The notes under the pieces were generated by a model. The model was not told the DNA's origin, did not search any database, and worked only from the letters and a program-made list of their open reading frames with translations. DNA of 59,808 nucleotides from an uncultured Candidatus Saccharibacteria bacterium (GTDB taxonomy: Bacteria; Patescibacteriota; Minisyncoccia; Phycocordibacterales; PALSA-1337). Made by a program: the position numbers and the translations under genes. The stretch spans positions 50,025 through 109,832 of the forward strand of contig CAZNYP010000001.1 of the NCBI GenBank assembly GCA_964577365.1, given 5' to 3'. This document shows, piece after piece, positions 1 through 59,808 of the stretch; positions within the stretch are counted from its first letter, which is position 1; each line of letters begins with the position of its first letter.

Positions 1-361
1 GGCCCGTTCGGCGCTGGCGGCTCAGGCCCGGCTTGAGCCGGGTGGCGGCGGCAGCGAGAGCGCCGACGAGGCCTTCATGCGTTCGAAGGTGACGACCGCC
101 CGGTTTTTCTGCGAGCATTTTGAGCGCTCCCATAAAGTCGAGACCTTCGAACTGCTGCACAAATGAGAATATATCTCCTTTTGCACCACAGCCGAAACAA
201 TAGTAAGTACCACGTTCTGGTGAGATAAAGAACGAAGGGGTTTTCTCATTGTGAAATGGGCATCTCGCTTTGTACGTATTGCCGGCATTTATGAGAGTAA
301 CGTAGGAAGAGAGCACATCTACAATGTTGAGCTTTTGTTTTATTTGCTCAACAGGGGTCAT
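1..361 (-). CDS. dnaG: DNA primase DnaG, N-terminal fragment (frame runs off the window)
   Basis: ATG at 361, 2 nt after the rpoC stop, and the frame stays open to position 1. Translation reads ...NTYKARCPFHNEKTPSFFISPERGTYYCFGCGAKGDIFSFVQQFEGLDFMGALKMLAEK, a CHC2 primase zinc finger. It is absent from the ORF track because it has no in-window stop. Confidence 0.75.
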   Translation of the reverse strand, partial: MTPVEQIKQKLNIVDVLSSYVTLINAGNTYKARCPFHNEKTPSFFISPERGTYYCFGCGAKGDIFSFVQQFEGLDFMGALKMLAEKPGGRHLRTHEGLVGALAAAATRLKPGLSRQRRTG

Positions 362-363
362 AT

Positions 364-3300
364 TTATTCTTCGTTTATTTCTTCTTTAGGCTGGATCGCT
401 TCGATCATTCTTTGCTTTGGACTTCCCTTGAACCCTGTACCTGCTGGGATATGGCGTCCGATGATGACGTTCTCCATGAGACCAGTCAGTGTATCGCTAC
501 TACCTTTGAGTGCATTGTTGATGAGGATGCGGTTCGTGTGCTGGAACGAAGCAGCTGAGAGCCAACTCTTTCGTGAGAGTGATACTTCGGTGATACCCAT
601 GACGAGTGCTTCTGCTTTTGTGTCTTTTGCAAGGCCACGTACTGCGGTCTCGTCGATGATTTCTCCTTCGGTAAATGTTGAGCTACCTCCTTCGGTGACT
701 TCGTATCGAGAGAACATCTGGCGTACGATGATCTCAATGTGCTTTCGAGACACAGTTTCTCCCTGGAGCTCGTAGATCTTTCCTACCTCCTGGATCACGT
801 ATTCTTTTGCTTTCTCCACACCAGCATATTTGAATACATCATCGATATCAGCTGAACCGTCGGTGATGAGTTCACCCTGCTTTACATGGTCACCTACTTT
901 TACAAGTGGCATACGGCGGAAATGGAATTTGTATTCGATCTCGCTCGCACCCTTCTTTGTCTTTTTTGATTCTGGTACATCTGGGAGGACGGTGATGATC
1001 TTTTCTTTTCCGAGGTCTTTTACTCCAGTCACTACTCCGTCAGCGATGTTTACCACAGCTGGATTTTTTGGAGCGCGCTTTTCAAAGACTTCTTCTACTC
1101 GTGGTAGACCTGCGGTGATGTCTCCACCGACTGATGCAGTACCTCCAGAGTGGAATGTACGCATGGTGAGCTGTGTTCCTGGTTCTCCGATCGCCTGAGC
1201 AGCGACAGTTCCTACGGCTTCACCGAGCTCGACGAGTTTGTTTCGTCCGAGATCTACTCCGTAACATGCAGCACAGATACCTGCACTTTCACATGAAAGT
1301 GGTGAACGAACTGCGACCTCTGTGATACCACTTTCCTCGATCTTGAGTGCATCGAGCTTGCTCAAGAGATGACCTTTTTTAAATGTCGAAACATCCTCAG
1401 CGAGCACACGTCCGCGGATATTTTTTGAGATCGGTACTTCGATACCCTGAATATTTCCTTTTTTGATAGTGATTGATTTCTTTGTGCCACAGTCTGCCTC
1501 GCTCACTACAACGTCTTGTGCTACGACGAAGAGTTTTCGAGTGAGGTATCCTGCCTTTGCGGTGTTGAGTGCGGTGTCTGTGAGACCCTTTCGAGCACCG
1601 TGAGTGGTGATGAAGTATTCGATCGGAGTGAGTCCTTCTTTCATTGATGAAATAACTGGGAGCTCGATCGTCTCTCCGGCGGTGTTGGTGATGAGACCCT
1701 TCATACCTGCCATCTGAGTGATGTTTCCGATACTACCTCGGGCACCTGATGTCACCATGTCGAACACAGAGCCCTTTTTGTCGAGTGCTCCTGGGATCAA
1801 TTTTTCTACATCTGACTTTGCCTTGTGCCAGATCTCTACATTTTTTCGTAGGCGTTCTTCTTCGGTCAAAAGTCCGTCGTTGAACTGCTCCATGACTTTG
1901 TCTGACTGACCCTTTGCTTTTGTGATGACCTCTGCCTTGCCCGCTGGAACCTGTACGTCACTGATAGACCAAGTGGTTCCTGAGTAGGTAGTGTATTTGA
2001 ATCCAAATGCCTTAACTTTGTCGAGGATCTTTGGAATATTGTCGACACCGTAGACATTGATCATGTCGTCGATGGTCGCTGACATTTTCTTTCGATCGAT
2101 CTCCTTGTTGATAAATGGATAGTCAGCCGGAAGTACCTCGTTGAAAAGGATTCGTCCTACTGTCGTTTCAAATATTTTTCCATCGAACTCTTTGTATTTT
2201 GGAGTAGCTGGAGCGAGTACTTTGATCTTTGATCGAAGTGAGATCGCGCGGAAGTTTCGTGCGACAATCGCAGCCTCTGGAGACTCAAAGAATTTTCCTT
2301 CACCGAGTTCGCCTTCTACGGTCTTTGTAATCCAGTAACAACCGAGAACGATGTCGAGTAGTTTTGAAACCACGGTCGCGTCTCCGTTTCCAGGTTTCAA
2401 AATGTTCTTATCAGAAGCCATGATCTCCTTTGCTTCGAGCTGTGCTTCTTCTCCGAGTGGTACATGCACAGCCATCTGGTCTCCGTCAAAGTCCGCGTTG
2501 AACGCTGTACAGACGAGTGGGTGAACCTGGATCGCATTTCCTTCGACGAGCACTGGTCGGAATGCCTGAATACCGAGTCGGTGTAGCGTAGGAGCACGGT
2601 TCAAGAGCACGTATTTTCCTTTGATGACCTCTTCGAGGATTGCCCAGACTTCGGGACTACCATCGTCGATGAGTCGTCCTGCACCACGAATGTTGTAGGC
2701 AAGTTCTTTTTTGAGAAGTCCTGAGATGATAAATGGGCGGAAGAGTTCGAGGGCCATGTGTTTTGGGAGTCCACACTGGTCGAGAGCGAGTTCTGGTCCT
2801 ACCACGATCACTGATCGTCCAGAATAGTCTACTCGTTTACCGAGGAGATTCTGTCGGAACAAACCTTTTTTACCCTTGAGGTTATCCGCAAGAGACTTGA
2901 GTGCTCGCTTTGATGCAGGAGAATTTGCTCCTGGAGCAGCATTTCCATGGCGGATAGAGTTGTCGATGAGCGCGTCGATCGCTTCCTGGAGAATACGCTT
3001 TTCATTTCGGAGGATCACGTCTGGTGCACTGATCTCGATCAATTTCAAAAGACGGTTGTTTCGGTTGATCACACGTCGGTAGAGGTCGTTGATATCTGCT
3101 GTCGCAAATCGTCCTCCATCGAGAGCCACCATCGGTCGAAGTGCTGGCGGAATAACTGGGATGCGAGTGAGGAACATCCATTCAGGTCTGATCTTTGACT
3201 TGATCATTGATTTTAGCACTGCGAGTCGCTTGTTGATCTTGTCTTTTTCGAGTGAGCCTGCTTTTTCATAGTTTGTCTCGAGTTCTGCAACGAGTTTTAC

Positions 3301-3990
3301 AAGGTCTACATTTTTGAGGATGTTAAAAATAGCTTCGGCACCGATGCCTGCCTCAAAAAGCACACCGTATTTCATCGAGAATTTGTGGTAGAGGACTTCG
3401 TCCAAGACCTGACCCTCCCGGAGACTATCGATCTCATTTCGAGCAGTGTTCAAAAGCTCTTTGAGCATTTCTTTTGTCTTGTCGTCCTGAGCGTTTTTTA
3501 CTTTATTTTTAAATTCCCCATCGAGTTCTCGTAGGAATTTTTCTTTCTCAGTCTCATGCACCTTGGTGACGATATACCCTGCAAAGTAGATCACTTTTTC
3601 GAGATCTGCAGCAGACATACCCATGACCAAACCGATGCGAGATGGCATACTCTTTAGAAACCAGATGTGTGACACCGGACTCGCGAGTTCGATGTGTCCC
3701 ATGCGCTCACGTCGTACGATCGATCGAGTGATCTCTACTCCACATTTTTCACAGACGATTCCCTTGTAACGGATACCACGATATTTTCCACAGTAACATT
3801 CAAAATCTCGGTCTGGACCAAAGATTTTCTCGTCAAACAAACCACTCTTTTCAGAACGTTGTGTTCGGTAGTTGATGGTTTCTGCTTTTGTGATCTCACC
3901 AAATGACCATTCGAGGATTCGATCAGGAGAAGCCAGTTTGAGTGTGACCTCGTCAAAATTATTTGAATCTACTTGATTATATTTATTCAT
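364..3990 (-). CDS. rpoC: DNA-directed RNA polymerase subunit beta'
   Basis: 1208-aa ORF with the NADFDGDQMAVH catalytic motif and N-terminal Cys zinc motifs. It starts 9 nt after the rpoB stop. Confidence 0.98.
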   Translation of the reverse strand: MNKYNQVDSNNFDEVTLKLASPDRILEWSFGEITKAETINYRTQRSEKSGLFDEKIFGPDRDFECYCGKYRGIRYKGIVCEKCGVEITRSIVRRERMGHIELASPVSHIWFLKSMPSRIGLVMGMSAADLEKVIYFAGYIVTKVHETEKEKFLRELDGEFKNKVKNAQDDKTKEMLKELLNTARNEIDSLREGQVLDEVLYHKFSMKYGVLFEAGIGAEAIFNILKNVDLVKLVAELETNYEKAGSLEKDKINKRLAVLKSMIKSKIRPEWMFLTRIPVIPPALRPMVALDGGRFATADINDLYRRVINRNNRLLKLIEISAPDVILRNEKRILQEAIDALIDNSIRHGNAAPGANSPASKRALKSLADNLKGKKGLFRQNLLGKRVDYSGRSVIVVGPELALDQCGLPKHMALELFRPFIISGLLKKELAYNIRGAGRLIDDGSPEVWAILEEVIKGKYVLLNRAPTLHRLGIQAFRPVLVEGNAIQVHPLVCTAFNADFDGDQMAVHVPLGEEAQLEAKEIMASDKNILKPGNGDATVVSKLLDIVLGCYWITKTVEGELGEGKFFESPEAAIVARNFRAISLRSKIKVLAPATPKYKEFDGKIFETTVGRILFNEVLPADYPFINKEIDRKKMSATIDDMINVYGVDNIPKILDKVKAFGFKYTTYSGTTWSISDVQVPAGKAEVITKAKGQSDKVMEQFNDGLLTEEERLRKNVEIWHKAKSDVEKLIPGALDKKGSVFDMVTSGARGSIGNITQMAGMKGLITNTAGETIELPVISSMKEGLTPIEYFITTHGARKGLTDTALNTAKAGYLTRKLFVVAQDVVVSEADCGTKKSITIKKGNIQGIEVPISKNIRGRVLAEDVSTFKKGHLLSKLDALKIEESGITEVAVRSPLSCESAGICAACYGVDLGRNKLVELGEAVGTVAAQAIGEPGTQLTMRTFHSGGTASVGGDITAGLPRVEEVFEKRAPKNPAVVNIADGVVTGVKDLGKEKIITVLPDVPESKKTKKGASEIEYKFHFRRMPLVKVGDHVKQGELITDGSADIDDVFKYAGVEKAKEYVIQEVGKIYELQGETVSRKHIEIIVRQMFSRYEVTEGGSSTFTEGEIIDETAVRGLAKDTKAEALVMGITEVSLSRKSWLSAASFQHTNRILINNALKGSSDTLTGLMENVIIGRHIPAGTGFKGSPKQRMIEAIQPKEEINEE

Positions 3991-3999
3991 ATATTTCTA

Positions 4000-6900
4000 T
4001 TATTCTTCTGATTCACCCTCTTTGCTGGTAAGTTCGACATCTAGCGCGAGACCTCGAAGTGACTTCAAGAGCACGTTAAATGATGCAGGGATGTTTGGCT
4101 GCTTCAATCGTTCACCCTTTACGATCGCGTCAAATGCCTGTGATCGGCCGACGATGTCGTCAGACTTGATCGTGAGGATTTCACGGAGTGTATGTGCTGC
4201 GCCGTGACCCAAAAGTGCCCAGACTTCCATTTCTCCAAATCGCTGACCTCCTCCCTGTGCCTTTCCTCCGAGTGGCTGCTGAGTGATGAGTGAGTATGGA
4301 CCGATAGATCGCATGTGGATCTTGTCCTCCACCATGTGGTGCAGTTTCAAGATGTACATATAACCGACTGATACACGCTGGTTGAATGCTTCTCCAGTTC
4401 GTCCATCGCGGAGTTCCATCTTTCCATCTTCTGCAAATCCTGCTTTCTTGAGCTCTGCACGGATTTCATCTTCGGTCGCTCCAGTAAATGGAGGAACGAT
4501 AGCCTGATAGTTGAGTGTGTTTGCTGCAAGTCCGAGGTGTAGCTCGAGGATCTGACCAAGGTTCATACGTGAAGGCACACCGAGTGGGGTGAGGATCATG
4601 TCTACTGGTCGACCATCTGCCATGTATGGCATGTCTTGTTCTGGGAGAATCTTTGAGATAACTCCCTTGTTTCCGTGACGACCTGCGAGCTTGTCTCCCA
4701 CAGATACATTTCGAAGCTGTGCGATCTCGACATAAATCTTTTTGATGATTCCTGACTCGAGCTTGTCACCCTTTTCTCGTGAGAATACCTTTACTGAGAT
4801 GACACGTCCTCGCTTTCCGTTTTCCATTCGCTTTGAGGTGTCTTTTACATCTCGAGCTTTTTCACCGAATATTGATCGGAGGAGGCGCTCTTCTGGAGTC
4901 AGCTGTGTCTCGCCTTTTGGAGAAATTTTACCGACGAGAATATCTCCAGGACGTACTTCTGCTCCTGGTCTTATGATACCGTCTTCTGCGAGGTTCTTTA
5001 GTTTTGCCTCACCGACGTTTGGAATGTCACATGTGGTGACTTCGGGACCGAGCTTTGTATCACGCACGTTTACCACGAACTCTTCGATATGGATAGAGGT
5101 AAATTTACTGTCTTTTACAAGGCGTTCTGAGATGATGATCGCGTCTTCGTAGTTTGATCCAGACCATGACATAAAGGCGATGAGCATGTTTTGTCCGAGC
5201 GCCATTTCTCCATTGTCTGATGTAGAAGTGTCGACGAGTACATCACCCTTTTTGACCTTTTGACCTACGGTTACGATTGGTCGCTGGTGGAATGCAGTGA
5301 ATCCGTTTGTTCGCTGGAAGTGAACGAGGTTGTATGTATATTTATCTTTCTTTCCTTTTAGTTCTACTTTTCGTGCATCAGCAAAAACGATTTCTCCATC
5401 CTCAGGTGCAACGACGATACGTCCTGTATCGAGCACTGCCTTCTTTTCAATACCTGTAGCCACGAGTGGCGCTTCGGGAATGAGACACGGAGTCGCCTGC
5501 TTTTGCATGTTCGATCCCATGAGTGCTCGGTTCGCATCGTCGTGGTTTAGGAATGGGATAAGTGAGGTAGCGATAGAGAATGCCTGGTTTGTAGAAACGT
5601 CGATGTATTCTACCTCGTCTTTTGGACAGAGGGCTGGCTTTCCACCAAATCGTACTTCGACTACATCATTCGTAATCTTTCCAGTCTTGTCATATGGAAT
5701 AGCTGCATGCGCTACCTTTGCACCCTCTTCTTCGAGTGCATTGAGGTATACGATTTCACCAGAGATCTTTCCGTTTTTCACCTTTGCATATGGAGTCTCG
5801 ATCATTCCAAAGTCATTGATGCGTGCATATATAGAGAGACGAAGGATGAGACCGATGTTTGGACCTTCTGGAGTGTGGATCGGACAGAGGCGGCCGTAGT
5901 GACTTGGGTGTACGTCGCGGACTTCGAAACTCGCTCGTTCACGAGTGAGACCTCCGGGACCGAGGGCTGAAAGTGTTCGAAGGTGCTCGATCTCAGCGAG
6001 CGCATTTTCCTGGAGCATGAACTGTGAGAGCTGGTTCTTAGTGAAAAACTCCTTGATACGAGCCTGAAGTGGTCGTGGGAACACAAAGTTTACCGGGAGC
6101 GATACATCTGGCTCTACGGTAGACATTTTGTCCTGAATATTTCGCTTCATCTGAGTCATACCGACACGGATCTTTTGTGCGAGGAGTTCTCCAACGAATC
6201 GTACACGTCGTGAACCGAGGTGGTCGATGTCGTCCTCGATCGCATCTGGAGTATTGTTGAGGTATACGATGTGTTCGATCGTAGTACCGAGGTCAGAAGC
6301 ATTGATCGTACGTCGCTCGAGCTCTTTTTCCTCCATTGATTTACCAAAACGCTTGTTGAAACGGAATCGTCCTACACGCTGGAGGTCGTATCGCTCTGCT
6401 TTGAAAATACCGCCGACGAACTCTCGTGCGTTGTCTGCTGTAGCGAGGTCTCCGTCTCGAAGTCTCTTGTGGATCTCGATAAATGCCTCATTTGTATTTT
6501 TTGCATGATCCTTTGTGAGTGTGAGCTCGATCGCTGTCTTTGTCTCTGGGTTGTTCTTAAAGAGAGCGAGAATATCCTCATTTGTCTCTGCACCGAGGAT
6601 GCGGAGGAGTGAAGTCACTGGGAACTTTCGCTTTCGATCGATACGAGCATAGATCGCACCGTCTGTGTCGGTCTCAATCTCGATCCATGCACCACGCGCT
6701 GGGATGATTTTTGCACCGAAAAAGTTTTTACCCTTTACTTCTTCTGAGGTAAAGAAGATACCAAATGATCGTGCGAGCTGTGGCACGATGACTCGTTCGA
6801 TACCGTTGATGATAAATGTTCCGTGATCGGTCATCAAAGGAAAATCAGCGAGGAACATCTCCTGCTCCTTTTCACTTCCGTGCAGCTTGTTCTTTAGCAT

Positions 6901-7176
6901 TACTTTTGCCTTGAGCTGACCCTCGTATGAGAGTTTGTTTGCCTTTGCATAGTGCTCGTCGAACTTTGGGCGTGAGAGTTCAAAATCGGTGAACGAAAGC
7001 TCGAACTTTTTTTCAGCATAGTCACGTATCGGAGAAAACTCTGCGAATACTTCTTTCAAATCGTGCTCGATGAGCTGTTTGAACGAATTTACCTGCGGAG
7101 CGACCAAGTCAGGCATCGTGGTCAATGCTTCCTTGTACCGTCCGAAATATTTTTTATCTGTTTTCATAAAAAGCAA
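4000..7176 (-). CDS. rpoB: DNA-directed RNA polymerase subunit beta (true start probably the ATG at 7167)
   Basis: 1058-aa ORF with beta-subunit motifs GRHGNKGVISKI and GVPSRMNLGQILE. The track start is a TTG, and an ATG (MKTDKKYF) lies 3 codons in. Confidence 0.97.
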   Translation of the reverse strand: MLFMKTDKKYFGRYKEALTTMPDLVAPQVNSFKQLIEHDLKEVFAEFSPIRDYAEKKFELSFTDFELSRPKFDEHYAKANKLSYEGQLKAKVMLKNKLHGSEKEQEMFLADFPLMTDHGTFIINGIERVIVPQLARSFGIFFTSEEVKGKNFFGAKIIPARGAWIEIETDTDGAIYARIDRKRKFPVTSLLRILGAETNEDILALFKNNPETKTAIELTLTKDHAKNTNEAFIEIHKRLRDGDLATADNAREFVGGIFKAERYDLQRVGRFRFNKRFGKSMEEKELERRTINASDLGTTIEHIVYLNNTPDAIEDDIDHLGSRRVRFVGELLAQKIRVGMTQMKRNIQDKMSTVEPDVSLPVNFVFPRPLQARIKEFFTKNQLSQFMLQENALAEIEHLRTLSALGPGGLTRERASFEVRDVHPSHYGRLCPIHTPEGPNIGLILRLSIYARINDFGMIETPYAKVKNGKISGEIVYLNALEEEGAKVAHAAIPYDKTGKITNDVVEVRFGGKPALCPKDEVEYIDVSTNQAFSIATSLIPFLNHDDANRALMGSNMQKQATPCLIPEAPLVATGIEKKAVLDTGRIVVAPEDGEIVFADARKVELKGKKDKYTYNLVHFQRTNGFTAFHQRPIVTVGQKVKKGDVLVDTSTSDNGEMALGQNMLIAFMSWSGSNYEDAIIISERLVKDSKFTSIHIEEFVVNVRDTKLGPEVTTCDIPNVGEAKLKNLAEDGIIRPGAEVRPGDILVGKISPKGETQLTPEERLLRSIFGEKARDVKDTSKRMENGKRGRVISVKVFSREKGDKLESGIIKKIYVEIAQLRNVSVGDKLAGRHGNKGVISKILPEQDMPYMADGRPVDMILTPLGVPSRMNLGQILELHLGLAANTLNYQAIVPPFTGATEDEIRAELKKAGFAEDGKMELRDGRTGEAFNQRVSVGYMYILKLHHMVEDKIHMRSIGPYSLITQQPLGGKAQGGGQRFGEMEVWALLGHGAAHTLREILTIKSDDIVGRSQAFDAIVKGERLKQPNIPASFNVLLKSLRGLALDVELTSKEGESEE

Positions 7177-7329
7177 AAAATCCCTGGAGTGCTATATCCA
7201 AAGGAATAACTATTAATTTCTAGTCTTTATAATCAAAGAGGACCAATTTTACGCCTTGTAATCCTTCTTCTGTGCGGCCGTGACTCAATCGTTGAAGTTA
7301 TGGTCAGCCTAGCATATAAAAAGTAGATG

Positions 7330-8205
7330 TCAAGGGGTGGATAACGCCGGCTGCGACTTTTCAGCATAAATGTCAATAAATTTATAGCTTATCTCATCAC
7401 CAATTTCTATCTTGACCATCAACCCTGTCTTTACCTCATCATTTGCATACTGATCAAAGATAAAGTTCCCCATTGAGTAGACAATGGGTTTGTCTTTATA
7501 GACTTCGGTCGTCTGGACCACATGCGGATGCGCGCCGATGACTGCATCTGCGCCCGCGTCGATAAATTTGCGTGCCCAGGTTTTTTGAAGTGTACTTGGC
7601 TCTTTTTCATACTCTACACCCCAATGCGGGAATACAATCGTATAGTCTGCGGTGGAAGAAGCGACTGTTGCTAAGACTTTTTCAAAATTTCTATATGAAA
7701 ATTCATTGAAACCAATAAACTCTACTTTTTTATCTTTCTTCTCAATTATAAAAGAGTGATTTTCTACATTTTCCCAATCACCAAAATATCCTATCCCTGC
7801 ATCCTGTAGATATTTGATCGTATCAGTATATCCCTTGTACCCAAAGTCTCGAGAATGGTTGTTTGCGAGACTGACTGCAGTGAACCGTTTGAGTTGCTCT
7901 ACCACCTTTGGGTCAAAGGTAAATTTGAGATTGTCCCTCTTTGCGATGCTTTTGTTCGTCGTGATCGTCCCTTCTAGATTCCCTACCACAATGTCTGCAT
8001 CGAGCGTTATTTTTTGAAATGGATATTCGTACCCGTGTTCATCCATGAGTGTGCGAACATACCGATCAAACATCATGTCCCCGACGATGAGTATCGTGAG
8101 GGGTTCAGGAGTAGGTATAGGAGTCGGTGCGACGTACGAAGTGGAACCCGGCATAAAAAGCCCGATTGCAAGTAGTGCACCGATGATACTAGCGACCTTC
8201 AGCAT
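7330..8205 (-). CDS. CapA/PgsA-family metallophosphatase-like membrane-anchored protein
   Basis: N-terminal hydrophobic anchor followed by ILIVGDMMFDR, GNLEG, SLANNHSRDFG, FPHWGVEYE, GAHPHV and MGNFIFDQ, which is the CapA-type pattern. Confidence 0.78.
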   Translation of the reverse strand: MLKVASIIGALLAIGLFMPGSTSYVAPTPIPTPEPLTILIVGDMMFDRYVRTLMDEHGYEYPFQKITLDADIVVGNLEGTITTNKSIAKRDNLKFTFDPKVVEQLKRFTAVSLANNHSRDFGYKGYTDTIKYLQDAGIGYFGDWENVENHSFIIEKKDKKVEFIGFNEFSYRNFEKVLATVASSTADYTIVFPHWGVEYEKEPSTLQKTWARKFIDAGADAVIGAHPHVVQTTEVYKDKPIVYSMGNFIFDQYANDEVKTGLMVKIEIGDEISYKFIDIYAEKSQPALSTP

Positions 8206-8818
8206 TGAGTTTTCTCCACTCCTCTATTTTAGCCTGATGGCCAGATAAAAGCACTGGGGGTACTCGATACTTTTTCTTCTTGTATTCGATCGTCTCTGGT
8301 CGTGTGTAGACATCTTTTGCAGCCGCACGAGACTCCTCGAGAGAAGCAATATCCCCGAGCACGCCTTTTACCTGACGAGAAATAGAATCCATCATGATCA
8401 TAGCTGGGAGCTCTCCACCAGTGAGGACATATGGCCCGACCGAGTACTCTTCTACTTTATAGACTTTTTTTACTCGAGCATCGATCCCTTCGTAACGTCC
8501 ACAGACAAAGACTATATCTTTTTGCTTTGAGAGTTTTTGCGCATCTGCGGTGGTAAACTGTTTTCCTTTTGGAGTGAACCAGATGATCTTTTTCTTTGGT
8601 GCTTTTACCTTTGCAATGGCTTTGATGACAGGGAGCGCCTCGATCACCATCCCTGGACCTCCACCATACGGTTTGTCATCGACACGACCCTTGTCATGAT
8701 CGCGCGGATTGTAAAATTTTACTTTTACTTTTTTGTCTTCGATCGCGCGCTTTAAAATAGACTCACCAAGGTATGAGTCAAAGGCTCCTGGAAAGAGAGA
8801 TACGATATGGAAATTCAT
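8189..8818 (-). CDS. trmD: tRNA (guanine37-N1)-methyltransferase
   Basis: MNFHIVSLFPGAFDSYL...DDKPYGGGPGMV...RYEGIDARV is the TrmD pattern. The start is placed at the internal ATG 8818 rather than the track start 8863. Confidence 0.93.
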   Translation of the reverse strand: MNFHIVSLFPGAFDSYLGESILKRAIEDKKVKVKFYNPRDHDKGRVDDKPYGGGPGMVIEALPVIKAIAKVKAPKKKIIWFTPKGKQFTTADAQKLSKQKDIVFVCGRYEGIDARVKKVYKVEEYSVGPYVLTGGELPAMIMMDSISRQVKGVLGDIASLEESRAAAKDVYTRPETIEYKKKKYRVPPVLLSGHQAKIEEWRKLNAEGR

Positions 8819-8853
8819 ACACAATTTATAACACACTTTGTCAATAAACACAA

Positions 8854-8874
8854 AGGACGCCACGCAGGCGCCCT
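8854..8874 (-). terminator. hairpin terminator downstream of the 132-aa ORF
   Basis: The minus strand reads agggcgcc-tgcgt-ggcgtcct followed by ttgtgtttatt. The stem is 8 bp with one mismatch and has a U-rich tail. Confidence 0.5.
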
Positions 8875-8878
8875 TTCG

Positions 8879-9277
8879 TTAGAATTCAAACTCCAGTTGT
8901 CGGATATCACCCAGACGAGGAGTAGAGAGATTGACCGCGACCTGCCTTCTCGCAAAGTATCCGCAAAACTCACGAGTGAGATCCGGGACAACGATCCGAA
9001 AATCTAGCCCGTCGGCGACGGCAGTCGACAAGAGGCGCGCTCGTCGTCCTTCTTGTTTGAAAACAGAAGCTCCGACAATGAGATTGGTATCAGTGTCGTC
9101 TGCGACAAATATCGCGCCTTGGTCTGGCAAGAGAAGACGGCGCAAATCCTTGTCAGAAAACCGGTTTGTTGAGCCCGGTGCATGAAGCGGAGCGAGTCCC
9201 CGCATCTTGTAAGCCAAGAGGGCTGGGTTTGCAGCTGGATGCGATCCAGCGTCGAAAACGTGGATCTTGAGGTGCAT
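8879..9277 (-). CDS. hypothetical protein (132 aa), G+C-richer cassette sitting where rimM normally lies
   Basis: Uninterrupted 132-codon frame with its own promoter-like element and terminator. I recognise no family motif, and it shows no RimM/PRC-barrel pattern. Confidence 0.6.
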   Translation of the reverse strand: MHLKIHVFDAGSHPAANPALLAYKMRGLAPLHAPGSTNRFSDKDLRRLLLPDQGAIFVADDTDTNLIVGASVFKQEGRRARLLSTAVADGLDFRIVVPDLTREFCGYFARRQVAVNLSTPRLGDIRQLEFEF

Positions 9278-9286
9278 ACTATTTCA

Positions 9287-9315
9287 AAAATACTCCTCCC
9301 CTCTCACAAAGTCAA
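9287..9315 (-). promoter_or_regulatory. sigma70-like promoter TTGACT-N17-TATTTT, 9 nt upstream of ATG 9277
   Basis: -35 at 9310-9315 and -10 at 9287-9292 on the minus strand. The -35 context CACATTGACTTTG is identical to that of the promoter at 12493. Confidence 0.45.
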
Positions 9316-9323
9316 TGTGGATA

Positions 9324-9638
9324 TCAGATATCGAGATCTGCCATCGCTTCGTCGAGAGATTTTGTCGCTTTGTCGGTCGTCTTTAGACCACCTTCTGGTT
9401 CGTTTATCTTTAGATTCACTCGAGAATTGTTTTTCATTCCTACGACGCGGAGGAGGGTGCGGATGGCTTTTGCGGTATTTCCCTGTCGGCCGATCACCTT
9501 GCCCATATCGTCTGCTGCTACTTCGAGTGTGAGGAGCACGCCCATCTCATCAACTGTTCGGTTTATTTTTACATTTTCTGCCTTGTCTACCAGTGCTTTT
9601 ACAACAAAATCCAAAAATTGAATGTCTTTATCTGTCAT
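9324..9638 (-). CDS. KH-domain RNA-binding protein (YlqC/UPF0109-like)
   Basis: The GKVIGRQGNTAKAIRTLL GXXG KH motif, and the canonical position between rpsP and trmD. Confidence 0.85.
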   Translation of the reverse strand: MTDKDIQFLDFVVKALVDKAENVKINRTVDEMGVLLTLEVAADDMGKVIGRQGNTAKAIRTLLRVVGMKNNSRVNLKINEPEGGLKTTDKATKSLDEAMADLDI

Positions 9639-9681
9639 TGTTCTATATTAGTCGTTAATAACAGTATGAATACTGCTGGAG

Positions 9682-10065
9682 CTATTGTACCGCGTTCTCT
9701 GTTGCTGGAGTAGCTGGGTTATTCACAGGGGCTTCTGCTGCTGGAGCTGGAGTTGCCGCTGCTGCCTCTTCGCCTTCTTTCTTTACTGGAGTTTTCTTTG
9801 GGAGATTATTTACCTTTTTTCCTTCGATGACCTTGTTGTGTACAAAAAAGTTGTGGAGTGTGTCTGAGAGCTGTGCACCCTGTGCCATAAGAGCCTTTAT
9901 ACGGTCCACCTTGAACTGTTTGAGGTCATTCTGGATACGTGTATCGTATGAGCCCAAAACCTCGAGAAACTTTCCACTTTTAGGTCCATTTTTTGAATCA
10001 GTTAAAACAACACGAAACTTTGGTTCGTGCTTTCGTCCCACTCGCTGTAGTCGTATAGCTAACAT
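9682..10065 (-). CDS. rpsP: 30S ribosomal protein S16 (bS16) with an Ala/Pro-rich C-terminal tail
   Basis: MLAIRLQRVGRKHEPKFRVVLTDS... begins at the internal ATG 10065. The upstream 98 codons of the track ORF are not protein-like. Confidence 0.93.
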   Translation of the reverse strand: MLAIRLQRVGRKHEPKFRVVLTDSKNGPKSGKFLEVLGSYDTRIQNDLKQFKVDRIKALMAQGAQLSDTLHNFFVHNKVIEGKKVNNLPKKTPVKKEGEEAAAATPAPAAEAPVNNPATPATENAVQ

Positions 10066-10120
10066 GGGCAATATCCTAACATTTACTAGTAAAAAAGGCA
10101 AATTGGTGTATAGTATTGGT

Positions 10121-12022
10121 ATGCGAAAACTAATAGGGACTATCAAAACAACGGCAAAAGGCCTCGGTTTCGTGGTAGATCCAAAGAATCCTGACCAGGA
10201 TATACGCCTCGAAGAAGGCACACTCAATACTGCTCTAAACGGCGACACTGTAGAGATCGAAATAGGCAAAGATAGTAGCAAGGTACTCTCGGTTATTTCT
10301 CGTGCAAAGGCAAAATATGTAGGAACGATCACCCTCGAAGAAAATCTCGCTATCGTCATCCCTGATGATAAAAAATGCTACACAAAGTTCAACATTCCGT
10401 TGAAGTATGTTGGCGATGCTAAAAAAGGTGACAAGGTCCACATCCAGTTCACCTCATGGACCGATCCAAAAGCACTTCCTGATGCCGAAGTTATCCGTGT
10501 CATTGGTAAAAAAGGTCAAAATGATGCTGAGATGGAGTCTATTGTCCTCGAAAAAGGATTCGACACTCGCTTCCCTCCTGCAGTCGAAGAAGAAGCTAAA
10601 AAAATAGAAAAAAATAAAGAAGACATCTTCCGCACCGAAGTTCCAAAGCGTCGTGATATGCGAGGGACACTCACCATGACCATCGACCCGATCGACGCAA
10701 AGGACTTTGACGATGCTATTTCATATAAAAAATTGCCTGATGGAAAATACGAGATCGGCGTGCACATCGCAGATGTATCTCACTATGTGACCGAGGGCAC
10801 CGCTCTCGACTCTGAGGCTCTTCATCGTGGCTGCTCTATATACCTCGTCGATCGTACGATCCCCATGCTCCCGGAGGTTCTCTCAAACGACGTCTGCAGT
10901 CTCAATCCGCACGAGGACAAACTCACATTTTCATCTATTTTCGTAATGGATGACAAAGGAAAAGTATATGAGCGATGGTTTGGTCGCACCGTGATCAATT
11001 CTACTCGTCGTTTTACCTATGAAGATGCTCAAGCAAGTATCGACAATGGTGGTGAATACGCCGATGAGCTCCGCACACTAAACAGCATCGCAAAGAAAAT
11101 GCAGGCGGAAAAGTTTTCTCGTGGAGCGATAGAGTTCGAACAGGATGAGATCCGTTTTATCCTCGATGAAAATGGCAAGCCTACTGGTGTATACAAAAAA
11201 GAACGCCTTGAAACTCACAAACTCGTCGAAGAATACATGCTCCTCGCAAACCGTGAAGTAGCAAAATTCATTGCTGACTCTGTAGAGAAAAATAAAATCT
11301 CTCCTGGTTCTATATACCGCATCCACGATGTACCGGACAAAGAGCGTATCAACGATCTTGCCCAATTTGTAAAAGCACTCGGGTATGATCTAAAGACAAA
11401 AGACGGCACCGTAACAGCTTCGGCAATGAACGCATTGATGAAACAAGTCACTGGTACTCCTCACGAGGCACTCGTCAAAACTGCGGCGATCCGCTCGATG
11501 CAAAAAGCGATCTACTCTACCAAAAACATTGGTCACTTTGGTCTCGCCTTTACCTTTTACACCCACTTTACCTCTCCGATCCGCCGATATCCCGACCTCC
11601 TCGTGCATCGAGTACTTCAGGAGCACCTCACTGGACATACCTTTAACTCAAAAGACATCTCTCGATATCAAAACATCGCAGAACAAAGCTCTGAACGCGA
11701 AGTCGCTGCATCAGAAGCAGAACGCGCATCAAAGAAACTGAAACAAGTCGAGTATATGTCAGAGCGGATTGGTCAGACATTTGAAGGTACTATCTCTGGA
11801 GTATCAGAATGGGGTGTGTATGTGGAGGAAGTAAATACAAAGTGTGAAGGGATGATAAAACTCCGCGATCTCGGTGGTGACTTTTATGAATTTAAAGAAA
11901 AATCATACTCGGTGGTTGGACAACGTACAAAAAAGAAATTTACACTTGGCGACAAAGTAAAGTTTAAAGTTGCTGGGGCTGATATCGATCGACGAACACT
12001 GGATTACGTGATGGTGGCATAA
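10121..12022 (+). CDS. rnr: ribonuclease R / RNase II family exoribonuclease
   Basis: RNB-domain pattern (TIDPIDAKDFDDAIS, IADVSHYV, HFGLAF..YTHFTSPIRRYPDLLVHR) plus a C-terminal S1 domain. The start is chosen at ATG 10121, downstream of the divergent rpsP. Confidence 0.9.
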   Translation: MRKLIGTIKTTAKGLGFVVDPKNPDQDIRLEEGTLNTALNGDTVEIEIGKDSSKVLSVISRAKAKYVGTITLEENLAIVIPDDKKCYTKFNIPLKYVGDAKKGDKVHIQFTSWTDPKALPDAEVIRVIGKKGQNDAEMESIVLEKGFDTRFPPAVEEEAKKIEKNKEDIFRTEVPKRRDMRGTLTMTIDPIDAKDFDDAISYKKLPDGKYEIGVHIADVSHYVTEGTALDSEALHRGCSIYLVDRTIPMLPEVLSNDVCSLNPHEDKLTFSSIFVMDDKGKVYERWFGRTVINSTRRFTYEDAQASIDNGGEYADELRTLNSIAKKMQAEKFSRGAIEFEQDEIRFILDENGKPTGVYKKERLETHKLVEEYMLLANREVAKFIADSVEKNKISPGSIYRIHDVPDKERINDLAQFVKALGYDLKTKDGTVTASAMNALMKQVTGTPHEALVKTAAIRSMQKAIYSTKNIGHFGLAFTFYTHFTSPIRRYPDLLVHRVLQEHLTGHTFNSKDISRYQNIAEQSSEREVAASEAERASKKLKQVEYMSERIGQTFEGTISGVSEWGVYVEEVNTKCEGMIKLRDLGGDFYEFKEKSYSVVGQRTKKKFTLGDKVKFKVAGADIDRRTLDYVMVA

Positions 12023-12031
12023 AAAGGAAAA

Positions 12032-12070
12032 CCCACCGCCGAACGATGGGTGTCCATGTTGGGTGGTGGG
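12032..12070 (-). terminator. long imperfect hairpin terminator between rnr and the MIF-like gene
   Basis: Arms cccaccgccgaa / ttgggtggtggg form 12 bp with 2 mismatches. On the minus strand the hairpin is followed by ttttccttttt. Confidence 0.5.
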
Positions 12071-12083
12071 TTGGTCTGATCTT

Positions 12084-12431
12084 TCAGACGTGCGGGCCGT
12101 CCTTATCCACGTACTGGATCCAGATGAGGGCGCTTCCAGCCGGCAGCCTCAGAAGCTGGACCTCGGGGATTTCTTCGACCAGGCGTTTCCACTCGGCGAC
12201 AGCGTCATTCATCCGCTTCTTCCGGTCGCGCTTGCCGATCGTTTGAATCTCGATGGCGAGGAGCGGAGCGTGGCTGTACGGACCGTTGGGATAGACATAG
12301 TAGTCGATCTCGCGAAGAGTGAAAGACGGATCAGCCGTCTTCGCGACCTGGAGGCCCAGGATTTCATAGATCGCACGCAATCCCTTGGTACGAAAGCGAT
12401 CGGCGTTGTATCTGACCGTGATTTTCGGCAT
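12084..12431 (-). CDS. MIF / tautomerase-superfamily-like protein (115 aa, Pro-1)
   Basis: Starts with MP. Its length and beta-alpha-beta repeat pattern parallel MIF: MPKITVRYN..., LLAIEIQTIGKRDRKKRMNDAVAEWKRLVEE versus CSLHSIGK...LLCGLLAERL, and LIWIQYVD versus VYINYYD. AGGA lies 6 nt before the ATG. Confidence 0.55.
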   Translation of the reverse strand: MPKITVRYNADRFRTKGLRAIYEILGLQVAKTADPSFTLREIDYYVYPNGPYSHAPLLAIEIQTIGKRDRKKRMNDAVAEWKRLVEEIPEVQLLRLPAGSALIWIQYVDKDGPHV

Positions 12432-12469
12432 AGATGTTCCTGTATTGTCAATGTGAACTAACGGCCCAT

Positions 12470-12498
12470 ATTATAGCACTTATATCGACCAAAGTCAA
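12470..12498 (-). promoter_or_regulatory. consensus sigma70 promoter TTGACT-N17-TATAAT
   Basis: -35 at 12493-12498 and -10 at 12470-12475 on the minus strand, immediately after the smc stop. Confidence 0.65.
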
Positions 12499-12502
12499 TG
12501 TG

Positions 12503-14608
12503 CTACTTCGCCACTTTTACTGCCTCCTCAAACTGTATAGAAAGTAGTTTCGAAGCTCCATCCCCTCCCATCGTCACTCCATACAAAACTCCTGCACGAG
12601 ACATGGTCTCACGGTTATGTGTAATCAAAATAAGCTGCGAGTATTCAGACAGACTCTGGATCATGTCTCCATATTTTCTCGAATTCGCTTCATCGAGTGC
12701 CGCATCAGTCTCATCCAAAATGATAAACGGTGGTGGATTAACCTGAGAAATTGCAAACAAAAGTGCAATCGAGGTGAGCGCTCGCTCTCCACCTGAGAGC
12801 ATCATGAGGCCCTTTGTTTTTTTACGTGGAAGCTCAACGTATATATCGATTCCCTCACCGAGCTTTAGCTCTGCCTTCCCCCCTCCAAACATCAGTGCAA
12901 AAAAGTTTTGGAACTGTATATTTATCTTTACGATTCCTTCGGTAAATTCGTGGTTGATCCGCGCATCGAGATCGGCGATCACTGACTCGAGCGATGCCTT
13001 TGCCTGCTGTAGATCAGCGAGCTCACGAGCGAGGAATTCGTCACGCTCTGTGGTTTCTTTGTGTTCTTTTGTGACTTCTTCGCTGTTTCCGACACCACTA
13101 TCTTCGATGCGGATCTTTAGCTTTTCTAGTTCATGTCGTCGGGCATCCTGTTTTGCACGGTCCTCTGGCTCGATCGCGGTTTCTTTGTAGTCAGTGGCCT
13201 CACGACCTCCGAGGATGTAGGCCTCCTTGAGCTCTCGATCAAAGTTTTCTTTTAGAGATTTGAGGTTTATTTCTCTGTTTTTTAGATTAGACAAAACACC
13301 ACGGAGCTCATTGATCCGCGCCATGATTTTAAACATATCCTTTTCTGCATCACGATTTGAGTCTTTTTCTTTCTCGATTGTTTCCTTGAGTCTTTCATAG
13401 TCGACTCCGTACTCAAACTCTCTCTTTATACAGTCGCCTATTTTTAGCTTGAGTTGTTCCTGCTTTTTGCGCTGATCGTTGATCTGCTTTTGATATTCAT
13501 CGATGAGTGAACTATCGATCTTTGTTTTGTGCTTGCTGATGAAGTCACGAAGCAGGTTTTTTACAAAAGAAATAGGATGAAAATCTTCGATGCGGTACAG
13601 AATGTCCTCGACATCTTTTAAATACACCGTTTTTGTGTCTTCTCTATTGATCTTTTCGGTTTCGCGCTCGATCATACGGGTGAGCGTTTGTATCTCGCCC
13701 TCTATTTTGCCTTCTTCTCGAGACAGGAGATCCTTTTGCGTTCGTGAGTCAGAAATCTTCCGCTCTATAGAAATGAGTTCGTCACTTTTGTGATCTTTGT
13801 GTTTTGAGTGTTCGATGCGATCCTTTACCCGGAGGAGTTCGCTCTCGAGGCGATTGTATTCTTTTTCTGGTTCATGCTTTTCGCGCTCGATTTTGTCCGA
13901 TTCGTTTTTTATGTATACCTCTTCGTGTTTGAGGTACATACGATAGGTGGCGCGCATTTCGTTGCGGAGCTCGCGAACCTTTTCTACTTTTTCTACCTGT
14001 TTCTGGAGGAATTTTAGATGTGGAGCGATCTCACGTCGAAGAAGCTCGACTTCACGCATATTTTCCTGCGTCTTTTCGAGCTTTTTGAGGCTTTCATTTC
14101 GCTTGTACTGATAGATCTTGAGACCGAGCGCATCCTCGATCATTTCGCGGCGTTCGTCGGTACGCGCAGTGAGGATACGATCTGCTTCACCCTGGGAGAT
14201 GATATGGTGTCCAGAAGCCCCTATATGGGCCTGAGCGAGGAGTTCGGCGATATCTTTGAGTCTGACATTGCTGCCGTTTATATAGTACTCGTTGACGCCA
14301 TCGCGGTGGACGACGCGCTCGAGACTGACTTCATCAAAATCAAGTGGCAAAAGCCGTTTACTGTTGTCAAAAACTACTTTTACCGACGCACGGTTCACAC
14401 TTCCTCCATTGAAAATGAGATCCTCCCCACGCTTTCCTCGCATCGATTTTATCGATTGCTCACCAAGTACAAAACGAAACGCCTCAGCGGTATTTGATTT
14501 CCCTGAGCCGTTTGGACCAACGATGGCAGAAATAGGAGTGTTGAATTGGAGGGTAGACTTTTTTGCAAAAGACTTGAATCCTACTATTTCGAGCGACTTT
14601 AGATACAT
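12503..14608 (-). CDS. smc: SMC-family ATPase, short form (701 aa) without a recognisable hinge
   Basis: N-terminal FKSF...GPNGSGKSN Walker A, and C-terminal LSGGERALTSIALLFAI...IILDETDAALD signature plus Walker B. The middle is coiled-coil-like with only about 35 non-coiled residues. Confidence 0.85.
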   Translation of the reverse strand: MYLKSLEIVGFKSFAKKSTLQFNTPISAIVGPNGSGKSNTAEAFRFVLGEQSIKSMRGKRGEDLIFNGGSVNRASVKVVFDNSKRLLPLDFDEVSLERVVHRDGVNEYYINGSNVRLKDIAELLAQAHIGASGHHIISQGEADRILTARTDERREMIEDALGLKIYQYKRNESLKKLEKTQENMREVELLRREIAPHLKFLQKQVEKVEKVRELRNEMRATYRMYLKHEEVYIKNESDKIEREKHEPEKEYNRLESELLRVKDRIEHSKHKDHKSDELISIERKISDSRTQKDLLSREEGKIEGEIQTLTRMIERETEKINREDTKTVYLKDVEDILYRIEDFHPISFVKNLLRDFISKHKTKIDSSLIDEYQKQINDQRKKQEQLKLKIGDCIKREFEYGVDYERLKETIEKEKDSNRDAEKDMFKIMARINELRGVLSNLKNREINLKSLKENFDRELKEAYILGGREATDYKETAIEPEDRAKQDARRHELEKLKIRIEDSGVGNSEEVTKEHKETTERDEFLARELADLQQAKASLESVIADLDARINHEFTEGIVKINIQFQNFFALMFGGGKAELKLGEGIDIYVELPRKKTKGLMMLSGGERALTSIALLFAISQVNPPPFIILDETDAALDEANSRKYGDMIQSLSEYSQLILITHNRETMSRAGVLYGVTMGGDGASKLLSIQFEEAVKVAK

Positions 14609-14617
14609 AAATGTATT

Positions 14618-15325
14618 TTACCACCCTTTCACTTCGAGTGCTTTTTCTGCAGCTTTTTGTTCAGCTTCTTGCTTTGATGGACCACCACCTGTCGCTACCT
14701 GCACATCTCCGAGAAATACCCCGAGGGTAAAGATCTTGCTATGGTCAGGACCGGTTTCCTTTAGTGTTTTATACGATGGAGTGATACCGACATTTTCCTG
14801 AGCGCGTTCCTGGAAACGACTCTTTGCATCGAGCCATAGCTTTTTGGCAATGATTTCGTCAATATCGATGACCTCGAGAAGATTGCGAGAGATAAAGTTT
14901 GCGGCATTTCCAAATCCCTGATCAGTATAGATGGCACCGATGATAGCTTCGATCGTATCAGCAATGATGATGGCGCGCGCACGTCCGATGTCTTTTGATT
15001 CACCCTTTGAGAGGAGGAGGTATTCGTTTATCCCGAGCACGTCTCCTACGCGAGCAAGCGATATGGTGTTTACGAGCGCAGAACGATATGCAGTGAGATC
15101 ACCCTCTGCTGCATGTGGGAATTTGTGATACAAAAAGTTTGTCACCACGAGCTCGAGCACGGCATCTCCGAGGAATTCGAGGCGTTCGTTGTGATCGTGT
15201 CCGAGGCTACGATTTTCATTTATATATGAGCGGTGTGTACATGCCTGTCGAAGGAGGTTCGGATCGCGGAATTCGACGCCGATGAGTGTTTCTAGGTCTT
15301 TAAAATTAGGAAGTTTTTTCTGCAC
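14618..15325 (-). CDS. rnc: ribonuclease III
   Basis: The ERLEFLGDAVLELVV RNase III signature plus a C-terminal dsRBD. Confidence 0.95.
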   Translation of the reverse strand: MQKKLPNFKDLETLIGVEFRDPNLLRQACTHRSYINENRSLGHDHNERLEFLGDAVLELVVTNFLYHKFPHAAEGDLTAYRSALVNTISLARVGDVLGINEYLLLSKGESKDIGRARAIIIADTIEAIIGAIYTDQGFGNAANFISRNLLEVIDIDEIIAKKLWLDAKSRFQERAQENVGITPSYKTLKETGPDHSKIFTLGVFLGDVQVATGGGPSKQEAEQKAAEKALEVKGW

Positions 15326-16220
15326 TTAATAGATTTATAGCTTTTGTAATGATGGGGAGCATGTCGTTGTAAAAATTGAGCTCCAAAATATCTGACAATT
15401 TGAACCATCTCGCATCGTCGAGGCCACCTGTTTTTCCGAGGACGAGGGGATCAAATTTTGATTCTGCTAAAAAGTAGTTTACTTGTTTTCTGATTTTGCC
15501 GAGCTCTGGGTCTGCTGCTACATACTCATTGTTTCCAAGTATTTCTTTTATCACTATGTCCACACCCATTTCCTCTTTTATTTTCGCTACAGTCCCTTCT
15601 TTTACCTCCACCCCCTGAGGGATTTTTCCTTTTGATAGTGTCCAGTGACCAAAGACATCGTGGACGAGTGCGAGATATACCTCTCCTTCGTGCCGAGCAT
15701 AGACAACTGCACCTCCGAGATGAAGGATCGGCATCTGCTCATATGGAATATCTGGGATCTTTACTTTCTTTTTCTTTGGCGTAGCGTCTTTTCCTGGTTC
15801 ACCTATTTCTTTGTATACAGAGCCTAGAACACCGTTTACGAACTTTCCACTGTTCTCTCCACCATAGGACTTTGCAAGCTCTATAGCCTCGTTTATGGCC
15901 ACTTTAGCAGGTACTTCATCTCTGTTTGCAAAGAGAAGCTCGTAGAGTCCTATACGGAGAACATTTCGGTCGACCACTGAGATCTTGTCGATAGGCCAGT
16001 CTGGTGCGGCTTTTTCGATGATGAGGTCGAGGTCTGGTTTTTTGGCAATGACACTTTCAAGGAGTTCCTGCATGAACTCTACATCACTCATACCAGGAGC
16101 GAATTCTACCGCATTACGCTTTAGAATCCCTGGGATATCGTGCTTTGCAGCGTCACCGCAGAAGTCCCATTCAAAGAGTGACTGGAGGACTATTGATCTT
16201 GAGAGGTGTCTATTTGCCAT
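15306..16220 (-). CDS. nusB: NusB antitermination factor fused to a C-terminal Nudix-fold domain
   Basis: Residues 1-140 are NusB-like (RSIVLQSLFEWDF...AINEAIELAKSYGGENSGKFVNGVLG). A Lys-rich linker follows, then a Nudix-fold segment with the degenerate box GKIPQGVEVKEGTVAKIKEEMGV. Confidence 0.85.
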   Translation of the reverse strand: MANRHLSRSIVLQSLFEWDFCGDAAKHDIPGILKRNAVEFAPGMSDVEFMQELLESVIAKKPDLDLIIEKAAPDWPIDKISVVDRNVLRIGLYELLFANRDEVPAKVAINEAIELAKSYGGENSGKFVNGVLGSVYKEIGEPGKDATPKKKKVKIPDIPYEQMPILHLGGAVVYARHEGEVYLALVHDVFGHWTLSKGKIPQGVEVKEGTVAKIKEEMGVDIVIKEILGNNEYVAADPELGKIRKQVNYFLAESKFDPLVLGKTGGLDDARWFKLSDILELNFYNDMLPIITKAINLLSAEKTS

Positions 16221-16256
16221 TTTGATTTTTAAAAGATCGATTCACGGTTACTATTT

Positions 16257-16478
16257 TTATGCTTTAGTTTTTGTCTTTGCTTTAGCGACTTTTTTGTCTA
16301 ATACTTTCTTCATATCGATGATCATTTTCCCCTTGTAGAATCCACATGCTGAACACATAGAGTGTCGAAGGTGCATTGCACCACAATTTGAGCACTTTGA
16401 AAGACGCGCTGCTGAGAGAGCGTGATGACTTCGTCTATTGTCTCGGTGAGCCCGAGTTGCTCGCATTCGATTTACCAT
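16257..16478 (-). CDS. rpmF: 50S ribosomal protein L32 (bL32)
   Basis: MRATRAHRDNRRSHHAL...CSNCG...CSACGFYKG shows the L32 zinc-ribbon pattern. Confidence 0.9.
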   Translation of the reverse strand: MVNRMRATRAHRDNRRSHHALSAARLSKCSNCGAMHLRHSMCSACGFYKGKMIIDMKKVLDKKVAKAKTKTKA

Positions 16479-16498
16479 GGACTACACTATACAGGATT

Positions 16499-17065
16499 TT
16501 AGCTTTTTTGCAAGAGTTTATACTCACCCACCTTTACCTTTGGTGCCTTTACGACTTTTCCATTGAAACTATACCCCTTTTGAACCACCTCGAGGATCAT
16601 ATGATCTTTTGCTTCTTCCTCGGTCGGTTCATAGCTCGTTGCCTCATCGCGGTTTGGGTCGAATTTTTCACCTACCGGGTTGAGCTCTTTGAGGCCATAG
16701 CCCTCTAGGGTCTTGAGGAATTGGGTATAGATATACTCTACTCCGGTGCGCCAGTTTTTATCGACTTTTTCCCATGATTCTTTGTTTGCAAAAGCCATAT
16801 TGAAACTATCGATGGTCGAGATGAGCTCGGTCACGATCCCCTCGTTTGCGAACTTTATAAATTCCTTTTGTGACTCTTCGTCACGCTTGCGAGCATTCAC
16901 AAAATCAGCCTTGGCCTTTTGCCAGCCATTTAGGTACTCCTGTTTTTCCTCGACTGCCTTTGCGAGCTTTTCACGGAGTTTTTTTATGGTCTCGGTAGGA
17001 TTCCCTTCCTCCTCCACTGGTTCGTATTTTATTTCTTCTTCATTCATGTATGCAGTATATGACAT
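16499..17065 (-). CDS. grpE: nucleotide exchange factor GrpE
   Basis: Acidic N-terminus, then ...YLNGWQKAKADFVNARKR...GIVTELISTIDSFNMA...NPVGEKFDPNRDEA... The start is placed at ATG 17065 (alternative 17047). Confidence 0.9.
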   Translation of the reverse strand: MSYTAYMNEEEIKYEPVEEEGNPTETIKKLREKLAKAVEEKQEYLNGWQKAKADFVNARKRDEESQKEFIKFANEGIVTELISTIDSFNMAFANKESWEKVDKNWRTGVEYIYTQFLKTLEGYGLKELNPVGEKFDPNRDEATSYEPTEEEAKDHMILEVVQKGYSFNGKVVKAPKVKVGEYKLLQKS

Positions 17066-17082
17066 GAGGAAATTTTTGCAAT

Positions 17083-17198
17083 AAAAAAGGCCCGCCGACT
17101 GCGGCAGGCCCGTGCGATCAGATGTCCTCGTACTTCCCACCTTCACCGTCAGGATGAGGAGGAAGATCAGTCGGTTCCTTATCCATGCCCAGATTATA
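17083..17198 (-). ncRNA. mini transcription unit (~105 nt): extended -10 promoter, 22-codon ORF, hairpin terminator; candidate sRNA or micropeptide
   Basis: TGgTATAAT (-10 at 17193-17198), 6 nt, then ATG 17186. The ORF MDKEPTDLPPHPDGEGGKYEDI stops at 17118. The hairpin ggcctgcc/ggcgggcc (17089-17110) is followed by TTTTTT. Confidence 0.35.
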
Positions 17199-17202
17199 CC
17201 AT

Positions 17203-17235
17203 AAAAAGAAAAACCCGCCATGGGCGGGGTTTTTC
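17203..17235. terminator. bidirectional rho-independent terminator after rpsI
   Basis: cccgcc-atg-ggcggg hairpin flanked by an A-run on one side and a T-run on the other. Confidence 0.7.
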
Positions 17236-17242
17236 TGAGAAA

Positions 17243-17650
17243 TTATCGTTTTGACCACTGAGGAGCCTTTCGAGCTTTCTTTAGACCGAACTTTCTTCGT
17301 TCTTTTGCTCGAGGATCTCGCTTGAGGTATCCTGCTTTCTTTAGAACTGGTCGGAGTTCGCCATCGATCTCATTGAGCGCTCGTGCGATACCGTGTCGTA
17401 CAGCTACTGCCTGACCTTCTACTCCACCTCCCTTTGTGACAACAGTGACAGTGAATTTTTCAGCAGTCTTTGAATCAGTGATCGCAGAAGTAACAGTGTC
17501 CTGGAGTTTTCGTGTTGGGAAATATACAGCGAGTTCTTTGCCGTTTACTTCGTATGAATTCTTTGAAGCAGGAGTGAGGCGAACACGCGCAGTTGCGGTC
17601 TTGCGTCGTCCGATAGCTTCTATATATCTTTCAGTAGTTTTCTTTTCCAT
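17243..17650 (-). CDS. rpsI: 30S ribosomal protein S9 (uS9)
   Basis: [19 protein letters not shown]...[25 protein letters not shown] is the S9 pattern. Confidence 0.97.
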
Positions 17651-17651
17651 G

Positions 17652-17993
17652 TTATTCGGTAATAGTAATATTCTTCATCATGCCCTTTGTGAGCTTGTTC
17701 TTTGGGAGCATGCCGTAGACTGCTCGCTCAAATGCTTCTTTAAATCCTTTCTTTGCAACTACCTGTGCAAGTGTCTCATTGTAAATACCACCACGGAAGC
17801 CAGTAAATGTAGTGTACTCTTTTGAATTGAGCTTCTTTTCATTTATATCTGCCTTGCTTGTGTTTACAATACTCACTTTTACGTCAGTTAGTTTTGATCG
17901 TGAAAAAGCTGGGGTCTTTTTTCCCATGAGGTAACTCGCAGCTTCACTCGCTACGCGTCCTAGTTTTTTTCCTGTTGCGTCGATAGTAATCAT
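17652..17993 (-). CDS. rplM: 50S ribosomal protein L13 (uL13)
   Basis: [23 protein letters not shown] is the L13 pattern. Start at the internal ATG 17993, which avoids overlap with rplQ. Confidence 0.92.
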
Positions 17994-17997
17994 AAAA

Positions 17998-18348
17998 TTA
18001 TACAAATTCAATTATAGCCATTGCACTACCGTCCTTTATGCGGCGACCGTTTTTGACGATACGTGTGTAGCCACCTGCTCGCTCTTTGTATTTTGGAGCG
18101 ATGGTTTCGACGAGTTTCTTTGCTGCAAATTCGCTACCGGTACGTGCGATGAGGAGTCGTCGTGAAGCGACAGAGTCTGATTTTGCTCGAGTAACGAGCT
18201 TTTCTGCCATTGGACGGAGTTCTTTTGCTTTTGCCAAAGTTGTCTCGATCTTTTCATGCTTAACAAGAGCAAGCGCAAGTGACTTCATCAGTGCATTTCG
18301 CTGATTCTTTTCTAGACCGAATTTTCGCTTGTTTGAATGATGTCGCAT
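17998..18348 (-). CDS. rplQ: 50S ribosomal protein L17 (bL17)
   Basis: MRHHSNKRKFGLEKNQRNALMKSLA..L..HEKIETTLAKAKELRP. Confidence 0.96.
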   Translation of the reverse strand: MRHHSNKRKFGLEKNQRNALMKSLALALVKHEKIETTLAKAKELRPMAEKLVTRAKSDSVASRRLLIARTGSEFAAKKLVETIAPKYKERAGGYTRIVKNGRRIKDGSAMAIIEFV

Positions 18349-18349
18349 G

Positions 18350-19300
18350 TTACTTTAGGGTGATACCGTAATTACTCAAGACTTTCTTGATCTCTTGGAT
18401 ACCTTTGCTTCCAAGACCTTCAACATCGAGTATATCTGCTTCTTTCTTTCGTGCAAGTCCTCCGACGGTTCGGATGTTTGCAGCAGCGAGAGCTTTTACT
18501 GTTCGAGCTGAGAGGCCGATATCATCGATACGAGTCTTTAGGAACTCTACATCGATCTCCTTTTTAGGAGCTTCGTCTTCTTTTGCTGTCTCTACTACGA
18601 CTTCTTCCTCTTTGAATCCTACGATAGCTTTGAGCTGGTGGATCATGATACCGATAGACTGCTCGAGTGCCTCGTGCGGAGTGAGTGTTCCGTCAGTTTC
18701 GATAGAGATGCGGAGTCGGTTGAAATCTGTTCGATCTCCTACTCGCATGTTTTCCACTTCGTAGTTTACACGGCGGATAGGGGTAAATATAGCGTCGAGA
18801 GAGATAGCACCGATATCCACTCGGTCTTTTTCAATGACTTCTTTTGGAACGTATCCGAGACCCTTTTGTACAGTTGCCTCGATGTCGAGTTCTGCAGTCT
18901 TACTCGTGAGCTCTGCAATGTGGAGTTCTGGATTTAGAACTTCTACTTGTCCTGGGACTTCTACGTCTTTTCCAGTGATGATCTTTGCCCCCTTTGCCTT
19001 GATGTATACCACCTGAGCTTCGTCACCAGTGACGCGTAGGCGAAGTCGTTTGAGGTTCAAAAGTACGTTGATCACGTCTTCTTTTACGCCTTCGATAGTT
19101 GAGAACTCGTGTTCGACACCAGCAATCTTTACTTTTGTGATCGCAGCACCTGGGAGTGATGAAAGAATGATGCGACGGAGTGAGTTTCCGAGAGTATGTC
19201 CGTAGCCTGGGTAAAGTCCGTCGATCTCATATATTCCAGTGAGACCTTCCTCCTTTACAATCTTTGGTTTTGATGGCAAAACGACGTTGGTAAGAGACAT
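18350..19300 (-). CDS. rpoA: DNA-directed RNA polymerase subunit alpha
   Basis: 316 aa with GYGHTLGNSLRRILLSS-type N-terminal domain (here GHTLGNSLRRIILSSLPG) and a C-terminal domain carrying LSARTVKAL. It occupies the canonical position. Confidence 0.97.
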   Translation of the reverse strand: MSLTNVVLPSKPKIVKEEGLTGIYEIDGLYPGYGHTLGNSLRRIILSSLPGAAITKVKIAGVEHEFSTIEGVKEDVINVLLNLKRLRLRVTGDEAQVVYIKAKGAKIITGKDVEVPGQVEVLNPELHIAELTSKTAELDIEATVQKGLGYVPKEVIEKDRVDIGAISLDAIFTPIRRVNYEVENMRVGDRTDFNRLRISIETDGTLTPHEALEQSIGIMIHQLKAIVGFKEEEVVVETAKEDEAPKKEIDVEFLKTRIDDIGLSARTVKALAAANIRTVGGLARKKEADILDVEGLGSKGIQEIKKVLSNYGITLK

Positions 19301-19366
19301 TTGTTTAGCTAGTTAACATTATTAAATGGTCGAAACATTGTACATTATTTTCTAAAACTTTGCAAA

Positions 19367-19972
19367 TTATCGGGTATAAAACTCAAGCACCGTCGCAACA
19401 TTGAACAATAATTCTGATTGTTCGGCTTTCGGTGTTCCATCGACGGTCACCTCTTTTTTATCAAAATTGAGCTTTAACCACGCTGGCAATTTTACTGTTT
19501 TCAAGCGCTCATCGAGGCCTGCAAACAATGCCTTTGCCTTGCTTCCTTCTCGGATAGCCACTACATCACCTGCCTCGACCGCATATGACGGCACGCGGAC
19601 GATCTTTCCATTTACGGTGATGTGTCCGTGTGATGTCATCTGTCGAGCACCTCGGCGAGTAGTAGCAAATCCCGCCTTGAGGACTGCATTGTCGAGGCGA
19701 CTTTCGAGAGTGGTGATGAGAGCTTCACCGGTGTTTCCTTTTTTTGAGAGCGCGGCATTTACAGCGTTTGACATCTGGCGTTCATTTAGACCGTACTGGA
19801 ATCGTACTTTTTGTTTTTCGATGAGACCGAGTCCGAACTCACTCTTTGAGCGAGGGCGAGGATTGTTTTCGAGTTTACGAGCATTGCGAAGCGCAAACTT
19901 TTGAGTTTGTGTCTTTTCAAATATTGGTGCCCCGAGTCGGCGAGCTATTTTGTATTTTGGTCCTATAATCAT
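19367..19972 (-). CDS. rpsD: 30S ribosomal protein S4 (uS4)
   Basis: GPKYKIARRLG...LESRLDNAV...S4 domain. Confidence 0.97.
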   Translation of the reverse strand: MIIGPKYKIARRLGAPIFEKTQTQKFALRNARKLENNPRPRSKSEFGLGLIEKQKVRFQYGLNERQMSNAVNAALSKKGNTGEALITTLESRLDNAVLKAGFATTRRGARQMTSHGHITVNGKIVRVPSYAVEAGDVVAIREGSKAKALFAGLDERLKTVKLPAWLKLNFDKKEVTVDGTPKAEQSELLFNVATVLEFYTR

Positions 19973-19983
19973 AAATTTGTGTA

Positions 19984-20406
19984 TTATACTCGTCTTGGTT
20001 TCTTAGGCTTTGGTCCGTTGTGTGGTACCGGAGTCTCGTCCTTGATACTTGAAATAGTTACTCCTTTTGAAATAAAACCTCGGATAGCTGATTCTCGGCC
20101 AGAACCTACTCCCTTTACAATGACCGCAACCTCTTTGAGGCCGAGGAGGGCTGCTTTTACCGCGAGTGTCTCTCCGATCTTTGCGGCTGCAAACGGAGTA
20201 CCCTTTTTTGCACCCTTGAATCCTAGTGCGCCTGAGGTAGACCACATCACTGCATTACCCTTTGGATCAGCCAAGAGGAGCTTGGTGTTGTTGTAGGTAG
20301 ACTGAACATAGAGGATACCAGTATCCAATCGCTTCTTTGAAGACGCCTGCTGTGCTGGCTTTTTCTCAACTGTCTTTTCGGTTGTTGTTTCGGTTTTTTT
20401 AGCCAT
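19984..20406 (-). CDS. rpsK: 30S ribosomal protein S11 (uS11)
   Basis: ...STSGALGFKGAKKGTPFAA...VKGVGSGRESAIRG...TPVPHNG. Confidence 0.97.
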   Translation of the reverse strand: MAKKTETTTEKTVEKKPAQQASSKKRLDTGILYVQSTYNNTKLLLADPKGNAVMWSTSGALGFKGAKKGTPFAAAKIGETLAVKAALLGLKEVAVIVKGVGSGRESAIRGFISKGVTISSIKDETPVPHNGPKPKKPRRV

Positions 20407-20411
20407 AAATA

Positions 20412-20792
20412 TTACTTCTTATCTTCCTTCTTACGTCCTGATCCCATAGTCTTTCGGATGTTTCCTCGGAGAGTACGAGAATTTGTCTTTGTACGCTGTC
20501 CACGTGCAGGGAGCTTTTTAGCATGTCGAGTACCTCGATATGCCTTGATATCCTTTAGACGTTTTATGTTTGAAGCAATCTCTCGTTTGAGATCTCCTTC
20601 TATTTTGAAACCTTCGATGATCTTTCGGATAGTGTTTTCCTGATCGACAGTGAGCTCTTTTGCTCGTGCACTAAAATCTACTTTTGCCTGAGTTAAAATG
20701 TGTTGAGCACGTGATCGTCCTACACCGTAAAGAGTAGTGAGGGCAATCTCTATTCGTTTATCATCTGGAATTGTAATACCGAGTATACGCAT
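20412..20792 (-). CDS. rpsM: 30S ribosomal protein S13 (uS13)
   Basis: MRILGITIPDDKRIEIALTTLYGVGRSRA...YRGTRH..KLPARGQRTKTN. Confidence 0.97.
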   Translation of the reverse strand: MRILGITIPDDKRIEIALTTLYGVGRSRAQHILTQAKVDFSARAKELTVDQENTIRKIIEGFKIEGDLKREIASNIKRLKDIKAYRGTRHAKKLPARGQRTKTNSRTLRGNIRKTMGSGRKKEDKK

Positions 20793-20804
20793 TATATTTA
20801 AATA

Positions 20805-20921
20805 TTAGCCCTGGCGCTGCTTGTGGCGAGGATTACCTTTGCACACTACATAGACGTAGCCCTTTCGGCGCACTACGCTGCATTTTTCACATATTTTTTT
20901 GACTGAAGCTCTCACTTTCAT
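20805..20921 (-). CDS. rpmJ: 50S ribosomal protein L36 (bL36), 38 aa, below the ORF-track cutoff
   Basis: Hand translation gives [38 protein letters not shown]. It lies between infA and rpsM, as in the canonical operon. Confidence 0.93.
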
Positions 20922-20936
20922 TATATGAAATATATT

Positions 20937-21164
20937 TTATAGTCTCTTGGTAATACGAGCTCGGCCGCCATAAGGGTCAAGTTCTAGTTCTACTTTGTCT
21001 CCGATCAATACTCTGATGCGATGCATTCTCATCTTACCCGCTAGATAGGCGAGTACGACGGTATCACTACCGTCGAGTGTGACTCGAAACAAAGTGTCTG
21101 GTAACGCTTCCGTTACCACTCCAGTTGTTTTAGTCGCACTTTTGCTTTGATTTAATGCATCCAT
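20937..21164 (-). CDS. infA: translation initiation factor IF-1
   Basis: GVVTEALPDTLFRVTLDG...AYLAGKMRMHRIRVLIGDKVELELDPY is the S1-like IF-1 pattern. Confidence 0.95.
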   Translation of the reverse strand: MDALNQSKSATKTTGVVTEALPDTLFRVTLDGSDTVVLAYLAGKMRMHRIRVLIGDKVELELDPYGGRARITKRL

Positions 21165-21200
21165 TCGTAAAATGCGCGTCTCGATATACTAGCAGACTTG

Positions 21201-22484
21201 TTATTTTTCTGCAAGTACCTCTACCGTGACCCTATTCGGTGAGCTTGGGAACGACTTTTTCCAGAACGGTGAGACCCGGACACTAGCCTTTGCGATACTG
21301 TCGTATTTCTGAAGGATGGTGTTTATGTCCTCTACTGCTACCCCCACTACCGACTCCTTTACCTGCTCTACTGGGATATCTCCCACGAGGACGATACTCC
21401 CTGCTGCATTTATAGTGATTGGGCCGGTCATGCCGTACTTTATAGGTGCTTTTGGGGCCATGGTGATGCTAGAGAGCCCTTTTGCAGTAAATGAGTCTGT
21501 ACCTAGCTTTTTCACTTCTCCCGCACCGAGGGTCTTTATGAGGCTATTGGTATCAAAGACATAGGCCATAGCTGTAGCTTTTATAGAAATCTGGCTCTGG
21601 TTGGTACCTTTTGATACCTGTGGGAGCTCTTCGATTGCCATAGCGATGAGACTTTCATATGAGGTAGAGTTCGGATCCACCTGGGACTTTAACTTTGCGC
21701 GAACCTGATCGGTAGCAGCTGCGGTGAGGCGATCCTTTGTCTCTTTGTAGATTTTCTCGTCGATTACGTTGCGATTTCCTGAAAATCCTCCGGTGAGGTC
21801 AGTCTCGAGCTCGGCATGGAACTGGTCGAACTTTTTGCTGCCCTTAAAGCCTGGGATAGTGAGATTCCCCGCAAGTGCTTTGCTCAGATTTGACTCTACC
21901 CCTGCTTCATCTGCCTGGACGGCTACTGAGACACGCTTGCCGGCTGGGACGATCACTCCTTTTTGGAGGCGATATATCTTTCCACTCGCACTTTGGAGGC
22001 GAGTGTTTATGACGAGTTCCTGGTTGTCTGGAGCGGTACTCACGATAAATACACTTCCTTTTGCTTTGCTTTGATAAAAAGTGCCAGGAGATGCGGTCAC
22101 TACCTCCATAGTAGTCTCACTCGCGGTAATAGTGCTGTACTTGAGACCATCACCATTTGGTGTGGCGGTAAAGTTTACATTGATGCTCGTATTGAGACTC
22201 TTTGGCTCTATAGTGAGTGTTCCCTTTGAATATACGAGAGAGATGGCACCAGCAATAACAACAATAGATATGAGGACCACAGCCACCATCACGATTTTGG
22301 TAAAGGTGCTGCTGCCTTTTGGCTCTTCGTAGTCACGAGGCACACGAGTACGTCGAGGGGCGACATACTCCTCTACTACTTTTTCATCTTCTTCGATCTG
22401 TTTGCGACTGATCGGGATACGACGAATGGTCCGAGAGGTGCTCGGCAATACGACGTCGTCCATTTTGTAGTCTTTTTCCTTCAT
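21201..22484 (-). CDS. hypothetical single-pass membrane protein with a large extracytoplasmic domain (427 aa)
   Basis: Charged N-terminus, one TM helix (IVMVAVVLISIVVIAGAISLV), then a Ser/Thr/Val-rich, beta-strand-looking domain. No family motif recognised. Confidence 0.6.
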   Translation of the reverse strand: MKEKDYKMDDVVLPSTSRTIRRIPISRKQIEEDEKVVEEYVAPRRTRVPRDYEEPKGSSTFTKIVMVAVVLISIVVIAGAISLVYSKGTLTIEPKSLNTSINVNFTATPNGDGLKYSTITASETTMEVVTASPGTFYQSKAKGSVFIVSTAPDNQELVINTRLQSASGKIYRLQKGVIVPAGKRVSVAVQADEAGVESNLSKALAGNLTIPGFKGSKKFDQFHAELETDLTGGFSGNRNVIDEKIYKETKDRLTAAATDQVRAKLKSQVDPNSTSYESLIAMAIEELPQVSKGTNQSQISIKATAMAYVFDTNSLIKTLGAGEVKKLGTDSFTAKGLSSITMAPKAPIKYGMTGPITINAAGSIVLVGDIPVEQVKESVVGVAVEDINTILQKYDSIAKASVRVSPFWKKSFPSSPNRVTVEVLAEK

Positions 22485-22512
22485 GTGCTGTATATCAAAG
22501 AATTATATCATA

Positions 22513-23568
22513 TCAATCTCGAAACTCCACCAAATCGATACCGGTCATATAGAGCTCGGTGATCTCCTCTGGGAGACGTGAGATCTTGCTATGCCTGTTT
22601 TGATCGGCGAGCGTCTGCTCGAATAGTTTTGTCTGTTTTGAGCTGTGGACAATGATGTGGAGTGGGAGCTCTTCGATGCGATCATACTGAAATATGAGCT
22701 TGAGTATATCGTCATACCAGGCGAGGAGCTCTTCGCGTACTACCGGCTCGAACTTTTTATGCTCTGCGGTCGAGAGATCACCTTTTTCATACAGACTTAC
22801 CTTTGACGCAGCGAGGTCAAAGGTCATACCGATCTTTTCTGCGAGTGCTCTATAAAACGAGTATACTCCGTAGTTTAGAGAAGAAAAATAAAGTGGGATA
22901 CCTCCTACAAAGATCGTAATGTCGGTACATTCACCGTGCACATGGACGAAGATACCGTTTTCAAACTCTGGTCGGATATATCGCATACTGATAAAAGACA
23001 GGAGCGATGCAGAGTGAAACGAAGACTTTGTAGAATGAAAATGTTTTTCCACAGTTTCGGTCACCTTTTTTATAATATGCTTTGAAACGACACTCACCGA
23101 GTTCGCTATCGAGAGGGTCATGGCTGGGCTCGGCTTTTTGCTCTTTATCGGAAAGCCATTTACCTTTACTTCAAATATTTTCTGCTCGATGAGATCTACG
23201 TCAAATGGAAATAGCTTGCGCAGTGCAGTGCGCTCATCTGCAATGATGCCGTCGAGGAGCCGTTTATCCACAGTGACGGGTTTTTGATACTGAAAATTGG
23301 CTATTTTTGTCTTTGACAAAATCCACGGAGAAGAAAAAACGATGTGGACCTTGGTCAGACGTTTTGCCCGAGGCTCGAGGGCCTTTAGTACATTTGAAAG
23401 TGAGCGAAGCATGGCATGCTCGACATGACTGCCGACACGCCCGTGCCGAGGAGAAATATGGTCAGTCGCAGTACAAAGCATGTCGGCCTTTTTACTGCCG
23501 GCGTACTCGACAAGCGATGCACAGACCGCTGCACTTTCGATAACTATGACGAGGAATTGTCCTTTCAC
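22513..23568 (-). CDS. hypothetical cytoplasmic protein (351 aa); weak actin-fold (FtsA/PilM-like) impression only
   Basis: Long clean ORF immediately upstream of the membrane protein. The two-lobed layout and the GECTDITIF segment recall ASKHA-fold ATPases, but no firm motif is present. Confidence 0.45.
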   Translation of the reverse strand: MKGQFLVIVIESAAVCASLVEYAGSKKADMLCTATDHISPRHGRVGSHVEHAMLRSLSNVLKALEPRAKRLTKVHIVFSSPWILSKTKIANFQYQKPVTVDKRLLDGIIADERTALRKLFPFDVDLIEQKIFEVKVNGFPIKSKKPSPAMTLSIANSVSVVSKHIIKKVTETVEKHFHSTKSSFHSASLLSFISMRYIRPEFENGIFVHVHGECTDITIFVGGIPLYFSSLNYGVYSFYRALAEKIGMTFDLAASKVSLYEKGDLSTAEHKKFEPVVREELLAWYDDILKLIFQYDRIEELPLHIIVHSSKQTKLFEQTLADQNRHSKISRLPEEITELYMTGIDLVEFRD

Positions 23569-23580
23569 TCACATATTATA

Positions 23581-25398
23581 TCACGACAAAACTGCTTTGA
23601 TGCGACGGACACCTGCGGATACCGCTTCTTCTTTTGCGATTTTAAATGTACCGAGCTCATTCGTATTCTTTACGTGAGGACCACCACAGAATTCGATAGA
23701 ATCGCCAATAAAATACACACTCACCTGATCAGGATATTTTTCATTGAAGAAATGTAGTGCGCCTGCTTTTATTGCCTCGTCTTTTGGCATGATTTTGTTT
23801 TCCACAGTGATCGCTGCTTTGATTTTTTCATTGACGATATCCTCGACTTTCTTTTTTTCTTCATCAGTCATCTTTGTCGGGTGTACAAAGTCAAAACGAA
23901 GACGCTCTGGAGTGATGTTACTTCCCTTTTGTTCGACATGGGGACCGAGGACCTGACGAAGTGCATAGTGGAGAAGGTGTGTAGCGGTATGATATCGCAC
24001 TGACTGTTCACTCGTATCGGCGAGGCCTCCTTTGAACTTTTGTTCGGAGCCAAGACGTGAAAGTTTCTGATGCTCTAGAAAAGCCTGGCCGAGCTCTGCC
24101 TCATCTACCTTAAACCCGAGTTCTTTTGCAACATCGACACTGAGGTCAGCCGGCGCACCGTATGTCTGAAAATTTTGATAGATATATAGGCCAGATGTAG
24201 TTCCATCCTCCTTTATAATTGGAAATTCCTTGATTCGTTTTATGAGTCCGCTTTTTGTTGCTTCCAAGTCAACTTTGTACATTTCAATTCTATTTAGCGG
24301 CTTTTCAAACTGAACTTCTTCTTCAGAAATAGTTTTTATAATATGATCAGATTGTCTGAGGAGCTCTGGATATGCTTCACCATAATTTTTAATGATAATA
24401 CTCACTAGTTCGTTCCAAAAACCTTTTGGAAGCATGAGCGTGTGAGCACGTCGCAGTAGACGTCTGATCAATCGACGCAACACATATCCCTGATCGACAT
24501 TTGAAGGTGTTACCCCGTCCGCAATCATAAACACTGAGGTGCGGATGTGATCAGCGATAATTCGAACGGATCGGAGATCGTCTTTTTTGGTATTTTTCTT
24601 AATGCTTTCCATGATTGGGACGAAGAGGTCCGTATCATATATATTGTCCTTCCCTTGTATGACCATCGCGACACGTTCGAGACCTGAGCCGGTATCGATA
24701 TTCTTTGAAGCGAGTTTGCCGATGACTTTTCCATCTTTCTTTTCATACTCCATAAACACATCGTTCCAGATCTCGACCACATCACGTCGTTCATCAGCAG
24801 CGAGATATTCATCATGTGTCATATCACCGAGACCCTGTGGAGTCACGTCATAAAACATCTCACTATCAGGTCCGCATGGGCCATTGTCCCCTGCTGCCCA
24901 CCAGTTGTTTTTTGCAGGCAAAAAGTAAATGCGGTTTTCAGGAACTCCGACAGATTTCCAGATCTCTACCGCTTCTAGATCGCGAGGTGCATTTTCGTCC
25001 CCAGCAAACACAGTTATATAGAGGCGCTTTGGATCGAGACCGAACTCTTTTGTGAGGAGCTCGTAGCTCCATTCGATTGCCTCTTTTTTAAAATAATCTC
25101 CAAGTGACCAGTTCCCGAGCATTTCAAAAAACGTCGCATGAGTATTGTCCCCAATATCATCGATATCTACAGTGCGTACACATTTTTGAGCATTTGCGAG
25201 GCGCTTCCCGAGTGGATGCGGCTGTCCGAGGAGGTATGGCACGAGTGGCTGCATACCAGCAGTATTAAAGAGTACTGAAGGGTCGTTTTGTGGTACGAGC
25301 GAAGCCGACGGGATGATGGCATGTCCCTTTTTTTCAAAAAATGTTAGAAATTTCGCACGGATTTCCTGGGATGTCATAGTAGAGACTTTAGCATACAT
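23581..25398 (-). CDS. alaS: alanine--tRNA ligase, short form (605 aa, no C-Ala domain)
   Basis: ...EIRAKFLTFFEKKGHAIIPSASLVP.NDPS.LFTNAGM-like N-terminus, and an HTATHLLH ... CGGPHV editing-domain zinc motif. The start may be the ATG at 25377. Confidence 0.93.
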   Translation of the reverse strand: MYAKVSTMTSQEIRAKFLTFFEKKGHAIIPSASLVPQNDPSVLFNTAGMQPLVPYLLGQPHPLGKRLANAQKCVRTVDIDDIGDNTHATFFEMLGNWSLGDYFKKEAIEWSYELLTKEFGLDPKRLYITVFAGDENAPRDLEAVEIWKSVGVPENRIYFLPAKNNWWAAGDNGPCGPDSEMFYDVTPQGLGDMTHDEYLAADERRDVVEIWNDVFMEYEKKDGKVIGKLASKNIDTGSGLERVAMVIQGKDNIYDTDLFVPIMESIKKNTKKDDLRSVRIIADHIRTSVFMIADGVTPSNVDQGYVLRRLIRRLLRRAHTLMLPKGFWNELVSIIIKNYGEAYPELLRQSDHIIKTISEEEVQFEKPLNRIEMYKVDLEATKSGLIKRIKEFPIIKEDGTTSGLYIYQNFQTYGAPADLSVDVAKELGFKVDEAELGQAFLEHQKLSRLGSEQKFKGGLADTSEQSVRYHTATHLLHYALRQVLGPHVEQKGSNITPERLRFDFVHPTKMTDEEKKKVEDIVNEKIKAAITVENKIMPKDEAIKAGALHFFNEKYPDQVSVYFIGDSIEFCGGPHVKNTNELGTFKIAKEEAVSAGVRRIKAVLS

Positions 25399-25399
25399 T

Positions 25400-27148
25400 T
25401 TACAAAGATTTAAGGTCGCGTATGTCTTTCTCTATTTCAAGTAGACCTGCTCTAAAGAAATCAGGCTTTGTGGTATCGATTCCAATACTTTTAAAAATAT
25501 TGATCGGAGTATCTGATCCACCTGCTCTGAGAAATTTTTCTACTTGTTTTATATAACCTGGATCTTTTTCCAAGTTTCTGAGCATGACCTTGCTCGTGAG
25601 CAACCCGTAGGCATATGTATACACATAAAAGTAATACCGTAGATGCGGCCATGACACAAACAAATATCCATCATCCTCGCGGAATTTCATCTTTGGACCG
25701 AGGTACGCGGACATATTTTTGTTGTGTATTCGTGCTATATTTTCTTTTGAAACAAACCCCTCTGTCCGAACAGCCTGGTGTAGCTCTGATTCAAAGTTGT
25801 AGCATGCCACTTGTCGAAATATTGTAGAGATATTGCGTTGTAATCGGTCAAATAGCGCAATCTTTCGTTCTTTTGCAGTGAGTTGTTTTAGAACATGCTC
25901 GAAGACAACATTTTCAAAAAATGTACTCGCTGTCTCTGCGGTGGTAAGTGAATAATCGAAGTTCAAAACTGATTGTGTTCTTGAGAAATGTGAGTGAAAT
26001 GCATGCCCCATCTCATGTCCAAATGTCTGCAGTGAAGTAAAATTATTGACATGATTGAGTAGGACATATGTCTCTGAACCATACATACTAGAGCAATACG
26101 CACCGCCACGCTTCCCTTTTCGTGGATATACATCCACCTGTCCTCTTTTTACAAATGAATCAACGAGATCGACATATACCTGGCCAAGAGGCCTAAAGGC
26201 ATCTTTCAAAATATCAACCGATTCTTCGAAAGAAAAACTTTTGTTCAGCGTGCCCACACTCGCTTGGCGATCCTCGTATCCCAATTCTGCTAGACCGAGT
26301 TCTTTTGCTAACATGCCATAGTATGTGTGTGATATATCGAAATGATCTGTGACTGTTTTGATGAGGTTGTCGACAGCTTTTCGTGAATCCTGATTCTCGA
26401 GCAACATAGCATCTGATGGGTGTTTTAGATTGCGCAATTCGTCTTCTATCTTTCTAAATGCAAAAATTGCATTTAGCTCTGACTCGGCAAAAGAAGATAT
26501 GTTTTTTAGCGTACCTGTGAGTGCTTCTTGCATTTTGCTACGTGATTCTTTGTTTGGTTCTTTCAGTAGACTGTTTGTGATCTCCTCGATGGGTACGGCC
26601 CGACCGTTGTAGGTGACCATCTGCTGACTCAATAATTTAGACTGTCCAGATGTCCATGCATCGTACGCTACACTACGTGTGAGTGACAAGACTTTTTCGA
26701 TCTCCTCTGAGAGTTGGAATTCAGCATTTTTGAATATTTCAGACAAAAAATGTTTATATGGTTTTAATGATGGATGTGACAATAATACTTTTTGTTGTTT
26801 TTTTGAAATAGCGCCGAGAGCAAGGGTAAAGAATTTGATTTTGTTTAGTGCTTTTCGAACTCGTTCCTGCACCTTATTCATTTTTGCTTGCACCGATCCA
26901 TCTTCGTCGCGACCGATATGTATCGTATATCTCAAAAAACAAATAGGTTTTTCTGCTGATCCATCGCGGTTTAGGGTCTCAAAATCAACAAGCGCTTTGA
27001 GAACATTTGAGACAGATTTAGAAAAATCAACCTTGCTGTATGTGCGAGAAAAAGCGTCACACATCTTTTCAGTGCGCTTTACATCTTTTTCGATCTGGGG
27101 GTCATCAATACTCTTGTATAAAAGGGTCAAATCCCATTCGGTTTTCAT
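25400..27148 (-). CDS. pepF: oligoendopeptidase F (M3B family)
   Basis: HEMGHAFH zinc motif in a 582-aa M3-type frame. Confidence 0.9.
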   Translation of the reverse strand: MKTEWDLTLLYKSIDDPQIEKDVKRTEKMCDAFSRTYSKVDFSKSVSNVLKALVDFETLNRDGSAEKPICFLRYTIHIGRDEDGSVQAKMNKVQERVRKALNKIKFFTLALGAISKKQQKVLLSHPSLKPYKHFLSEIFKNAEFQLSEEIEKVLSLTRSVAYDAWTSGQSKLLSQQMVTYNGRAVPIEEITNSLLKEPNKESRSKMQEALTGTLKNISSFAESELNAIFAFRKIEDELRNLKHPSDAMLLENQDSRKAVDNLIKTVTDHFDISHTYYGMLAKELGLAELGYEDRQASVGTLNKSFSFEESVDILKDAFRPLGQVYVDLVDSFVKRGQVDVYPRKGKRGGAYCSSMYGSETYVLLNHVNNFTSLQTFGHEMGHAFHSHFSRTQSVLNFDYSLTTAETASTFFENVVFEHVLKQLTAKERKIALFDRLQRNISTIFRQVACYNFESELHQAVRTEGFVSKENIARIHNKNMSAYLGPKMKFREDDGYLFVSWPHLRYYFYVYTYAYGLLTSKVMLRNLEKDPGYIKQVEKFLRAGGSDTPINIFKSIGIDTTKPDFFRAGLLEIEKDIRDLKSL

Positions 27149-27972
27149 AGCGTATCGATTTCTTTTAGTACGTGAGCGATGTCTTCGGTCGACATGCCCT
27201 GTTCTTTTAATAAATGTTGGTTGTCTTTGATATCCTCACACAAAATGATTCCCTTCGCAAGCAAATGCTTTTTCTGAGTGGCACTGAGGCTCGTGAGTGC
27301 GGTGAATGGGTGAAGCCCTGATTTTTCGATCATATCCTGGAGATTGTTCTGTGCAGGATAGTTCCATCCAACGAGACGTAGGCCTTTGCATTCTGCATAG
27401 TGGATGGCCTGATCAGTGAACTTTGTGTTGGTGACGAGCCAACTATCGGTGATCTTTCGTTTCTTTCCACCATAGTCATACATGTTTTCTTTGAGATCAT
27501 CAAAACGAGCTTTTATATACAGTGCTACTTTTATATCGGATTTGAAACCAAATTCGTTGTGGAATTTTGCTTCGATCATGACGAGTTCATCACCCTTCCA
27601 CGCGATCACATCCATCTCGTGAGGGACACAACCACCATAGACGACTTGGTCAGTGAGTGTCTCGTAGCCCTGAGTTCTCAAAATGGCAGCAATAAATTTT
27701 TCAAATGGAAAACCGTTCGGACCGAGCTCGGAGAGGGCGCGGCGGAGTGAATATTTTGACGCTACCTTGTTTTTTGATTCACGGAGATGTGAAAAAGCGA
27801 GGTGATATATCTGACCCGTCGTCATCCCATCGTGTATTTCTTTTTTTATCTTTTCAGTGATCTTTGCGATGACTGCAGGCTCGGTACCGACGTGCTCGAG
27901 GGATTCGACTAGTTTTGATTCATTAAAGGGTTCGAGCGTCCCGTCAGCTTTCTTTATGTATATGGTAGACAT
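27145..27972 (-). CDS. ATP-cone domain fused to a PD-(D/E)xK (Mrr-like) nuclease-fold domain
   Basis: The N-terminus MSTIYIKKADGTLEPFNESKLVESL is ATP-cone-like. The centre ...HEMDVIAWKGDELVMIEAKFH... looks like a restriction-endonuclease core. TGcTATAAT lies 6 nt upstream of ATG 27972. Confidence 0.72.
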   Translation of the reverse strand: MSTIYIKKADGTLEPFNESKLVESLEHVGTEPAVIAKITEKIKKEIHDGMTTGQIYHLAFSHLRESKNKVASKYSLRRALSELGPNGFPFEKFIAAILRTQGYETLTDQVVYGGCVPHEMDVIAWKGDELVMIEAKFHNEFGFKSDIKVALYIKARFDDLKENMYDYGGKKRKITDSWLVTNTKFTDQAIHYAECKGLRLVGWNYPAQNNLQDMIEKSGLHPFTALTSLSATQKKHLLAKGIILCEDIKDNQHLLKEQGMSTEDIAHVLKEIDTL

Positions 27973-27996
27973 GCGACCATTATAGCAAAAGCAAAA

Positions 27997-28018
27997 GGTC
28001 ACCGCAGGGTGACCTTTT
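27997..28018. terminator. perfect 7-bp hairpin terminator (ggtcacc-gcag-ggtgacc) with flanking A and T runs
   Basis: Seen directly. It lies downstream of the G+C-rich unit and upstream of the ATP-cone gene promoter. Confidence 0.7.
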
Positions 28019-28316
28019 CCGAATGGTTGTGTCGATCAGGCGACGGCCCGACCGAACATAAAGGTCTTCCGAGGATAGACCTTGTTGTACACGGTGATAC
28101 CGTGTGACCGGGGAAACACGAGCTCCTTTCTACTGAGGAGCATCCGACGCAGGCGCCGGAGAATCCCACCATGCCGGTGATTCCTTCGGCGGTACTCGAC
28201 GATCTGATAAACCAGGTCTCGATTCTCGAAGAACGGACGTCTTGGGCGCATTGCGCCGCCAGTTGGGAACGGCTCATATTCAAAAATACTCTATCTCTAC
28301 ACTACGATCTTGTCAA
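28019..28316 (-). other. G+C-rich promoter-to-terminator unit (~290 nt); coding frame ambiguous (71-aa ORF 28036-28251 or 92-aa ORF from ATG 28277), possibly a structured ncRNA
   Basis: TTGACA (28311-28316)-N17-TAGAGT (28288-28293). Both open minus-strand frames are compositionally odd, one Arg-rich and one Ser/Cys-rich. At least five local hairpins are present. Confidence 0.4.
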
Positions 28317-29364
28317 TCACCGCCCCTCCCACACATCTATCTCCATCATAAAACACAATAGACTGTCCCGGTGCGACGGTTTGGTTTTCAGAAAAAGTGA
28401 CCCTGTTCCCTTTTAACTCACACGAGACAAGTGGCTGACGATACCGCACACGCGCCATATAGGTACCATCCTTTTTTACATTTGAATCAGCGATGACGAT
28501 CTCCTTTCCATTTGCTTTTTGTTCTTCGAACGAGACAACGATGTCATTTCCCTTTTTTTCTTTTATAAAATATGGAGGATCATTTGGAGTTTTCTTTGTC
28601 ACCGTAAATCCATGTCGCTGCCCGATCGTGAGATATTCGATGCCGTCATGCGTACCGATCACTTCATCATCGCGTAGTACATTTCCAGGCGTAGGAGTAA
28701 TATAGTGTGAAAGAAAATCCTTTATATCGATTTTGCCAATGAAACATAGGCCCTGACTATCTTTTTTCTCGGCCACATAAAGCTTTGCCTTGCGAGCGAT
28801 CTCACGCACCTCTGATTTTAGAAGGTGGCCAATAGGAAACAGTATTTTAGAAAAATCGGAAATAGTCCAGAGGAAATATGTCTGGTCTTTGTTGTGATCT
28901 TTTGCCTTCCACATGTGTCCATCCTTGCTCTGTGCATAGTGTCCAGTCGCGACAAAGTCAGCACCGTGTTCGAGTGCCCATGTGTAAAATCCTCCGTACT
29001 TTACGTATTTGTTGCACATGACATCAGGGTTTGGAGTGCGACCCTTTTTGTATTCTGCGATCATGTAGTCAACGACCTCTTGTTTGTATTCTTTTTCGAG
29101 GTCGAGGGTGATAAAAGGGATGCCGAGCTGTGCAGCTACGCGCATCGCATCGAGACGATCCTCCTTCCAGTTGCATACGATCCAGTCGGGCTGCCACACT
29201 TTTATAAATACACCCGTCACGTCGTACCCGGCTTTTTTGAGCAGATATGCAGAGACAGAGCTGTCCACTCCGCCTGACATCCCCACATATACTTTACCCT
29301 CTGAGGTATTTTGAAATATTGACTTTATGTTCATCAAATGTCTTAGCGTAGTAGAATATACCAT
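28297..29364 (-). CDS. mnmA: tRNA-specific 2-thiouridylase
   Basis: VYVGMSGGVDSSVSAYLL PP-loop, ...CNKYVKYG..., and the catalytic Cys context GLCFIG. The start may be ATG 29334. Confidence 0.93.
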   Translation of the reverse strand: MVYSTTLRHLMNIKSIFQNTSEGKVYVGMSGGVDSSVSAYLLKKAGYDVTGVFIKVWQPDWIVCNWKEDRLDAMRVAAQLGIPFITLDLEKEYKQEVVDYMIAEYKKGRTPNPDVMCNKYVKYGGFYTWALEHGADFVATGHYAQSKDGHMWKAKDHNKDQTYFLWTISDFSKILFPIGHLLKSEVREIARKAKLYVAEKKDSQGLCFIGKIDIKDFLSHYITPTPGNVLRDDEVIGTHDGIEYLTIGQRHGFTVTKKTPNDPPYFIKEKKGNDIVVSFEEQKANGKEIVIADSNVKKDGTYMARVRYRQPLVSCELKGNRVTFSENQTVAPGQSIVFYDGDRCVGGAVIDKIVV

Positions 29365-30112
29365 TCTTTCCAGTGATATAGTAGAGGTACTCGTTTTTGG
29401 TCGGCTCCTGGGCTGCCTTTATCGATTCGAGTCCAGGATTCGTGATGGGTAGAGCCGGGAAACCTTTTGTCTTGTAGGTCTCCATCGCCACATCTACCTG
29501 GAGGAGCATGCCGATACTGAGTCGTCGCCACAGGATGTCCGCAATCATTTTTCGATCTGTAGCGCTTTTTCCCTCCTCCTCGACGATCGCTGCCATCTTT
29601 ATCATGTCTGGAGAAACCTTGCCCACCTTTCGCTCAAATGTACCTTTTAAAAGTGACGCTACCTTGTCCTCATCAAAGTTGATCGGAAAAAGATACGTGT
29701 CAGGAAAGAGATACCCCTGGTCTTTATTATATTTTTTCAAGAACTGTGGTGCATCAAAATTCTCGAGCTTGCCCCAGATAAATCCGGCGATCTGCTCATT
29801 GTTTGATCCCTCAGGTATGGTCACACGGACATACGGTACTTTGCCTTCACCAGTTTTGAGACGAGAGACGATACCAAATAGTCCTACTTTTTCATCGAGG
29901 AAATAACTGTTTGATTTTATATTTCGTGCAAAGAGTTTGAAAAGTGGAACCGATCTGATGACACCTTTTTGTTTTAGAAGGTTCCCGATTTCCCCAACGC
30001 TTTTATTTTTCTCTACCACCACAATGGTTTCAACAGGAAAATCCCGTGGTGGAAGAATGGCCACCGTAAAAGATACGAGCACAGCGATGATGGGGACTAA
30101 TATAAATTTCAT
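29294..30112 (-). CDS. mltG: endolytic murein transglycosylase MltG (YceG-like)
   Basis: N-terminal TM helix, ...GYLFPDTYLFP..., and ...ASIVEEE-type (here AAIVEEEGK) YceG motifs. Confidence 0.85.
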   Translation of the reverse strand: MKFILVPIIAVLVSFTVAILPPRDFPVETIVVVEKNKSVGEIGNLLKQKGVIRSVPLFKLFARNIKSNSYFLDEKVGLFGIVSRLKTGEGKVPYVRVTIPEGSNNEQIAGFIWGKLENFDAPQFLKKYNKDQGYLFPDTYLFPINFDEDKVASLLKGTFERKVGKVSPDMIKMAAIVEEEGKSATDRKMIADILWRRLSIGMLLQVDVAMETYKTKGFPALPITNPGLESIKAAQEPTKNEYLYYITGKNGIFYYAKTFDEHKVNISKYLRG

Positions 30113-31350
30113 TATAGTGGAAGATTTGCTGGAGCTTCGCTTTTCTTTGACAGTATTCGGTTGAACGCTGGAGCCGCAGCCACCTGACCTGGGAAGTGAT
30201 AAATCGTTGCGAGCTCTTCGCTACTCATATGAATTGACTCTCCTTTTATTGGTCCGTAGAAAAACGAGCGACGCTTGTAGGCTTCGAGTGCCTCTTCCAT
30301 ATCACCATTCTGGCGTCTATTTTGAAAATCCTGCCATGGGTAGCTGAAACGAGGACTGTAAAACTTGCTATTTGGTTTGAAGCCGTTGAGTGTCTCTGAT
30401 GCATACTGCTTCCAGCTTCCAGTCATCCCCGAAATATTTGCTGGGTCATAAAATTCTTTTTTTCCAAAATAGATGATACGGATACCTACCTCGAACTGAA
30501 GCTTTGTGAGATTGCGCTCGATCGCAGATATGGTCTCGGTCTCACCTTTTGTCAGGACCACTTTTGCTCCATCCTCTCCTCCAGCGACGAATTTTGTTTT
30601 TGGATCACGCTTCATGAGATCATTGATGATTTCCTTTGCTGATTCTTTGTATGGATCATAATTTGTCTTGAAAAGTGTTCCTGGTTTTACCTGATCACCT
30701 TTGTGTGCACGGACAATGATCTGGAACCACGCCTGCTGGTTTGCACCGATAGAGCCCAAAAATTCGATAACCGGAGCGATCGGATCGACTTTGAATTCTT
30801 CTTTTGGATCTTTGTCGAGACCATAGTCGACATATGTTTTGATCGGATAGGCATCGTCTTTTGTAAACTGCAGGTTTGCCGCCCACATTTTCATCGTCTT
30901 TGGATCAAATGCAACAGGCAATGAATAGTCGGGTACCTCATGTACCTCGATACCGGGAAACTGAGCATAGAGTGATGATTCGATGAACTTTTGCATTCCC
31001 TTTCGAGTCCATATATAAAAGCCCACCTTGCCCTCGATAGAGGCCATTTCGAGTGAAAACCAAGGGCGAGTCTTTCCCAACCAATATTTATCATACCAGG
31101 TGCCTTCACCACCCGTCTGATGTAGTGTCGTCAAAAAGAGCTCCATGGCTACAGGAGATTTCATCAGTTCTTTTGGTAGTTTTATTTGGAGAAGGCGAAC
31201 TTCTTGTTTAAAGAAAAATTGAGCTCGGACATATGTCACCCAGATCTCCCAAAACAAAATGACGAGGATAAACGGCATCCAGATCGGGGCCAGTTTTGCC
31301 ATATAGAAAACGACAGTAGGAAGTGCAGTGGTGATAAATGCATCAAACAT
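30112..31350 (-). CDS. hypothetical membrane protein (412 aa)
   Basis: Two N-terminal TM helices, then a soluble domain (LLQIKLPKEL.KSPVAMELF...FSLEMASIEGKVGFYIW...YAQFPGIEVHEVPDY...EELATIYHFPG). TATAAT lies 6 nt upstream of the ATG. I cannot name a family with confidence. Confidence 0.6.
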   Translation of the reverse strand: MFDAFITTALPTVVFYMAKLAPIWMPFILVILFWEIWVTYVRAQFFFKQEVRLLQIKLPKELMKSPVAMELFLTTLHQTGGEGTWYDKYWLGKTRPWFSLEMASIEGKVGFYIWTRKGMQKFIESSLYAQFPGIEVHEVPDYSLPVAFDPKTMKMWAANLQFTKDDAYPIKTYVDYGLDKDPKEEFKVDPIAPVIEFLGSIGANQQAWFQIIVRAHKGDQVKPGTLFKTNYDPYKESAKEIINDLMKRDPKTKFVAGGEDGAKVVLTKGETETISAIERNLTKLQFEVGIRIIYFGKKEFYDPANISGMTGSWKQYASETLNGFKPNSKFYSPRFSYPWQDFQNRRQNGDMEEALEAYKRRSFFYGPIKGESIHMSSEELATIYHFPGQVAAAPAFNRILSKKSEAPANLPL

Positions 31351-31367
31351 GCATTTATTATACCCTA

Positions 31368-32399
31368 TTATTCTGCGACAGAATACTTGCCCTCAGAGTC
31401 TTTTTTGAAATACTTCTGGTTCTGTAGATTTACCATGATCGTATTTTCCTTTACATATCGCTCTTTGAGTACTTTTTCGATAATCTGCTCTTTTGTGAGT
31501 GGACCGTTTTTGATGACGATCTCGCGGATCACATCGCGCACTACACCGCTTGCATATCCCCATTCCTTGAGTGCATAGAGACCACGGCCAACGAGTACAA
31601 ATCGTGGATCCTTGATGAGCTCGTTGTGAGTTGTTGCAACGTGTGCTTTCTTTTTGAAAATCTTTTCGATATTTTTTGCTACCTCACGGAAGTGGATCGG
31701 AGAACCGTGCTTGCGGATGACGAGGAATGCATAGTCACGCATACCCTTTGTCTTGATATTTGAAGAAGTAGATACTCCCCATTCACCGAGTGCGTTTTTA
31801 CCAATCTTTTTTGAGATGGTGAGCCATCGCTTGAGGATTTCCTGATTTTTGTATTTTTCTGACACGTCTTCGAGGTGCTCGAGGAAAGACTGAATCATCT
31901 CTGATTCCTGGAGGAGATCATTGTCGCCGAGGTTTTCGTAGAGCTTGTGGAGTGAATCCTCTACTTTTTGTGCGAGCTCGTCACTCACATGCCATCGGTG
32001 TGCAAAATGATCGTCTTCTTTTCGGCGTTTGAATGATTCGTGGAGGGTGAGGAGAAAGTTGATGTGGTTCTGGATAGATACGTCTTTTGACATATGACTG
32101 AGGAAGTCTTCTTCGAGGACGATGCCACCGAGCGCGTGGAGCTGCTCTTCGATATGAGCAAAGGTCGCTTTTTCAGTCTTGTATCCTTCTGACTTTCGAA
32201 TATTTACGAGCGCATAGTTTTCGATCTGTCGAACACGCTCACGAGTGATACCATAGATCTTTCCGATCGAGTCGAGGGTCATACGAGTCGTATTTTTACC
32301 AAGTCCGTATCGCTGAATGATCACATCACGCGCACGTTCAGGAAGCACCGCGAGGAGCTTCTTGACTGTCTGTTTTGGTTTAAAATCTATTGGTGCCAT
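31368..32399 (-). CDS. DNA-binding protein with N-terminal sigma70 region-4-like HTH and C-terminal HARE-HTH-like domain
   Basis: The N-terminus RARDVIIQRYGLG...TLDSIGKIYGITRERVRQIENYAL resembles region 4.2. The C-terminus RDYAFLVIRKHGSPIHFREVAKNI...DPRFVLVGRGLYALKEWGY is HARE-HTH-like. No region 2 is present. Confidence 0.68.
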   Translation of the reverse strand: MAPIDFKPKQTVKKLLAVLPERARDVIIQRYGLGKNTTRMTLDSIGKIYGITRERVRQIENYALVNIRKSEGYKTEKATFAHIEEQLHALGGIVLEEDFLSHMSKDVSIQNHINFLLTLHESFKRRKEDDHFAHRWHVSDELAQKVEDSLHKLYENLGDNDLLQESEMIQSFLEHLEDVSEKYKNQEILKRWLTISKKIGKNALGEWGVSTSSNIKTKGMRDYAFLVIRKHGSPIHFREVAKNIEKIFKKKAHVATTHNELIKDPRFVLVGRGLYALKEWGYASGVVRDVIREIVIKNGPLTKEQIIEKVLKERYVKENTIMVNLQNQKYFKKDSEGKYSVAE

Positions 32400-32446
32400 A
32401 TGTGTTTTATAGGTGTTATAGTTGTATCATATATCGTGTATAGGTG

Positions 32447-35167
32447 TCAAGTAACCACAATATTGATGAGTTTATCCGGGATAAAAATGACCTTTTTCGC
32501 CTGATCTACCTTTACAAAGTCCAATGCTTTTTTCTCTAACTCCTCCCTGCTCTCGCCACCACTCACTTCGATCACTCCCTTTGTCTTTCCATTGAGCTGA
32601 ATAACTATTTTCTTTACATCAGCCTGGATTTTCCCTTCGTCTGCGGTGGGCCACTCTGATATATGGATACTCTCCTTTTTACCGATTTTTGTCCAGATCT
32701 CGTCTGCGATATGTGGTGCAAATGGAGCTACGAGCTGCACAAACTGTTCATACACCGATTTTGGAATGACCATTTCTTTTTCAAATTCATTGAGCGCGAT
32801 CATTAGGCTGCTCACTGCTGTGTTGAACCGCATGAGTGAAATGTCTTCGGTCACTTTTTTTATCGTCTTATGCAGCACAGAATCAATGTGTCGTGATGGT
32901 GTATCGAGACCGACTTTTTCTTTGAGCTTCCAGACACGCTCGATAAATCGGCGTGAACCGATGATGCTCGATGTATCCCATTTTATCTGCTGATCAAATG
33001 GACCGAGGAACATTTCGTATACTCGTAGTGTATCAGCACCGTATTTTGCAACGATATCATCTGGGTTCACTACATTTCCGTATCGCTTTGACATCTTGCG
33101 ACCGTCCTCTGCCATGATGAGACCTACATGCTGTAGTTTTTTAAATGGTTCGAGTGTCGAGACTGCTCCGATATCGTATAGGAATTTGTGCCAAAAACGG
33201 GCATAGATGAGGTGTCGGGTCGCATGTTCGGCTCCACCTACGTAGAGGTCTACCTGATTCCAGTATTTTTCTTTTTCCTTGTCTACCAGTGCCTTTTTAT
33301 TGTCCGGATCCATATAGCGGAGGTAGTACCACGAAGAACCTGCCCACTGGGGCATGGTATTGCTCTCGCGGGTATATTTTTCTTTACCGATTTTGACGTT
33401 CATCCACTTTTTTATACCTGCAAGCGGAGATTCACCGGTACCAGTCGGCTCGTATGATTTTACTTTTGGCAGTTCTACCGGAAGTTCTTTTTCTGAAACA
33501 GGAATTACCCCTTTTTCTCCATGCAGCACAGGGATAGGCTCTCCCCAATATCGCTGTCGTGAAAACACCCAGTCACGGAGCTTGTATTTTGTGATCCATT
33601 TTCCATTTACATGCTCTGCGATCTTCTTTTTGACTGTCTCCGAATTTTTCCCAGAAAATTCTCCAGAATTGTACAGCTCGCCACTGCCAGTATATGCATG
33701 CTCTTTTTTCAAAAACTTGCTAAACACCCATGGAAGCTCTGCGCCAGCTACTTCTTTTTCGAGGTTGTCACGATGAACCCAGACATTGTCATGGAGCTTT
33801 GTATCTTCAACACTTTTCTCTGTCTTTATCTCATCTCTTAATTTAAATAAAAGTGTACGAACGGTCGCAAATCGATTTTCATTTTTGTGCTGCGCAAAAT
33901 ACTCTGCATGCACCACTCCAGCTACCTCACCGACATAGTCAATATTGCTGTATCCCGTCTCTTCGGATATTTCACGCTGGGCGGATACAACTGGGTTTTC
34001 ACCCTCATCTACACCACCAGTTACGAGAAAAGTTCGCCCACCATAGTATTCTGGTTTCCATTTCACACATAAAAATAGATTCGGATCGGTTGGATGCTCA
34101 ACGATGCAGCGTACGTTATTTCTTTTTACTGTCTTCTTTCCTTTTACAGGTAGATTTTCCTTATCGATAAAATGAGGGATGATCACTTCTACACTCTTTA
34201 TATTGTGCTTTTTTGCAAATTCAAAGTCCCGTTCATCGTGTGCAGGCACGCCCATCACTGCCCCAGTTCCATAATCACTGAGAACGTAGTCAGCGACAAA
34301 TACAGGGATCTCCTCACCATTTGCCGGATTGATTGCGACTAGTTTTTTCTTTTTTGCGAGTGCATGTGACTCGGAAATAGCCAAATACGTCACACCATAT
34401 ATCGTGTCAGGGCGTGTGGTAAATATTTTTATTTTCTCTTTTGATCCTTTTACTGCAAAATCGATCTCAGCTCCCTCACTCTTTCCGATCCAGTTTTTCT
34501 GGCTTTCGACGATAGAGGACGGCCAATCGACATAGTCGAGGTCAGAGAGAAGTCGCTCTGCATAATCAGTGATACGGAGCACCCACTGGCGCATCGGCTT
34601 TTTTTCTACGAGTGTCCCACAGCGTTCACATTTTCCATCCTCGACGTCCTCGTTTGCGAGACCCGTTTTATCGAACGGACACCAGTTGATCGGTTCGTAT
34701 GATTCGTACGCCAACCCTTTTTCCAAAAGCTTGAGGAAAATCCACTGCGTCCACTTGTAGTATTTCGGATCTGTCGTGTTGATCTCTCGATCCCAGTCAT
34801 AGTCAAATCCGAGGATCTCGAGTTGCTTTTTATAGCGCGCTACATTTTTCTTTACCGCATCCACTGGGTTCGTCTTTGTCTTTATCGCATAGTTTTCAGC
34901 CGGCAATCCAAATGCATCAAACCCCATCGGGTGAAGCACATTGAACCCTTGCATGCGCTTCATGCGCGATACGACGTCTGTCGCGATATAGCCTTTTGGA
35001 TGACCGACGTGTAGTCCTTCTCCAGAGGGATACGGGAACATGTCGAGAATATAAAATTTGGGAGCATTAGATGCGTCTTTTGTACGATATATATTTTTCT
35101 TGGCCCATTCCTTTTGCCATTTTTGTTCGATATATGAGTGATCGTACGCCCTTGGGTCAGGTTTCAT
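32447..35167 (-). CDS. leuS: leucine--tRNA ligase carrying an inserted Nudix domain
   Basis: HVGHPKGY (HIGH-type), KMSKRYGN (KMSKS), and editing motifs TTRPDT and GTGAVMGVPAHDERD. The start is set at ATG 35167, with TGgTATTTT 6 nt upstream. An insert of about 150 aa contains a perfect Nudix box. Confidence 0.95.
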   Translation of the reverse strand: MKPDPRAYDHSYIEQKWQKEWAKKNIYRTKDASNAPKFYILDMFPYPSGEGLHVGHPKGYIATDVVSRMKRMQGFNVLHPMGFDAFGLPAENYAIKTKTNPVDAVKKNVARYKKQLEILGFDYDWDREINTTDPKYYKWTQWIFLKLLEKGLAYESYEPINWCPFDKTGLANEDVEDGKCERCGTLVEKKPMRQWVLRITDYAERLLSDLDYVDWPSSIVESQKNWIGKSEGAEIDFAVKGSKEKIKIFTTRPDTIYGVTYLAISESHALAKKKKLVAINPANGEEIPVFVADYVLSDYGTGAVMGVPAHDERDFEFAKKHNIKSVEVIIPHFIDKENLPVKGKKTVKRNNVRCIVEHPTDPNLFLCVKWKPEYYGGRTFLVTGGVDEGENPVVSAQREISEETGYSNIDYVGEVAGVVHAEYFAQHKNENRFATVRTLLFKLRDEIKTEKSVEDTKLHDNVWVHRDNLEKEVAGAELPWVFSKFLKKEHAYTGSGELYNSGEFSGKNSETVKKKIAEHVNGKWITKYKLRDWVFSRQRYWGEPIPVLHGEKGVIPVSEKELPVELPKVKSYEPTGTGESPLAGIKKWMNVKIGKEKYTRESNTMPQWAGSSWYYLRYMDPDNKKALVDKEKEKYWNQVDLYVGGAEHATRHLIYARFWHKFLYDIGAVSTLEPFKKLQHVGLIMAEDGRKMSKRYGNVVNPDDIVAKYGADTLRVYEMFLGPFDQQIKWDTSSIIGSRRFIERVWKLKEKVGLDTPSRHIDSVLHKTIKKVTEDISLMRFNTAVSSLMIALNEFEKEMVIPKSVYEQFVQLVAPFAPHIADEIWTKIGKKESIHISEWPTADEGKIQADVKKIVIQLNGKTKGVIEVSGGESREELEKKALDFVKVDQAKKVIFIPDKLINIVVT

Positions 35168-35197
35168 AATATTAAAATACCACAAATCGAAAATTAT

Positions 35198-35241
35198 GTA
35201 AAAGAAAACCCACCGGCCACGCGTTGCAGTGTGGGGGTGGG
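35198..35241 (-). terminator. imperfect GC-rich hairpin with U-tract ending the small-membrane-protein operon just upstream of leuS
   Basis: cccacc...ggtggg outer stem with internal pairing. On the minus strand it is followed by ttttctttt. Confidence 0.5.
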
Positions 35242-35418
35242 TCGATTTCTTCGGAGGGGGTATCCAGTCTTGGCCCTTCGTCCGGTATACCGTGGTGATG
35301 ACAACACCGCTGCCCGCAGGAAACGGTGGTGTCGCCTCGGTTATGGCGAACGTGAGGATGAGGTGTAGGATCCCCCAGATAAGCAGGAGCTTGATCATGG
35401 GATGAAGAACGTGCTGCT

Positions 35419-35562
35419 CTACCAGGGCGAGTAGGAAATGGAGTGGAGTGCGCCCATGATCCAATCGCCGATGATGTAGATGCCGGATGCAATCGCGAGG
35501 ATGATGATCCCCGCCAACACGATGCTTGCCGGCTTTACGGTGGTGTTAGCTCTGTGGCTCAT
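35419..35562 (-). CDS. small membrane protein (47 aa, 1 TM)
   Basis: Hand translation gives MSHRANTTVKPASIVLAGIIILAIASGIYIIGDWIMGALHSISYSPW. It lies 14 nt after the previous stop. Confidence 0.45.
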   Translation of the reverse strand: MSHRANTTVKPASIVLAGIIILAIASGIYIIGDWIMGALHSISYSPW

Positions 35563-35576
35563 ACGGTTGAGGTTGT

Positions 35577-35714
35577 TTACTTGATGTACTTGACCCAGGT
35601 TGGAAGTGGTTTGTGCAAAAAGTCATAGGATGCCATCATCATGGCTCCACAAAGAGTCAGGAGGCACATGACTGCAAGGAACAGCATCCCTGCTGTGCTT
35701 GTGTTAAATTTCAT
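35577..35714 (-). CDS. small membrane protein (45 aa, 1 TM)
   Basis: MKFNTSTAGMLFLAVMCLLTLCGAMMMASYDFLHKPLPTWVKYIK, from an internal ATG of the 76-aa track ORF. Confidence 0.45.
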   Translation of the reverse strand: MKFNTSTAGMLFLAVMCLLTLCGAMMMASYDFLHKPLPTWVKYIK

Positions 35715-35727
35715 GCCGATGTATACG

Positions 35728-36000
35728 TTACCACATATCATTATGTGTGTAAATAGCAAACCCGCCAACAATGGCGGGCGCGTGCACAGGGTAGCATGCG
35801 AGTGCAACCCAGTAGAGGATGACTAGAACCATCCCGAAAAGTGCGGCGTACAGGCCGGACTTGATGACCCAGTGATCCCTCTCATACCCATCGAGGCGAG
35901 GAAAGGTCGAGAGTACTGCGCCGAAGAGGAGGAGAACTCCGCCCGTAATCCCGACATACGGGACCTGGAGGAGTGTGATGATGAGCTGAAAGAGTTTCAT
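35728..36000 (-). CDS. small membrane protein (90 aa, ~3 TM)
   Basis: MKLFQLIITLLQVPYVGITGGVLLLFGAVL... The start codon overlaps the upstream stop as ATGA. Confidence 0.6.
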   Translation of the reverse strand: MKLFQLIITLLQVPYVGITGGVLLLFGAVLSTFPRLDGYERDHWVIKSGLYAALFGMVLVILYWVALACYPVHAPAIVGGFAIYTHNDMW

Positions 36001-36290
36001 GCTTCCCACCTCACTCCCCTCATCGCAAGGCCGGCAGCGATGGTACCGCAGACGAATGCGAGCAGTACAGCAGACATGCCCCGATGGTTCAATGCACCAT
36101 CTTCTGCGACGGCAAAGGTGACGGCTGCTGTGATCACGAAGCCGACAGTGAGCGCAGTGAGCACCCTGAGTGTGTTTGGGTTCCGCGTGATACTTTCGAG
36201 CGGACCGAAGTGGTCCCAAAACAGGAAGAAAAATAGTGCGATCAGCTGAGAACCGAGAACAATGATGAGATGAAACGTAGTGATGCTCAT
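35997..36290 (-). CDS. small membrane protein (97 aa, ~3 TM)
   Basis: MSITTFHLIIVLGSQLIALFFFLFWDHF... The start overlaps the upstream stop as ATGA. Confidence 0.6.
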   Translation of the reverse strand: MSITTFHLIIVLGSQLIALFFFLFWDHFGPLESITRNPNTLRVLTALTVGFVITAAVTFAVAEDGALNHRGMSAVLLAFVCGTIAAGLAMRGVRWEA

Positions 36291-36487
36291 ACGATTTTCT
36301 TTTTGATGTAGTTCACACCGTGACCGAGCCAAAAGCAGGCCACGACGACGGCGAGGAAGAGACAGACGGGCACACTCACGAGTGGCCGTATAGAGCTCCT
36401 CCACCACTCTTCTTCTGGGTCAGAGAACCAGAGAATGCAGAGAAAGTAGAAAGGCAAAAGCCCCACCAAGAGTTTTAGAAGAGCCAT
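36287..36487 (-). CDS. small membrane protein (66 aa, 2 TM)
   Basis: MALLKLLVGLLPFYFLCILWFSDPEEEWW...VPVCLFLAVVVACFWLG... A possible promoter TTGCTC-N17-TATGTT lies 9 nt upstream. Confidence 0.55.
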   Translation of the reverse strand: MALLKLLVGLLPFYFLCILWFSDPEEEWWRSSIRPLVSVPVCLFLAVVVACFWLGHGVNYIKKKIV

Positions 36488-36510
36488 ATACCCATAAACA
36501 TACACCCGAC

Positions 36511-36981
36511 TCAGGCTGCGAGCAAGTCTATGATTTCAAAATGCTTCTTCTCCACCGGCATCACCGATAGTCGCTGCCCGCGCTGCGCAACTAGCATCCC
36601 CTGCAATTGTTTATTTTTCTTTATATTTTCGAGTGAAACTGGGTTTGTAAACTTTTTAACAAATTCGAGATCGACACAGACCCACAGTGGATCTTTTCCT
36701 TCTTTCTGATATTTCAGCGCTTTCGGATCGTAGTGCTCATTTTTTGGATCAAGTGCTGACTCATCGATATGCGGAGCGCTCACTACTTTGGCGATCCCAT
36801 ATACACCCGTCGGATCTGACATCGAGTGATAGAAAAGGACAAGGTCACCGATCTTCATCCCTTCTTTCATAAAATTGCGTGCTTGAAAATTGCGAATACC
36901 CTCCCAGGCAGTTCGCTTATCAGCTTTGAGATCATCGATCGAGTAGCAGTTTCCTTCGGATTTTACGAGCCAATAGTTCAT
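36511..36981 (-). CDS. EVE (PUA-like, DUF55) domain protein
   Basis: MNYWLVKSEGNCYSIDDL......W.GIRNFQARNFM..MKIGDLVLFYHS......GVYGIAKVV is the typical EVE pattern. Confidence 0.85.
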   Translation of the reverse strand: MNYWLVKSEGNCYSIDDLKADKRTAWEGIRNFQARNFMKEGMKIGDLVLFYHSMSDPTGVYGIAKVVSAPHIDESALDPKNEHYDPKALKYQKEGKDPLWVCVDLEFVKKFTNPVSLENIKKNKQLQGMLVAQRGQRLSVMPVEKKHFEIIDLLAA

Positions 36982-36982
36982 A

Positions 36983-38011
36983 TTACACCTTAAACTCCAT
37001 CACATCCCCATCCTTTACCACATACTCTTTCCCCTCTGTTCTCCAATTCCCATTTTTCAAAAGATCTTCCCAAAAAATGACATCTGCTTTAATAAATTTA
37101 TCTTTAAAATCATTGTGAATCGCAGTTCCCGCCATAGGAGCTGTCCATCCTTTTCGAATAGTCCACGCTCGAGTTTCTTTTTCTCCAGTGGTGAAATAGG
37201 TGATGAGTCCGAGGAGCTCGTATCCTGCTTTTATCAAATTGTCGATCCCTCCATCTCCCTCTCGCATTGCTTTTTTATCTTCATCAGAAAAGTCCTTCAT
37301 GTCATGCTCGGTCGCAGCATCTACTGCTACCCATTTTTTATCCTTTAGGTATTCGAGCAGATCTGCAGGCACTGTAGTGTCCCCTTTTTTATTTAATACA
37401 TACAAAACCGGTTTTGAGGTGAGGAGGTGGAGAGACTTGAGAAATGGTGCTTCAAACTCTGTAGCTTCTACTGTGTTCGCCAATTTGTTTTCAGCCAAAG
37501 CCGTCTTGATCCGCTCGAGGAGGCCTGCTTCGATGAGTGCTTCTTTTTTATTTGCCTTTATTTCTTTTTGTAAATTCCCTAGACGCTTGGTGACTGTTTC
37601 CTGATCAGCCAAAATGAGCTCCATGTTGATGATCTCGATATCAGTGATTGGGTCGATCTTTCCATCGACGTGGATGATGTTGTCATCTTGGAAAATACGA
37701 ACGACATGGGCGATCGCATCAGTCTCACGGATGTTGGTGAGGAATTTGTTTCCGAGACCTTCGCCTGATGATGCCCCTTTTACAAGTCCTGCAATGTCGA
37801 CGAACTCTACCGCTGCCGGCACGATCTTTTGAGTTTTAGAAAATTCAGCGAGTTTGTAGAGACGCTCGTCGGGTACTGCAACCACTCCGACAGACGGGTC
37901 GATCGTCGCAAACGGATAGTTCGCAATAAGCACACTCTTTTTGGTAAGAGCGGTGAAGAGGGTTGATTTTCCGACGTTTGGGAGACCGACAATACCGATG
38001 GATAGTGACAT
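36983..38011 (-). CDS. ychF: ribosome-binding ATPase YchF
   Basis: IGIVGLPNVGKSTLFTALT G1 motif and a C-terminal TGS-like ...GDVMEFKV. Confidence 0.93.
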   Translation of the reverse strand: MSLSIGIVGLPNVGKSTLFTALTKKSVLIANYPFATIDPSVGVVAVPDERLYKLAEFSKTQKIVPAAVEFVDIAGLVKGASSGEGLGNKFLTNIRETDAIAHVVRIFQDDNIIHVDGKIDPITDIEIINMELILADQETVTKRLGNLQKEIKANKKEALIEAGLLERIKTALAENKLANTVEATEFEAPFLKSLHLLTSKPVLYVLNKKGDTTVPADLLEYLKDKKWVAVDAATEHDMKDFSDEDKKAMREGDGGIDNLIKAGYELLGLITYFTTGEKETRAWTIRKGWTAPMAGTAIHNDFKDKFIKADVIFWEDLLKNGNWRTEGKEYVVKDGDVMEFKV

Positions 38012-38019
38012 AGAGATAC

Positions 38020-38062
38020 ATACTAGCGTATTATTGTGCTTTCATCAAACGTGTTGTAAGGT
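38020..38062. promoter_or_regulatory. overlapping divergent promoters for ychF and the MazG-like gene
   Basis: Minus strand: TTGATG (38043-38048)-N17-TAGTAT (38020-38025), 8 nt from ATG 38011. Plus strand: TTGTGC (38034-38039)-N17-TAAGGT (38057-38062), 12 nt from ATG 38075. Confidence 0.5.
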
Positions 38063-38074
38063 GTGGGAAGAAAT

Positions 38075-38785
38075 ATGAACACACTCAAAGACTACGGTCT
38101 ACACTTCCAAAAGATCTATGGTACTGCGAATGCAGTTAACCACCCCGGCCTCATCGACCGCTACATGCAACTCCTCTACGTGTTCCATCGCCTGCAAACG
38201 GCGATACGTAAAGAACAGAGGGATACGGCCTGCCGTCTTCTTCCCCAGTTGTTCGGTTGGACATTTGCTTGTATCAACCATTTCCCAGATCTTGACATTG
38301 ACCGCGCGATGGCACAAAAGTATCCCGCAAAATGTGGGTACTGTGGCAATAATCCGTGCAGGTGCGAACTGCATAGCCGACCTGATTTCAACCCAGACCT
38401 ATCAGGCACCATCGTCAGACGAAACCTAACGGACTGGCAAGAGCACCTGTACCGAATGTATGGGGAAAACAATGCACAGCGCGGTCTGGGTGTCATGATG
38501 GATCGCTTGGCGCAGGAGCTCATCGAACTCGGTGCTCATGCTGCGCGACTGGAGTATGTCGACGCTGAGCCACAGGTTGCCATGGAAAAAGCAGGCGAGG
38601 AATTCGCAGACGTTCTGTCATGGATACTGTCGCTCTCCGCGTACCTCGGTGTAATGCTCGAGACCCTAGTCATCCGTATCTATGGCAATGGCTGTCCGTC
38701 ATGCAATCGACCTCAGTGCAACTGTCGTCGTCTACACTCGACACCAGCTGGCCTGAGTGCGACTCCAAATACTCGAGTTACCTAA
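38075..38785 (+). CDS. tandem MazG-like (all-alpha NTP pyrophosphohydrolase-like) protein with two Cys knuckles
   Basis: The second half has LAQELIELG and EEFADVLSWILSLSAYLG, resembling the EExxE/EExxD metal motifs. The first half has the same helix pattern but lacks the acidic residues. Each half ends in Y-x3-5-CxxC-x4-5-CxC. The region is G+C-rich. Confidence 0.68.
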   Translation: MNTLKDYGLHFQKIYGTANAVNHPGLIDRYMQLLYVFHRLQTAIRKEQRDTACRLLPQLFGWTFACINHFPDLDIDRAMAQKYPAKCGYCGNNPCRCELHSRPDFNPDLSGTIVRRNLTDWQEHLYRMYGENNAQRGLGVMMDRLAQELIELGAHAARLEYVDAEPQVAMEKAGEEFADVLSWILSLSAYLGVMLETLVIRIYGNGCPSCNRPQCNCRRLHSTPAGLSATPNTRVT

Positions 38786-38797
38786 GTGTATACAAAA

Positions 38798-38829
38798 CGC
38801 CCGACCTCACGGTCGGGCGACTGTTTTTA
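38798..38829 (+). terminator. rho-independent terminator (cgcccgacc-tcac-ggtcgggcg + T-rich tail)
   Basis: Perfect 9-bp GC-rich stem 12 nt after the stop. Confidence 0.75.
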
Positions 38830-38835
38830 TAGGTA

Positions 38836-38864
38836 TTGCATATTATACATATATGTGGTATAAT
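38836..38864 (+). promoter_or_regulatory. near-consensus promoter TTGCAT-N17-TGgTATAAT, 8 nt upstream of ATG 38873
   Basis: -35 at 38836-38841 and -10 at 38859-38864. Confidence 0.7.
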
Positions 38865-38872
38865 ATAAATGT

Positions 38873-39259
38873 ATGAAATCGCTCTTCGACTATATCTTTT
38901 ACACTGTTTGTGTCAGCCGAGGATCCAAGTCTCTCTATCGTCTTGAAATCAGATGCAACGGGGTAAGTAACCCTGGCATTCGAATGACCAAGATTGTGGG
39001 AGTCGGGCCAAGCAGTTCACCTCCTGGGGCCGACCATTTCGGTAACTACCTACATGTGGGGGAAAATCTCGTGGTCCGCTACGAGAAAAACTCACTCGAC
39101 GGTGGCAGGAACACTTCCCGCATCGCCCTCCTTGCAACTGATGAGGGGGGAGCGCGTACCGCACTGGGACTCCCCGACTTGGTCCCGATGGATCCTCGAT
39201 TCGAGGTTTCCACAAAAGCCGTGCTTGCGCGACTCGCGCAGCACGAGTATGTGGACTGA
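38873..39259 (+). CDS. hypothetical protein (128 aa), leaderless orphan
   Basis: The ORF starts 8 nt after a TATAAT box and ends 24 nt before a strong terminator. No family motif recognised. An internal ATG at 38985 (MTKIVGV...) is an alternative start. Confidence 0.55.
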   Translation: MKSLFDYIFYTVCVSRGSKSLYRLEIRCNGVSNPGIRMTKIVGVGPSSSPPGADHFGNYLHVGENLVVRYEKNSLDGGRNTSRIALLATDEGGARTALGLPDLVPMDPRFEVSTKAVLARLAQHEYVD

Positions 39260-39283
39260 ACCACACCAGCACTTTTCAGGATG

Positions 39284-39311
39284 GCCCGACGCGAAGTCGG
39301 GCTTTCTCTTT
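39284..39311 (+). terminator. rho-independent terminator (gcccgac-gcgaa-gtcgggc + tttctcttt)
   Basis: Perfect 7-bp stem with a T-rich tail. Confidence 0.75.
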
Positions 39312-39325
39312 GCTATAATACCCCT

Positions 39326-39727
39326 ATGAAATACATTCTGATTCCGCTTTTTCTCCTCATCGCATTACCCACTCACGCTCATATCATAAAGAAAGATGGA
39401 AATTTTGAAGGAATGCTTCACATTCTCCCCGACGATATACCACTAGCAGGTACGACGACTGAATTTTATTTTATGTTTGAAGACAATAAAAAAATCGTCA
39501 CTGACTGCAAATGTGAAGTAAAAATCCTACAAAAAGGAAATGAACTGTATAGAAAAAATATCAAGGACTCTTTCTTTTTTGAGTTTCCAAAGATCGGTGT
39601 CTATCAAGCAGAAATTTATCGAAATGATTTTTCTATGACCTGGGATATACGAGTAGAAAAAGCGGTGGTAAAGCCGTCGTGGTTTAGCGTTTTCGCAAAG
39701 AGAGTCCGAGAGCTACTAGGGATATAA
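39326..39727 (+). CDS. secreted hypothetical protein (133 aa), predicted mature N-terminal His
   Basis: Signal peptide MKYILIPLFLLIALPTHA followed by HIIKKDG... TGcTATAAT lies 6 nt upstream. It is convergent with ycnI and their tails overlap. Confidence 0.62.
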   Translation: MKYILIPLFLLIALPTHAHIIKKDGNFEGMLHILPDDIPLAGTTTEFYFMFEDNKKIVTDCKCEVKILQKGNELYRKNIKDSFFFEFPKIGVYQAEIYRNDFSMTWDIRVEKAVVKPSWFSVFAKRVRELLGI

Positions 39728-40199
39728 CGAGGGCGAGAGTTGCGAGTGGAAACGGTTTCTTTGGCTCACCATGATGATCCGTCGCGAGGTCGTCGACCAC
39801 TTCGGTATTCGAGCTCGGATTTACCCCACCATCCCACGCAACGACACTACCATCAGAATATGTCTGATATGCTTTCCATGAGACGACTCCCTCGGTCGCA
39901 GGTGCTTTTGCAGAAAAAAGGAAATCATCGCGCTGTCCTACTGGGATACTTCCCCCACTCCAGACGATCTCTTTTCCATCACTTGCGATCTTCCATCCTG
40001 GTTTTACATATGGCATGACAGACTCGAATCCTGCTGGCACGACGACTTTTATCTGAGTAGTCGGAATATCTTTTTCAACTGGCACACCGACGGTGAATGT
40101 CTGGTATGATGCTACACCCGTCTGTGCAGGTTTTACGGTGACGTGGGCGAATGCAGGCACAGCAACAAACACTAAAAGTAAAGTAAATATAGTTTTCAT
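39684..40199 (-). CDS. ycnI: YcnI-family (DUF1775) copper-binding protein with a C-terminal membrane anchor
   Basis: Signal peptide ...AVPAFA followed by HVTVKPAQTGVASYQTFTVGVP.E......I.VV.P.GF.....V.PGW is the YcnI pattern. A C-terminal TM helix is present. Confidence 0.83.
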   Translation of the reverse strand: MKTIFTLLLVFVAVPAFAHVTVKPAQTGVASYQTFTVGVPVEKDIPTTQIKVVVPAGFESVMPYVKPGWKIASDGKEIVWSGGSIPVGQRDDFLFSAKAPATEGVVSWKAYQTYSDGSVVAWDGGVNPSSNTEVVDDLATDHHGEPKKPFPLATLALVISLVALGLSLRKR

Positions 40200-40432
40200 T
40201 ATGGCATCATTATTTTTTGTAATTCTGCTTGGTGCTTTCGCATGACCATCATACTCGCTTCCATCTGGCCCATGCCACCATTCATTTTTTCTTTTATCTC
40301 CTTTGAAATCATAATGAAAAAGTCAGGATTGGCCTCGACTGCATTCATAATACGATCCTGCTCCTTTGGAGGCAGGTTTTTGAGCTGCTTTTTCATCATC
40401 TGCTTCATCACAAAATTTTGAAATATTCCCAT
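40199..40432 (-). CDS. Met-rich small protein (77 aa, ~14 Met)
   Basis: MGIFQNFVMKQMMKKQ...MNGGMGQMEASMMVMRKHQAELQKIMMP. TGcTATAAT lies 7 nt upstream. Its stop overlaps the ycnI start as TAATG. Confidence 0.6.
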   Translation of the reverse strand: MGIFQNFVMKQMMKKQLKNLPPKEQDRIMNAVEANPDFFIMISKEIKEKMNGGMGQMEASMMVMRKHQAELQKIMMP

Positions 40433-40451
40433 GGCCAGGATTATAGCATAT

Positions 40452-41780
40452 TTACTCCGGCCGACTACCTTTTGGATATCGCTCGAGGGGGTCGGCCTTC
40501 CACCCATTTACGATCGGGGTGATGAATTTCCATGCAGCGAGCACTTCGTCGGTACTGGTAAATAGCGTTTGGTCACCGATAAATGCATCGTGAATGACTT
40601 TTTCATAGGCATCTATTTTTTCATGAGGAAAATCAGAGTATTTAAATTTTAACGTCTTTGGCTCTATATCCATACCAAAACCCGGTTTTTTTACCAAAAA
40701 CTTTATCTTTATTCCCTCATCAGGCTGGATCCTAAAGGTGAGAATATTCCCACCTTTGAAATATACATCGATTTCAGTCTTTGTCTCATCGAGGGCTTTT
40801 CCACTCTCGAGGTAAAATGGGACTTTTTTCCATCGCGCTGTGTTGATATGCGCTTCGAGTCTAAAATATGTCTCGGTATGTGATCCTGGATCGACGCCCT
40901 TTTCCTCACGATAGCCACTGTACTGGGCACGGATAGCATCGATGGACTGGAGGTTGCGGAGGATCTTTGCTCGTTCACGACGAATGTGCTCTGCGTCGAG
41001 GACCTCTGGCTCGTCCATGGCGACGATCGCAAGCATCTGGAGGATGTGGTTCTGCCCCACATCGCGAAGCGCTCCGACCCCATCATAAAATGCACCACGC
41101 CCCTCGATATCTATTTTCTCGAGGAGCTTGATATGTACACGATCGATGTATTTGTTGTTCCAGAGCGGTTCAAACAGAGAGTTTGCAAACCTGAATACGA
41201 GCACATTTTGAAGTGCCTCTTTTGCGAGATAGTGGTCGATACGAAAAATCTGGTCTTCGGCAAAGAGCTCGCCGAGTTTTTTATCTAGTTTCTTTGCAGT
41301 CTCTATATCGTTGCCAAATGGCTTTTCGATGAGGACGCGTGTCCACCCCTCTTCGCCCCCACACGGGATCGTGAGTCCGGTGCTCGAGAGATGGTCGAGG
41401 ATATTTTCATAGAGCGCTGGAGGGACAGAGAGGTGAAATAGTTTGTTTGAACAATATTTGAATTGTTGTTTGTCGATCGAGGTAAGGCGTTCTGCGAGAC
41501 GGTTGTACATATCGTCAGTATCAAATGATCCTTGGACATATGAGATGTGATCGATAAAATGTTTTACATCTTCTTCGCGGTACTGACCAAATTTTATATT
41601 GATCTCATCACGGATAAACTGACGAAATTCTTCGCGAGAAAGGAGTCTGCGTGAGACACCGACAACGGCGAATTTTTCTGGAAGCTTTTTATTTACATAC
41701 AGACTGAGCAGCGCCGGCAAGAGTTTCCGCTGTGCCAGATCTCCGGTGATACCAAAAATGACGAATATGGTGGGGCTCAT
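40452..41780 (-). CDS. zwf: glucose-6-phosphate 1-dehydrogenase
   Basis: FVIFGITGDLAQRKLLPAL NADP motif, RIDHYLAKE active-site motif, and EKPFG. Confidence 0.93.
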   Translation of the reverse strand: MSPTIFVIFGITGDLAQRKLLPALLSLYVNKKLPEKFAVVGVSRRLLSREEFRQFIRDEINIKFGQYREEDVKHFIDHISYVQGSFDTDDMYNRLAERLTSIDKQQFKYCSNKLFHLSVPPALYENILDHLSSTGLTIPCGGEEGWTRVLIEKPFGNDIETAKKLDKKLGELFAEDQIFRIDHYLAKEALQNVLVFRFANSLFEPLWNNKYIDRVHIKLLEKIDIEGRGAFYDGVGALRDVGQNHILQMLAIVAMDEPEVLDAEHIRRERAKILRNLQSIDAIRAQYSGYREEKGVDPGSHTETYFRLEAHINTARWKKVPFYLESGKALDETKTEIDVYFKGGNILTFRIQPDEGIKIKFLVKKPGFGMDIEPKTLKFKYSDFPHEKIDAYEKVIHDAFIGDQTLFTSTDEVLAAWKFITPIVNGWKADPLERYPKGSRPE

Positions 41781-42457
41781 TTTTTGACTTTATAGTCGTC
41801 GATGATCTTTCCATCGGAGAGCTCGATCACTCGGTCCGTGAGTGCGGCATAGTCCTTCTCGTGAGTCACCATGACGATGGTCTGCCCCTCTTTGTGCAGA
41901 TCAATGAATACTCCGAGGATCACCTCCGAGGTTTCGGTATCGAGGTTCGCAGTCGGCTCATCGGCAAAAAGAATCTTTGGTTCATGCGCGATGGCTCGAG
42001 CGATCGCGACACGCTGCTGCTGTCCTCCTGAGAGCTGTGAGGGATAGTTTAAAAACTTGTCACCGAGACCGACGCGGGTGAGCGCATGCTTTGCTTTCTT
42101 TGTTGCATGCGCTGTATCGTAGCCCAACATGAGGAGTGGGAGCATGGTGTTTTCAAGTGCAGTGAGCGCAGGCAACACTGCATAGTCCTGAAATACGTAG
42201 CCGAGTTCACGGAGACGATAGCTGGTACGTTGTTCCTCAGAAAGTTTCAAAACATCTTTTCCACCGATATGGATCTCTCCCTCAGTCGGTCGATCGAGGA
42301 GGCCGAGCTGGTACAGGAGTGTACTCTTTCCAGAACCAGATCGTCCGGTGATCGCGAGGAATTCGCCTTCCTTGAGCGTGAGGTCGATTTTGTTGAGCGC
42401 GAGGAGCTCCCCACCACCAGTCACGTATTTTTTTGTAAGATTTTTTGTAGTGATCAT
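41777..42457 (-). CDS. ABC transporter ATP-binding protein (MacB/LolD-type)
   Basis: GRSGSGKSTLL Walker A, LSGGQQQRVAIARA signature and ILFADEPT Walker B. Confidence 0.93.
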   Translation of the reverse strand: MITTKNLTKKYVTGGGELLALNKIDLTLKEGEFLAITGRSGSGKSTLLYQLGLLDRPTEGEIHIGGKDVLKLSEEQRTSYRLRELGYVFQDYAVLPALTALENTMLPLLMLGYDTAHATKKAKHALTRVGLGDKFLNYPSQLSGGQQQRVAIARAIAHEPKILFADEPTANLDTETSEVILGVFIDLHKEGQTIVMVTHEKDYAALTDRVIELSDGKIIDDYKVKK

Positions 42458-43713
42458 CTTCCTAATATGGCGTCGAGTGTATTTTGCTTTACTACGATGC
42501 GTGCTGGTATGTATCCGGCGATGATGGTCGCAACGATGAGTATCGCTGCACGGACAAACGTACCGTATGGAGTCGCGACTAGTATACCATCACTAAATGG
42601 AAAGTTCACTGGATGGGCTGCGATGTACGGCTGGAGGAAACCAAATATAATGAGCGATCCGAGGACGATACCAGAGACAGCGTAAAAGAGTGACTGGATG
42701 ACGTACGAGATCTCGATCGCCTGCGAGTTGATCCCGATTCCCTTTAGAATACCGATGAATCGGCGACGAGTGATCGCATTTACGAAAATAATAATGAAAA
42801 TAGTGATACATGCGACCGCGAGACCGATCGTCCCGATCATGTTCCCGAGGAGTCCAAATGTGGCTTTGATATCCTGGAGGAATTTTGGCTGTGCATCCTC
42901 GTATGTCTGTACACGAGCAAATTTTTCAAAACCTTGGTCAATGAGTGCTTGTTTTACTTTTTCTGGAGTCGTGAGATTTGGATCAATTTTTATAGATATT
43001 TCATCGACATTGAAATCAGTACGGCCGATGATTTTTTTCATATGACTCGCCACCATAAAGACACGGTTGTCGATCGAGTCGGCTTTTGCTTTTGCGATAC
43101 CTCGAACTGTCACCTCGCGAGTATTGCCATTCATGACGAGGCGCACCTTTGAGCCGATATCGATGTCTTTGAGAGTCTGAAAACCAGGGGCTTCGATCGG
43201 AGTATATTTGAAAAGTAGGTTTGCACCGATGACAATGGCATCTGTATCATCGGGACGGAGAAATTCCCCTTCGATCATGTATTTTGAGATACCGGTCAGA
43301 CGATCCTCAGCTATAGGATCGATACCAGCCACACTCGCGCCGGCGCGATCTGGCTCGTCGGTGAGACGTGTACGGTTCTTATAGTTCGTTTCGATCGTTC
43401 CACTCTCAGAATATCGCGCAGAATAGTCGACGACACCTGGATATATGCTCACAAAGTCAATGATCTCCGAAGAATTTTCTACATATTCTTTTTTGAGCAG
43501 TGTCGAGACGATGACATCTGATGAATATCGATCACGGTTCGCCACGACCGCTCCCTCAATGAGTCCGACCAAAATACCCGAGACCACAATGAGGTTTAGA
43601 AACGTGAGCACCATCACTGTGATAATGAGTGTGGTAGTCCAAAGATTTGCCTTTTTTATATCACGATACGCTAGAAAATAGCCGATTGAGAAGTTGCGGA
43701 ATAGAGTACGCAT
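42454..43713 (-). CDS. ABC transporter permease, FtsX/MacB-like
   Basis: N-terminal TM helix, a large periplasmic domain, then 3 C-terminal TM helices (FtsX-type topology). It is 4-nt coupled to the ATPase gene. Confidence 0.87.
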   Translation of the reverse strand: MRTLFRNFSIGYFLAYRDIKKANLWTTTLIITVMVLTFLNLIVVSGILVGLIEGAVVANRDRYSSDVIVSTLLKKEYVENSSEIIDFVSIYPGVVDYSARYSESGTIETNYKNRTRLTDEPDRAGASVAGIDPIAEDRLTGISKYMIEGEFLRPDDTDAIVIGANLLFKYTPIEAPGFQTLKDIDIGSKVRLVMNGNTREVTVRGIAKAKADSIDNRVFMVASHMKKIIGRTDFNVDEISIKIDPNLTTPEKVKQALIDQGFEKFARVQTYEDAQPKFLQDIKATFGLLGNMIGTIGLAVACITIFIIIFVNAITRRRFIGILKGIGINSQAIEISYVIQSLFYAVSGIVLGSLIIFGFLQPYIAAHPVNFPFSDGILVATPYGTFVRAAILIVATIIAGYIPARIVVKQNTLDAILGR

Positions 43714-43725
43714 ACGTACATATTA

Positions 43726-43935
43726 TCATGATTTGAGATTTTCTCCCCATTTTTCCCACATAGGATATATGACACCAGAGATGATGATGCATGGGAGTAT
43801 AAAGGCTCCTGCGATACCCCACAATAAAATACTCAAAAGTCGCCCGACAGCCGGGAGCCCATGGGTAAAGAGAAAGCCGAGGGCCTCTAGTATGACTGCA
43901 AATATTTCACCTATGATGGCATCGGCTGGTTTCAT
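43726..43935 (-). CDS. small membrane protein (69 aa, 2 TM)
   Basis: Hydrophobic helices. TGgTAAAAA lies 6 nt upstream of the ATG. Confidence 0.55.
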   Translation of the reverse strand: MKPADAIIGEIFAVILEALGFLFTHGLPAVGRLLSILLWGIAGAFILPCIIISGVIYPMWEKWGENLKS

Positions 43936-43976
43936 ATCTGTTTTTTACCACAATTCTCGCATTTAGACAAGAAGAA

Positions 43977-43999
43977 AGGCTACCCCCGTGGGGTAGCCT
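43977..43999 (-). terminator. hairpin terminator (aggctaccc / gggtagcct) whose stem includes the hydroxylase stop codon
   Basis: Perfect 9-bp stem, followed on the minus strand by ttcttcttg. Confidence 0.6.
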
Positions 44000-44582
44000 C
44001 GTGAAGCGGTTGAACATCGGGCACCGCAGGTCCCCGCGCCTGCGCAAATGCGATCGGTGAACGAATCATCAGTGTTCCAAAGACCAGATCGGCGAGTGGA
44101 AATACGACGTTGAAATTCTTGTGCATGTACCGGTGGTGGAGCAGATGGTGACCATTAAGTTTTTTAAATGCCCACCACAGTTCCATCCGCCGTTGTCTCG
44201 GCAAATGCATACACCAGTGGATGTACTCGTATACACCGTAGTATCCAAACATAATGACCAGAGCAAGCGGAAGCCATTTCCAGCCAAAATAGTTGAAATA
44301 CGACGAGATCATCGTACAACCGATCGCGACGATGACGAGTGAGTTCCACCACGCCATGGGAATCTTTTCACCCGTATCACCCGGTTGGGCGTGATACGTG
44401 TGGTCGGCCCTGTAGATGTCGTGATGTACCTGAGCGTGTGAACGGAATGGATACCGCAACCACCAGAACAGGATCCTGAACGGTCGGTGCATGATGTACC
44501 GGTGCAGTGCCCACTCAGCGAATGGGCACAGGAGAAAAAATAAGAGCGCGTGCAGGAGCGCATTCTGGATTGAAAGAGCCAT
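43980..44582 (-). CDS. fatty acid hydroxylase / sterol desaturase-superfamily membrane protein
   Basis: Histidine boxes HRYIMH, HAQVHHDIY, HWCMH and HHLLHH in a polytopic 200-aa frame. The region is G+C-rich. TGcTAAACT lies 8 nt upstream. Confidence 0.75.
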   Translation of the reverse strand: MALSIQNALLHALLFFLLCPFAEWALHRYIMHRPFRILFWWLRYPFRSHAQVHHDIYRADHTYHAQPGDTGEKIPMAWWNSLVIVAIGCTMISSYFNYFGWKWLPLALVIMFGYYGVYEYIHWCMHLPRQRRMELWWAFKKLNGHHLLHHRYMHKNFNVVFPLADLVFGTLMIRSPIAFAQARGPAVPDVQPLHEATPRG

Positions 44583-44625
44583 ATGGGACTAGTTTAGCAC
44601 CCATGTATGCTTTTCTTTTCCCCAA

Positions 44626-46467
44626 TTACTTCCACACACAACTCCCTGTATCTGCACTCACTTTTTCCACAAGATCAAACACCGTACGACAAATAGTCTC
44701 CATTGATGATCGCTTTGCAAAACTGTGGTCTTCGTCTGGAATGGTGATGAGTCGAGAATTTTTATTGGTGAGCTGGAGCACATCCTGCAGTGTATATGCC
44801 TGATCGGGATTTATCGTGCTGTCTTTTTCACCCTGGATGATGATTATTTTATCCGCTCTTGAAAGATTGTTGATATTTTGAATGATCGATGACTGATCAA
44901 AAATATGTGTATTGATCCGTGGCATGTATATCCCACCAAAATGCACATTGAAAATAGAGGTGCGCATGTAGTGGAGGAGTGATTTCCAATCAGTCACTCC
45001 GTTTATCGAAATGACTCCATCGATGAGCTGTGGTTTTTCGACGATAGATTTGAGTGAGAGATATCCCCCATAACTATTCCCCACGAGATATACATTGTCC
45101 GTCGCATCGAGCTTTTTCACTACGTCGATCGCTCGAGCTACATCGTCGACATCGACAGCACCCATATTTTTGGTGATTTTTTCAGCGTAGGTACGTCCAT
45201 ATCCGTAGCTACCCGAATAGTCGAGCTTTAGCACGCGTGTACCAGTCTTTGCAACCTGCTCGAGCACCCAGTCGTAGGTACCATAGCCTCCGTATGAGTG
45301 ATAGCGCATCGCCACTTGTCGATATGGTCCACCGTGGAGCCAGACGATGAGATCTTTTGACGGGATTGCGGGATTTTTTATATACACCCCTACATCAGAT
45401 ATATATGTTCTTTGTAATGTGTCTGGAGAGGCAATTGGTTTTATCGCCTCAAAATACGAATATGTTTTTGTAATCGGATTTATGAGAACGGGCACCGTGA
45501 TATTGTCACGAATTGCGAGTGCAAATATCTTTCCATTGATGAGTCGTGCGCCATACGCATACGATGCATTGTCGACTACTTTTTCTCCGTTAATATAAAA
45601 ATTCCAGATAGTAGGATTTTCTTTTGTGTTTGCAGTATAGGCGACCGTCTGTGCATCTACATAGATAAAATCAGAGATTTGAAAAAGGGTGGCTGGCACG
45701 ATCCTTTTTCCATTTATATCGATAGCAGATAGATCTACCTCGTACACGGTCGCCACCCCATCACGATCATCGAGATATGCGAGTTTTTTGCTATCTGGAG
45801 AAAACCGAGTGAGTGCATTTTCCTCGACCATGAGATCCCAGGTCATTTCTTTTGTAAACACAGAATGCTCGAGACCCGTTTTCATATCGATGAGGACGAT
45901 TCCCTTTTTCTCTTGGCGGAGTGGACTATAGAATGCAAAGAATCGGCCGTTTGGCGAGAGACTGCCACCCGAAAACGCCTTTTCACTCATATCCGCCTTG
46001 TAGAGTTCGGTACCGTATATATCGTAGACCGAGAGCTTTGTCCTCCCTGCTACGGGCTCACTCACGATCAAAAACTTTGTCGAGTCAGGAGTCCAGTAGA
46101 CAAAAGCTGCACGGTTCGGATCGCGTAGTTTTGTTTTCACGGTCCATGCCCCATTTTTCAATACTGACAGCGCATTGTACGTCACTATTTGATTGTCGAC
46201 TGTTTCAGTGTAGCGAACAAATGCTTTTTGTTTATCAGGACTCGCATATCCTGCACCAGGAAGCGCTGGAAAATCGGTGACGGTTTTCTTTTCATTTGAG
46301 ACAGGTGTACAGATCTCGTTGCAGAGAAACTGTGACTGCACCTCGAGATCACCGTAGCGCACGAGTACACCACTCTGATTTGCATCAATTATTTTTGTAT
46401 ACAAAGGAACTTCTGCTGATGCAAAAAATGGGAAAAATATCAGGGCGAGCAATATGTATCGTCTCAT
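44626..46467 (-). CDS. S9-family (prolyl oligopeptidase-like) serine peptidase with an N-terminal beta-propeller-like domain
   Basis: Signal peptide MRRYILLALIFFPFFASA. The C-terminus has WLHGGP...GNSYGGY (GxSxGG nucleophile elbow)...D...H. The start at ATG 46467 has TATAAT 6 nt upstream, whereas the track start overlaps the tRNA. Confidence 0.85.
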   Translation of the reverse strand: MRRYILLALIFFPFFASAEVPLYTKIIDANQSGVLVRYGDLEVQSQFLCNEICTPVSNEKKTVTDFPALPGAGYASPDKQKAFVRYTETVDNQIVTYNALSVLKNGAWTVKTKLRDPNRAAFVYWTPDSTKFLIVSEPVAGRTKLSVYDIYGTELYKADMSEKAFSGGSLSPNGRFFAFYSPLRQEKKGIVLIDMKTGLEHSVFTKEMTWDLMVEENALTRFSPDSKKLAYLDDRDGVATVYEVDLSAIDINGKRIVPATLFQISDFIYVDAQTVAYTANTKENPTIWNFYINGEKVVDNASYAYGARLINGKIFALAIRDNITVPVLINPITKTYSYFEAIKPIASPDTLQRTYISDVGVYIKNPAIPSKDLIVWLHGGPYRQVAMRYHSYGGYGTYDWVLEQVAKTGTRVLKLDYSGSYGYGRTYAEKITKNMGAVDVDDVARAIDVVKKLDATDNVYLVGNSYGGYLSLKSIVEKPQLIDGVISINGVTDWKSLLHYMRTSIFNVHFGGIYMPRINTHIFDQSSIIQNINNLSRADKIIIIQGEKDSTINPDQAYTLQDVLQLTNKNSRLITIPDEDHSFAKRSSMETICRTVFDLVEKVSADTGSCVWK

Positions 46468-46499
46468 GTAGGTATTATACCCTACGATTTGTGATTTTG

Positions 46500-46572
46500 T
46501 GGACCTGAGGAGAGTCGAACTCCTGACCTTCCGCTTGCAAAGCGGCTGCTCTACCAACTGAGCTACAGGCCC
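46500..46572 (-). tRNA. tRNA-Ala (anticodon UGC), no encoded CCA
   Basis: Hand-folded cloverleaf: GGGCCTG acceptor stem with a G3:U70 pair, GCTC/GAGC D-stem, TTTGCAA anticodon loop, AGGAG-TTCGACT-CTCCT T-arm, and discriminator A. Confidence 0.93.
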
Positions 46573-46591
46573 ATGCTTTTGAATGAAAAAC

Positions 46592-46619
46592 AGTATACCT
46601 TATTAATCCCCTTTTGCAA
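46592..46619 (-). promoter_or_regulatory. candidate tRNA-Ala promoter TTGCAA-N16-TATACT
   Basis: -35 at 46614-46619 and -10 at 46592-46597 on the minus strand, 19 nt upstream of the mature 5' end. Confidence 0.5.
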
Positions 46620-46629
46620 AGTTATGCAC

Positions 46630-46657
46630 TTGACGCAATTTTTAACAGGAGTAGGAT
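46630..46657 (+). promoter_or_regulatory. promoter TTGACG-N16-TAGGAT, 7 nt upstream of ATG 46665
   Basis: Divergent from the tRNA promoter. Confidence 0.6.
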
Positions 46658-46664
46658 TTCAACT

Positions 46665-46763
46665 ATGTCAGTAGTAATGTATCTGTTGACGCTCACCGCC
46701 CTCATGGTGGTGCTGGCGCTCGGGACATGGTGGACTGGCAAGAAGGTCAGTCTTCGCCAATAG
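46665..46763 (+). CDS. 32-aa hydrophobic peptide (1 TM, basic C-terminus)
   Basis: Hand translation gives MSVVMYLLTLTALMVVLALGTWWTGKKVSLRQ. It has a leaderless layout and a strong terminator 20 nt downstream. Confidence 0.45.
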   Translation: MSVVMYLLTLTALMVVLALGTWWTGKKVSLRQ

Positions 46764-46783
46764 CGCGCATGTCGCGTTTGCAG

Positions 46784-46814
46784 GCGGACCCCAGTGGGAA
46801 GGGGTCCGCTTTTT
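46784..46814 (+). terminator. rho-independent terminator (gcggacccc-agtgggaa-ggggtccgc + TTTTT)
   Basis: Perfect 9-bp GC stem plus a T-run. It abuts the convergent ddl stop. Confidence 0.8.
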
Positions 46815-47670
46815 ATTTTATACTGACCCCCACAATATGCTCGACAAACTGCGGAATACTACTCCCGACAGAGTGCAGTGCGGACTCGAGTGGTGAACCT
46901 ACAGAAATATCTGGGGTGGTGTGTACACGGATCAAATATATCCCCCGCTTTGGATGCACTACAAAATCTACACCAGAGTAGTGTTTCAATGAAAAAACAT
47001 CGTGAATCTTGCGCGCCATCGCCACCAACTTTTCTTTTATACTGTGTGCAAACGCACTCGGTGCGACATGCCGATCAGGATGTATCTCGACTGGTGGCAG
47101 TACATAGAGAGTCTCATCTCGAAACCCTGGTATCGTCGCTACATGCACCTTTATCCCGGGGATATACTCCTCGAGTAGGACGGTTTCTTTGTTCAAAACT
47201 TTTTCTAGATCGTCGATCGTCTGTACCATGCGTACCTCTGGTCGATCAAAGTACTTCACCATTGCCGGCATCGGGAAAGAGCGAAACAGTGTATATACAT
47301 CGGTGCCGACAGGTACTTCTTTGTATACTGGTGTCTTTATTTCATTTACTGCAAACGCTTTTTTTGCGAGGAGCCGATGATGCAGTGTCGCCATACTCAT
47401 GCCTGATGAGCTCGTATGTGGCACATCGTGCATTTCGAGGATACTGTGTATCTCTGGATGAAAAGCATAGAGTGAGTTGTAGACGAGGTCGAAACCACGA
47501 ACCGCATCCTGTGGCACTACGGGGAGACCCTGGATATGCCATACCCCTTGTTTATCTACATATATATCACTCACCTGATGATGCGAAAGATGGCGCAGGA
47601 GATCTGCTCCATTTTTCAGAGATTTTTCATGATCGCTTTTTCCTCCACGGAGAATACCGATACGTAGCAT
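46813..47670 (-). CDS. ddl: D-alanine--D-alanine ligase-like ATP-grasp enzyme
   Basis: MLRIGILRGGKSDHEKSLKNG... is a Ddl-type N-terminus, followed by an ATP-grasp body. TGgTATAAT lies 6 nt upstream of ATG 47670. Confidence 0.8.
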   Translation of the reverse strand: MLRIGILRGGKSDHEKSLKNGADLLRHLSHHQVSDIYVDKQGVWHIQGLPVVPQDAVRGFDLVYNSLYAFHPEIHSILEMHDVPHTSSSGMSMATLHHRLLAKKAFAVNEIKTPVYKEVPVGTDVYTLFRSFPMPAMVKYFDRPEVRMVQTIDDLEKVLNKETVLLEEYIPGIKVHVATIPGFRDETLYVLPPVEIHPDRHVAPSAFAHSIKEKLVAMARKIHDVFSLKHYSGVDFVVHPKRGIYLIRVHTTPDISVGSPLESALHSVGSSIPQFVEHIVGVSIK

Positions 47671-47677
47671 GCAGAAA

Positions 47678-48850
47678 TTATACCATGCGACTGCGGAGAA
47701 GTCGGTGATACGCGATGGAGAAACGGTGAGCCTCACTATTTGCCAATAGGATTGACTTTTGAAACTCTGCGATCAGTTTTGCATCACCGAGTAGTGCCAT
47801 CGGTTTGTGCTTTTCATTTTTTACGACTGACACGACGGGTATATCTCCTACAACAGCCATGGCTGCCTTTCTTTGTACTTCATTGCCATCAACTACGATG
47901 AGGTCGGGCATGCGCCACTCGGGATGATTCATTCTTCGCTTTAGGATCTCGGTGAGCGATGCTACTTCGTGAGCACCTTTTTCGTGTTGTATTTTAAATT
48001 TTCGATATGAGCTGCGCTCCATATATCCGTCGTATGAGACCACCATCACTCCGGCTGTATTTTTGCCACTCAAATGTGCGACATCGTATGCTTCTATTCG
48101 GAACCCGGTCCTCTGTGTCTCCTCTTCGTCGCGAATGAGCGAGATGTCCTGAACATGGTTCAGTGCATACAGCGTTTTTTTGATTTCGTCTGCTTTTTCA
48201 AATGCCATCTCTTTTGCATGTACCGCCATTTCCTTTTCGAGCTGCTTGACGAGCGTACTCTTTTTACCTTCGAGAAACAGTACTATTTTCTTGATTGTTT
48301 TTGCATACTCTTGTTTTGTCATCCTTCCACCGCAGACTCCTGGGCATAGTCCTATCTGCGCATTGAAACAGAGTTTTCCGATTTTGCAGGTGTCTCTAAA
48401 CGGAAATATTTTTCGTATGATTTTCAATGCGTTTTTTACTATACCCCCGCTCGGGTATGGACCAAATACGTATTTGTATGTTTCCAAATTCCTCTCTCGA
48501 ACGAGAAGTATTCGAGGAAACTCTTCGTCAGTGATTACAATGCAATAAAAACTTTTATTATCTTTTTCTTTTGTATTAAAATACGGCAAATGTTTTTTTA
48601 TTTCATTTGCTTCGAGGATGACGGCTTCGAGTACCGAATCGGTTTCTATCCATTCGACCCTGTCTGCCTTTGTGACCATATCGACGAGGAGTGGGCCGCG
48701 GGTCGAGATGAGGTCGTCCTTGAAATAGCTCTTTACACGATCACGCAGAGAGGTGGCACGACCAATATACAGGATATCGGTTCCCTTTTTGAAAAAATAG
48801 ACGCCTGGATTGTCTGGCAGCCCTATATTTGTGTAGTCTTGACCTGTCAT
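47678..48850 (-). CDS. uvrC: excinuclease ABC subunit C, short form (390 aa, no C-terminal (HhH)2)
   Basis: GIY-YIG (PGVYFFKK...ILYIGRATSLRDRVKSYF), a UVR motif region, and RIEAYDVAHLSG...PDLIVVDG endonuclease-domain motifs. The frame then ends. Confidence 0.87.
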   Translation of the reverse strand: MTGQDYTNIGLPDNPGVYFFKKGTDILYIGRATSLRDRVKSYFKDDLISTRGPLLVDMVTKADRVEWIETDSVLEAVILEANEIKKHLPYFNTKEKDNKSFYCIVITDEEFPRILLVRERNLETYKYVFGPYPSGGIVKNALKIIRKIFPFRDTCKIGKLCFNAQIGLCPGVCGGRMTKQEYAKTIKKIVLFLEGKKSTLVKQLEKEMAVHAKEMAFEKADEIKKTLYALNHVQDISLIRDEEETQRTGFRIEAYDVAHLSGKNTAGVMVVSYDGYMERSSYRKFKIQHEKGAHEVASLTEILKRRMNHPEWRMPDLIVVDGNEVQRKAAMAVVGDIPVVSVVKNEKHKPMALLGDAKLIAEFQKSILLANSEAHRFSIAYHRLLRSRMV

Positions 48851-48880
48851 AGTACATAATGTAGCATAACTGCCGAACCC

Positions 48881-49087
48881 ATGAAAACCTTGATCCTCGC
48901 CCTAACGTTGCTGTTTGCTGGATTCATTTCCGGCGCAGCCTTCCAGTACACCCAGCAGTGGACCAGAATCCTTAACCTGGGAAACACCGTCATGGTCTTT
49001 CAAGACGGTGAGCCCACCATCCTTGAGTTCAATGACGAGCTCTTGTTGAGACCAGGTGCCGAGCTAGAAGTCATCGGGGGACTATAA
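48881..49087 (+). CDS. small secreted or membrane-anchored protein (68 aa)
   Basis: Signal-like N-terminus MKTLILALTLLFAGFISGAA. A promoter-like TTGACC-N17-TAGCAT lies upstream and a hairpin with T-run lies downstream. Confidence 0.5.
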   Translation: MKTLILALTLLFAGFISGAAFQYTQQWTRILNLGNTVMVFQDGEPTILEFNDELLLRPGAELEVIGGL

Positions 49088-49106
49088 TAATGTACGCCCC
49101 GACTCA

Positions 49107-49139
49107 CAACACCCGCCACCCCACCGGCGGTTGTTTTTT
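49107..49139. terminator. hairpin plus T-run between the 68-aa ORF and the convergent uvrA
   Basis: caac(acc)cgcc / ggcggttg stem followed by tttttt. Confidence 0.5.
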
Positions 49140-51738
49140 ATTTTTTCAAGTGCTTTTTGAGATAGAGACCAGTGTATGACTTTTCATTTCGCGCGACATC
49201 CTCTGGAGTTCCTTTTGCGACGATCATCCCTCCTTTTACTCCACCCTCTGGTCCGATATCGATGATATAGTCTGCACATTTGATGAGGTCGAGGTTGTGC
49301 TCGATCACAACTACGGTGTTTCCTTTGTTCACGAGTTGCTGGAGGATTTCAATGAGTTTTTTCACGTCCTCATAGTGGAGTCCCACGGTCGGTTCGTCGA
49401 GAAGATATATAGTCTTTTGCGTATGCGAACGGTAGAGCTCTGCAGAGATTTTGACACGCTGTGCTTCTCCGCCTGAGAGAGTCGTGGCTGATTGTCCGAG
49501 TTCGAGATATCCAAGACCTACTTCTTGTAATGTGTGGAGGCGTTCTTCGACAGCAGGAATATCTTGGAAAAATTCCAACGACTCATCGATGGTCATTTTG
49601 AGTACATCGTGAATACTCTTTTTCTTGTATTTTATTTCTAGAGTCTCTTTTGTAAATCGTTTTCCATTACATACATCACATGGTACGTATACGGTCGGCA
49701 AGAAATGCATCTCGACCGCGATCTCTCCATTTCCCTGACACGCTTCACATCGTCCTCCTTTTACGTTAAACGAGAACCGTCCAGGACCCCAGCCTTTTGC
49801 CCGTGCCTCAGCCGATGCAGCAAAGAGGTCACGGATATGGCCCCATGCACCCGTATATGTAGCAGGGTTTGAACGAGGCGTACGTCCAATCGGTGACTGG
49901 TCGATGAGGATGGTGCGACTGAGGTATTCGGTACCGGTAAAGCTCGATACATTGTATACATTTGCAGTGCGATGACGGAACTCGAGCTTTGCCTGGAGAT
50001 TTTTGTGGAGGATCTCATACATAAAAGAAGACTTTCCAGAACCAGATACTCCAGTGATGACGGTGAGCACTCCGAGCGGAACTTCGGCATTTAGATTTTT
50101 TATATTGAAAATATTTCCGCCTTTTATGAGGATTTTTCCTTTTGGTTCACGACGTCGTTCTGGCACCTCTATTTTCTCCTCTCCGCGGAGATATGCGAGG
50201 GTGAGTGATCCTGAAGTATTTTTCTTTGCAGTGAGGAGCTCGTCCATATAGCCAGAGACGATCACCTCTCCACCGTGGACGCCGGCCTTTGGTCCGATAT
50301 CGATGATGTAGTCAGAGGCATACATAGTATCTTCGTCGTGCTCGACCACGATGATGGTATTCCCCAGATCGCGAAGTGTAAGTAGGGTTTTGATGAGGCG
50401 GTCATTGTCGCGCTGATGAAGTCCGATGGTCGGTTCGTCGAGTACATACAGTGCACCCACAAGTCCTGAACCGAGCTGTGAAGCGAGTCTAATGCGCTGT
50501 GCTTCTCCTCCAGAGAGCGTGTGTGCACGTCGATCGAGTGACAGATACTCGATACCGACATTTAACATGAACTGCAACCGTGCCTCGATTTCCTTTAGCA
50601 CTACCTTTGCGATCTCACGCTCGGACGAAGTGAGCCCGATATCCTCAAAATATTTCTTTGCATCTTCGATAGACAGAGAGACCGTGTCGACGATATTTTT
50701 TCCAGCTATTTTTACGTTGAGGGCTTCCTCGCGGAGTCGCGCGCCTTTACAGACCTTGCACGGATCATCAGAAAAGAGAAATTCGGTACCGAGTCCATTA
50801 CAGGTCGGACATGCACCGTACGGAGAGTTGAACGAAAACAGGCGTGGCTCGATCTCAGGATATGAAAAGCCGTCATATGGGCACATGAACTTTGTCGACA
50901 TCAGTTTTTCCTCATCTGGAAATGCGATCTTGATGAGACCATTTGCCTCCTCGACGCATTTTTCGAGTGACTCAGACAGGCGCTCCTTTGCATTGGCTAC
51001 CTGATTTTTATTTATGAATTCTGAAAGGAAAATCTCGTCGACGAGAACATCGATATCATGCTTTTTATTTTTATCGAGGATGATCTGATCGCGTAGATTT
51101 TTCTCTTCCCCATCTACTTTTACCTTTGTATACCCTTTGCCGAGGAGATCGTAGAGGAGCTGATAGTACTCACCTTTTCGTCCAACGATGACGGGAGCAA
51201 AGATCCGCACCTTTGCATCAGAGAGCTCGACGCCCATCACTTTTTTTGTACTTTTTGTGTGGGTGGTGATCTGCTTCAAAACACCTTCGAGGATTTCTTC
51301 TTTTGAAATACGGTGGATCTCTCGACCACAGACGAGACAATGTGGCTTTCCTACACGTGCAAAAAGAATACGGAGATAGTCATAGATCTCAGTAATGGTC
51401 GCTACGGTTGAACGAGGGTTGTTCGAACGTGACTTTTGATCGATGGAAATTGCTGGAGAAAGTCCCGTGATCTCGTCGACATCTGGCTTTTGAAACTGTC
51501 GCAAAAATTGTCGCGCATATGATGAGAGTGACTCGATATAACGGCGTTGTCCCTCTGCAAAAATAGTATCGAATGCGAGAGATGACTTTCCAGACCCAGA
51601 GAGTCCGGTGATCGCAATCATTTTGTTGCGAGGCATTTCGACGGTGATGTTTTTGAGATTGTGGGTACGTGCACCTTTTACCACGATCTTGTCATCGCTA
51701 TCGGGGGTCAAAGATTGTTTTTTCTGTTTCTTGTCCAT
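49138..51738 (-). CDS. uvrA: excinuclease ABC subunit A
   Basis: Two ABC modules ([12 protein letters not shown] and [10 protein letters not shown]), zinc-finger Cys clusters, and two LSGGEAQR signatures. Confidence 0.97.
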
Positions 51739-53026
51739 TTAAAAGTTTACTTATGCGCTCTCCGCCGTATACTGATGGCAATATCCCCACTCCGTTGCAC
51801 CCTAGGTTATACATCAAAACGGGGTTTTTTGGCTCAAATCCAATACGTCGGACTTTGTCAGGAGTGTACCCCATGAGACCGTGCCATGTAAAGCTGTACT
51901 CGATCTTTTTGTTTGGATCGGGATCATAGGTCGACCGCACAAATGCATCGAACTTTTCCTGCTCTTCATCGGGGAATTCGTACTCGCGCATGTAGTGTTT
52001 TCGATCCGCAAGAGGAAAAACCGGGCCGCCGATCGAGATGAGATTTTTGCTTTTATCAAAATGTCGACGAGTGAGATAGAAATAGTCATCATCTTGGCCT
52101 GGGAAATAGCTGAGTGCTATCGGTTCTTTGTTCAATTTCTCCAGGTATCCCGACATATATCCGATCACTCCATTTACTGAATGATGAAATTTCGTATCGA
52201 TATCGAGCCCTCCTTCATTGATGATCGTCACATTTTCAAAGCCATTTGTGCACAAGATCACCCGCTGCGTATCGATCGTGTGCTCGACTGCATCGAGGAG
52301 CGCATGATCTTCCCTGAGCACAACCTTTTGTATGAGCGTATGTTCGTAGAGGACAAACCTGCCTGCATAGTGTTGGAGCAAATACTCTATCACTTCCTGA
52401 CAAAATAGTGCAGAATTCACCACTCCTTTTTGAGCTGAGGTAGATGCAATATATATGTCATTTTCAGTCTCGAGCTCGAGGAGGATCTCTTTTTTATCTA
52501 CTTTTGTATATAGATTATTGTATTTTTCTGGTATCTCAAAGTCGATCGTATCTGCGACCTTGAGTGGCTCTATATTCATACCTCCTTTCTGTTTGAAAAA
52601 ACTATCTTCGAGATGCTGTAGCACTCGTTCTTTTGTAGAGAATCCTGCATGGCCGATGAAACGAGAAAAAGGGATATCGAGCTGTGCGGTCGTATATATC
52701 TCGTCCAGTTGCGTCCACGCATTTTCTATCGCCTTCCATGCATGTGTAGTTTTTTCTAGTCCAAACTCCTGTACCATATCTGCAAATGGCCGTTCAAAAT
52801 ATGAGACAACCTGACCGGCATTGTGCCCCGTCGCACCACTCGCGAGCTTTTCTTTTTCGATGATGACCACACGTGCGTCAGTATTTTTGAGTATATAAAA
52901 CGCAGTCGAGACTCCGGCGATACCTGCGCCCACGATCGTCACATCGGTTTCGATGTCGTGCGTGAGCTTTACCGTTTTACGGTCTTCACGCAATTGATGG
53001 AGCCACGGCGACTTCGTCGTTTTCAT
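51698..53026 (-). CDS. FAD-dependent oxidoreductase (DAO-like)
   Basis: [15 protein letters not shown] Rossmann dinucleotide motif in a 442-aa frame. TGcTAAAAT lies 6 nt upstream. Confidence 0.82.
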
Positions 53027-53042
53027 GGTTATATTTTAGCAT

Positions 53043-55079
53043 TTATTTCCCTTGTTTTACAGCCTTTTTCACTCTCTTTTTCTCCTTCTCTACCTTCCCT
53101 TTTAGTTTCTCTATCTCATCTCGTATGATCGCAGCACTCTCAAAGTCGAGTATTTTTACTGCCTCTGACATTTGGGCTTCTTTTTCTTTTATAAATTTCT
53201 CCGGATCTTTCTCAAATAGCTCATTGTCAATCGCCATCATGCTATCGACTGCCTTTGCATGATCTGACTTTATCTGATCAGTGATATCATGAATCTTTTT
53301 GATGATGGTCTGTGGAGTGATGCCGTGTTTTGTATTGTACGCAACCTGGATAGCCCGACGTCGGTCGGTTTCCTGTATCGCACGCTGCATCGAGCCAGTG
53401 ACACTGTCGGCATAGAGGATCACACGACCATTTACGTTTCGTGCTGCACGACCGATGGTCTGGATGAGCGACGTCTCTGAACGCAAAAAGCCCTCTTTGT
53501 CCGCATCGAGAATACCGATGAGTGATACCTCGGGTAGGTCGAGTCCTTCTCGGAGGAGGTTTACTCCGACCACACAGTCGAACTTTCCTTTTCTAAATTC
53601 TGTGAGGAGTGTGATACGATCGATGGTTTTAATATCGCTGTGTAAGTACTCCGCCTTTACTCCTTTTTCTTTGAGATACTCAGAGAGGTCTTCGGCCATT
53701 TTCTTTGTGAGGGTGGTTGCGATGACGCGCTCTCCTTTTTTTATGACTGCCACAGCTTCTTCGATAAAATCAAAAATCTGACCTTTGTAGGAATCTTTTT
53801 CTACGATAGGCTTTACCACCACCACTGGGTCGATGAGGCCAGTTGGACGGATGACTTGTTCGGCAATCACCTGACTATGATCAGTCTCATATTTTCCTGG
53901 AGTGGCTGATACATACATGATCTGAGCGACTTTTTTCTCAAACTCTTCGAACTTGAGTGGTCGATTGTCTTTTGCAGACGGCAGTCGAAAGCCGAATTCG
54001 ATGAGGGTATTTTTTCGGCTCTGATCACCTGCAAACATACCGCCGATCTGAGGGATGGTAACATGAGACTCATCGACGATGGTCAAAAAGTCTTTTGGGA
54101 AATATGAAAGGAGTGTGTCCGGTGCTTCTCCAGGCATCTTTCCAGAAAAATGTCGTGAATAGTTTTCGATACCGTTGCAGTAGCCGATTTCTTTTATGAG
54201 CGCGAGGTCGTACTTTACCCGACGCTTGAGGCGCTCTACCTCGATCACTTTGCCTGCTTTTTCGAGCTCTTTGAGTCGTTCCTCGAGCTCTGCCTTGATC
54301 GTGCCAAATGCTTTTTCTGATTGTGCTTTGTCACTGATGAAATGCTTTGCTGGGAAAATAAAAATGGTGTCGAGATCTTTGCCGAGGCGACGAGTGATGG
54401 GATCGATCTCGGTTATATTGGCAATTCTATTTCCATCGTATTCGAAGCGATATATGATGCGCTCGTTTACCGGCATCACTTCGAGTGAGTTCCCTACTGC
54501 ACGGAACTTTCCCGTCTCTAGATCTGCTGTCGTACGCTCGAAATGAACATCGATGAGCTTGCGGATGAGCTCGGCACGAGAGAGTTCCATCCCTTTGGTG
54601 AGTTTGAGATTTACCTTTTCATACTCCTCTGGACTTCCCAAACCGTATATGCATGAGACAGAGGCAACGATGATGACATCCTTTCGGGTGAGGAGGGCCT
54701 GGGTACTCGCATGGCGAAGTCGCTCGATCTCTTCGTTGATCATGGCCTCCTTCTCTATATATGTATCGGTGACGGGCATGTACGCCTCTGGCTGGTAGTA
54801 GTCATAATATGAGACGAAATAGTGGACTGCATTTTCAGGGAAAAATTCACGGAACTCCTGAGCGAGCTGAGCAGCGAGGGTTTTGTTGTGCGCGATGACG
54901 AGAGTCGGCTTGCCGATATTTGCGATGACATGTGATGCGGTAAAAGTTTTTCCAGATCCGGTCACGCCCAAAAGGGTCTGGTGCTGATTTCCAGCCTCTA
55001 TGCTTTTGGTGAGCTCGGCTATGGCCTTTGGCTGATCGCCGGCTGGGGCAAAGTCGGATTTGAGTTTGAAGACTGACAT
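53043..55079 (-). CDS. uvrB: excinuclease ABC subunit B
   Basis: GVTGSGKTFT Walker A, DESH box, helicase motifs, and a C-terminal UVR domain (FESAAIIRDEI). Confidence 0.97.
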   Translation of the reverse strand: MSVFKLKSDFAPAGDQPKAIAELTKSIEAGNQHQTLLGVTGSGKTFTASHVIANIGKPTLVIAHNKTLAAQLAQEFREFFPENAVHYFVSYYDYYQPEAYMPVTDTYIEKEAMINEEIERLRHASTQALLTRKDVIIVASVSCIYGLGSPEEYEKVNLKLTKGMELSRAELIRKLIDVHFERTTADLETGKFRAVGNSLEVMPVNERIIYRFEYDGNRIANITEIDPITRRLGKDLDTIFIFPAKHFISDKAQSEKAFGTIKAELEERLKELEKAGKVIEVERLKRRVKYDLALIKEIGYCNGIENYSRHFSGKMPGEAPDTLLSYFPKDFLTIVDESHVTIPQIGGMFAGDQSRKNTLIEFGFRLPSAKDNRPLKFEEFEKKVAQIMYVSATPGKYETDHSQVIAEQVIRPTGLIDPVVVVKPIVEKDSYKGQIFDFIEEAVAVIKKGERVIATTLTKKMAEDLSEYLKEKGVKAEYLHSDIKTIDRITLLTEFRKGKFDCVVGVNLLREGLDLPEVSLIGILDADKEGFLRSETSLIQTIGRAARNVNGRVILYADSVTGSMQRAIQETDRRRAIQVAYNTKHGITPQTIIKKIHDITDQIKSDHAKAVDSMMAIDNELFEKDPEKFIKEKEAQMSEAVKILDFESAAIIRDEIEKLKGKVEKEKKRVKKAVKQGK

Positions 55080-55116
55080 GGGATAACAATAGCAGATTTA
55101 TTGGGTTTGAGGATGG

Positions 55117-55145
55117 TTGACATATACCAATATATAGTGTAGTAT
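55117..55145 (+). promoter_or_regulatory. promoter TTGACA-N17-TAGTAT, 7 nt upstream of ATG 55153
   Basis: -35 at 55117-55122 and -10 at 55140-55145. Confidence 0.6.
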
Positions 55146-55152
55146 ATTTTTA

Positions 55153-55311
55153 ATGAAAAAGTTCTTCGAAAACATGCATTCGGATACCAAAGTGGTAATC
55201 TGGATGCTACTCGCATTCCTCGTCATTGGGCTGCTAATCTGTGCCCCTGCCTGGCGAGTGTACAACAACGAAACGCTTCCGCAGGAGCGGAGGCAGTTTC
55301 TGGATCTATGA
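55153..55311 (+). CDS. 52-aa single-TM protein
   Basis: Hand translation gives MKKFFENMHSDTKVVIWMLLAFLVIGLLICAPAWRVYNNETLPQERRQFLDL. It is leaderless in layout and a terminator follows. Confidence 0.5.
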   Translation: MKKFFENMHSDTKVVIWMLLAFLVIGLLICAPAWRVYNNETLPQERRQFLDL

Positions 55312-55335
55312 TCATCGCCTGAGGCCTCGGTCGCA

Positions 55336-55372
55336 CGCACACCTTTTCGAGAAGAGAAGGTGGCGTTTTTTT
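55336..55372 (+). terminator. hairpin (cgc-a-cacctt / aaggtggcg) followed by TTTTTTT
   Basis: Seen directly. It abuts the convergent transketolase stop. Confidence 0.65.
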
Positions 55373-56357
55373 ATTTCTTTCGTACCACCACGCGCCGCAC
55401 CGCCTTTTCTATATCCTTCTCCCCCATCCCATAGTGCTCGATGAGCTCATCTGGCGTACCAGACTGACCGAACTCGTCGTGTACTCCGACAAACTCTATC
55501 GGAAGTGGAATATTTTGCGCATAGTACTCGGCGACCGCTGATCCCATCCCTCCCGCTATCTGGTGTTCCTCCACAGTGACGACAGCTCGAGCTTCGCGAC
55601 CTATCTCTTCGAGTGTTGCAATGTCGAGTGGTTTTATTGTTGATAGATTTACCACCGCTACACGTATCTCAGGATTGAGCCTATCAGCAACTGCGAGTGC
55701 TCGATACACGAGTGCACCCGTCGCGATGATCGCCACATCTATTTTTTCTGGTTTATATAAAATCTGTGCCTTCCCTATTTCAAATGGAGAATGATCTGTG
55801 GTGATGATCGGACTCTTGTCTCGTGCGAGCCGAATGTATACAGGGGTAGAGGTCGCTGCGGCGGCGATGGTCGCTTTTTTTGCCTCGATTGCATCACACG
55901 GAGATATGACGACCATACGTGGGATGATACGAGTGAGCGCGATGTCTTCGATTGCCTGATGTGTCCCCCCATCGGGACCGACTGATACACCTGCATGAGA
56001 TCCTGCGATCTTTACCGGCACATCGTTGTACGCGATGGTCGTACGGATCTGTTCCCAGTTTCGTCCAGGAGAGAACATGGCGTATGAAGTGATAAATGGG
56101 ATTTTACCCATACGTGCCATACCACTCGCTACACCCGCCATGTTTTGCTCAGTGATACCCATCTCAAAATATCTTTCTGGATACTTTTCTTTAAATAAAT
56201 TCATCTGTGTAGAGTCGGTGAGATCAGCACAAAGCCCCACTACCTTTTTGTCGGCACCAGCCTGCAGCAATCCTTCGCCAAAGCCTTTTCGAATCGGCAT
56301 TTGTTCTATGTCTTTGGTAAAAAGCTTTGGATTTAGTTTTTGTTTTTTCTGTATCAT
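55371..56357 (-). CDS. transketolase, C-terminal (pyrimidine-binding) subunit
   Basis: Start at internal ATG 56357. ...FEMGITEQNMAGVASGMA..G.IPF.......F..R..EQIR...GSHAGVSVGPDGGTHQ is the split-Tkt pattern. Confidence 0.92.
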   Translation of the reverse strand: MIQKKQKLNPKLFTKDIEQMPIRKGFGEGLLQAGADKKVVGLCADLTDSTQMNLFKEKYPERYFEMGITEQNMAGVASGMARMGKIPFITSYAMFSPGRNWEQIRTTIAYNDVPVKIAGSHAGVSVGPDGGTHQAIEDIALTRIIPRMVVISPCDAIEAKKATIAAAATSTPVYIRLARDKSPIITTDHSPFEIGKAQILYKPEKIDVAIIATGALVYRALAVADRLNPEIRVAVVNLSTIKPLDIATLEEIGREARAVVTVEEHQIAGGMGSAVAEYYAQNIPLPIEFVGVHDEFGQSGTPDELIEHYGMGEKDIEKAVRRVVVRKK

Positions 56358-56364
56358 ATCTATA

Positions 56365-57198
56365 TTATGCGAGGGCAGTGCGAGCAGTCTCAATCTCCTC
56401 AGGTGTGGTGGGTGGTTTTCCATGCCATTCATACTTTCTTTCAAATGCTGGGATGCCTTTTGATGAAATGGTATTTGCAATGATGACTGACGGTCGGTCA
56501 AAGACAGCCTGCGCCTCGCCAAATGCCTTTTCTATATCACGAAAATTATGTCCGTCGATCTCCTGTACATGCCAGTTGAAGGCACGCCATTTGTCGGGGA
56601 GCGGATTGAGAGGCATCACATCCTCGGTAAAGCCATCGATCTGGATATTGTTGCGATCGACAAATACCGTGAGATTTTGGATCTTTTCTTTTGCAGCGAG
56701 CATGATGGCCTCCCAGTTTTGCCCTTCGTCGAGCTCCCCATCTCCGGTGAGACACACGATCTTTCTCGATGAGGTGCGACCATTGTCGAGCCGGTCAGCG
56801 AGTGCCATCCCTACTGCCTGAGAGAGTCCTGCACCGAGTGGTCCAGAGCTGTTTTCGAGACCCCTCAGCCATTCACGATGTGGGTGACCCTGTAGTCGTG
56901 AGCCGAATTTTCGCAGAGTCTTGAGCTCTTCTACCGGGAAAAATCCACGATGTGCCATAGTCGCATAGAGGACCGGACAGATATGACCATTTGAAAGGAC
57001 GAGGAGATCGCGCTTTTCCCATTCTGGATTTTGTGGATCAAGCGAGAGACCTTTGAAAAATAGATACGTAAAGATGTCTGCCATGTCGAGTGGCCCTGCG
57101 GTGTGCCCCGATTTTGCCTCGATGAGCATGTCGATGATAGACCTGCGTATCGAGCGAGCAGTTTTTTCTAGGTGAAGGACTTCTTCTTCGGTCATCAT
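56365..57198 (-). CDS. transketolase, N-terminal (TPP-binding) subunit
   Basis: ...SGHTAGPL......LSNGH..P.LYA...GSRLQGHP......GPLGAGLS.AVGMA...GDGELDEGQNWEA. Confidence 0.92.
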   Translation of the reverse strand: MMTEEEVLHLEKTARSIRRSIIDMLIEAKSGHTAGPLDMADIFTYLFFKGLSLDPQNPEWEKRDLLVLSNGHICPVLYATMAHRGFFPVEELKTLRKFGSRLQGHPHREWLRGLENSSGPLGAGLSQAVGMALADRLDNGRTSSRKIVCLTGDGELDEGQNWEAIMLAAKEKIQNLTVFVDRNNIQIDGFTEDVMPLNPLPDKWRAFNWHVQEIDGHNFRDIEKAFGEAQAVFDRPSVIIANTISSKGIPAFERKYEWHGKPPTTPEEIETARTALA

Positions 57199-57845
57199 TC
57201 CCCAATTATACTATGGAACTCGTCTATTGTTTGGGGGATATTTTCTGATTCAAAGATAGCAGAACCGACAACCAGTCGATCCGCGTGAATGAGCGCAGCA
57301 TTTTCAAGCGTCACACCGCCATCTACAGACACAGGAAGATCTGGATACATGTCTTTTACCTCGTGCACCTTGTCGATCACTGATTCGTTAAATGCATGCC
57401 CTTGTTCTCCGATCTGGTTTATCCCCATGAGCTGTACAAAATCCACTCCCGGTTGGAGGACCACATCCTCGTCTATTTTAAAAGCGAAACCGATCTCGAC
57501 GATCCCCTGCATCATACTCATACATTCTGCGAGCTTTTCGGTGCTCTTTGGGTGGATGATGATACGTTTTGCACCGACCGTGATCCATTCCTGGATGATC
57601 TCCTCTGGGTTTTTACACATCAAATGTATTTCAAAATCTACCTCTTCCCAGCCTGGCATACCCTGTTTCTCCTCGAGAATCTCTGCAAAATTGTCATCTG
57701 CTTTTTTGTAGGGCCAAGTGGCAGTAGGGGTAAACTGTCCATCACAGATATCGATCTGGACCGTAGTGGCATAGCCTTTTACCAACTCTATCTTTTCTGA
57801 TAGATCAGCAAAGTCTCGCGGTAGTATAGCGGGTATTATTTCCAT
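57195..57845 (-). CDS. rpe: ribulose-phosphate 3-epimerase-like TIM-barrel enzyme
   Basis: IIPAIL...VQIDICDGQF.P.......H.M......VDGGV...LVVGSAIF, plus its operon context with tkt and rpiB. Confidence 0.75.
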   Translation of the reverse strand: MEIIPAILPRDFADLSEKIELVKGYATTVQIDICDGQFTPTATWPYKKADDNFAEILEEKQGMPGWEEVDFEIHLMCKNPEEIIQEWITVGAKRIIIHPKSTEKLAECMSMMQGIVEIGFAFKIDEDVVLQPGVDFVQLMGINQIGEQGHAFNESVIDKVHEVKDMYPDLPVSVDGGVTLENAALIHADRLVVGSAIFESENIPQTIDEFHSIIGE

Positions 57846-57846
57846 G

Positions 57847-58293
57847 TTAGTTATCTAGCTCTTTATTTCGTCGTGCATATTTCTCATCTCCTGAAAATGC
57901 AGTCGAAAGCCATAGGTCGATGGCTGCTTTGGTGTCGATATCATTTACGAACCGCGCTCCGATAGAAAGCACATTTGCATCATTGTGCTCACGAGAGAGT
58001 TTTACAATGTCTGTATTTCCTCCATAGTACACCGCAGCACGCACTCCTTTGTACCGGTTACATACCTGTGCCTCCCCCTGTCCTGATCCGCCAAAGACAA
58101 TTCCCTTTAACTCTGGGTTTTGAGAGATTTTGTAGGCGAGTGGTGAAAGAATTTTTGTAAAATCATCGAGTGGATCGAGCGTGTCTGCACCAAAATCCTC
58201 TACATCGTATCCTTTTTCGATGAGATACTTTTCTATAGTATTTTTGAGCTCATATCCTGCGTGATCTGCTCCGATAAGTATGGTTTGTTTCAT
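57847..58293 (-). CDS. rpiB: ribose-5-phosphate isomerase B
   Basis: ILIGADHAGYELKN.I..YL...GY.V.DFG......GSGQGEAQVCNRYKGVRAA is the RpiB/LacAB pattern. Confidence 0.93.
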   Translation of the reverse strand: MKQTILIGADHAGYELKNTIEKYLIEKGYDVEDFGADTLDPLDDFTKILSPLAYKISQNPELKGIVFGGSGQGEAQVCNRYKGVRAAVYYGGNTDIVKLSREHNDANVLSIGARFVNDIDTKAAIDLWLSTAFSGDEKYARRNKELDN

Positions 58294-58577
58294 TTCTGTA
58301 TAAGGGTTAATAGTCCGAGTAGTGGGGTGAATTTTTGATCTAGTGCAGTAATTTGCTTCCCAACAACTTTTAATTCATTTTCCACAGCACCTAATCTTGT
58401 TTCAACACCGCCAAATCGCTCTTCGACCATCATAAATCTCGCATCCATCTCTTCCGAAAGGTCTGTGATGCTACCTCGTAGAGAATTGTAAGAAAACTCT
58501 ACAGCTTCCTTTAGATTCTCTACCTTTTCATCTATAAAGTCAAAGCGTTTATTCACCTCTTCAAAACGTATTTCCAT
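58290..58577 (-). CDS. coiled-coil hypothetical protein (95 aa from ATG 58577)
   Basis: Heptad-like acidic sequence. TGcTAAAAT lies 7 nt upstream of ATG 58577. Its stop overlaps the rpiB start as ATGA. Confidence 0.5.
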   Translation of the reverse strand: MEIRFEEVNKRFDFIDEKVENLKEAVEFSYNSLRGSITDLSEEMDARFMMVEERFGGVETRLGAVENELKVVGKQITALDQKFTPLLGLLTLIQK

Positions 58578-58619
58578 GTACTCTATTTTAGCATCTTGCA
58601 ATGCAAAACGCTTGAGGGT

Positions 58620-59336
58620 CTATTTTAACAAAAACGTAGCGCGGACCGTGACCATCACATCTTTATCCACAGTCGAGGTATCATACTGTCCATAATCCGC
58701 TATTTCATTTGAATTTGGTTGTGTGACCTGGACCACCCCGCTACTTGCTATCTTTAGCTTGCCCACCGACTGTCCAGTAGACTTTGCGATCTCGACTGCA
58801 CGAGCCCGCGCGTCGACGACGGCTTTACCGAGAAGCTTTACACGGAGCTCTGGGAGATTCGACACTGAATACTGAGGTGATTCAGGAGAAAATGCCACTC
58901 CTTCCTGCGCGAGAGCAGTCATGTTTTCTGAAATAGTTTTGATACGATCTACTTCTTTGCTATTTACAGTGACGATCTGGCGGATATTTACCTGGCGGGT
59001 AGAGTTTGGTCCCCAGTAGTCTTCGTTAAATACTGGCGAGACATTGATCTCTTCTGGAGCAACACCATTTTTAGCGAGAAATGCCTTTATCCGTGCGGTA
59101 TTATCCGAGATCTTTGCGTATGCAGTGACTGCTTCTTCTGGTGATACAACTTTGTTGGTACTGATTCCCCATTTTACGAGATCGGCTTTTACGGTCTCCT
59201 TTGTCGAGCCGGTGACTGAGAGCGTATTGTCGAGAGAACGGACTTTGTAAAAAGTCGTAGCGCCAACCAGTGTGGCAAGGATCATCGCCACTCCGAGGAC
59301 TACTGCTCCATTTGTATCTTTAAAAAAGTTTTTCAT
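58620..59336 (-). CDS. SIMPL (DUF541)-like periplasmic protein
   Basis: N-terminal anchor, ...LSVTGS.KETVKAD......, and a C-terminal ...AVVDARARAVEIAKSTGQSVGKL..I pattern typical of SIMPL proteins. Confidence 0.75.
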   Translation of the reverse strand: MKNFFKDTNGAVVLGVAMILATLVGATTFYKVRSLDNTLSVTGSTKETVKADLVKWGISTNKVVSPEEAVTAYAKISDNTARIKAFLAKNGVAPEEINVSPVFNEDYWGPNSTRQVNIRQIVTVNSKEVDRIKTISENMTALAQEGVAFSPESPQYSVSNLPELRVKLLGKAVVDARARAVEIAKSTGQSVGKLKIASSGVVQVTQPNSNEIADYGQYDTSTVDKDVMVTVRATFLLK

Positions 59337-59339
59337 GAA

Positions 59340-59468
59340 TTATTCGGTTTGCGGTGCGGCGGCAGGAGCCAATGCTGTATCTTTAGCATAAAAATATCCA
59401 ACAAGTCCCGCGAGCACAACGATCACGATTAGCAAAATGACATTAACGATTCCTTTTTGATAGTTCAT
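59340..59468 (-). CDS. 42-aa single-TM protein
   Basis: Hand translation gives MNYQKGIVNVILLIVIVVLAGLVGYFYAKDTALAPAAAPQTE. TGaTATACT lies 6 nt upstream. Its stop is 3 nt before the SIMPL gene ATG. Confidence 0.5.
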   Translation of the reverse strand: MNYQKGIVNVILLIVIVVLAGLVGYFYAKDTALAPAAAPQTE

Positions 59469-59499
59469 GCTATAAGTATATCAAAGGATCGAGCAGAAT

Positions 59500-59745
59500 T
59501 TATCCCCTCTTTTTGTAGATACCGATAGCAAATCCGACTAGAGTCGAAATGATGAGTGGAGCTGCCCAACGAGTAAGTATTTTAGGAAACGGATAGTAAC
59601 TTACTATTGGATTCGATTCTACCAAATTACAGTAAAAGCTCTTTGGTGGATTTGATCCAATATACTGTGAACACGACATGGACAAGGCATAAGACAAAAG
59701 GACTACTGTAATACCGACGCCAAACCCCATTACTGTGTATTTCAT
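59500..59745 (-). CDS. small membrane protein (81 aa, 2-3 TM)
   Basis: Hydrophobic ORF. TGgTATAAT lies 6 nt upstream of the ATG. Confidence 0.5.
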   Translation of the reverse strand: MKYTVMGFGVGITVVLLSYALSMSCSQYIGSNPPKSFYCNLVESNPIVSYYPFPKILTRWAAPLIISTLVGFAIGIYKKRG

Positions 59746-59808
59746 GTTTGTATTATACCAACTTCCCCGCTTTCACCACATGCTCTACGAGTGTATGCGT
59801 ATACCCCA

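Follow-up and report, generated by a model that had tools for sequence, protein, structure and literature searches.

On the minus strand of the window (the whole stretch of 59,808 nucleotides that was analysed here), mnmA and the gene of an ATP-cone protein are separated by a G+C-rich, hairpin-dense segment. A preliminary description, made from the letters of the sequence, presented this segment as a promoter-to-terminator unit and as a candidate structured non-coding RNA. The locus raises the question whether the segment is an RNA gene, a small-protein gene or a regulatory leader, or whether it is inserted DNA that became attached to the end of mnmA.

An extra segment at the junction of mnmA and the ATP-cone gene

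The host genome (G000) comprises 626,580 bases in 13 contigs and has a G+C content of 45.5%; the public names of its nearest ATP-cone proteins point to Parcubacteria/Patescibacteria. The main features of the locus are the following:

28297..29364, minus strand: mnmA (Pfam tRNA_Me_trans, 1e-70)
28297..28299, minus strand: mnmA stop codon TAG; the last three codons before it (I-V-V) already lie within the extra DNA relative to the same-genus genomes
27985..28308, minus strand: whole extra segment of 324 nt, bounded by GACAAG in mnmA and by the TATAAT box of the ATP-cone gene
27979..27987, minus strand: TGCTATAAT, the extended -10 box of the ATP-cone gene, whose ATG (27972) follows after 6 nt
27145..27972, minus strand: ATP-cone and Mrr_cat gene, followed by pepF

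In two genomes of the same genus (G001 and G002), whose ATP-cone protein is 80-81% identical to that of the window, 4 nt are found where the window has 324 nt, and the TGTTATAAT box of the ATP-cone gene contains the mnmA stop codon TAA, with no spacer between the genes. Since mnmA abuts the ATP-cone gene in both, about 320 nt are extra in the window, which retains GACAAG on one flank and TGCTATAAT, 6 nt and the ATG on the other. At 28 other loci of the family, the spacer measures 0-41 nt in 16 cases and 72-801 nt in 12. The cargo was inspected in eight of the 12 loci with a longer spacer:

L004: UDG-like gene
L031: likely tRNA gene on the opposite strand, judged by eye
L050: perfect palindrome of about 100 nt
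L051: 113-nt spacer with a short hairpin
L036, L042, L047 and L048: orphan ORFs of 120-235 aa across these loci

The cargo is unrelated between family members and the junction is thus an insertion hot spot. By blastn, no second copy of the insert was found in its own genome, so that it is single copy there, and no DNA match was obtained in 40 relatives, phages or plasmids. The insert resembles MITE- and REP-like elements in being short, hairpin-rich and intergenic, and the same site carries the palindrome in L050. However, a repeat of this kind was rejected, as the insert occurs once, has no terminal inverted repeats that span it and shows no target-site duplication. A direct repeat (D1) between the 3' end of mnmA and 28214-28193, with 16 of 22 positions identical, was also discarded, being close to chance by estimate and giving nothing in a genome-wide blastn search. 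Two small observations concern the same region: the hexamer CGGTGA, counted together with its complement TCACCG, is found four times within 330 nt (27993-28323), against about 0.16 expected by our own estimate, and 8 nt at the 3' end of mnmA (28315-28322) are perfectly complementary to 28175-28182.

The spacer in the closest strains

Closer relatives are known only as proteins in a public collection, in which 14 proteins make up the 90% cluster of the ATP-cone protein; among metagenome contigs, relatives of this protein reach at most 59% identity in a scan that may omit records very near the window's genome. The closest strain is represented by P0012 (356 aa), a fused gene call whose ATP-cone part is 99% identical to that of the window, with an mnmA on the same contig that is 95% identical. 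The 82-residue N-terminal extension of P0012 is a read-through of that strain's own spacer, seen as a protein call and not as DNA. It starts at an ATG homologous to the start of the 71-aa frame described below, has 8 of its first 11 residues (33 nt) in common with that frame, and ends with a T-run and W-Y-N (TGGTAYAAY) ahead of the true start. The 55 residues in the middle matched the insert in no frame by tblastn, and a frameshift-tolerant alignment scored 27, where shuffles averaged 25.9 (P = 0.37). Two parts of the insert can be told apart in this way:

28219..28251, minus strand: 5' block common to the closest strain, in which 8 of 11 codons correspond to the start of the P0012 extension; it contains the 3' arm and loop of the hairpin at 28245-28257 and the ATG of the 71-aa frame
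28022..28218, minus strand: strain-specific, hairpin-rich body with no colinear counterpart in the P0012 strain

As only the first 33 nt and the 3' end are alike in the P0012 strain, the hairpin-rich body is not conserved. The flanks are so similar between the two strains that point mutation cannot explain the difference, and the body has been replaced or rearranged. When the shared 5' block was searched for with a degenerate 33-nt pattern, 25 matches were obtained in genome contigs and three in viral contigs; they were taken as chance, because none came from relatives and none extended past the pattern.

Three further relatives, P0014 (299 aa) and P0002 and P0004 (297 aa each), have short extensions in which G/R-rich residues are followed by F-F-I-W-Y-T. 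As far as translations can tell, such residues could be encoded by different G+C hairpins together with a T-run and a TGGTATACN box. In all four near relatives, a T-run plus TGGTAYAAY or TGGTAYACN can be read from the translations just before the ATG, and the codons ahead of it could form G+C-rich inverted repeats unlike those of the window, according to a test that is too permissive to discriminate. The mnmA tails of the near relatives (IVV, IAG, IVG or VS) are variable as well, which means that the left junction also varies. The translated spacer of P0012 is rich in Ala, Gly, Pro and Arg, and a high G+C content may be kept across alleles of the spacer. Judged by these translated spacers, the hairpin-rich body is private to the strain or species of the window. 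These four gene calls of the ATP-cone protein in the public collection carry spurious N-terminal extensions of 21-82 residues that read spacer, terminator and -10 box.

Promoter-like site and terminator

The unit was proposed to run from a promoter to a perfect terminator:

28288..28316, minus strand: sigma-70-like site TTGACA-17-TAGAGT, with TTGACA at 28316-28311 and TAGAGT at 28293-28288
27985..28018, minus strand: predicted intrinsic terminator with an 11-bp stem, a CUGC loop and a U-rich tail

The promoter-like site agrees with the consensus at 10 of 12 positions and is the sole such site in 2.5 kb, but this consensus is that of E. coli and not that of the host. Among 304 well-bounded genes of the host genome, 149 have a -10 box (TATAAT, at least 5/6 matches) 3-39 nt before the ATG, most often at a spacing of 6 nt (55 genes). 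Only seven of these 149 also have a -35 box with at least 5/6 matches, 52 have a TG extension, and a Shine-Dalgarno-like motif precedes only 11 of the 304 genes. Leaderless expression is the norm in this genome. The -10 box of the insert, TAGAGT, matches at 4/6 positions, and the -35 box TTGACA sits in conserved I-D-K codons of mnmA, one synonymous change away from the TCGACA of relatives. Because -35 boxes are so rare in the host and TTGACA is accounted for by these mnmA codons, an E. coli-style promoter of the insert is doubtful: the sequence is there as described, but it does not fit the promoter style of the host.

The terminator bears out the description. Its arms (28018-28008 and 28003-27993) form a stem with five G-C pairs and a 4-nt loop, followed by the tail GCUUUUGCUA, that is, by the G+C-rich stem-loop and U-run from which intrinsic terminators are recognised in sequence. 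An A-tract and a U-tract flank the stem, so that it could act in both directions. Downstream of it, the extended -10 box of the ATP-cone gene has the modal leaderless spacing of the genome, and G001 and G002 retain the box. At the position of the terminator, the near relatives have the T-run plus W-Y-(N/T), and a terminator directly before a leaderless ATP-cone promoter appears to be kept across the clade, with the relatives read from translations and not from DNA. Of the whole stretch, only the terminator looks selected, as we infer from this pattern.

The reading we favour, with about even confidence, is that the segment is a lineage-specific, fast-turnover, non-coding insert of about 320 nt that is transcribed as the 3' tail of mnmA and whose terminator insulates the ATP-cone promoter. 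The insert sits at a recurrent insertion site of this Parcubacteria family. Transcription of mnmA would continue through it as a 3' tail, and transcripts would end at the strong intrinsic terminator, at 27993. The terminator would in turn protect the promoter of the ATP-cone gene and pepF, which is leaderless and of the extended -10 type, from read-through, and both genes would be expressed from their own promoter. The body (28218-28022) would be recently acquired DNA with no conserved function of its own, and may be the degenerate end of an earlier cassette.

Base composition, folding and RNA families

The stretch is as G+C-rich as had been stated: its G+C content is 0.544-0.569, according to where it is cut, whereas the genome averages 0.455 (sd 0.044). 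This places it in the top 0.8-2.5% of 300-nt genome windows. It is also hairpin-dense, since every helix listed in the preliminary description is present and one more was found:

28245-28257: hairpin
28161-28183: hairpin, in the body
28122-28141: hairpin, in the body
28089-28105: hairpin, in the body
28061-28083: hairpin, in the body, whose arms repeat parts of the terminator arms
28055-28032: additional helix of 10 bp including two G.U pairs, not listed before

The minus strand folds at -118 kcal/mol (z = -4.0), which none of 100 shuffles equalled; z is -2.8 without the terminator and -3.2 for the body alone (28218-28022). After regression on G+C content, the residual of the minimum free energy is among the best 0.5-1.1% of 1711 folded genome windows. 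The plus strand, however, folds on a par with the minus strand (z = -4.3), because most helices are perfect palindromes; the hairpin at 28055-28032 fits the minus strand only, because of its two G.U pairs. Among 35 gaps of similar size in the same genome, which a crude gene finder had left uncovered, the stretch ranks 12th by z-score. The excess structure is real but not extreme. It nevertheless counts against our reading of the stretch as an ordinary insert that z lies between -2.8 and -4.0, in the top ~1% of the genome, and that the G+C content is 10 points above the genome when other gaps are mostly A+T-richer. The GC-IGR approach searches for structured RNAs by a G+C-rich intergenic signature of this kind (PMC6429828).

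The Rfam search that had been recommended was run, and nothing in the stretch matched. Over the whole window, Rfam 15 at gathering thresholds returned one tRNA (46500-46572) and nothing else. At E<=10, the best matches within 27800-28500 were terminator look-alikes and RT-5, the latter with 18.6 bits against a cut-off of 45.7, and no T-box, riboswitch or leader family matched in the stretch. It had been remarked that the segment does not resemble RNase P RNA, tmRNA, SRP RNA or 6S RNA, which agrees with these results. Elsewhere in the host genome, RNase P RNA is found at C4:23974-24266 (137 bits) and tmRNA at C6:46743-47105 (109 bits). A weak 6S RNA-like match at C6:39900-40032 (22.7 bits, below the 46.4-bit cut-off) coincides with a structured gap (z = -4.0). 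For SRP RNA, RF00169 and RF01854 gave nothing in G000, and RF00169 none in 25 genomes of the order; the Ffh M domain (PF02978) was absent from 25 genomes representing 10 families of the order, while control genomes do match. The loss of ffh and ffs in Parcubacteria has already been published (PMC4508563). An identity of the insert with SRP RNA was rejected because the lineage lacks Ffh and ffs, and a fuzzy search for the SRP helix-8 core gave no SRP-like hairpin.

A strain-specific structured sRNA, transcribed from the site at 28316-28288 as its own promoter or processed from the mnmA 3' UTR and acting in trans or as a protein-binding scaffold, is a tentative alternative that we consider rather unlikely. 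A promoter-like site and a strong terminator about 290 nt apart would suit it, as would the z of -4.0 with local helices that persist in the centroid structure, a G+C content in the top 1-2.5% of genome windows and frames that look non-coding. The 5' block is common to the nearest strain, the high G+C content seems to be common to the other allele, and one helix contains two G.U pairs. The seed regions of sRNAs can be conserved. Against this, the closest strain does not preserve the body, and both genomes of the same genus lack the whole unit; moreover, Rfam gives no match, folding is just as strong on the plus strand, the promoter departs from the native style and the z-score is middling among the host's own non-coding gaps. 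A conserved structured RNA is unsupported, since the body is missing in G001 and G002 and unrecognisable in the closest strain, the flanking proteins of which are 95-99% identical, and there is no evidence for a conserved RNA gene in the stretch. It is also conceivable, with a small probability, that the locus is a modular RNA cassette consisting of a conserved 5' end (28296-28219), a structured body that is swapped between strains and the terminator, which would imply that structured sRNAs specific to each strain are exchanged at one fixed position like accessory genes.

Coding potential

The three open frames of the preliminary description are present:

28036..28251, minus strand: 71-aa Arg-rich frame (about 22% Arg by our count)
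27999..28277, minus strand: 92-aa (92/94 aa) Ser/Cys-rich frame, with its stop at 28001-27999 inside the terminator stem
28171..28416, plus strand: antisense frame, 81 aa from its first ATG

In dinucleotide shuffles of the stretch, the longest frame reached at least 98 codons in 20% and the second longest at least 84 codons in 9%, and the open frames are not beyond chance for such a base composition. The G+C content by codon position is most coding-like in the 71-aa frame (0.60/0.43/0.68), with a permutation P of 0.01 for a frame that was chosen post hoc; nothing else suggests that some of the insert may formerly have encoded protein. The 92-aa frame (0.48/0.63/0.62) looks off-frame.

Searches for relatives returned nothing for the frames of the insert. 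The 84-aa stop-to-stop frame had no match among 1.84 billion representative proteins (phmmer), and a word-based search found no word-sharing protein of similar length for the 84-aa and 100-aa minus-strand frames. The ORFs of the insert are absent from a collection of 15 billion proteins in which the neighbouring ATP-cone and mnmA proteins are present, and Pfam, PHROGs, plasmid tblastn and the ESM Atlas gave nothing for them. A six-frame search with the 100-aa frame in 300 genomes of the order gave noise only; its top loci were rejected as relatives, since they belong to no Rfam family and do not resemble the insert at the DNA level. No loci related to the 100-aa frame turned up among metagenome, genome or viral contigs, in scans that may omit records very near the window's genome. 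Protein-language-model recognition scores were 1347 for the 71-aa frame and 1434 for a 63-aa plus-strand antisense frame (not the 92-aa frame), on a scale on which 91% of real families reach 2300. Neither homologues nor a frame of above-chance length were found, and the frames do not start in the native context. Very probably the stretch is non-coding, given the chance-level frames, the lack of protein relatives and the poor context for translation starts, and the earlier impression that none of the frames looks like a normal protein agrees with this.

We therefore regard as improbable that the segment is an orphan small-protein cassette, which would express either the near-leaderless 92-aa frame or the 71-aa Arg-rich frame as a basic protein. 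The host is largely leaderless, -10-to-ATG spacings of 7-10 nt occur in it, and the 92-aa frame begins 10 nt after TAGAGT and runs from promoter to terminator; this box, however, has only 4/6 matches. For the 71-aa frame, the coding-like phase is joined by an AlphaFold model with three helices, but the pLDDT of this model is only 59, and the ATG lies within the GGCGC/GCGCC hairpin, with neither a Shine-Dalgarno motif nor a leaderless promoter or -10 box. Orphan ORFs at the junction of other family members would also fit a protein cassette. Against it stand the absence of any Pfam or PHROG family, the scores well under 2300 and the P0012 allele, in which the same frame encodes an unrelated sequence past residue 11.

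Attenuation and assembly

With a decidedly low probability, the stretch might be a cis-acting leader or attenuator of the ATP-cone gene and pepF, in which 28067-28061 would pair with 28017-28011 as antiterminator. Translation of the Arg-rich frame, with its stop at 28036, might set the choice between the structures. The order of promoter, structured leader, terminator and then, 20 nt on (27992-27973), the gene is what such a reading would predict. Perfect 6-7-nt repeats of the terminator arms (D4, D6, I6 and I11) allow an alternative 7-bp pairing, and the forced antiterminator fold has -37.5 kcal/mol against -46.2 kcal/mol for the terminator form, that is, it is 8.7 kcal/mol less stable. However, the ATP-cone gene has its own leaderless promoter between terminator and ATG and no Shine-Dalgarno motif that would let a read-through message be translated. 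Close relatives have either no such leader or a different one, and no T-box, riboswitch or leader family matched. Attenuators of the trp and his type have a leader-peptide frame of 14-30 codons and precede genes of amino-acid biosynthesis. The insert is like them in that pairings of the 1:2, 2:3 and 3:4 type are possible and that a frame ends just before the terminator; it is unlike them in its frame of 71 codons, atypical for a leader peptide, in downstream genes that are non-biosynthetic and have their own promoter, and in an arrangement that is not conserved.

An assembly artefact, by which foreign reads were joined into the contig, would explain the foreign composition, the single copy and the lack of relatives, but it is very improbable because both flanks are colinear with relatives to the base and an independent assembly (P0012/P0139, Logan) shows this 5' block in its spacer, together with an mnmA tail of the same type.

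Relation to known systems

What stands of the structured non-coding RNA that had been proposed is that the stretch is very probably non-coding, folds better than chance and is Rfam-negative; an RNA gene running from promoter to terminator and a conserved RNA are not supported. Intrinsic (Rho-independent) terminators, structured 3' UTRs and sRNAs derived from 3' UTRs are systems to which our preferred reading, an insert attached to mnmA as a 3' tail, can be compared. Like a structured 3' UTR, the insert directly follows a stop codon and closes with a G+C stem and U-run, and it would be co-transcribed with mnmA. In contrast to a terminator or simple 3' UTR, the 270 nt upstream of the terminator far exceed what termination needs. 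We know of no processing site or independent transcript for the insert.

With its G+C-rich long intergenic region, helices and terminator and with no known family, the insert is like the unclassified or low-ranking candidates of GC-IGR studies (PMC6429828, PMC8632094, PMC11109978). These pipelines promote a motif only when it has several representatives and a covarying consensus; unlike the promoted motifs, the insert is in effect one representative, since the closest strain lacks the body. In this scheme it would count as 'unnamed' or 'low-ranking'; in the study concerned, about one quarter of such G+C-rich regions stay unclassified.

If our preferred reading is true, the segment is an ordinary variable insert, the terminator of which decouples genes that are fused head-to-tail in relatives. 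The locus records the leaderless promoter grammar of the lineage and an insertion hot spot. If it were instead an sRNA, it would be among the first candidate strain-specific sRNAs in bacteria of the candidate phyla radiation. The locus can also serve as a calibration case, in that being G+C-rich and hairpin-dense is alone no proof of an RNA gene in a small genome with 45.5% G+C. Six other G+C-rich gaps of 230-380 nt (G+C 0.52-0.60, all Rfam-negative) were observed in the host genome, at C10:811-1113, C10:7340-7566, C10:14584-14884, C2:43159-43457, C6:56287-56592 and C7:14125-14503. The five that were folded (all but C7:14125-14503) have z-scores from -5.4 to +0.6. The six gaps have no similarity to each other or to the insert, and they could be further orphan inserts or unknown RNAs.

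Follow-up and report, generated by a model that had tools for sequence, protein, structure and literature searches.

Few enzymes are as conserved as the aminoacyl-tRNA synthetases, in which new catalytic domains have repeatedly exposed unexpected biology. The closest described counterparts of the protein considered here are the bacterial leucyl-tRNA synthetases (LeuRS) of Thermus thermophilus (1H3N/2BYT) and Escherichia coli (4AQ7), with which it shares the HIGH and KMSKS signatures, the CP1 domain and the anticodon-binding and C-terminal domains. A class I editing synthetase that carries an extra enzyme is already described in ileS_w_GNAT (NF040702), an isoleucyl-tRNA ligase with an N-acetyltransferase domain. 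The extra domain of the present LeuRS differs from it in being a Nudix domain, in being nested in CP1 (rather than appended to an end), and, in relatives, in having been multiplied and in keeping the company of HAD and serine-hydrolase inserts.

Two groups of Nudix enzymes stand closest to this extra domain, namely the asymmetric Ap4A hydrolases (3I7U, 1F3Y, C. elegans 1KTG and human NUDT2) and RppH/NudH (E. coli 4S2X and 7SP3). The synthetases themselves have been described as a main source of Ap4A, and both RppH and the Aquifex protein aq_158 are listed among its degraders (PMC10148737; PMC7705103). Besides cleaving Ap4A, RppH takes off NpnN/Np4 caps (PMC10148737; PMC7044304).

The leuS gene and its product

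The leuS gene occupies positions 32447..35167 of the 60-kb window (the whole stretch of DNA that was analysed) on the reverse strand, as do all the features described below, and encodes 906 amino acids plus a stop codon from an ATG at 35167. Its product is a bacterial-type LeuRS that scores 942 bits against TIGR00396 leuS_bact (cut-off 548), matches the Pfam domains tRNA-synt_1, tRNA-synt_1_2 and Anticodon_1, and can be aligned over its entire length with the T. thermophilus enzyme 1H3N (E 1e-183). The chosen start (MKPDPRAY) lies opposite residue 4 of the Thermus enzyme and also lines up with the MKxYDHKK consensus of the relatives; the longer starts (a 1005-aa open reading frame from TTG 35464 and a public call of 983 aa) look over-extended.

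Each of the motifs quoted in the sequence-only reading (HIGH-type, editing, Nudix box, NSGEF and KMSKS) was found where it had been reported. The HIGH-type signature HVGHP (34997..35011, aa 53-57) has H53, G55 and H56 invariant in the alignment of relatives, and the KMSKS-type signature is present as KMSKR (33083..33097, aa 691-695). Within the CP1 editing domain (33608..34486, approximately aa 228-520, equivalent to Tth 224-417), which Pfam PF13603 matches in two stretches with 174 bits, the threonine-rich motif TTRPDT (34403..34420, aa 250-255) shows nearly invariant T250, T251, R252, P253 and D254 and an invariant T255 among the LeuRS relatives. The editing-site motif GTGAVMGVPAHDERD (34226..34270, aa 300-314) has G300, T301, G302, H310, D311, R313 and D314 invariant in the same alignment and contains the catalytic Asp motif HDxRD as HDERD (aa 310-314); it is directly followed by FEFAKKHNIKSVEVI (aa 315-329), and NSGEFSG stands at aa 500-506. 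Considering that all signature residues are present, leucylation and editing are expected to be retained.

The same reading had called this LeuRS otherwise normal, which is correct for its motifs but not for its architecture, as the leucine-specific domain (Tth ~581-636) before KMSKS is missing: query residues 687/691 join Tth 580/637, and the domain is absent throughout the alignment of relatives. Since this domain is accessory and not universal (E. coli and Thermus have one), membership in LeuRS is unaffected. The shortening reported for the editing domain is likewise real, although the loss amounts to ~40 residues and not 50. Tth 270-309 has no counterpart here (junction at 34337..34354, aa 272/277), a deletion that, among the alignment rows inspected, is confined to the query and three relatives (P0002-P0004) and that removes a segment otherwise carrying a conserved TEIERTDxKKxKTG stretch.

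A Nudix domain nested in the editing domain

The remaining departure from the Thermus enzyme is an insert in a surface loop of CP1, where query residues 329-488 stand in place of the ~12-residue loop Tth 362-373. The insert, for which a Nudix domain of ~150 residues had been claimed, comprises 166 aa (33683..34180, aa 330-495), and its Nudix box GGVDEGENPVVSAQREISEETGY (33950..34018, aa 384-406) agrees exactly with GX5EX7REUXEEXGU. Pfam NUDIX (PF00293) matches aa 349-471 with 39 bits (threshold 21.1, E 1e-9). When modelled by itself with AF2 the insert adopts a Nudix fold at a pLDDT of 95.2, with the strand and helix order of this superfamily and a helix (residues 63-75 of the 166-residue model) that spans the REx2EE part of the box.

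A Foldseek search with this model returned 531 matches at E <= 0.001, and the best 50 of the 531 were all Nudix proteins, with 2AZW (E 3e-9), 3I7U (8e-8; target-normalised TM-score 0.77-0.79) and RppH (~3e-7; TM-score 0.62-0.7, including the Ap4A complex 7SP3) among them, at sequence identities of 13-22%. Translation of the 60-kb window in all six frames showed no other Nudix box or family match. Upstream of leuS, where the DNA is GC-rich, a six-frame HMM search recovered no remnant of a free-standing Nudix gene, and Rfam gave no credible match.

The insert is translated together with the rest of LeuRS and stays in the mature protein, and we regard it as almost certain that this is a genuine and conserved Nudix domain, nested in LeuRS and belonging to a family associated with synthetases. 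The description of the domain as canonical and catalytically competent-looking is fully borne out by Pfam, structure prediction, fold search and conservation, and the module is probably catalytically active, as predicted from its residues.

Conservation and spread in LeuRS

No match was returned when the insert by itself was used in a word-index homology search; the insert-bearing LeuRS were found by full-length homology search and exhaustive profile search. Of the 120 LeuRS nearest to the query, which all come from Patescibacteria-type MAGs, ~110 have a strict Nudix box at the same site, and LeuRS make up at least 116 of the best 149 representatives (of 50%-identity clusters) that match the profile of the module family. 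A single-sequence scan of GTDB placed the insert at the same site in 17 species genomes, a number that samples its distribution and does not measure its extent. The insert is conserved over much of the Patescibacteria, and strongly so across hundreds of relatives. Because this insert recurs at one and the same site in many separate assemblies, an assembly artefact (named beforehand as an outcome that would overturn the finding) does not account for it. The two other outcomes named with it also fail to apply, as the predicted fold is that of a Nudix domain and full-text literature searches returned no description.

The number of Nudix modules per LeuRS ranges from one to three. At the insertion site of the query the box is intact in 172 of 196 copies (88%) and degenerate in the other 24, while among the extra copies at an upstream LeuRS site 27 of 58 boxes are degenerate; one variant, met repeatedly, carries Q instead of E390 and lacks R398. 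Across 164 copies of the module, E390 is kept in 141, R398 in 139, E399 in 164, E402 in 157 and E403 in 161, so that E399, E402 and E403 (together with G405) are the nearly invariant positions of the box in the family.

Outside the box, near-invariance extends to R349, K428, N431, R432, E/D455 and W463. Arg349 (34121..34123), in the first long strand, is an arginine in 161 of the 164 copies and aligns with that of YRRNVG in the lupin Ap4A hydrolase 1F3Y. The family motif Y/F-F-x3-K-x2-N-R, read in the query as YFAQHKNENR (33872..33901, aa 423-432), has aromatic residues at 423 and 424 in 153-154 of 164 copies and retains K428 in 157, N431 in 159 and R432 in 155. Y423 and F424 fall 17 and 18 residues after the box, and an aromatic residue 16-18 positions after it is said (after Dunn et al. 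1999) to be typical of ApnA hydrolases. The query copy combines a perfect box with every family-invariant residue.

A Nudix family associated with synthetases

Among Nudix enzymes the module represents a distinct family, whose members are tied, physically or genetically, to aminoacyl-tRNA synthetases. One member is encoded by a separate gene only 3 nt upstream of a leuS without the insert (loci L001/L002), another immediately upstream of a LeuRS gene that bears the insert, and a further unfused one near proS. This split arrangement is not general, as the GTDB scan found no family member within 3 kb of the insert-less LeuRS genes at loci L023-L085. The family is also nested, independently, in archaeal-type prolyl-tRNA synthetases (ProRS) with close relatives that carry the label DPANN archaea; the insertion point there is just past the anticodon-binding domain, and the box is degenerate in 4 of 5 copies. 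ProRS is a class II synthetase, structurally unrelated to LeuRS. In three proteins of 232-251 aa (P0185, P0215 and P0245) the module follows an N-terminus that resembles HGTP_anticodon, at a sub-threshold 18.9 bits (threshold 21), and free-standing members without an RNA-binding partner occur as well.

Some members, whether free-standing or embedded in a synthetase, have other neighbours: fpg and a SpoU methylase gene (L003/L004); a cluster of TatD, Nudix, a YfbR-like HD 5'-nucleotidase, a second Nudix and leuS (L005); or a MutT-like Nudix, an AAA_18 kinase-like gene and MazG (L088). Moreover, three other sites of related LeuRS are occupied by inserts of the HAD phosphatase and YdeN-like serine-hydrolase types; the HAD insert had no sequence match in the PDB, and the insert of ~130 aa at the fourth site had none in Pfam. 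The arrangement of a Nudix domain in LeuRS is covered by no NCBIfam model, and a full-text literature search found no description of it, in line with the earlier impression that it was new.

In profile comparisons the family is nearest to 1F3Y (9e-10), AvrM14 (5e-9) and the Aquifex protein 3I7U (1e-7), and the decapping enzymes Dcp2 and AvrM14 are both among its matches. NCBIfam RppH models are the first match for 44 of 46 family members, at ~25 bits against an equivalog cut-off (RppH/NudH, PRK00714 models) of 116-118, which the module does not reach. The similarity to Ap4A hydrolases and RppH is weak, both in these scores and in the 13-22% identity of the Foldseek matches, and rests largely on the shared box.

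The module resembles the Ap4A hydrolases in fold, box and charge, in its N-terminal arginine and in the aromatic residues after the box; it departs from them in its low identity (only 19-22%), in its own invariant K-x2-N-R and W463, and in being nested in, or gene-linked to, synthetases instead of free. From RppH, its nearest NCBIfam family, it differs in lacking the C-terminal tail and in being acidic: the isoelectric point, a crude proxy for surface charge, has a family median of 5.7 and is 6.4 in the query copy, as against ~10 for E. coli RppH (computed from what we take to be its sequence), and on this measure the basic RNA-binding surface of RppH is absent.

Proposed function and alternative explanations

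We reason that the module may be an Ap(n)N hydrolase that clears the by-products of synthetases, a reading to which we give a probability of about 40%. In the host, a Paceibacteria-type bacterium of the candidate phyla radiation, the Nudix domain in the proofreading domain of LeuRS would act as a Mg-dependent hydrolase of small nucleoside polyphosphates, with NudH/RppH and the asymmetric Ap4A-hydrolase group as its presumed nearest kin. Adenylate-forming synthetases make Ap4A, Ap3A and Ap4N as side products, and the module would cut these to ATP/ADP and AMP, by which adenine nucleotides would be recycled and dinucleoside polyphosphates kept from building up or from being used as RNA caps.

A role on Ap4A or other adenylylated by-products fits best because its closest matches, among structures and families alike, are the Ap4A hydrolases and RppH/NudH, and the acidic character of the module makes a small-molecule enzyme likelier than an RNA binder. 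The selection that the catalytic residues evidently experience and the ties of the family to LeuRS and ProRS also count in favour of this role. The phylum is reported to have very small genomes and little nucleotide biosynthesis, and recycling of Ap(n)N would matter for that reason. Caution is due, as the substrate specificity of Nudix enzymes is hard to predict from sequence. LeuRS has, to our knowledge, no reputation as an outstanding producer of Ap4A, and why a compound that diffuses away should require a hydrolase on a tether is not obvious. Nor does Ap(n)N clearance predict the presence of up to three copies, with about half of the extra ones degenerate, and some neighbours of the family (Fpg, TatD, YfbR-like HD, MazG and MutT-like Nudix) are house-cleaning or DNA-repair genes.

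Two further roles that had been proposed for the domain fare less well: hydrolysis of aminoacyl-adenylates is unlikely on chemistry alone, since these substrates are mixed anhydrides and not pyrophosphates, and processing of RNA ends is possible but disfavoured by the acidic charge. A role in anti-phage defence was considered and is unsupported, PADLOC having returned a single marginal match (E 0.0098).

The alternative that survives best, though we consider it unlikely, is that the module is a general sanitising or salvage pyrophosphatase (for non-canonical or oxidised NTPs, ADP-sugars or NAD) without any mechanistic link to aminoacylation. It would have settled in a loop of LeuRS that tolerates insertions, and since LeuRS is essential and constitutively expressed, expression of the module would be guaranteed and regulatory DNA saved in a minimal genome. 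The L003/L004, L005 and L088 contexts agree with such house-cleaning, as does the fact that the leuS insert is the sole Nudix within the window, and with its HAD and YdeN-like inserts this LeuRS lineage resembles a general carrier of small-molecule hydrolases. However, one Nudix family has joined two unrelated synthetases, and its unfused members can adjoin leuS or sit near proS, an association that exceeds what would be expected of a random carrier; the predominance of LeuRS among the best family representatives, and the occurrence of the module up to three times in one LeuRS, also speak against it.

A decidedly improbable alternative is that the module acts on tRNA, with LeuRS as the tRNA-binding platform, and removes a pyrophosphate or cap from the 5' end or a pyrophosphate from the 3'-CCA. 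Its hosts bind tRNA (LeuRS through CP1, ProRS, and possibly the three HGTP_anticodon-like proteins), RppH models, Dcp2 and AvrM14 are among the nearest families, RppH-RNA complexes are among the top Foldseek matches, and RppH also removes NpnN caps (PMC7044304). Against these points stand the low isoelectric point relative to the RppH value that we presume, the large shortfall from the RppH cut-off, the sub-threshold HGTP_anticodon match and the free-standing members that lack an RNA-binding partner. Moreover, the 5' ends of tRNAs are normally monophosphates, made by RNase P.

Slightly less probable still is the wider proposal of a dedicated CPR (possibly also DPANN) family of synthetase-associated enzymes working on tRNA and not on free nucleotides, of which one version would remove a 5'-triphosphate or an Np4/NAD cap from tRNA and another a toxin-placed pyrophosphate at the 3'-CCA end that CP1 receives. 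Were it true, the proofreading domain of LeuRS would be extended into a second, chemically different station of tRNA repair and quality control, and the HAD phosphatase and serine-hydrolase inserts would be further steps of the repair line.

We are more doubtful yet of a mainly non-catalytic module, that is, a structural, tRNA-contacting or nucleotide-sensing appendage in which hydrolysis is dispensable and which could stand in, for instance, for the lost leucine-specific domain or for the part missing from CP1. The degenerate boxes (a minority at the site of the query, almost half at the upstream site and most of the ProRS copies), the recurrent E390-to-Q variant without R398 and the lineage-wide lack of the leucine-specific domain are compatible with such an appendage, but the query copy is perfect, 88% of the boxes at its site are intact, and the metal-binding E399, E402 and E403 are retained even in most variant copies, which argues that the chemistry has been kept.

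An assembly chimera, an intein or another non-retained insertion, for which nothing speaks except the unusual length of the insert, can practically be dismissed, given the continuous reading frame, the unremarkable GC content over the insert (0.40-0.43), the occupation of the same site in independent cluster representatives and GTDB species genomes, the confidently nested domain in the full-length AF2 model of LeuRS (pLDDT 88.8, pTM 0.79), junctions (SVEVI/IPHF and AYTGS/GELYNSGEF) that, read by eye, are without splice residues (N-terminal Cys/Ser; C-terminal His-Asn followed by Cys/Ser/Thr), and a Nudix fold that accounts for the entire insert and leaves no place for a Hint domain.

Implications

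A second active site of different chemistry is predicted inside the proofreading domain of an essential LeuRS, and it is paralleled by the Nudix domain in ProRS with relatives labelled DPANN archaea. The nesting of hydrolases at several sites of one LeuRS lineage (as many as three Nudix copies, plus HAD and YdeN-like domains) is striking, and the label 'leucine--tRNA ligase' in current annotation conceals these inserts. At 166 aa, the Nudix domain offers an easily expressed biochemical target with a clear E-to-Q control. If the module acts on tRNA ends, it would represent a new kind of tRNA quality control. If instead Ap4A clearance, the reading that we prefer, is true, this LeuRS would offer the first case of a synthetase hard-wired to the breakdown of its own alarmone-like side products, and with it a handle on the nucleotide economy of organisms that are reportedly unable to make nucleotides.

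The leuS gene and its product

The minus-strand leuS gene reads from an ATG at 35167 (MKPDPRAYDH...) into a leucyl-tRNA synthetase (LeuRS) of 906 residues, a start that pairs in the alignments with residue 4 of the Thermus thermophilus enzyme (Tth; 1H3N) and with the MKxYDHKK start of the relatives. The reading frame can be extended upstream to a TTG at 35464 (1005 aa; window 35168-35464), and in the public record the protein has 983 aa; what these longer calls add at the N-terminus is of low complexity, hydrophobic and without counterpart in any LeuRS, and ATG 35167 is almost certainly the real start. Directly ahead of leuS, a 1.3-kb stretch (window 35170-36510, minus strand) has a GC content of 0.51-0.58, as against ~0.43 around it, and holds four consecutive short and very hydrophobic ORFs (starting MSITTFHLII..., MKLFQLIITLL..., MKFNTSTAGML... 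and MSHRANTTVKPAS...); neither a credible Rfam match nor a Nudix remnant was found in this stretch, and the equivalent position in relatives is taken by DUF5671, small ORFs and sometimes a free-standing Nudix gene.

The product scores 942 bits against the bacterial LeuRS equivalog model (cut-off 548). A motif check of the translation recovered, all on the minus strand, every motif position quoted in the sequence-only reading: HVGHP (aa 53-57), TTRPDT (aa 250-255), GTGAVMGVPAHDERD (aa 300-314), FEFAKKHNIKSVEVI (aa 315-329), the Nudix box GGVDEGENPVVSAQREISEETGY (aa 384-406, window 33950-34018), NSGEFSG (aa 500-506) and KMSKR (aa 691-695). The hydrolytic residues of editing are complete and, by alignment, invariant in the family; the LeuRS core and editing site of the query are intact.

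Residue-level alignment with 1H3N resolved collinear blocks at query 8-272, 277-328, 489-687 and 691-905 (Tth 4-269, 310-361, 374-580 and 637-876, respectively). Between the second and the third, the 12-residue loop Tth 362-373, located within the CP1 editing domain between the catalytic HDxRD motif and the NSGxF strand, is exchanged in the query for ~160 residues. The editing domain had also been described as shortened by about 50 residues; a segment (Tth 270-309) is indeed missing, and its size is ~40 residues by the same alignment. Among the rows inspected this deletion (junction at query aa 272-277, window 34337-34354) was confined to four proteins, the query and its closest relatives P0002-P0004; in the remaining relatives inspected the segment is kept, with a conserved TEIERTDxKKxKTG stretch. 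Relative to the Thermus and E. coli enzymes, the query is furthermore devoid of the leucine-specific domain that precedes KMSKS (Tth ~581-636; query aa 687-691, window 33095-33109), which is missing throughout the 71-sequence family alignment as well; the sequence-only reading had not mentioned this loss.

A Nudix domain nested in CP1

The proposal of a canonical Nudix domain inside LeuRS held: Pfam NUDIX is matched at aa 349-471 (39 bits, cut-off 21.1), the box is intact, and the AlphaFold2 model of the module (based on a 46-sequence alignment; mean pLDDT 95.2, pTM 0.88) has the strand and helix order of the Nudix fold. No other Nudix-like sequence was found in the window (all six frames searched), and the GC content of the insert is unremarkable. 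The full-length protein models well (pLDDT 88.8, pTM 0.79; CP1 and insert both ~90-95), and the nested arrangement is therefore structurally plausible. Foldseek returned 531 PDB matches at E <= 0.001, the 50 best listed being all Nudix proteins; among these 50 were the E. faecalis MutT/nudix protein 2AZW (E 3e-9), the Aquifex Ap4A hydrolase 3I7U (target-normalised TM-score 0.77-0.79) and several complexes of E. coli RppH, including the Ap4A-bound 7SP3 (TM-scores 0.62-0.7). When the family profile was compared with PDB sequences, the lupin Ap4A hydrolase 1F3Y came out on top (9e-10), followed by AvrM14 decapping effectors, 3I7U and Dcp2. RppH is the nearest NCBIfam model for 44 of the 46 members, but at ~25 bits, far under cut-offs of ~116.

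A full-text literature check over 8 million papers and preprints turned up neither a Nudix domain described in LeuRS or any other synthetase nor any account of the Nudix-bearing LeuRS variant in Patescibacteria, in agreement with the initial impression of novelty. The public records listed are, where named, called 'leucine--tRNA ligase', a leucyl-tRNA synthetase variant or 'class I tRNA ligase family protein'; an exception model in NCBIfam covers a GNAT-bearing IleRS, but none of the kind matched the query LeuRS. Both parts stem from well-known families and thus make no new category; the nested position, multiplicity, split-gene form and prolyl-tRNA synthetase (ProRS) parallel all appear to be undescribed.

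Distribution, multiplicity and further inserts

Almost all of the 120 nearest LeuRS in a collection of 5.8 billion proteins carry PF00293, and ~110 have the strict Nudix-box pattern ~70 residues past HDxRD; their sources are MAGs labelled Taylorbacteria, Paceibacterota or 'Patescibacteria group'. With one genome scanned per GTDB species, the insert turned up at 17 loci, under the names Taylor-, Zambryski-, Nomura-, Lipton-, Kaiser-, Uhr- and Sungii-bacteria, Minisyncoccia and Paceibacterota, with a few in bins of doubtful label (Saccharibacteria, Nanoarchaeota, Woesearchaeota, Bacillota). The module profile, run with HMMER exhaustively against 1.84 billion cluster representatives, matched 179 of them at E <= 1e-30 and 616 at E <= 1e-10, and LeuRS flanks were present in 116 of the best 149 (P0074, already in the set, being left out). 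The Nudix insert is a lineage-wide trait and not an artefact. Taxon labels are doubtful for several MAGs, and the insert-bearing bacterial-type LeuRS met by the GTDB scan under the labels Nanoarchaeota, Woesearchaeota and Bacillota (loci L012, L014 and L016) either come from Patescibacteria contigs placed in the wrong bin or were transferred between ultra-small bacteria and archaea.

One, two or three copies of the ~160-aa module are found per LeuRS (130-220 bits with the site-specific HMM), and a second site, after query aa 211 and just ahead of CP1, accommodates one or two of them in tandem. The strict box is kept in 172 of 196 CP1-loop copies, as opposed to only 31 of 58 at the upstream site; in a recurrent variant E390 is replaced by Q and R398 is lost, while the ExxEE glutamates are kept.

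Some related LeuRS (1078-1558 aa; P0018, P0019, P0044, P0064, P0074, P0085, P0083 and P0077) contain extra nested domains. A YdeN-like serine hydrolase (PF06821; 3e-13 to 1UXO) follows query aa 240 or aa 549, and the site past aa 596 holds a HAD phosphatase (PF13419). A further module, of ~130 aa and also placed after aa 549, has no Pfam match; its G-x-K-T-V-E-T-R motif recalls ASCH/PUA-like domains. Counting the two Nudix sites, at least five insertion sites are filled with small hydrolases in this LeuRS lineage; the CP1 Nudix is the sole such insert of the window LeuRS.

Unfused members and the prolyl-tRNA synthetase parallel

Free-standing proteins of 160-200 aa make up ~25 of the best family representatives. 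One such gene lies 3 nt upstream of an insert-less LeuRS (L001/L002), one belongs at L005 to a cluster running TatD, Nudix, HD-nucleotidase, Nudix and leuS, and at L003 one adjoins fpg. Another lies directly upstream of an insert-bearing LeuRS, in a distant relative's locus with which the window shares its gene order over 28297-38011: YchF GTPase (36983-38011), an EVE-domain protein (36511-36981), leuS, a sigma70_r4 and HARE-HTH protein (31368-32399), a 412-aa protein (30112-31350), YceG (29294-30112) and MnmA (28297-29364). The 412-aa ORF has no Pfam match, unlike its positional counterpart in the relative, a gene of 413 aa that Pfam assigns to DUF8128.

The module (136-186 bits) is also nested inside archaeal-type ProRS, where it separates the anticodon-binding domain from the C-terminal one, in a small clade of five clusters (P0243, P0271-P0274; locus L088:3720-5744) whose neighbours lacking the insert bear the labels Nanoarchaeota or Woesearchaeota; the first half of the Nudix box is degenerate in four of the five copies. 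A 247-aa protein (L087:5001-5744), located 1.3 kb from proS, joins a weak anticodon-binding-like N-terminus to a Nudix of the module family.

Putative function

Invariant across the module family are R349, E390, R398, E399, E402, E403, F/Y423-424, K428, N431, R432, E/D455 and W463. We reason, from sequence, that the module may be catalytically active, as a pyrophosphohydrolase of NudH/Ap4A-hydrolase type that depends on Mg, since R349 pairs with the YRRNVG arginine of the lupin Ap4A hydrolase, the substrate suggested by several conserved basic residues is a polyphosphate, an aromatic pair stands at +17/+18 past the Nudix box, and the module, with a median pI of 5.7, is acidic in contrast to the RNA-binding RppH. 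The aromatic pair fits the ApnA-hydrolase rule that Dunn et al. reportedly put forward in 1999. Substrate specificity of Nudix enzymes is unreliable to read from sequence.

The module could merely ride in LeuRS as an enzyme of general nucleotide house-cleaning or salvage, a view that agrees with the Fpg, TatD, HD, MazG and MutT-like neighbours of family members and with the HAD and serine-hydrolase co-inserts of related LeuRS, and that we hold to be unlikely. Action on tRNA ends seems distinctly improbable, and a mainly structural or sensing role more so; an artefact or intein can be dismissed as having a negligible chance.

In the literature, aminoacyl-tRNA synthetases figure as a main source of Ap4A and related Ap(n)N in the cell, and RppH and Aquifex aq_158 are named as degraders (PMC10148737, PMC7705103); RppH, like ApaH, also takes NpnN caps off RNA (PMC7044304). 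Our main argument for a module function tied to synthetases is its recurrent fusion to two structurally unrelated ones, together with operon-like adjacency where it is unfused. Given this source of Ap4A and the Ap4A-hydrolase-like traits of the module, the best single explanation, to which we tentatively assign a probability of roughly 0.4, is that it would be tethered to the synthetase as a hydrolase of Ap(n)N or nucleoside polyphosphates, recycling these by-products.

Follow-up and report, generated by a model that had tools for sequence, protein, structure and literature searches.

A block of five small ORFs occupies the minus strand of the 59,808-nt window (the whole stretch of DNA analyzed here), flanked by an EVE gene and leuS; Pfam matches confirm the identities of the neighboring genes EVE, ychF, and leuS. 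Each with an ATG start, the ORFs are A (36487-36287, 66 aa), B (36290-35997, 97 aa), C (36000-35728, 90 aa), D (35714-35577, 45 aa), and E (35562-35419, 47 aa), in agreement with the sizes and strand reported in a first-pass annotation of this DNA. The 4-nt ATGA stop/start overlaps that it placed between A and B (36290-36287) and between B and C (36000-35997) lie exactly there. The block had also been described as richer in G+C than EVE, ychF, and leuS, and indeed its G+C content is 51-58% as compared to ~43-46% in the flanks. This excess resides in third codon positions: GC3 of the block ORFs is 0.59-0.81 versus 0.37-0.51 for other genes in the window, and across three genomes block genes span 0.51-0.81 and the other genes checked 0.37-0.51.

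The predicted products are strongly hydrophobic. A hydropathy scan assigns two TM segments to A, three to B, two or three to C, and one each to D and E; the counts proposed earlier (2, 3, 3, 1, and 1) thus stand for all but C, whose first hydrophobic segment is long and could be read as one helix or two. A-C have GRAVY values of ~1.0 and strong hydropathy peaks. Single-chain AlphaFold2 models of B and C, built from alignments of 3-4 sequences, contain helices only, at low confidence (pLDDT ~62-63, pTM 0.32-0.37); the model of B has three helices (pLDDT 63).

Small hydrophobic ORFs of this kind could be non-functional, having arisen by chance in a G+C-rich spacer with few stop codons or through frameshifts that broke up one larger membrane-protein gene. 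Stops are indeed scarce in the region, which also contains overlapping ORFs of 136 and 163 aa and one of 125 aa in antisense; five ORFs in alternating frames have the classic look of a broken gene; and the same slot in more distant relatives holds a 300-320-aa DUF5671 (PF18920) membrane protein. Same-strand tiling as complete as that observed is nevertheless rare, arising in 4 of 2000 dinucleotide shuffles, and no longer homolog was found among 1.84 billion proteins. The DUF5671 protein resembles the block in slot, strand, membrane nature, and helix number (~5 TM helices) but is a single protein with a large C-terminal domain. The occupant of the slot in L008 matches the Pfam family at E 2e-26, whereas A-E and a possible sixth ORF, F (described below), are unmatched, and hhalign gives probabilities of 0.4-28%, not colinear, which argues against both kinship with DUF5671 and a fragmented DUF5671 pseudogene. 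We found no similarity among A-F that would indicate internal paralogy, and none to the 71-aa ORF of a relative, L001. The antisense 125-aa ORF was also rejected as a gene: it carries 7 synonymous and 11 nonsynonymous variants, one of which creates a new stop.

Comparison with relatives speaks more directly to function. The order A-B-C recurs, with both ATGA overlaps, in four other contigs representing three further lineages (L081/L082, L083, and L084). Conservation in relatives had been named in the first-pass annotation as one point on which its reading would turn, and the overlaps are kept. Between the window genome (W) and L081, amino-acid identity is 61% for A, 43% for B, and 68% for C, while YchF of the same pair has a dN of 0.02. 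Among W, L081, and L083, leaving aside the 95-aa L083 counterpart of A, which aligns poorly, dN/dS of A-C is 0.12-0.41 versus 0.03-0.06 for ychF and EVE; these selection statistics, like the covariation statistics given below, come from very few sequences in four lineages. The block proteins evolve ~10 times faster than their housekeeping neighbors, and yet ORF lengths and overlaps are identical among genomes that differ at 30-55% of residues. Variation in other metagenomes follows the reading frames: 21 of 33 variants within the ORFs fall in codon position 3, all 21 of them synonymous (22/33 synonymous in total), and the variable codon phase changes frame exactly where ORFs begin and end. Additional sequencing runs (X10-X13) yielded almost no further variants. 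Divergence along the block is mosaic: between L081 and L084 it amounts to 0.5% in A and 9.5% in C.

Each of the three core genes contributes to this picture. ORF A has a dN/dS of 0.22 relative to its L081 homolog, 7 synonymous and 4 nonsynonymous metagenome variants (6 at codon position 3), and a conserved motif, LWFSD-acidic loop-RP..SVPVC..VVACFW..KKIV; the likeness of the L083 version is mainly N-terminal. ORF B, with a dN/dS of 0.12-0.28 and synonymous third-position changes in 5 of 6 variants, has two homologs, P0002 (78% identical) and P0003 (45%), as its sole matches among 1.84 billion representatives. ORF C is 68-87% identical in L081 and L083 (dN/dS 0.30-0.41), with variants distributed 8, 4, and 1 over third, first, and second codon positions; it retains the motifs PRLxGYxRDHW and HAPAxVGGFAIYTxNDMW and is preceded by a Shine-Dalgarno-like GGAG/GAGGTG within the 3' end of B. 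On these comparative grounds we regard A, B, and C as genuine genes under purifying selection. The non-functional reading, which we consider barely credible for the locus as a whole, is already largely refuted for A-C by the frame switches in synonymous variation, the dN/dS of 0.1-0.4, and the fixed lengths and overlaps; it is possible for D and E.

D and E differ from the core. The start context of D and its 13-nt spacer after C are kept in all genomes, and resemblance to the 95-aa L083 version is confined to the first 15 aa (dN/dS 0.73); L081 and L084 lack D and have an unrelated 44-aa ORF in its position. E, which has a GC3 of 0.81, is 27-36% identical between genomes; the L083 ORF to which it is 34% identical ends in YAPW, where E ends in YSPW. 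Its metagenome variants comprise two synonymous changes and one I>L. With dN/dS of 0.5-1.2 in few genomes, clear purifying selection is not seen for either ORF. D therefore appears hypervariable and of uncertain coding status, and E hypervariable and weakly supported. The earlier claim of real, translationally coupled genes accordingly holds for A-C, with their retained overlaps and low dN/dS, and that of at least five proteins becomes doubtful at D and E.

Searches beyond the clade returned nothing that would assign the products to a family. A phmmer search of 1.84 billion representatives gave three matches, all within the clade; profile searches with B and C against 5.8 billion proteins gave three clusters each, none from outside it; and A, D, and E were unmatched in the protein collections searched. 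Exact look-ups of B, C, and EVE returned no record. A word-indexed protein search with concatenated A-E found zero matches and missed even the 78% homolog, probably because hydrophobic words swamped the candidates. PDB sequence profiles gave no match, and Pfam, NCBIfam, PHROGs, and PADLOC gave sub-threshold noise only, from hydrophobic segments: the best PHROGs hit, at E 0.045, is a family of unknown function, and the best PADLOC hit is a generic "2TM effector" (E 0.064, 11 bits). Two JGI metagenome scans, for which block peptides and the C profile served as queries, were negative. The remote-homology searches that the first-pass annotation had proposed thus find relatives only inside the clade, and its statement that no product belongs to a recognized family is borne out at the billion-protein scale.

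Specific candidates fared no better. The exclusion of Mnh/Mrp subunits in the first-pass annotation agrees with our finding that none of the six products matches MrpF_PhaF (PF04066), PhaG_MnhG_YufB (PF03334), or Oxidored_q2 (PF00420) at E up to 1 and that the neighbors are EVE and leuS. The block nonetheless resembles MrpE/F/G (MnhE/F/G) in having consecutive genes for ~65-100-aa proteins with 2-3 TM helices each and 4-nt stop/start overlaps, and this Mrp-like organization suggests co-assembly; the large MrpA/D-type subunits are, however, missing nearby, and a promoter and terminator of its own delimit the block. A holin or phage lysis cassette was also rejected: the absence of holin motifs noted earlier is matched by a sole holin hit, to Phage_holin_3_6 at E 0.78, far under the cut-off, and the locus has no endolysin gene. 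Class III signal peptides combine a short basic leader with G at -1, F/M at +1, and E at +5; the G-F-x-x-x-E pattern is missing from all six N termini, which speaks against type IV pilins or pseudopilins.

AcrZ, KdpF, CydX, and MgtS are small membrane proteins that tune larger partners, and such proteins are usually encoded inside or beside the partner's operon. The block ORFs could likewise encode independent proteins, each modulating a different larger protein, with the overlaps reflecting genome compaction only. Their sizes and single- to triple-pass topologies would fit, as would the absence of detectable similarity among A-F; like AcrZ and its counterparts they are very short, hydrophobic, poorly conserved, and of a kind often left unannotated, D and E are single-pass, and the genome is tightly packed, with 1 nt separating ychF from EVE in W. 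In contrast to those systems, A-C are multi-pass and no candidate partner gene lies adjacent, with EVE and leuS as the flanking genes. Moreover, protein identity has fallen to 43-68% while the overlaps are strictly kept, a pattern suggestive of selection for coupled expression. We therefore think independent action unlikely, while acknowledging that ATGA overlaps also join genes whose products do not interact.

Conserved signals bound the block on both sides. A promoter-like element, TTGCTC (36525-36520)-N17-TATGTT (36502-36497), lies on the minus strand with its -35 hexamer in the last codons of EVE. The 9-nt spacing from the end of its -10 hexamer to the ATG of A would leave a minimal leader or none. 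The element matches the consensus at 7/12 positions and was not called by a promoter scan; it is kept in W, L081, and L083, the last of which has no EVE upstream, and this retention in three genomes lends support to the promoter proposed in the first-pass annotation. Single-nucleotide indels between the -10 hexamer and the ATG, seen in one metagenome variant and in L083/L084, mark this stretch as non-coding.

At the other end (35200-35243, minus strand), a GC-rich stem (35243-35207) is followed by UUUUCUUUU, with dG -22.7 kcal/mol and z -4.2 in W. L083 has at the same place a stem of different sequence (dG -29.9, z -5.5), values for the three genomes range from -20 to -30 kcal/mol and from -3.7 to -5.5, and compensatory pairs are present in alignment A3. 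With its hairpin and U-tract, this element is a predicted intrinsic (Rho-independent) terminator. The hairpin and U-tract described earlier are therefore kept, but not their distance of 30 nt from the leuS promoter: the U-tract abuts or overlaps the -35 hexamer (35202-35197) of the leuS promoter-like site TTTACA-N17-(TG)TATTTT (35174-35202, minus strand), which marks the block boundary from outside. The leuS site was called by the scan, matches at 9/12 positions with an extended -10, ends 6 nt before the leuS start (ATG 35167), and does not differ among W, L081, and L083; that of L001 is nearly identical. In wastewater libraries labeled RNA-Seq, pieces of the block at 96-100% identity were found in every run examined, at a depth comparable to or above that of neighboring genes; these data are unstranded assembled contigs, and their RNA status is taken from the library labels.

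Between E and the terminator lies a conserved element (35398-35252) that the first-pass annotation did not mention. It contains a long hairpin of 121 nt (35256-35376, minus strand) with an invariant basal stem, GGGGGAUCC/GGAUACCCCC, and a CC-tetraloop-GG apex. Each genome folds the same shape (dG -44 to -54 kcal/mol, z -2.8 to -4.3); 91% of cells pair as compared to 36-48% in slid controls, and 11 pairs show compensatory double changes versus 1-4 in controls, again from four lineages. In the variable center, 8 of 15 pairs carry such changes. The 12:4 ratio of G-U to A-C pairs favors the minus strand as the one that folds. A covariance model matches at the four block loci only, among 855 kb, and the hairpin is single-copy in the window, which speaks against a repeated element or MITE. 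Integron attC sites are imperfect palindromes at the 3' ends of cassettes, with R'' (RYYYAAC) and R' (GTTRRRY) motifs; the ends of the hairpin, GGGGGATCC and GGATACCCCC, and its inner GTTCGCC/CCGAACG misfit this consensus, and there is no integrase.

The hairpin lies inside the possible sixth ORF, F (ATG 35398; MIKLLLIWGILHL...VYRTKGQDWIPPP), which has no stop before leuS in the window. F reads through the terminator in all three genomes, with the stop, where present, past the U-tract, and in its conceptual product a spacer of ~28 residues separates an N-terminal TM segment from a conserved ...DWIPPP. These features raise the possibility that F, the hairpin, and the terminator form a cis-regulatory leader controlling read-through into leuS, as a ribosome-dependent, arrest-peptide attenuator or an RNA switch, to which the upstream ORFs would be secondary; a conserved hairpin immediately ahead of a terminator, itself followed by an aminoacyl-tRNA synthetase gene, would suit such a role. 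The closest parallel is uA_LPPP, an XPPP-type translation arrest peptide with an N-terminal signal or TM segment (PMC10987492). Unlike uA_LPPP, however, F lies upstream of leuS rather than secA, secDF, or yidC, and it continues for at least 23 codons past PPP, although an arrest motif would be expected within the last ~15 residues. Furthermore, the apparent peptide motifs, IWGIL and DWIPP, correspond precisely to the two arms of the invariant basal stem, so that RNA structure explains their conservation; substitutions in F are spread evenly over codon positions, and its coding status is doubtful. Together with the RNA covariation, this led us to reject F as an arrest peptide. A T-box is not supported either, since RF00230 gave no match even at E up to 1 in 35000-36700, and at the gathering score neither a T-box nor any other Rfam family was found in the window and eight related loci. 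Finally, leuS has its own fully conserved promoter past the terminator, present also in L001, which lacks F, and no F-like ORF occurs upstream of leuS in 27 other relatives. We consider a leuS leader very unlikely. The likeliest role of the hairpin is that of an RNA that affects the stability or processing of the 3' end or governs read-through.

The block has a narrow distribution: it is present only in a handful of closely related Paceibacteria (CPR), a genus-level clade comprising W, L081, L083, and L084. The closest sequenced relative outside this clade, L001, whose YchF is 93% identical, lacks the block entirely, and the block is therefore dispensable. What fills the ychF-leuS gap differs among relatives: many have a DUF5671 protein, and EVE, a SET-domain gene, a 181-aa ORF, and a 71-aa ORF with two TM segments also occur there. 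In six genomes, ychF is followed by degenerate copies of its own 3' end. As judged from these comparisons, the gap is an insertion hotspot. We found no donor or mobility gene for the block and no convincing flanking direct repeats in W. The earlier proposal that the block was acquired as a unit is thus plausible, given the GC3 shift in all genomes and the hotspot, but is weakened by the lack of a donor or mobility gene; the cassette was probably gained laterally by, or originated in, the ancestor that these few species share.

In its lack of homologs beyond a genus-level clade, deviant composition, variable slot, and fast evolution, the block resembles the lineage-restricted (ORFan) genes of bacterial genomic islets (reviewed in PMC12315717, PMC11293555). 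It differs from a lone orphan gene in being a coherent six-element cassette whose translational coupling, promoter, and terminator are conserved and which includes a structured RNA.

The foreign-looking GC3 in all genomes, the hotspot with its ychF 3' end remnants, and the absence of the block from so near a relative as L001 would also be expected of a selfish or conflict cassette derived from a mobile element or phage, with a toxin/immunity, superinfection-exclusion, holin-like, or type-I-toxin-like function under RNA control. D and E, single-pass and hypervariable, could belong to such a system. The long structured RNA within a 50-codon hydrophobic ORF is reminiscent of hok-type mRNAs. Type I toxin-antitoxin loci combine a short, hydrophobic toxic peptide with an sRNA encoded in cis, antisense to it or overlapping it; the block has small hydrophobic ORFs (D, E, and F) and a highly structured RNA, and a consensus scan detected no antisense promoter. 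Nor are there integrase, lysin, phage, or defense genes nearby. PHROGs and PADLOC offered nothing better than E 0.045, and 2.9 million viral contigs, searched with block peptides and the C profile, held no copy. Purifying selection on A-C over a dS of at least 0.6, at a fixed chromosomal position, is likewise at odds with this origin, which we judge improbable.

We posit instead, with somewhat better than even confidence, that the block is a self-contained transcription unit, lodged in a turnover hotspot of one Paceibacteria clade, that combines an orphan A-B-C membrane complex with D/E and the hairpin. The genes are conserved, selected, and compositionally distinct, and the promoter, terminator, and hairpin are conserved. 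Transcription would start from the block's own promoter overlapping the end of EVE and stop at its own intrinsic terminator just ahead of the leuS promoter. ATGA coupling would allow A (2 TM), B (3 TM), and C (2-3 TM) to be made in fixed proportion, and in the cytoplasmic membrane the three would co-assemble as a small hetero-oligomeric complex with ~7-8 helices. This core would be followed by D and E, one or two single-pass ORFs with fast turnover, and the conserved 121-nt hairpin after them would act as RNA. A bolder extension, which we regard as a long shot, is that A-B-C is an undescribed complex specific to one genus of episymbiotic Paceibacteria, that D/E are diversifying surface or interface determinants, and that the hairpin is a new cis-RNA setting transcript level or 3' fate, the whole forming a portable envelope/host-interface cassette.

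Small hypothetical membrane proteins, which annotation misses or confuses with noise, abound in CPR/Patescibacteria genomes; here, comparative and population data alone identify three such genes as real and under selection. They sit in a neat autonomous cassette within a hotspot where close relatives carry different cargo. By the standards of CPR genomes the orphan locus, though solid, is fairly ordinary, and on the evidence at hand it opens no long-standing question. Even if A-B-C is not a complex, how orphan genes arise and turn over can be studied cleanly at this locus. Should the three proteins indeed form one, they would provide a tractable example of a minimal, fast-evolving envelope module in an ultra-small episymbiont, and the hairpin would add a new structured RNA to a phylum with very few described RNAs.

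Between an EVE-domain gene (36981-36511, minus strand; Pfam EVE, E 2e-49) and leuS (ATG 35167, minus strand) lies a block of five minus-strand ORFs with ATG starts: A (66 aa, 36487-36287), B (97 aa, 36290-35997), C (90 aa, 36000-35728), D (45 aa, 35714-35577) and E (47 aa, 35562-35419). Their products are all strongly hydrophobic (GRAVY 0.75-1.03). The first-pass annotation predicted 2, 3, 3, 1 and 1 TM helices; a hydropathy scan agrees for A, B, D and E and gives 2-3 for C. The ATGA overlaps at A/B and B/C lie exactly where it had placed them, and the G+C richness it described is evident as well (51-58% in the block vs. 46% for the window). This excess resides in third codon positions: GC3 is 0.59-0.81 in the block, 0.37-0.51 in eleven long window genes and 0.45-0.48 in ychF, EVE and leuS. 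Second-position T is enriched (0.35-0.46), as expected of hydrophobic proteins.

Stop codons are scarce in the region, which also holds a 125-aa antisense ORF and longer overlapping ORFs, so the length of an ORF is weak evidence here, and one rival reading takes the ORFs for non-genes. Same-strand tiling as complete as that observed nevertheless arose in only 4 of 2000 dinucleotide shuffles. Compared among the window and two contigs carrying the block, L081 and L083, A, B and C have Nei-Gojobori dN/dS values of 0.12-0.41, a range that excludes the 95-aa A of L083 because it aligns poorly, and ychF and EVE have values of 0.03-0.06. In population variants from other freshwater and wastewater metagenome runs (contigs 89-100% identical to the window), 21 of the 33 differences inside ORFs fall at position 3, all synonymous; the remainder (9 at position 1, 3 at position 2) bring mostly conservative replacements (I/L, V/I, K/R, T/A), and the variable phase shifts frame precisely at the A/B and B/C boundaries. 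The dN/dS values and, independently, these frame-specific synonymous variants show A, B and C to be protein-coding genes under purifying selection that is some ten-fold relaxed relative to their neighbors. The antisense ORF failed the same variant test, with 7 synonymous and 11 nonsynonymous changes, including one new stop.

The products had been said to match no recognized family, and searches bear this out. The curated libraries (Pfam, NCBIfam, PHROGs, PADLOC and PDB) recognized none of them. An exhaustive phmmer search of 1.84 billion representative proteins with the concatenated products returned three proteins only, C itself and two B homologs (78% and 45% identity); the B and C families comprise three 90%-identity clusters each among 5.8 billion, all within this clade. 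Viral and JGI metagenome contigs gave no match to the block, and the window holds no paralogs of its genes. Other carriers are an NCBI MAG contig of 76.8 kb (L081; ychF, EVE, A, B, C, a 44-aa ORF and leuS), a short Logan contig of the same type (L082), a Logan contig with a 95-aa A-like ORF, B, C, a 95-aa D, a 41-aa E and leuS (L083), and L084, a contig with the layout of L081 plus a SET-domain gene (135 aa, PF00856, 2311-2718) inserted between ychF and EVE in this one lineage. A-C and both ATGA overlaps are conserved in these relatives, the overlaps in all four contigs, so the absence of conservation that the first-pass annotation named as grounds for refutation is not what is seen. Amino-acid identity between the window and L081 is 61% for A, 43% for B and 68% for C, and with L083 76% for B and 87% for C; in YchF, the divergence between the window and L081 amounts to just a few percent of residues (dN 0.02).

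Of the at least five membrane-protein genes originally proposed, A, B and C stand as conserved, selected, translationally overlapped genes for small multi-pass hydrophobic proteins, and D and E are less certain. The stretch between C and the RNA hairpin described below is hypervariable: D45 and E47 of the window resemble D95 and E41 of L083 only at the start of D (15 residues) and in the Y-x-P-W with which E ends, and L081 and L084 have one unrelated 44-aa single-pass ORF that begins at the conserved D start site. The dN/dS of D and E, on poor alignments, is 0.5-1.2, and L081 compared with L084 shows 1 synonymous and 3 nonsynonymous changes. Translation is weakly favored by phase-specific GC3 (0.59-0.81) and, for E, by two synonymous population variants; we regard D and E as ORFs that are either in fast turnover or doubtful.

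The block has its own conserved boundaries. The promoter proposed near the EVE 3′ end, TTGCTC-N17-TATGTT (36525-36520 and 36502-36497, minus strand), is conserved in the window, L081 and L083 despite matching consensus at 7/12 positions and escaping a promoter scan. L083 lacks EVE upstream, its homology beginning ~20 nt before the EVE stop and immediately downstream of a degenerate ychF 3′-end copy, so the promoter segment moves together with the block. Indels of 1 nt in the 9-15 nt separating the -10 hexamer from the ATG of A fix its start at 36487 and suggest a near-leaderless transcript. Downstream, the GC hairpin (35243-35207, minus strand; ΔG -22.7 kcal/mol, z -4.2) and its U-tract, UUUUCUUUU, are present as described, except that the U-tract abuts the leuS -35 hexamer instead of ending 30 nt before the leuS promoter; L083 has a differing stem sequence at the same place (ΔG -29.9, z -5.5). 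In the leuS promoter-like site, TTTACA-N17-TGgTATTTT (35202-35174, minus strand), 6 nt separate the -10 hexamer from the ATG; three genomes share this site exactly, and L001, a close relative without the block, has it in nearly identical form. A rival reading sees a leuS leader here.

Both promoter-like sites (35174-35202 and 36497-36525) end 6-9 nt before their ATG, and in several relatives (L002 and L004 among them) a terminator lies 20-40 nt ahead of the leuS start codon; by this spacing, mRNAs with little or no leader may well be common in the group. Upstream of its true ATG the leuS frame runs on without a stop for 99 codons, to TTG 35464 (35167-35464, minus strand), across the terminator, the RNA hairpin and part of E, so automatic annotation could give LeuS a false membrane-anchored N-terminal extension (1005 aa). 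In LeuS itself (32447-35167, minus strand), the CP1/editing domain is shortened and followed by an inserted NUDIX domain (residues 349-471, E 1e-9). Its catalytic and anticodon-binding parts are 94-100% identical among the window, L081 and L083, whereas the CP1-remnant-plus-Nudix module (~230-560 region) of the window is 14-40% identical to those of L083 and L001, implying two very different alleles of the insertion in near-identical enzymes.

Between E and the terminator, ATG 35398 opens a frame, F, for MIKLLLIWGILHLILTFAITE...VYRTKGQDWIPPP, present also in L081 and L083 (54-67% identity, GC3 0.71-0.76); in the window it lacks a stop and shares the frame of leuS, and in L081 and L083 the stop lies past the terminator. 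An initial reading of F was an arrest peptide of the TM-plus-polyproline kind, resembling the uA_LPPP family (PMC10987492), a reading that the RNA evidence does not favor. RNAalifold and three independent single-sequence folds agree on a conserved 121-nt hairpin (35376-35256, minus strand; ΔG -44 to -54 kcal/mol, z -2.8 to -4.3), in which the IWGIL and DWIPP "peptide motifs" of F are the two arms of an invariant basal stem and its fixed-length "variable linker" is the upper stem, with compensatory double changes in 8 of 15 pairs. Pairing cells reach 91% vs. 36-48% in slid controls, none of 500 shuffles attained the covariation score, the excess of G-U over A-C pairs (12 vs. 4) favors the sense strand, and F substitutions are flat across codon positions. 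Drawn from three sequences that also supplied the structure, the covariation is suggestive. We consider a functional RNA structure at 35376-35256 probable; translation of F, with which it is compatible, seems rather unlikely. Rfam has no family at the hairpin, and a repeat family is ruled out by its covariance model, which matches only the four block loci among 56 sources (855 kb total).

Contigs 96-100% identical to parts of the block occur in five wastewater libraries labeled "RNA-Seq cDNA"; one extends over the EVE end, the promoter and A, and another covers most of the hairpin. In a 20-kb depth comparison, the two block bins were non-zero in all four runs compared, at depths similar to or above leuS and most neighbors. 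These contigs are unstranded and their RNA status is the library label; they are consistent with transcription of the block.

The nearest GTDB representative, L001 (Candidatus Paceibacterota, YchF 93% identical), has EVE without the block, an unrelated 71-aa 2-TM ORF in the EVE-leuS spacer and, between ychF and EVE, an inserted 181-aa ORF. The ychF-leuS gap of more distant Paceibacteria is usually filled by a membrane protein of 300-320 aa that combines an N-terminal DUF5671 domain (PF18920, E 2e-26 for L008) with a Cys-containing C-terminal domain (L005, L008, L016, L019, L020, L022, L027, L041, L053, L060), which hhalign finds unrelated to A-F. Beyond the genuine end of ychF, inserted genes are flanked by degenerate copies of its final ~33 nt, …KDGDVMEFKV* (L001 11775-11806; L083 113-146; L002 ~11257; L004 ~9850; L006 ~11214 and ~11872; L020 ~11384), with no such copy in the window itself; the copies look like the footprint expected of repeated, site-specific-looking insertions replacing the gene's 3′ end. 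The mosaic divergence of L081 and L084 (A 0.5%, C 9.5%, hairpin 0%) and the raised dS between the window and L081 in A and B (1.4-1.9 vs. 0.7-0.8 in flanks) point to recombination among alleles. GC3 elevation kept in all genomes, the block's own promoter and terminator, the hotspot and the distribution would fit a single gain of the cassette by the ancestor of a few species. We infer lateral acquisition; searches found no donor, integrase or flanking repeat for the block, and a local, de novo origin is a possible alternative.

Nearby, ychF-EVE spacing is 1 nt in the window, and in L081 the two genes are separated by 250 nt that include a terminator-like hairpin. Across ychF from the block lies a second G+C-rich island (51-59% G+C; 38063-38785 and 38873-39259, plus strand) with two orphan ORFs, one of 240 aa (Cys-rich, CxxC-type motifs) and one of 128 aa, neither with a Pfam match; L081 and L084 have unannotated genes at the corresponding place. 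Farther on, a DUF1775 (YcnI-like) protein with a signal peptide and C-terminal TM anchor (39684-40199, minus strand) adjoins a 102-aa Met-rich ORF (40199-40507); we presume that these may be a copper-related pair.

We posit that A, B and C would be produced at constant stoichiometry and come together as a single small membrane complex with about 7-8 helices, as the retention of both overlaps during sequence drift to 43-68% identity suggests. In B, a predicted cytoplasmic loop (FGPLE..R.P) and the C-terminal RGVR are conserved and the second loop and second and third helices variable; in C, the loop PRLxGYxRDHW and the C-terminal HAPAxVGGFAIYTxNDMW show little or no variation. Rivals to the complex are that the products are independent small regulators, or that the block is a conflict or toxin-immunity cassette; the products indicate no enzymatic or transport motif, and AlphaFold models yield low-confidence helices only. 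The original interpretation as a whole is partly supported, in that the genes (A-C) are real, coupled, compositionally foreign and outside known families; the five subunits and the complex are conjectural. A lineage-specific cluster of small membrane proteins is unsurprising for CPR genomes; what makes this one noteworthy is its clean cassette architecture, its hotspot and its covarying hairpin.

Follow-up and report, generated by a model that had tools for sequence, protein, structure and literature searches.

In the genome of an uncultured Candidatus Saccharibacteria bacterium, a 236 aa protein was found that is assigned by fold, motif and profile to the MazG/all-alpha NTP pyrophosphohydrolase superfamily, its activity being predicted. 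The superfamily is already known; the variant, a tandem MazG protein with one degenerate half and a Cys4 knuckle in each half, is new. The protein is probably, though far from certainly, a single-chain, single-site, metal-stapled MazG pseudo-dimer that acts as a dNTP pyrophosphatase on pyrimidine dNTPs (dUTP/dCTP type). In the proposed mechanism, a (d)NTP would be cleaved to (d)NMP and PPi at one composite site, to which the C-terminal half would give the metals and the N-terminal half the phosphate and base contacts, taking the place of the partner subunit in ordinary MazG dimers. The carboxylates of the N-terminal half are replaced, but the basic residues R29, R45, K46 and K82, as well as Y89, are conserved; the two knuckles would hold structural zinc and staple each bundle at its ends. 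Like T4 gp56 or DCTPP1, the enzyme would prefer dUTP and/or dCTP as substrates, providing dUMP/dCMP for thymidylate synthesis and preventing dUTP from entering DNA.

The coding sequence (P0001) occupies positions 38075..38785 of the + strand (ATG at 38075, TAA at 38785) in the window, i.e., the whole stretch of 59,808 nucleotides that was analyzed. Starting from a GTG further upstream (38063), the protein would have 240 aa, but MNTL is where close relatives and the family alignment begin. The gene is real, as the first-pass annotation had it: the reading frame is under purifying selection, its homologues keep the motifs, and both motif conservation and the homology between the halves are far beyond chance. 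The GC content is 52.6%, compared with a mean of 45.8% (sd 4.0) for the genes of this genome (z = 1.7, top 5.6% of genes). The gene had been called G+C-rich and foreign in composition; it is G+C-rich only moderately, and the deviation is mild. Its neighbors within the window are ychF, an orphan gene and ycnI/copper-type genes.

According to profile search, Foldseek and conservation, the C-terminal half (residues 116–206; 38420..38692, + strand) is an intact MazG bundle, with helices at residues 118–136, 138–156, 166–190 and 195–203 in the AlphaFold2 model. It contains the four Mg2+-binding carboxylates of the fold, namely E148 (38516–38518) and E151 (38525–38527) within the motif AQELIELG, and E176 (38600–38602) and D179 (38609–38611) within EEFADVLSW, together with R144 and W183. 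The metal-binding motif of the MazG/all-alpha NTP pyrophosphohydrolase superfamily is defined as ExxE-(12–28)-ExxD, a definition that reportedly goes back to Moroz et al. in 2005. The spacing in the C-terminal half, E148-x2-E151-x24-E176-x2-D179, conforms to this definition and the N-terminal half does not. In the family alignment (89 members, mean column identity 29%), E151, E176 and D179 are invariant and E148 is kept in at least 88 members, while R144, W183, R45, K82 and Y89 are each at least 90% conserved.

The sequence of the protein alone has no Pfam or NCBIfam match even at E ≤ 10, and its similarity with 1vmg reaches only E = 0.036, so that a family profile was needed. This profile matches 1vmg (E = 1.6e-15), iMazG 2q5z (8.7e-9), 5ie9 (5.8e-8), YpjD (2.9e-6) and DCTPP1 (~1e-3), and all of these PDB matches fall on the C-terminal half. 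Weak matches to PF03819 were found in 46 of the 89 members. Foldseek gave 1vmg with a probability of 1.00 and a target-normalised TM of 0.82, and YpjD, iMazG and RS21-C6 with 0.59–0.65. The first-pass annotation had considered the C-terminal half MazG-type, and the profile search, the structure search and the four-helix bundle of the AlphaFold2 model all agree with it.

As for the N-terminal half (residues 1–86; 38075..38332, + strand), hhalign, AlphaFold2 and the composition of the alignment columns indicate a degenerate MazG four-helix bundle, with helices at residues 4–22, 26–45, 49–67 and 75–82. The positions of the four carboxylates are occupied by V36, R39, L55 and Q58 and, across the family, by A/S, D/R, A and R/S, respectively; the conserved residues of this half are Y15, G16, N19, R29, R45, K46 and K82. 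The two halves are homologous according to hhalign (probability 99.6%, E = 1.9e-24) and, judging from this similarity, arose through internal duplication. AlphaFold2 models the chain as one compact body of 4 + 4 helices (pLDDT 94, pTM 0.91). The earlier description of the N-terminal half as a repeat without acidic ligands is borne out by these data; the model and the alignment also agree with the view of the protein as a covalent pseudo-dimer that has one carboxylate site and, in each half, a conserved Cys4 knuckle.

Among proteins of known structure, SSO3215 of S. solfataricus (1vmg), iMazG (2q5z/2q73), Bacillus MazG (5ie9) and B. subtilis YpjD (2gta) have the four-helix bundle and the ExxE...ExxD motif in common with the C-terminal half (profile E = 1.6e-15 to 2.9e-6, Foldseek target-normalised TM 0.63–0.82). 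These single-domain proteins of ~95–120 aa assemble into homo-dimers or tetramers whose sites are equivalent, and they lack a cysteine motif, whereas the present protein consists of two fused copies with one degenerate site and a CxxCx4CxC knuckle per copy. The E. coli-type tandem MazG (3cra) likewise has two MazG modules in one chain (~260 aa). However, its domain arrangement is different, both of its modules keep the acidic motifs, it has no cysteine knuckles, and it was not matched in the profile search. A whole-chain TM of 0.29 to 3cra and an N-terminal half without carboxylates place the present protein outside this type. DCTPP1/RS21-C6 (2oie, 6sqw, 7mu5), with a weak profile and fold match, also belongs to the all-alpha NTP-PPase superfamily, as does phage T4 gp56, a dCTPase-dUTPase. 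Unlike the present protein, DCTPP1/RS21-C6 and gp56 are homo-oligomers with neither duplication nor cysteine knuckles, and the sequence similarity is marginal (E ~1e-3). The dimeric dUTPases (dUTPase_2) and Deinococcus DR2231 are of the same superfamily too; neither was found in the Pfam results, the PDB-profile results or the best 50 Foldseek matches listed. MazG-like enzymes with dUTPase activity have been described, so that dUTP hydrolysis on the all-alpha NTP-PPase fold has a precedent (PMC5122711).

In an exhaustive search of representatives, the family reached a size of at least 636 clusters (50% identity), most of them from CPR/Patescibacteria; a word-index homologue search had given just 3–7 relatives. 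In a survey of the phylum, 25 of 401 genomes had a match at E ≤ 1e-8, of which ~18 were full-length, and no match was found in the genomes of the same order and the same class among those listed in the survey. The family is thus patchily distributed in the phylum. The N-knuckle motif, written as a degenerate DNA pattern, gave 39 matches in GTDB genomes, 35 of which are true family members. No member of the 89 gave a significant match to NCBIfam, PHROGs or PADLOC, and neither Pfam nor NCBIfam has a dedicated model. Database records name the members “hypothetical protein” or, generically, “NTP pyrophosphatase”, and the literature search found no paper describing the architecture of tandem MazG with Cys4 knuckles. 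Small knuckle-less MazG genes also occur in Patescibacteria as a separate group.

The substrate prediction draws on gene neighborhoods, in which Tmk, Dcd, dUTPase, ThyA/ThyX, SHMT and dCMP deaminase recur across the family. At locus L004, the order is DHFR-DCD-ThyA / dCMP deaminase-dUTPase-[gene]-Tmk-SHMT. Tmk lies immediately downstream of the gene at L002 and adjoins it at L039, SHMT adjoins it at L045, and a dCMP deaminase is located upstream at L057. The arrangements DCD-Dut-Tmk-[gene], Dut-Tmk-[gene]-DCD and ThyA/[gene]/Tmk/SHMT were found at L098, L097 and L081, respectively. An independent Pfam tally of 84 neighbors at 31 loci was headed by DCD (3), Tmk (3), SHMT (2), ThyX (2) and dUTPase (2); the ThyX neighbors come from this tally alone. 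In total, ~9 of ~56 loci have a thymidylate link, compared with roughly 1.5 expected by our own estimate, while most neighborhoods (~84%) are heterogeneous and have no such link. Pyrimidine dNTP pyrophosphatases of the DCTPP1 type feed or balance the dCMP/dUMP/dTTP pools (PMC7162842), a role that fits the tmk/dut/dcd/thyA/dCMP-deaminase neighborhoods of the present family.

In the bacterium's own genome, contig C2 carries CYTH-Dcd-ThyA-SHMT and DHFR, and Tmk is weakly matched on contig C12. Neither dUTPase nor dCMP deaminase was found in this genome (94% complete) by tblastn, a motif search and a small HMM, which suggests that the protein may supply the dUTPase step here. The sensitivity of the dUTPase search (tblastn, a motif, and an HMM built from 4 sequences) is limited, since the tblastn and motif screens also missed Dcd at first; Dcd was found by reading the ThyA operon and with Pfam. 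The best weak match of the Dut HMM (C4:20642–21172) was rejected as a spurious frame. Canonical dUTPase and Dcd accompany the gene at L004, L097 and L098, so that it does not simply stand in for a missing dUTPase.

A role in general house-cleaning, in which the NTP pyrophosphatase would remove damaged dNTPs (oxidised, alkylated or deaminated) and take no specific part in thymidylate supply, is considered unlikely. The nearest solved relatives (SSO3215, iMazG, Bacillus MazG 5ie9, YpjD and DCTPP1) are broad or sanitising enzymes, and some loci have repair or replication neighbors: a divergently adjacent AlkD-like DNA alkylation repair gene at four loci, RecR and DnaB at L054, and PIF1 and an ExoX-like gene at L061. 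However, thymidylate-pathway enzymes rather than repair genes recur most, and the four AlkD loci stem from one or two related lineages (family f81).

Together with a leader and a terminator, the gene forms a cassette of ~0.77 kb (38056..38829, + strand). In three genomes whose YchF is 94% identical (L102, L103 and L104), the site is empty exactly where the gene sits: the left flank ...CAAAAAAC runs straight into CACTTATGGCATCATT..., which in the relative L007 comes after the terminator. The cassette is therefore present or absent at one ychF/zwf site in near-identical backbones; neither a target-site duplication nor a recombinase was seen at the junctions. These empty sites and the patchy distribution agree with the earlier description of a stand-alone accessory cassette, and its optional nature argues against an essential housekeeping step.

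Overlapping divergent promoters are predicted in the ychF/MazG2 intergenic block (38005..38055) from a consensus site and conservation. On the + strand, a promoter-like site, GTGACA-N18-TATTAT, is located at 38005–38034; promoter-consensus sites numbered 3 against 2.6 expected, and this match alone is no better than chance. In the block, 46 aligned bases are identical in L007 and L009, although the flanking genes have dS of 1–2, and TATTAT occurs only in gene-carrying genomes, the empty-site genomes having TACTTC there. The gene's own promoter, proposed in the first-pass annotation, is thus favored by the conserved block and by the confinement of TATTAT to gene carriers, while the site by itself stays at chance level. 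On the - strand, a putative promoter TTGATG-N17-TAGTAT was read by eye 8 nt before the ychF ATG. The intrinsic terminator (38798..38829; 9-bp stem, 4-nt loop, T-run), terminator-like on both strands, contains the hairpin CGCCCGACC-TCAC-GGTCGGGCG at 38798–38819, with 9 pairs, 8 of them G-C, followed by ACTGTTTTTA. The perfect 9-bp stem had been recognized earlier; it is conserved in L009 and in L007, whose protein is 59% identical.

The gene is under purifying selection, with dN/dS of 0.056 relative to the 96%-identical allele in L009. In L007, it is 59% identical between flanks that are 93–96% identical, dN/dS being roughly 0.2 at that distance; dN is 0.35 for the gene and 0.03–0.045 for the flanks, so that the protein evolves ~10 times faster. 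Allelic replacement or positive selection was rejected as the cause, because dS of the flanks is already 1–2; with these dN/dS values, the gene is simply less constrained.

The optional cassette and the rapid evolution of its protein could also be read as signs of a conflict gene, i.e., a mobile nucleotide-pool guard or counter-defence function destroying a modified pyrimidine dNTP (hm-dUTP, hm-dCTP, dUTP), an alarmone or an immune signal nucleotide. The variable locus, the patchiness in the phylum and the mildly deviant GC are in line with this. In addition, one homologue adjoins HicAB within the S10 ribosomal operon, a filamentous phage of Vibrio carries a full-length homologue as cargo, and phage “NTP-PPase-like” proteins in BFVD match the fold of the whole chain (TM ~0.5). 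Nevertheless, a conflict role is improbable, and the phage-host conflict or alarmone role first suggested for the gene was not upheld. PADLOC and PHROGs gave no match for any of the 89 members, and the gene was found on no plasmid and in only 1 of 50,697 phage records. No defence gene recurs in the ~56 neighborhoods and no defence family appears in the neighbor tallies; thymidylate and pyrimidine-dNTP genes recur instead. The dN/dS is far under 1, and the window neighbors (ychF, the orphan and ycnI/copper-type genes) also speak against conflict. A broader proposal, rated as a long shot, is that the mobile self-contained cassette represents a new dUTPase/dCTPase class in genome-reduced CPR, a single-chain enzyme with one site and metal staples, and also serves nucleotide-level immunity; it would then have been captured repeatedly beside tmk as a pool guard against dUTP or modified pyrimidine dNTPs of the phage type, which it would destroy.

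Two tight clusters of four conserved cysteines are present in the protein: in the N-half knuckle C87-x2-C90-x4-C95-x-C97 (YPAKCGYCGNNPCRC; 38333..38365, + strand) and in the C-half knuckle C207-x2-C210-x4-C215-x-C217 (YGNGCPSCNRPQCNC; 38693..38725, + strand). According to the family alignment, C87, C90, C95, C97 and C215 are invariant in the 89 members, and C207, C210 and C217 are kept in at least 88. In the knuckles noted earlier at the end of each half, every cysteine is thus conserved in 88–89 of the 89 members. Y89, kept in 87 of the 89, is special to the N-knuckle, the C-knuckle having no equivalent Tyr. The local pLDDT is 93–96, and a search of the knuckle peptide against the PDB found only generic similarity with CPxCG zinc fingers. 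The knuckles are inferred to bind structural zinc, zinc rather than Fe-S being an assumption.

That the knuckles are instead redox-active Fe-S clusters or thiol switches, with activity gated by redox or metal status, is given little weight. The invariance of four cysteines per knuckle would suit such a role, one member weakly matches an NCBIfam Fe-S cluster domain model (E = 0.0021), and Y89 suggests a role of the N-knuckle beyond structure. Against this, the motif is similar to zinc or rubredoxin-type knuckles in its CxxCx4CxC spacing over 11 residues and its GCPxC signature, the sole PDB sequence similarity is with the CPxCG knuckles of zinc fingers, and CPR genomes have a limited capacity for Fe-S assembly. 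A non-enzymatic nucleotide- or nucleic-acid-binding regulator on a MazG scaffold with two zinc knuckles is hardly credible: zinc knuckles often bind nucleic acids and one half has lost its catalytic residues and gained conserved basic ones, but the persistence of the four C-half carboxylates in 88–89 of 89 members despite the low mean column identity would be difficult to account for if the protein were not catalytic.

As a rule, MazG enzymes are symmetric homo-oligomers. In the present family, a single chain joins a predicted catalytic and a predicted non-catalytic half into a fixed asymmetric heterodimer and adds two Cys4 clasps; the family thus offers a naturally occurring case of subfunctionalisation following a duplication. 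The cassette with its clean empty sites provides a handle on single-gene exchange among CPR genomes. Some family-bearing genomes, this one included, appear to have no canonical dUTPase, and the placement of the gene beside tmk, dcd, dut, thyA and thyX leads to a testable hypothesis on how ultra-small bacteria may obtain dUMP and exclude uracil from their DNA.

The gene for the tandem MazG-like protein, here called MazG2, lies on the + strand of the window from ATG 38075 to TAA 38785 and encodes 236 aa. An in-frame GTG at 38063 is a possible alternative start; the ATG was preferred because MNTL is the N-terminus shared by P0002, a 96%-identical relative, and the family alignment. Exhaustive searching of 1.84 billion cluster representatives with phmmer yielded 636 family members at E ≤ 1e-3 (226 at E ≤ 1e-10), nearly all of 220–265 aa and aligned over their full length; 89 of the 636 were aligned (29% mean column identity). 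The family is large and uncurated: its members are named "hypothetical protein" or, generically, "NTP pyrophosphatase (non-canonical NTP hydrolase)" at source, and the 89 members gave no meaningful match in NCBIfam.

The MazG2 sequence taken alone had no Pfam or NCBIfam match even at E ≤ 10, and its best match among PDB sequences was 1vmg at only E = 0.036. The profile of the 89 members matched single-domain MazG structures, solely via profile positions 111–207 in the C-terminal half, namely 1vmg (SSO3215, E = 1.6e-15), 2q5z (iMazG, E = 8.7e-9), 5ie9 (Bacillus nucleotide pyrophosphohydrolase, E = 5.8e-8), 2gta (YpjD, E = 2.9e-6), and 2oie and 6sqw (DCTPP1/RS21-C6, E about 1e-3); weak PF03819 matches occurred in 46 of the 89. 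According to the analysis in hhalign, the two halves of the alignment match over 96 columns (99.6% probability, E = 1.9e-24), which makes the N-terminal half a diverged duplicate of the C-terminal one. In this register, E148, E151, E176 and D179 of the metal site correspond to V36, R39, L55 and Q58, the N-terminal columns holding A/S/G, D/R/K, A and R/S across the family, and a complete second metal site is absent from every member of the 89-member set. MazG2 is a MazG protein with an internal duplication in which one metal site is intact and the other degenerate, as the first-pass annotation had read it.

Invariant positions are C87, C90, C95, C97, E151, E176, D179 and C215; R45, K82, Y89, Y129, G130, N133, G137, R144, L145, E148, W183, C207, C210 and C217 are conserved in at least 90%. 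The C-x2-C-x4-C-x-C spacing closes both halves right after the last helix, with the lead-in K-Y-P...C in the N-terminal half and Y-G-x-G-C-P in the C-terminal half. The alignment thus indicates two conserved Cys4 motifs, and the earlier proposal of two cysteine knuckles holds among the 89 members. AlphaFold2 modeling on the family alignment (pLDDT 94.0, pTM 0.91) confidently predicts a compact fold with helices 4–22, 26–45, 49–67 and 75–82 in the N-terminal half and 118–136, 138–156, 166–190 and 195–203 in the C-terminal half, followed by a short C-terminal hairpin; given this pTM for a two-module chain, the placement of the halves relative to each other is also confidently predicted. In Foldseek, one half matched 1vmg (probability 1.00, target-normalised TM 0.82) as well as YpjD, iMazG and RS21-C6, whereas the E. 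coli tandem MazG 3cra reached a TM of only 0.29 with the model. Whole-chain matches (~200 columns, TM ~0.5) were found in BFVD with phage "NTP-PPase-like" proteins.

In a sample of the phylum, 25 of 401 genomes matched the profile at E ≤ 1e-8, ~18 of them with the full two-half form and the remainder with a small knuckle-less MazG; the same-order and same-class genomes listed in this sample had no profile match. A degenerate DNA pattern for K-[YF]-P-x3-C-x-Y-C-x3-P-C-x-C, scanned over GTDB species genomes, gave 39 sites, 35 of them in true members. These belong mostly to Saccharibacteria, Paceibacterota, Kaiser-, Nomura- and Shapirobacteria and Levyibacteriota, with a few in MAGs labelled Gammaproteobacteria or Bdellovibrionales.

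Outside the window, family neighbourhoods are heterogeneous with one recurring theme, the thymidylate pathway. In a blind Pfam tally of 84 neighbours, taken up to two genes away in each direction at 31 pattern-scan loci, the commonest families were DCD (3), Tmk (3), SHMT (2), ThyX (2) and dUTPase (2), with ThyA found once. With "member" for the family gene, the orders are DHFR-DCD-ThyA / dCMP deaminase-dUTPase-member-Tmk-SHMT (locus L004), member-Tmk (L002), dCMP deaminase-member (L057), DCD-Dut-Tmk-member (L098), Dut-Tmk-member-DCD (L097) and ThyA / member / Tmk / SHMT (L081); Tmk adjoins the member in L039, SHMT adjoins it in L045, and SHMT is nearby in L095. In total, ~9 of ~56 loci are thymidylate-linked versus ~1.5 expected from six pathway genes per ~900 genes and four neighbour slots, a rough estimate rather than a formal test.

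Immediately downstream of the member in the L098 operon, a 599-aa protein with an RHR motif is encoded (2822–4621). This protein probably accounts for one of the tally's two ThyX matches and, if so, is unusually long and possibly duplicated. Further neighbours are RecR/DnaB and PIF1/ExoX, and four loci, which come from one or two related lineages, have a gene for AlkD-like DNA alkylation repair (PF08713); in the related genomes concerned (L037, L038, L040 and L041, about 5600–7520) that gene stands divergently beside the member, and three of these genomes use TGA as a sense codon (code 25).

The first-pass annotation had suggested a conflict-related role for MazG2, which we consider improbable. 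It would fit the mobility of the gene and a HicAB pair that adjoins a member within the S10 operon: in one CPR lineage (L055, 3280–4903; L056, 3060–4683), HicB-HicA and the member lie between rpsJ (S10) and rplC (L3), breaking an otherwise conserved ribosomal-protein operon. It would also fit the single phage copy found by tblastn (no plasmid copy was found), a 330-aa cargo gene (PQ189347, 6649–7641) of an 8-kb Vibrio cyclitrophicus filamentous phage (PQ189347.1, Tubulavirales); it is flanked by the Zot-like gene I and a regulator, and its product combines the two CxxCx4CxC knuckles with a ~90-aa C-terminal extension. However, all direct tests run came out against this role: none of the 89 members matched PADLOC or PHROGs, and thymidylate-pathway genes recur among the neighbours while defence families do not.

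MazG2 and ychF are divergently oriented in the window; downstream of MazG2 come a 128-aa orphan, a 148-aa protein, ycnI (DUF1775) alongside a Met-rich protein, and finally zwf. MazG2 is retained beside ychF in L007 and L009; three other contigs (L102–L104) have a YchF 94% identical to that of the window and the same zwf/Met-rich gene/ychF order without MazG2. Alignment showed that their empty site is clean, the ychF-proximal block ...CTTCAAAAAAC joining CACTTATGGCATCATT... directly, and in L007 the latter is the sequence after the terminator T-run. The cassette therefore spans ~0.77 kb (38056–38829) and comprises leader, coding sequence and terminator. No target duplication or recombinase was seen at it. 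These junctions indicate cassette-type presence/absence, and "accessory" was an apt description.

The ychF-zwf interval (window 38005–40510; L007, L009, L102–L104) is a hotspot for cassettes of one gene, each running from promoter to terminator. In empty genomes, the Met-rich 69–77-aa gene alone separates zwf from ychF; MazG2 is added in L007, and the window and L009 further contain the 128-aa orphan, a 134–148-aa protein and ycnI. Two glycosyl-transferase/hydrolase genes are additionally present in L009, and a 576-aa protein in L102. The G+C-rich (54%) orphan directly downstream of MazG2 (38873–39259) has no Pfam match, carries its own promoter-like site and terminator (39283–39303), is conserved in L009 and is absent from L007 and the empty-site genomes. 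A second variable site flanks ychF on its opposite side: in place of the EVE-domain gene of the window, L103 (3854–8004) and L104 (2968–7427) contain a phage-like block with a Phage_rep_O-like gene, an N6/N4 DNA methyltransferase and small ORFs. The leucyl-tRNA synthetase at 32447–35464 has a NUDIX domain (ORF residues 448–570) in the editing-domain region, likewise in L102.

The 9-bp terminator reported earlier is present at 38798–38819 (CGCCCGACC-TCAC-GGTCGGGCG, then ACTGTTTTTA; 8 of 9 pairs G-C), and its stem is conserved in relatives. The proposed promoter, GTGACA-N18-TATTAT (38005–38034, +), is a consensus-type site that alone is no better than chance (3 sites found versus 2.6 expected), but it lies in an intergenic block of which 46 aligned bases are identical in L007 and L009, and TATTAT occurs only in genomes with MazG2, TACTTC standing there in empty sites; this lends the promoter some support. 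The block (38005–38055) is identical although the flanking genes have dS of 1–2, and it reads as overlapping divergent promoters; the minus-strand TTGATG-N17-TAGTAT, 8 nt before the ychF ATG, would, if a promoter, make ychF near-leaderless. The gene is G+C-rich as described (52.6% versus 45.8 ± 4.0% for 558 genome ORFs; top 5.6%), but the enrichment is modest (z = 1.7).

Between the window and L009, MazG2 has dN 0.017 and dS 0.30 (ratio 0.056); against L007, dN is 0.35 with dS saturated (59% aa identity), and the flanking ychF, zwf and ABC genes have dN 0.03–0.045 and dS 1.1–2.0. These values indicate a functional gene under purifying selection that evolves ~ten-fold faster than its housekeeping flanks, with no sign of positive selection in either comparison; allele replacement need not be assumed.

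Elsewhere in the same genome, contig C2 (29381–33464) carries CYTH-Dcd-ThyA-SHMT as a compact operon, with DHFR encoded divergently, and contig C12 gave a weak Tmk match. The CYTH-domain protein gene is directly upstream of dcd, and ThyA has a ~40-residue insertion relative to the Pfam model. dUTPase and dCMP deaminase were not found by tblastn, motif and small HMM screens of limited sensitivity, which had first missed Dcd.

The C-terminal metals, together with the conserved basic residues and Y89 of the N-terminal half, may form one composite site, at which (d)NTP would be converted to (d)NMP and PPi; the knuckles may bind structural zinc in a tetrahedral Cys geometry. There is precedent for dUTPase activity on the MazG fold (PMC5122711) and for MazG-fold dCTPases that balance nucleotide pools (PMC7162842). 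MazG2 may likewise prefer pyrimidine dNTPs (dUTP/dCTP), in which case it would supply dUMP/dCMP and limit dUTP.
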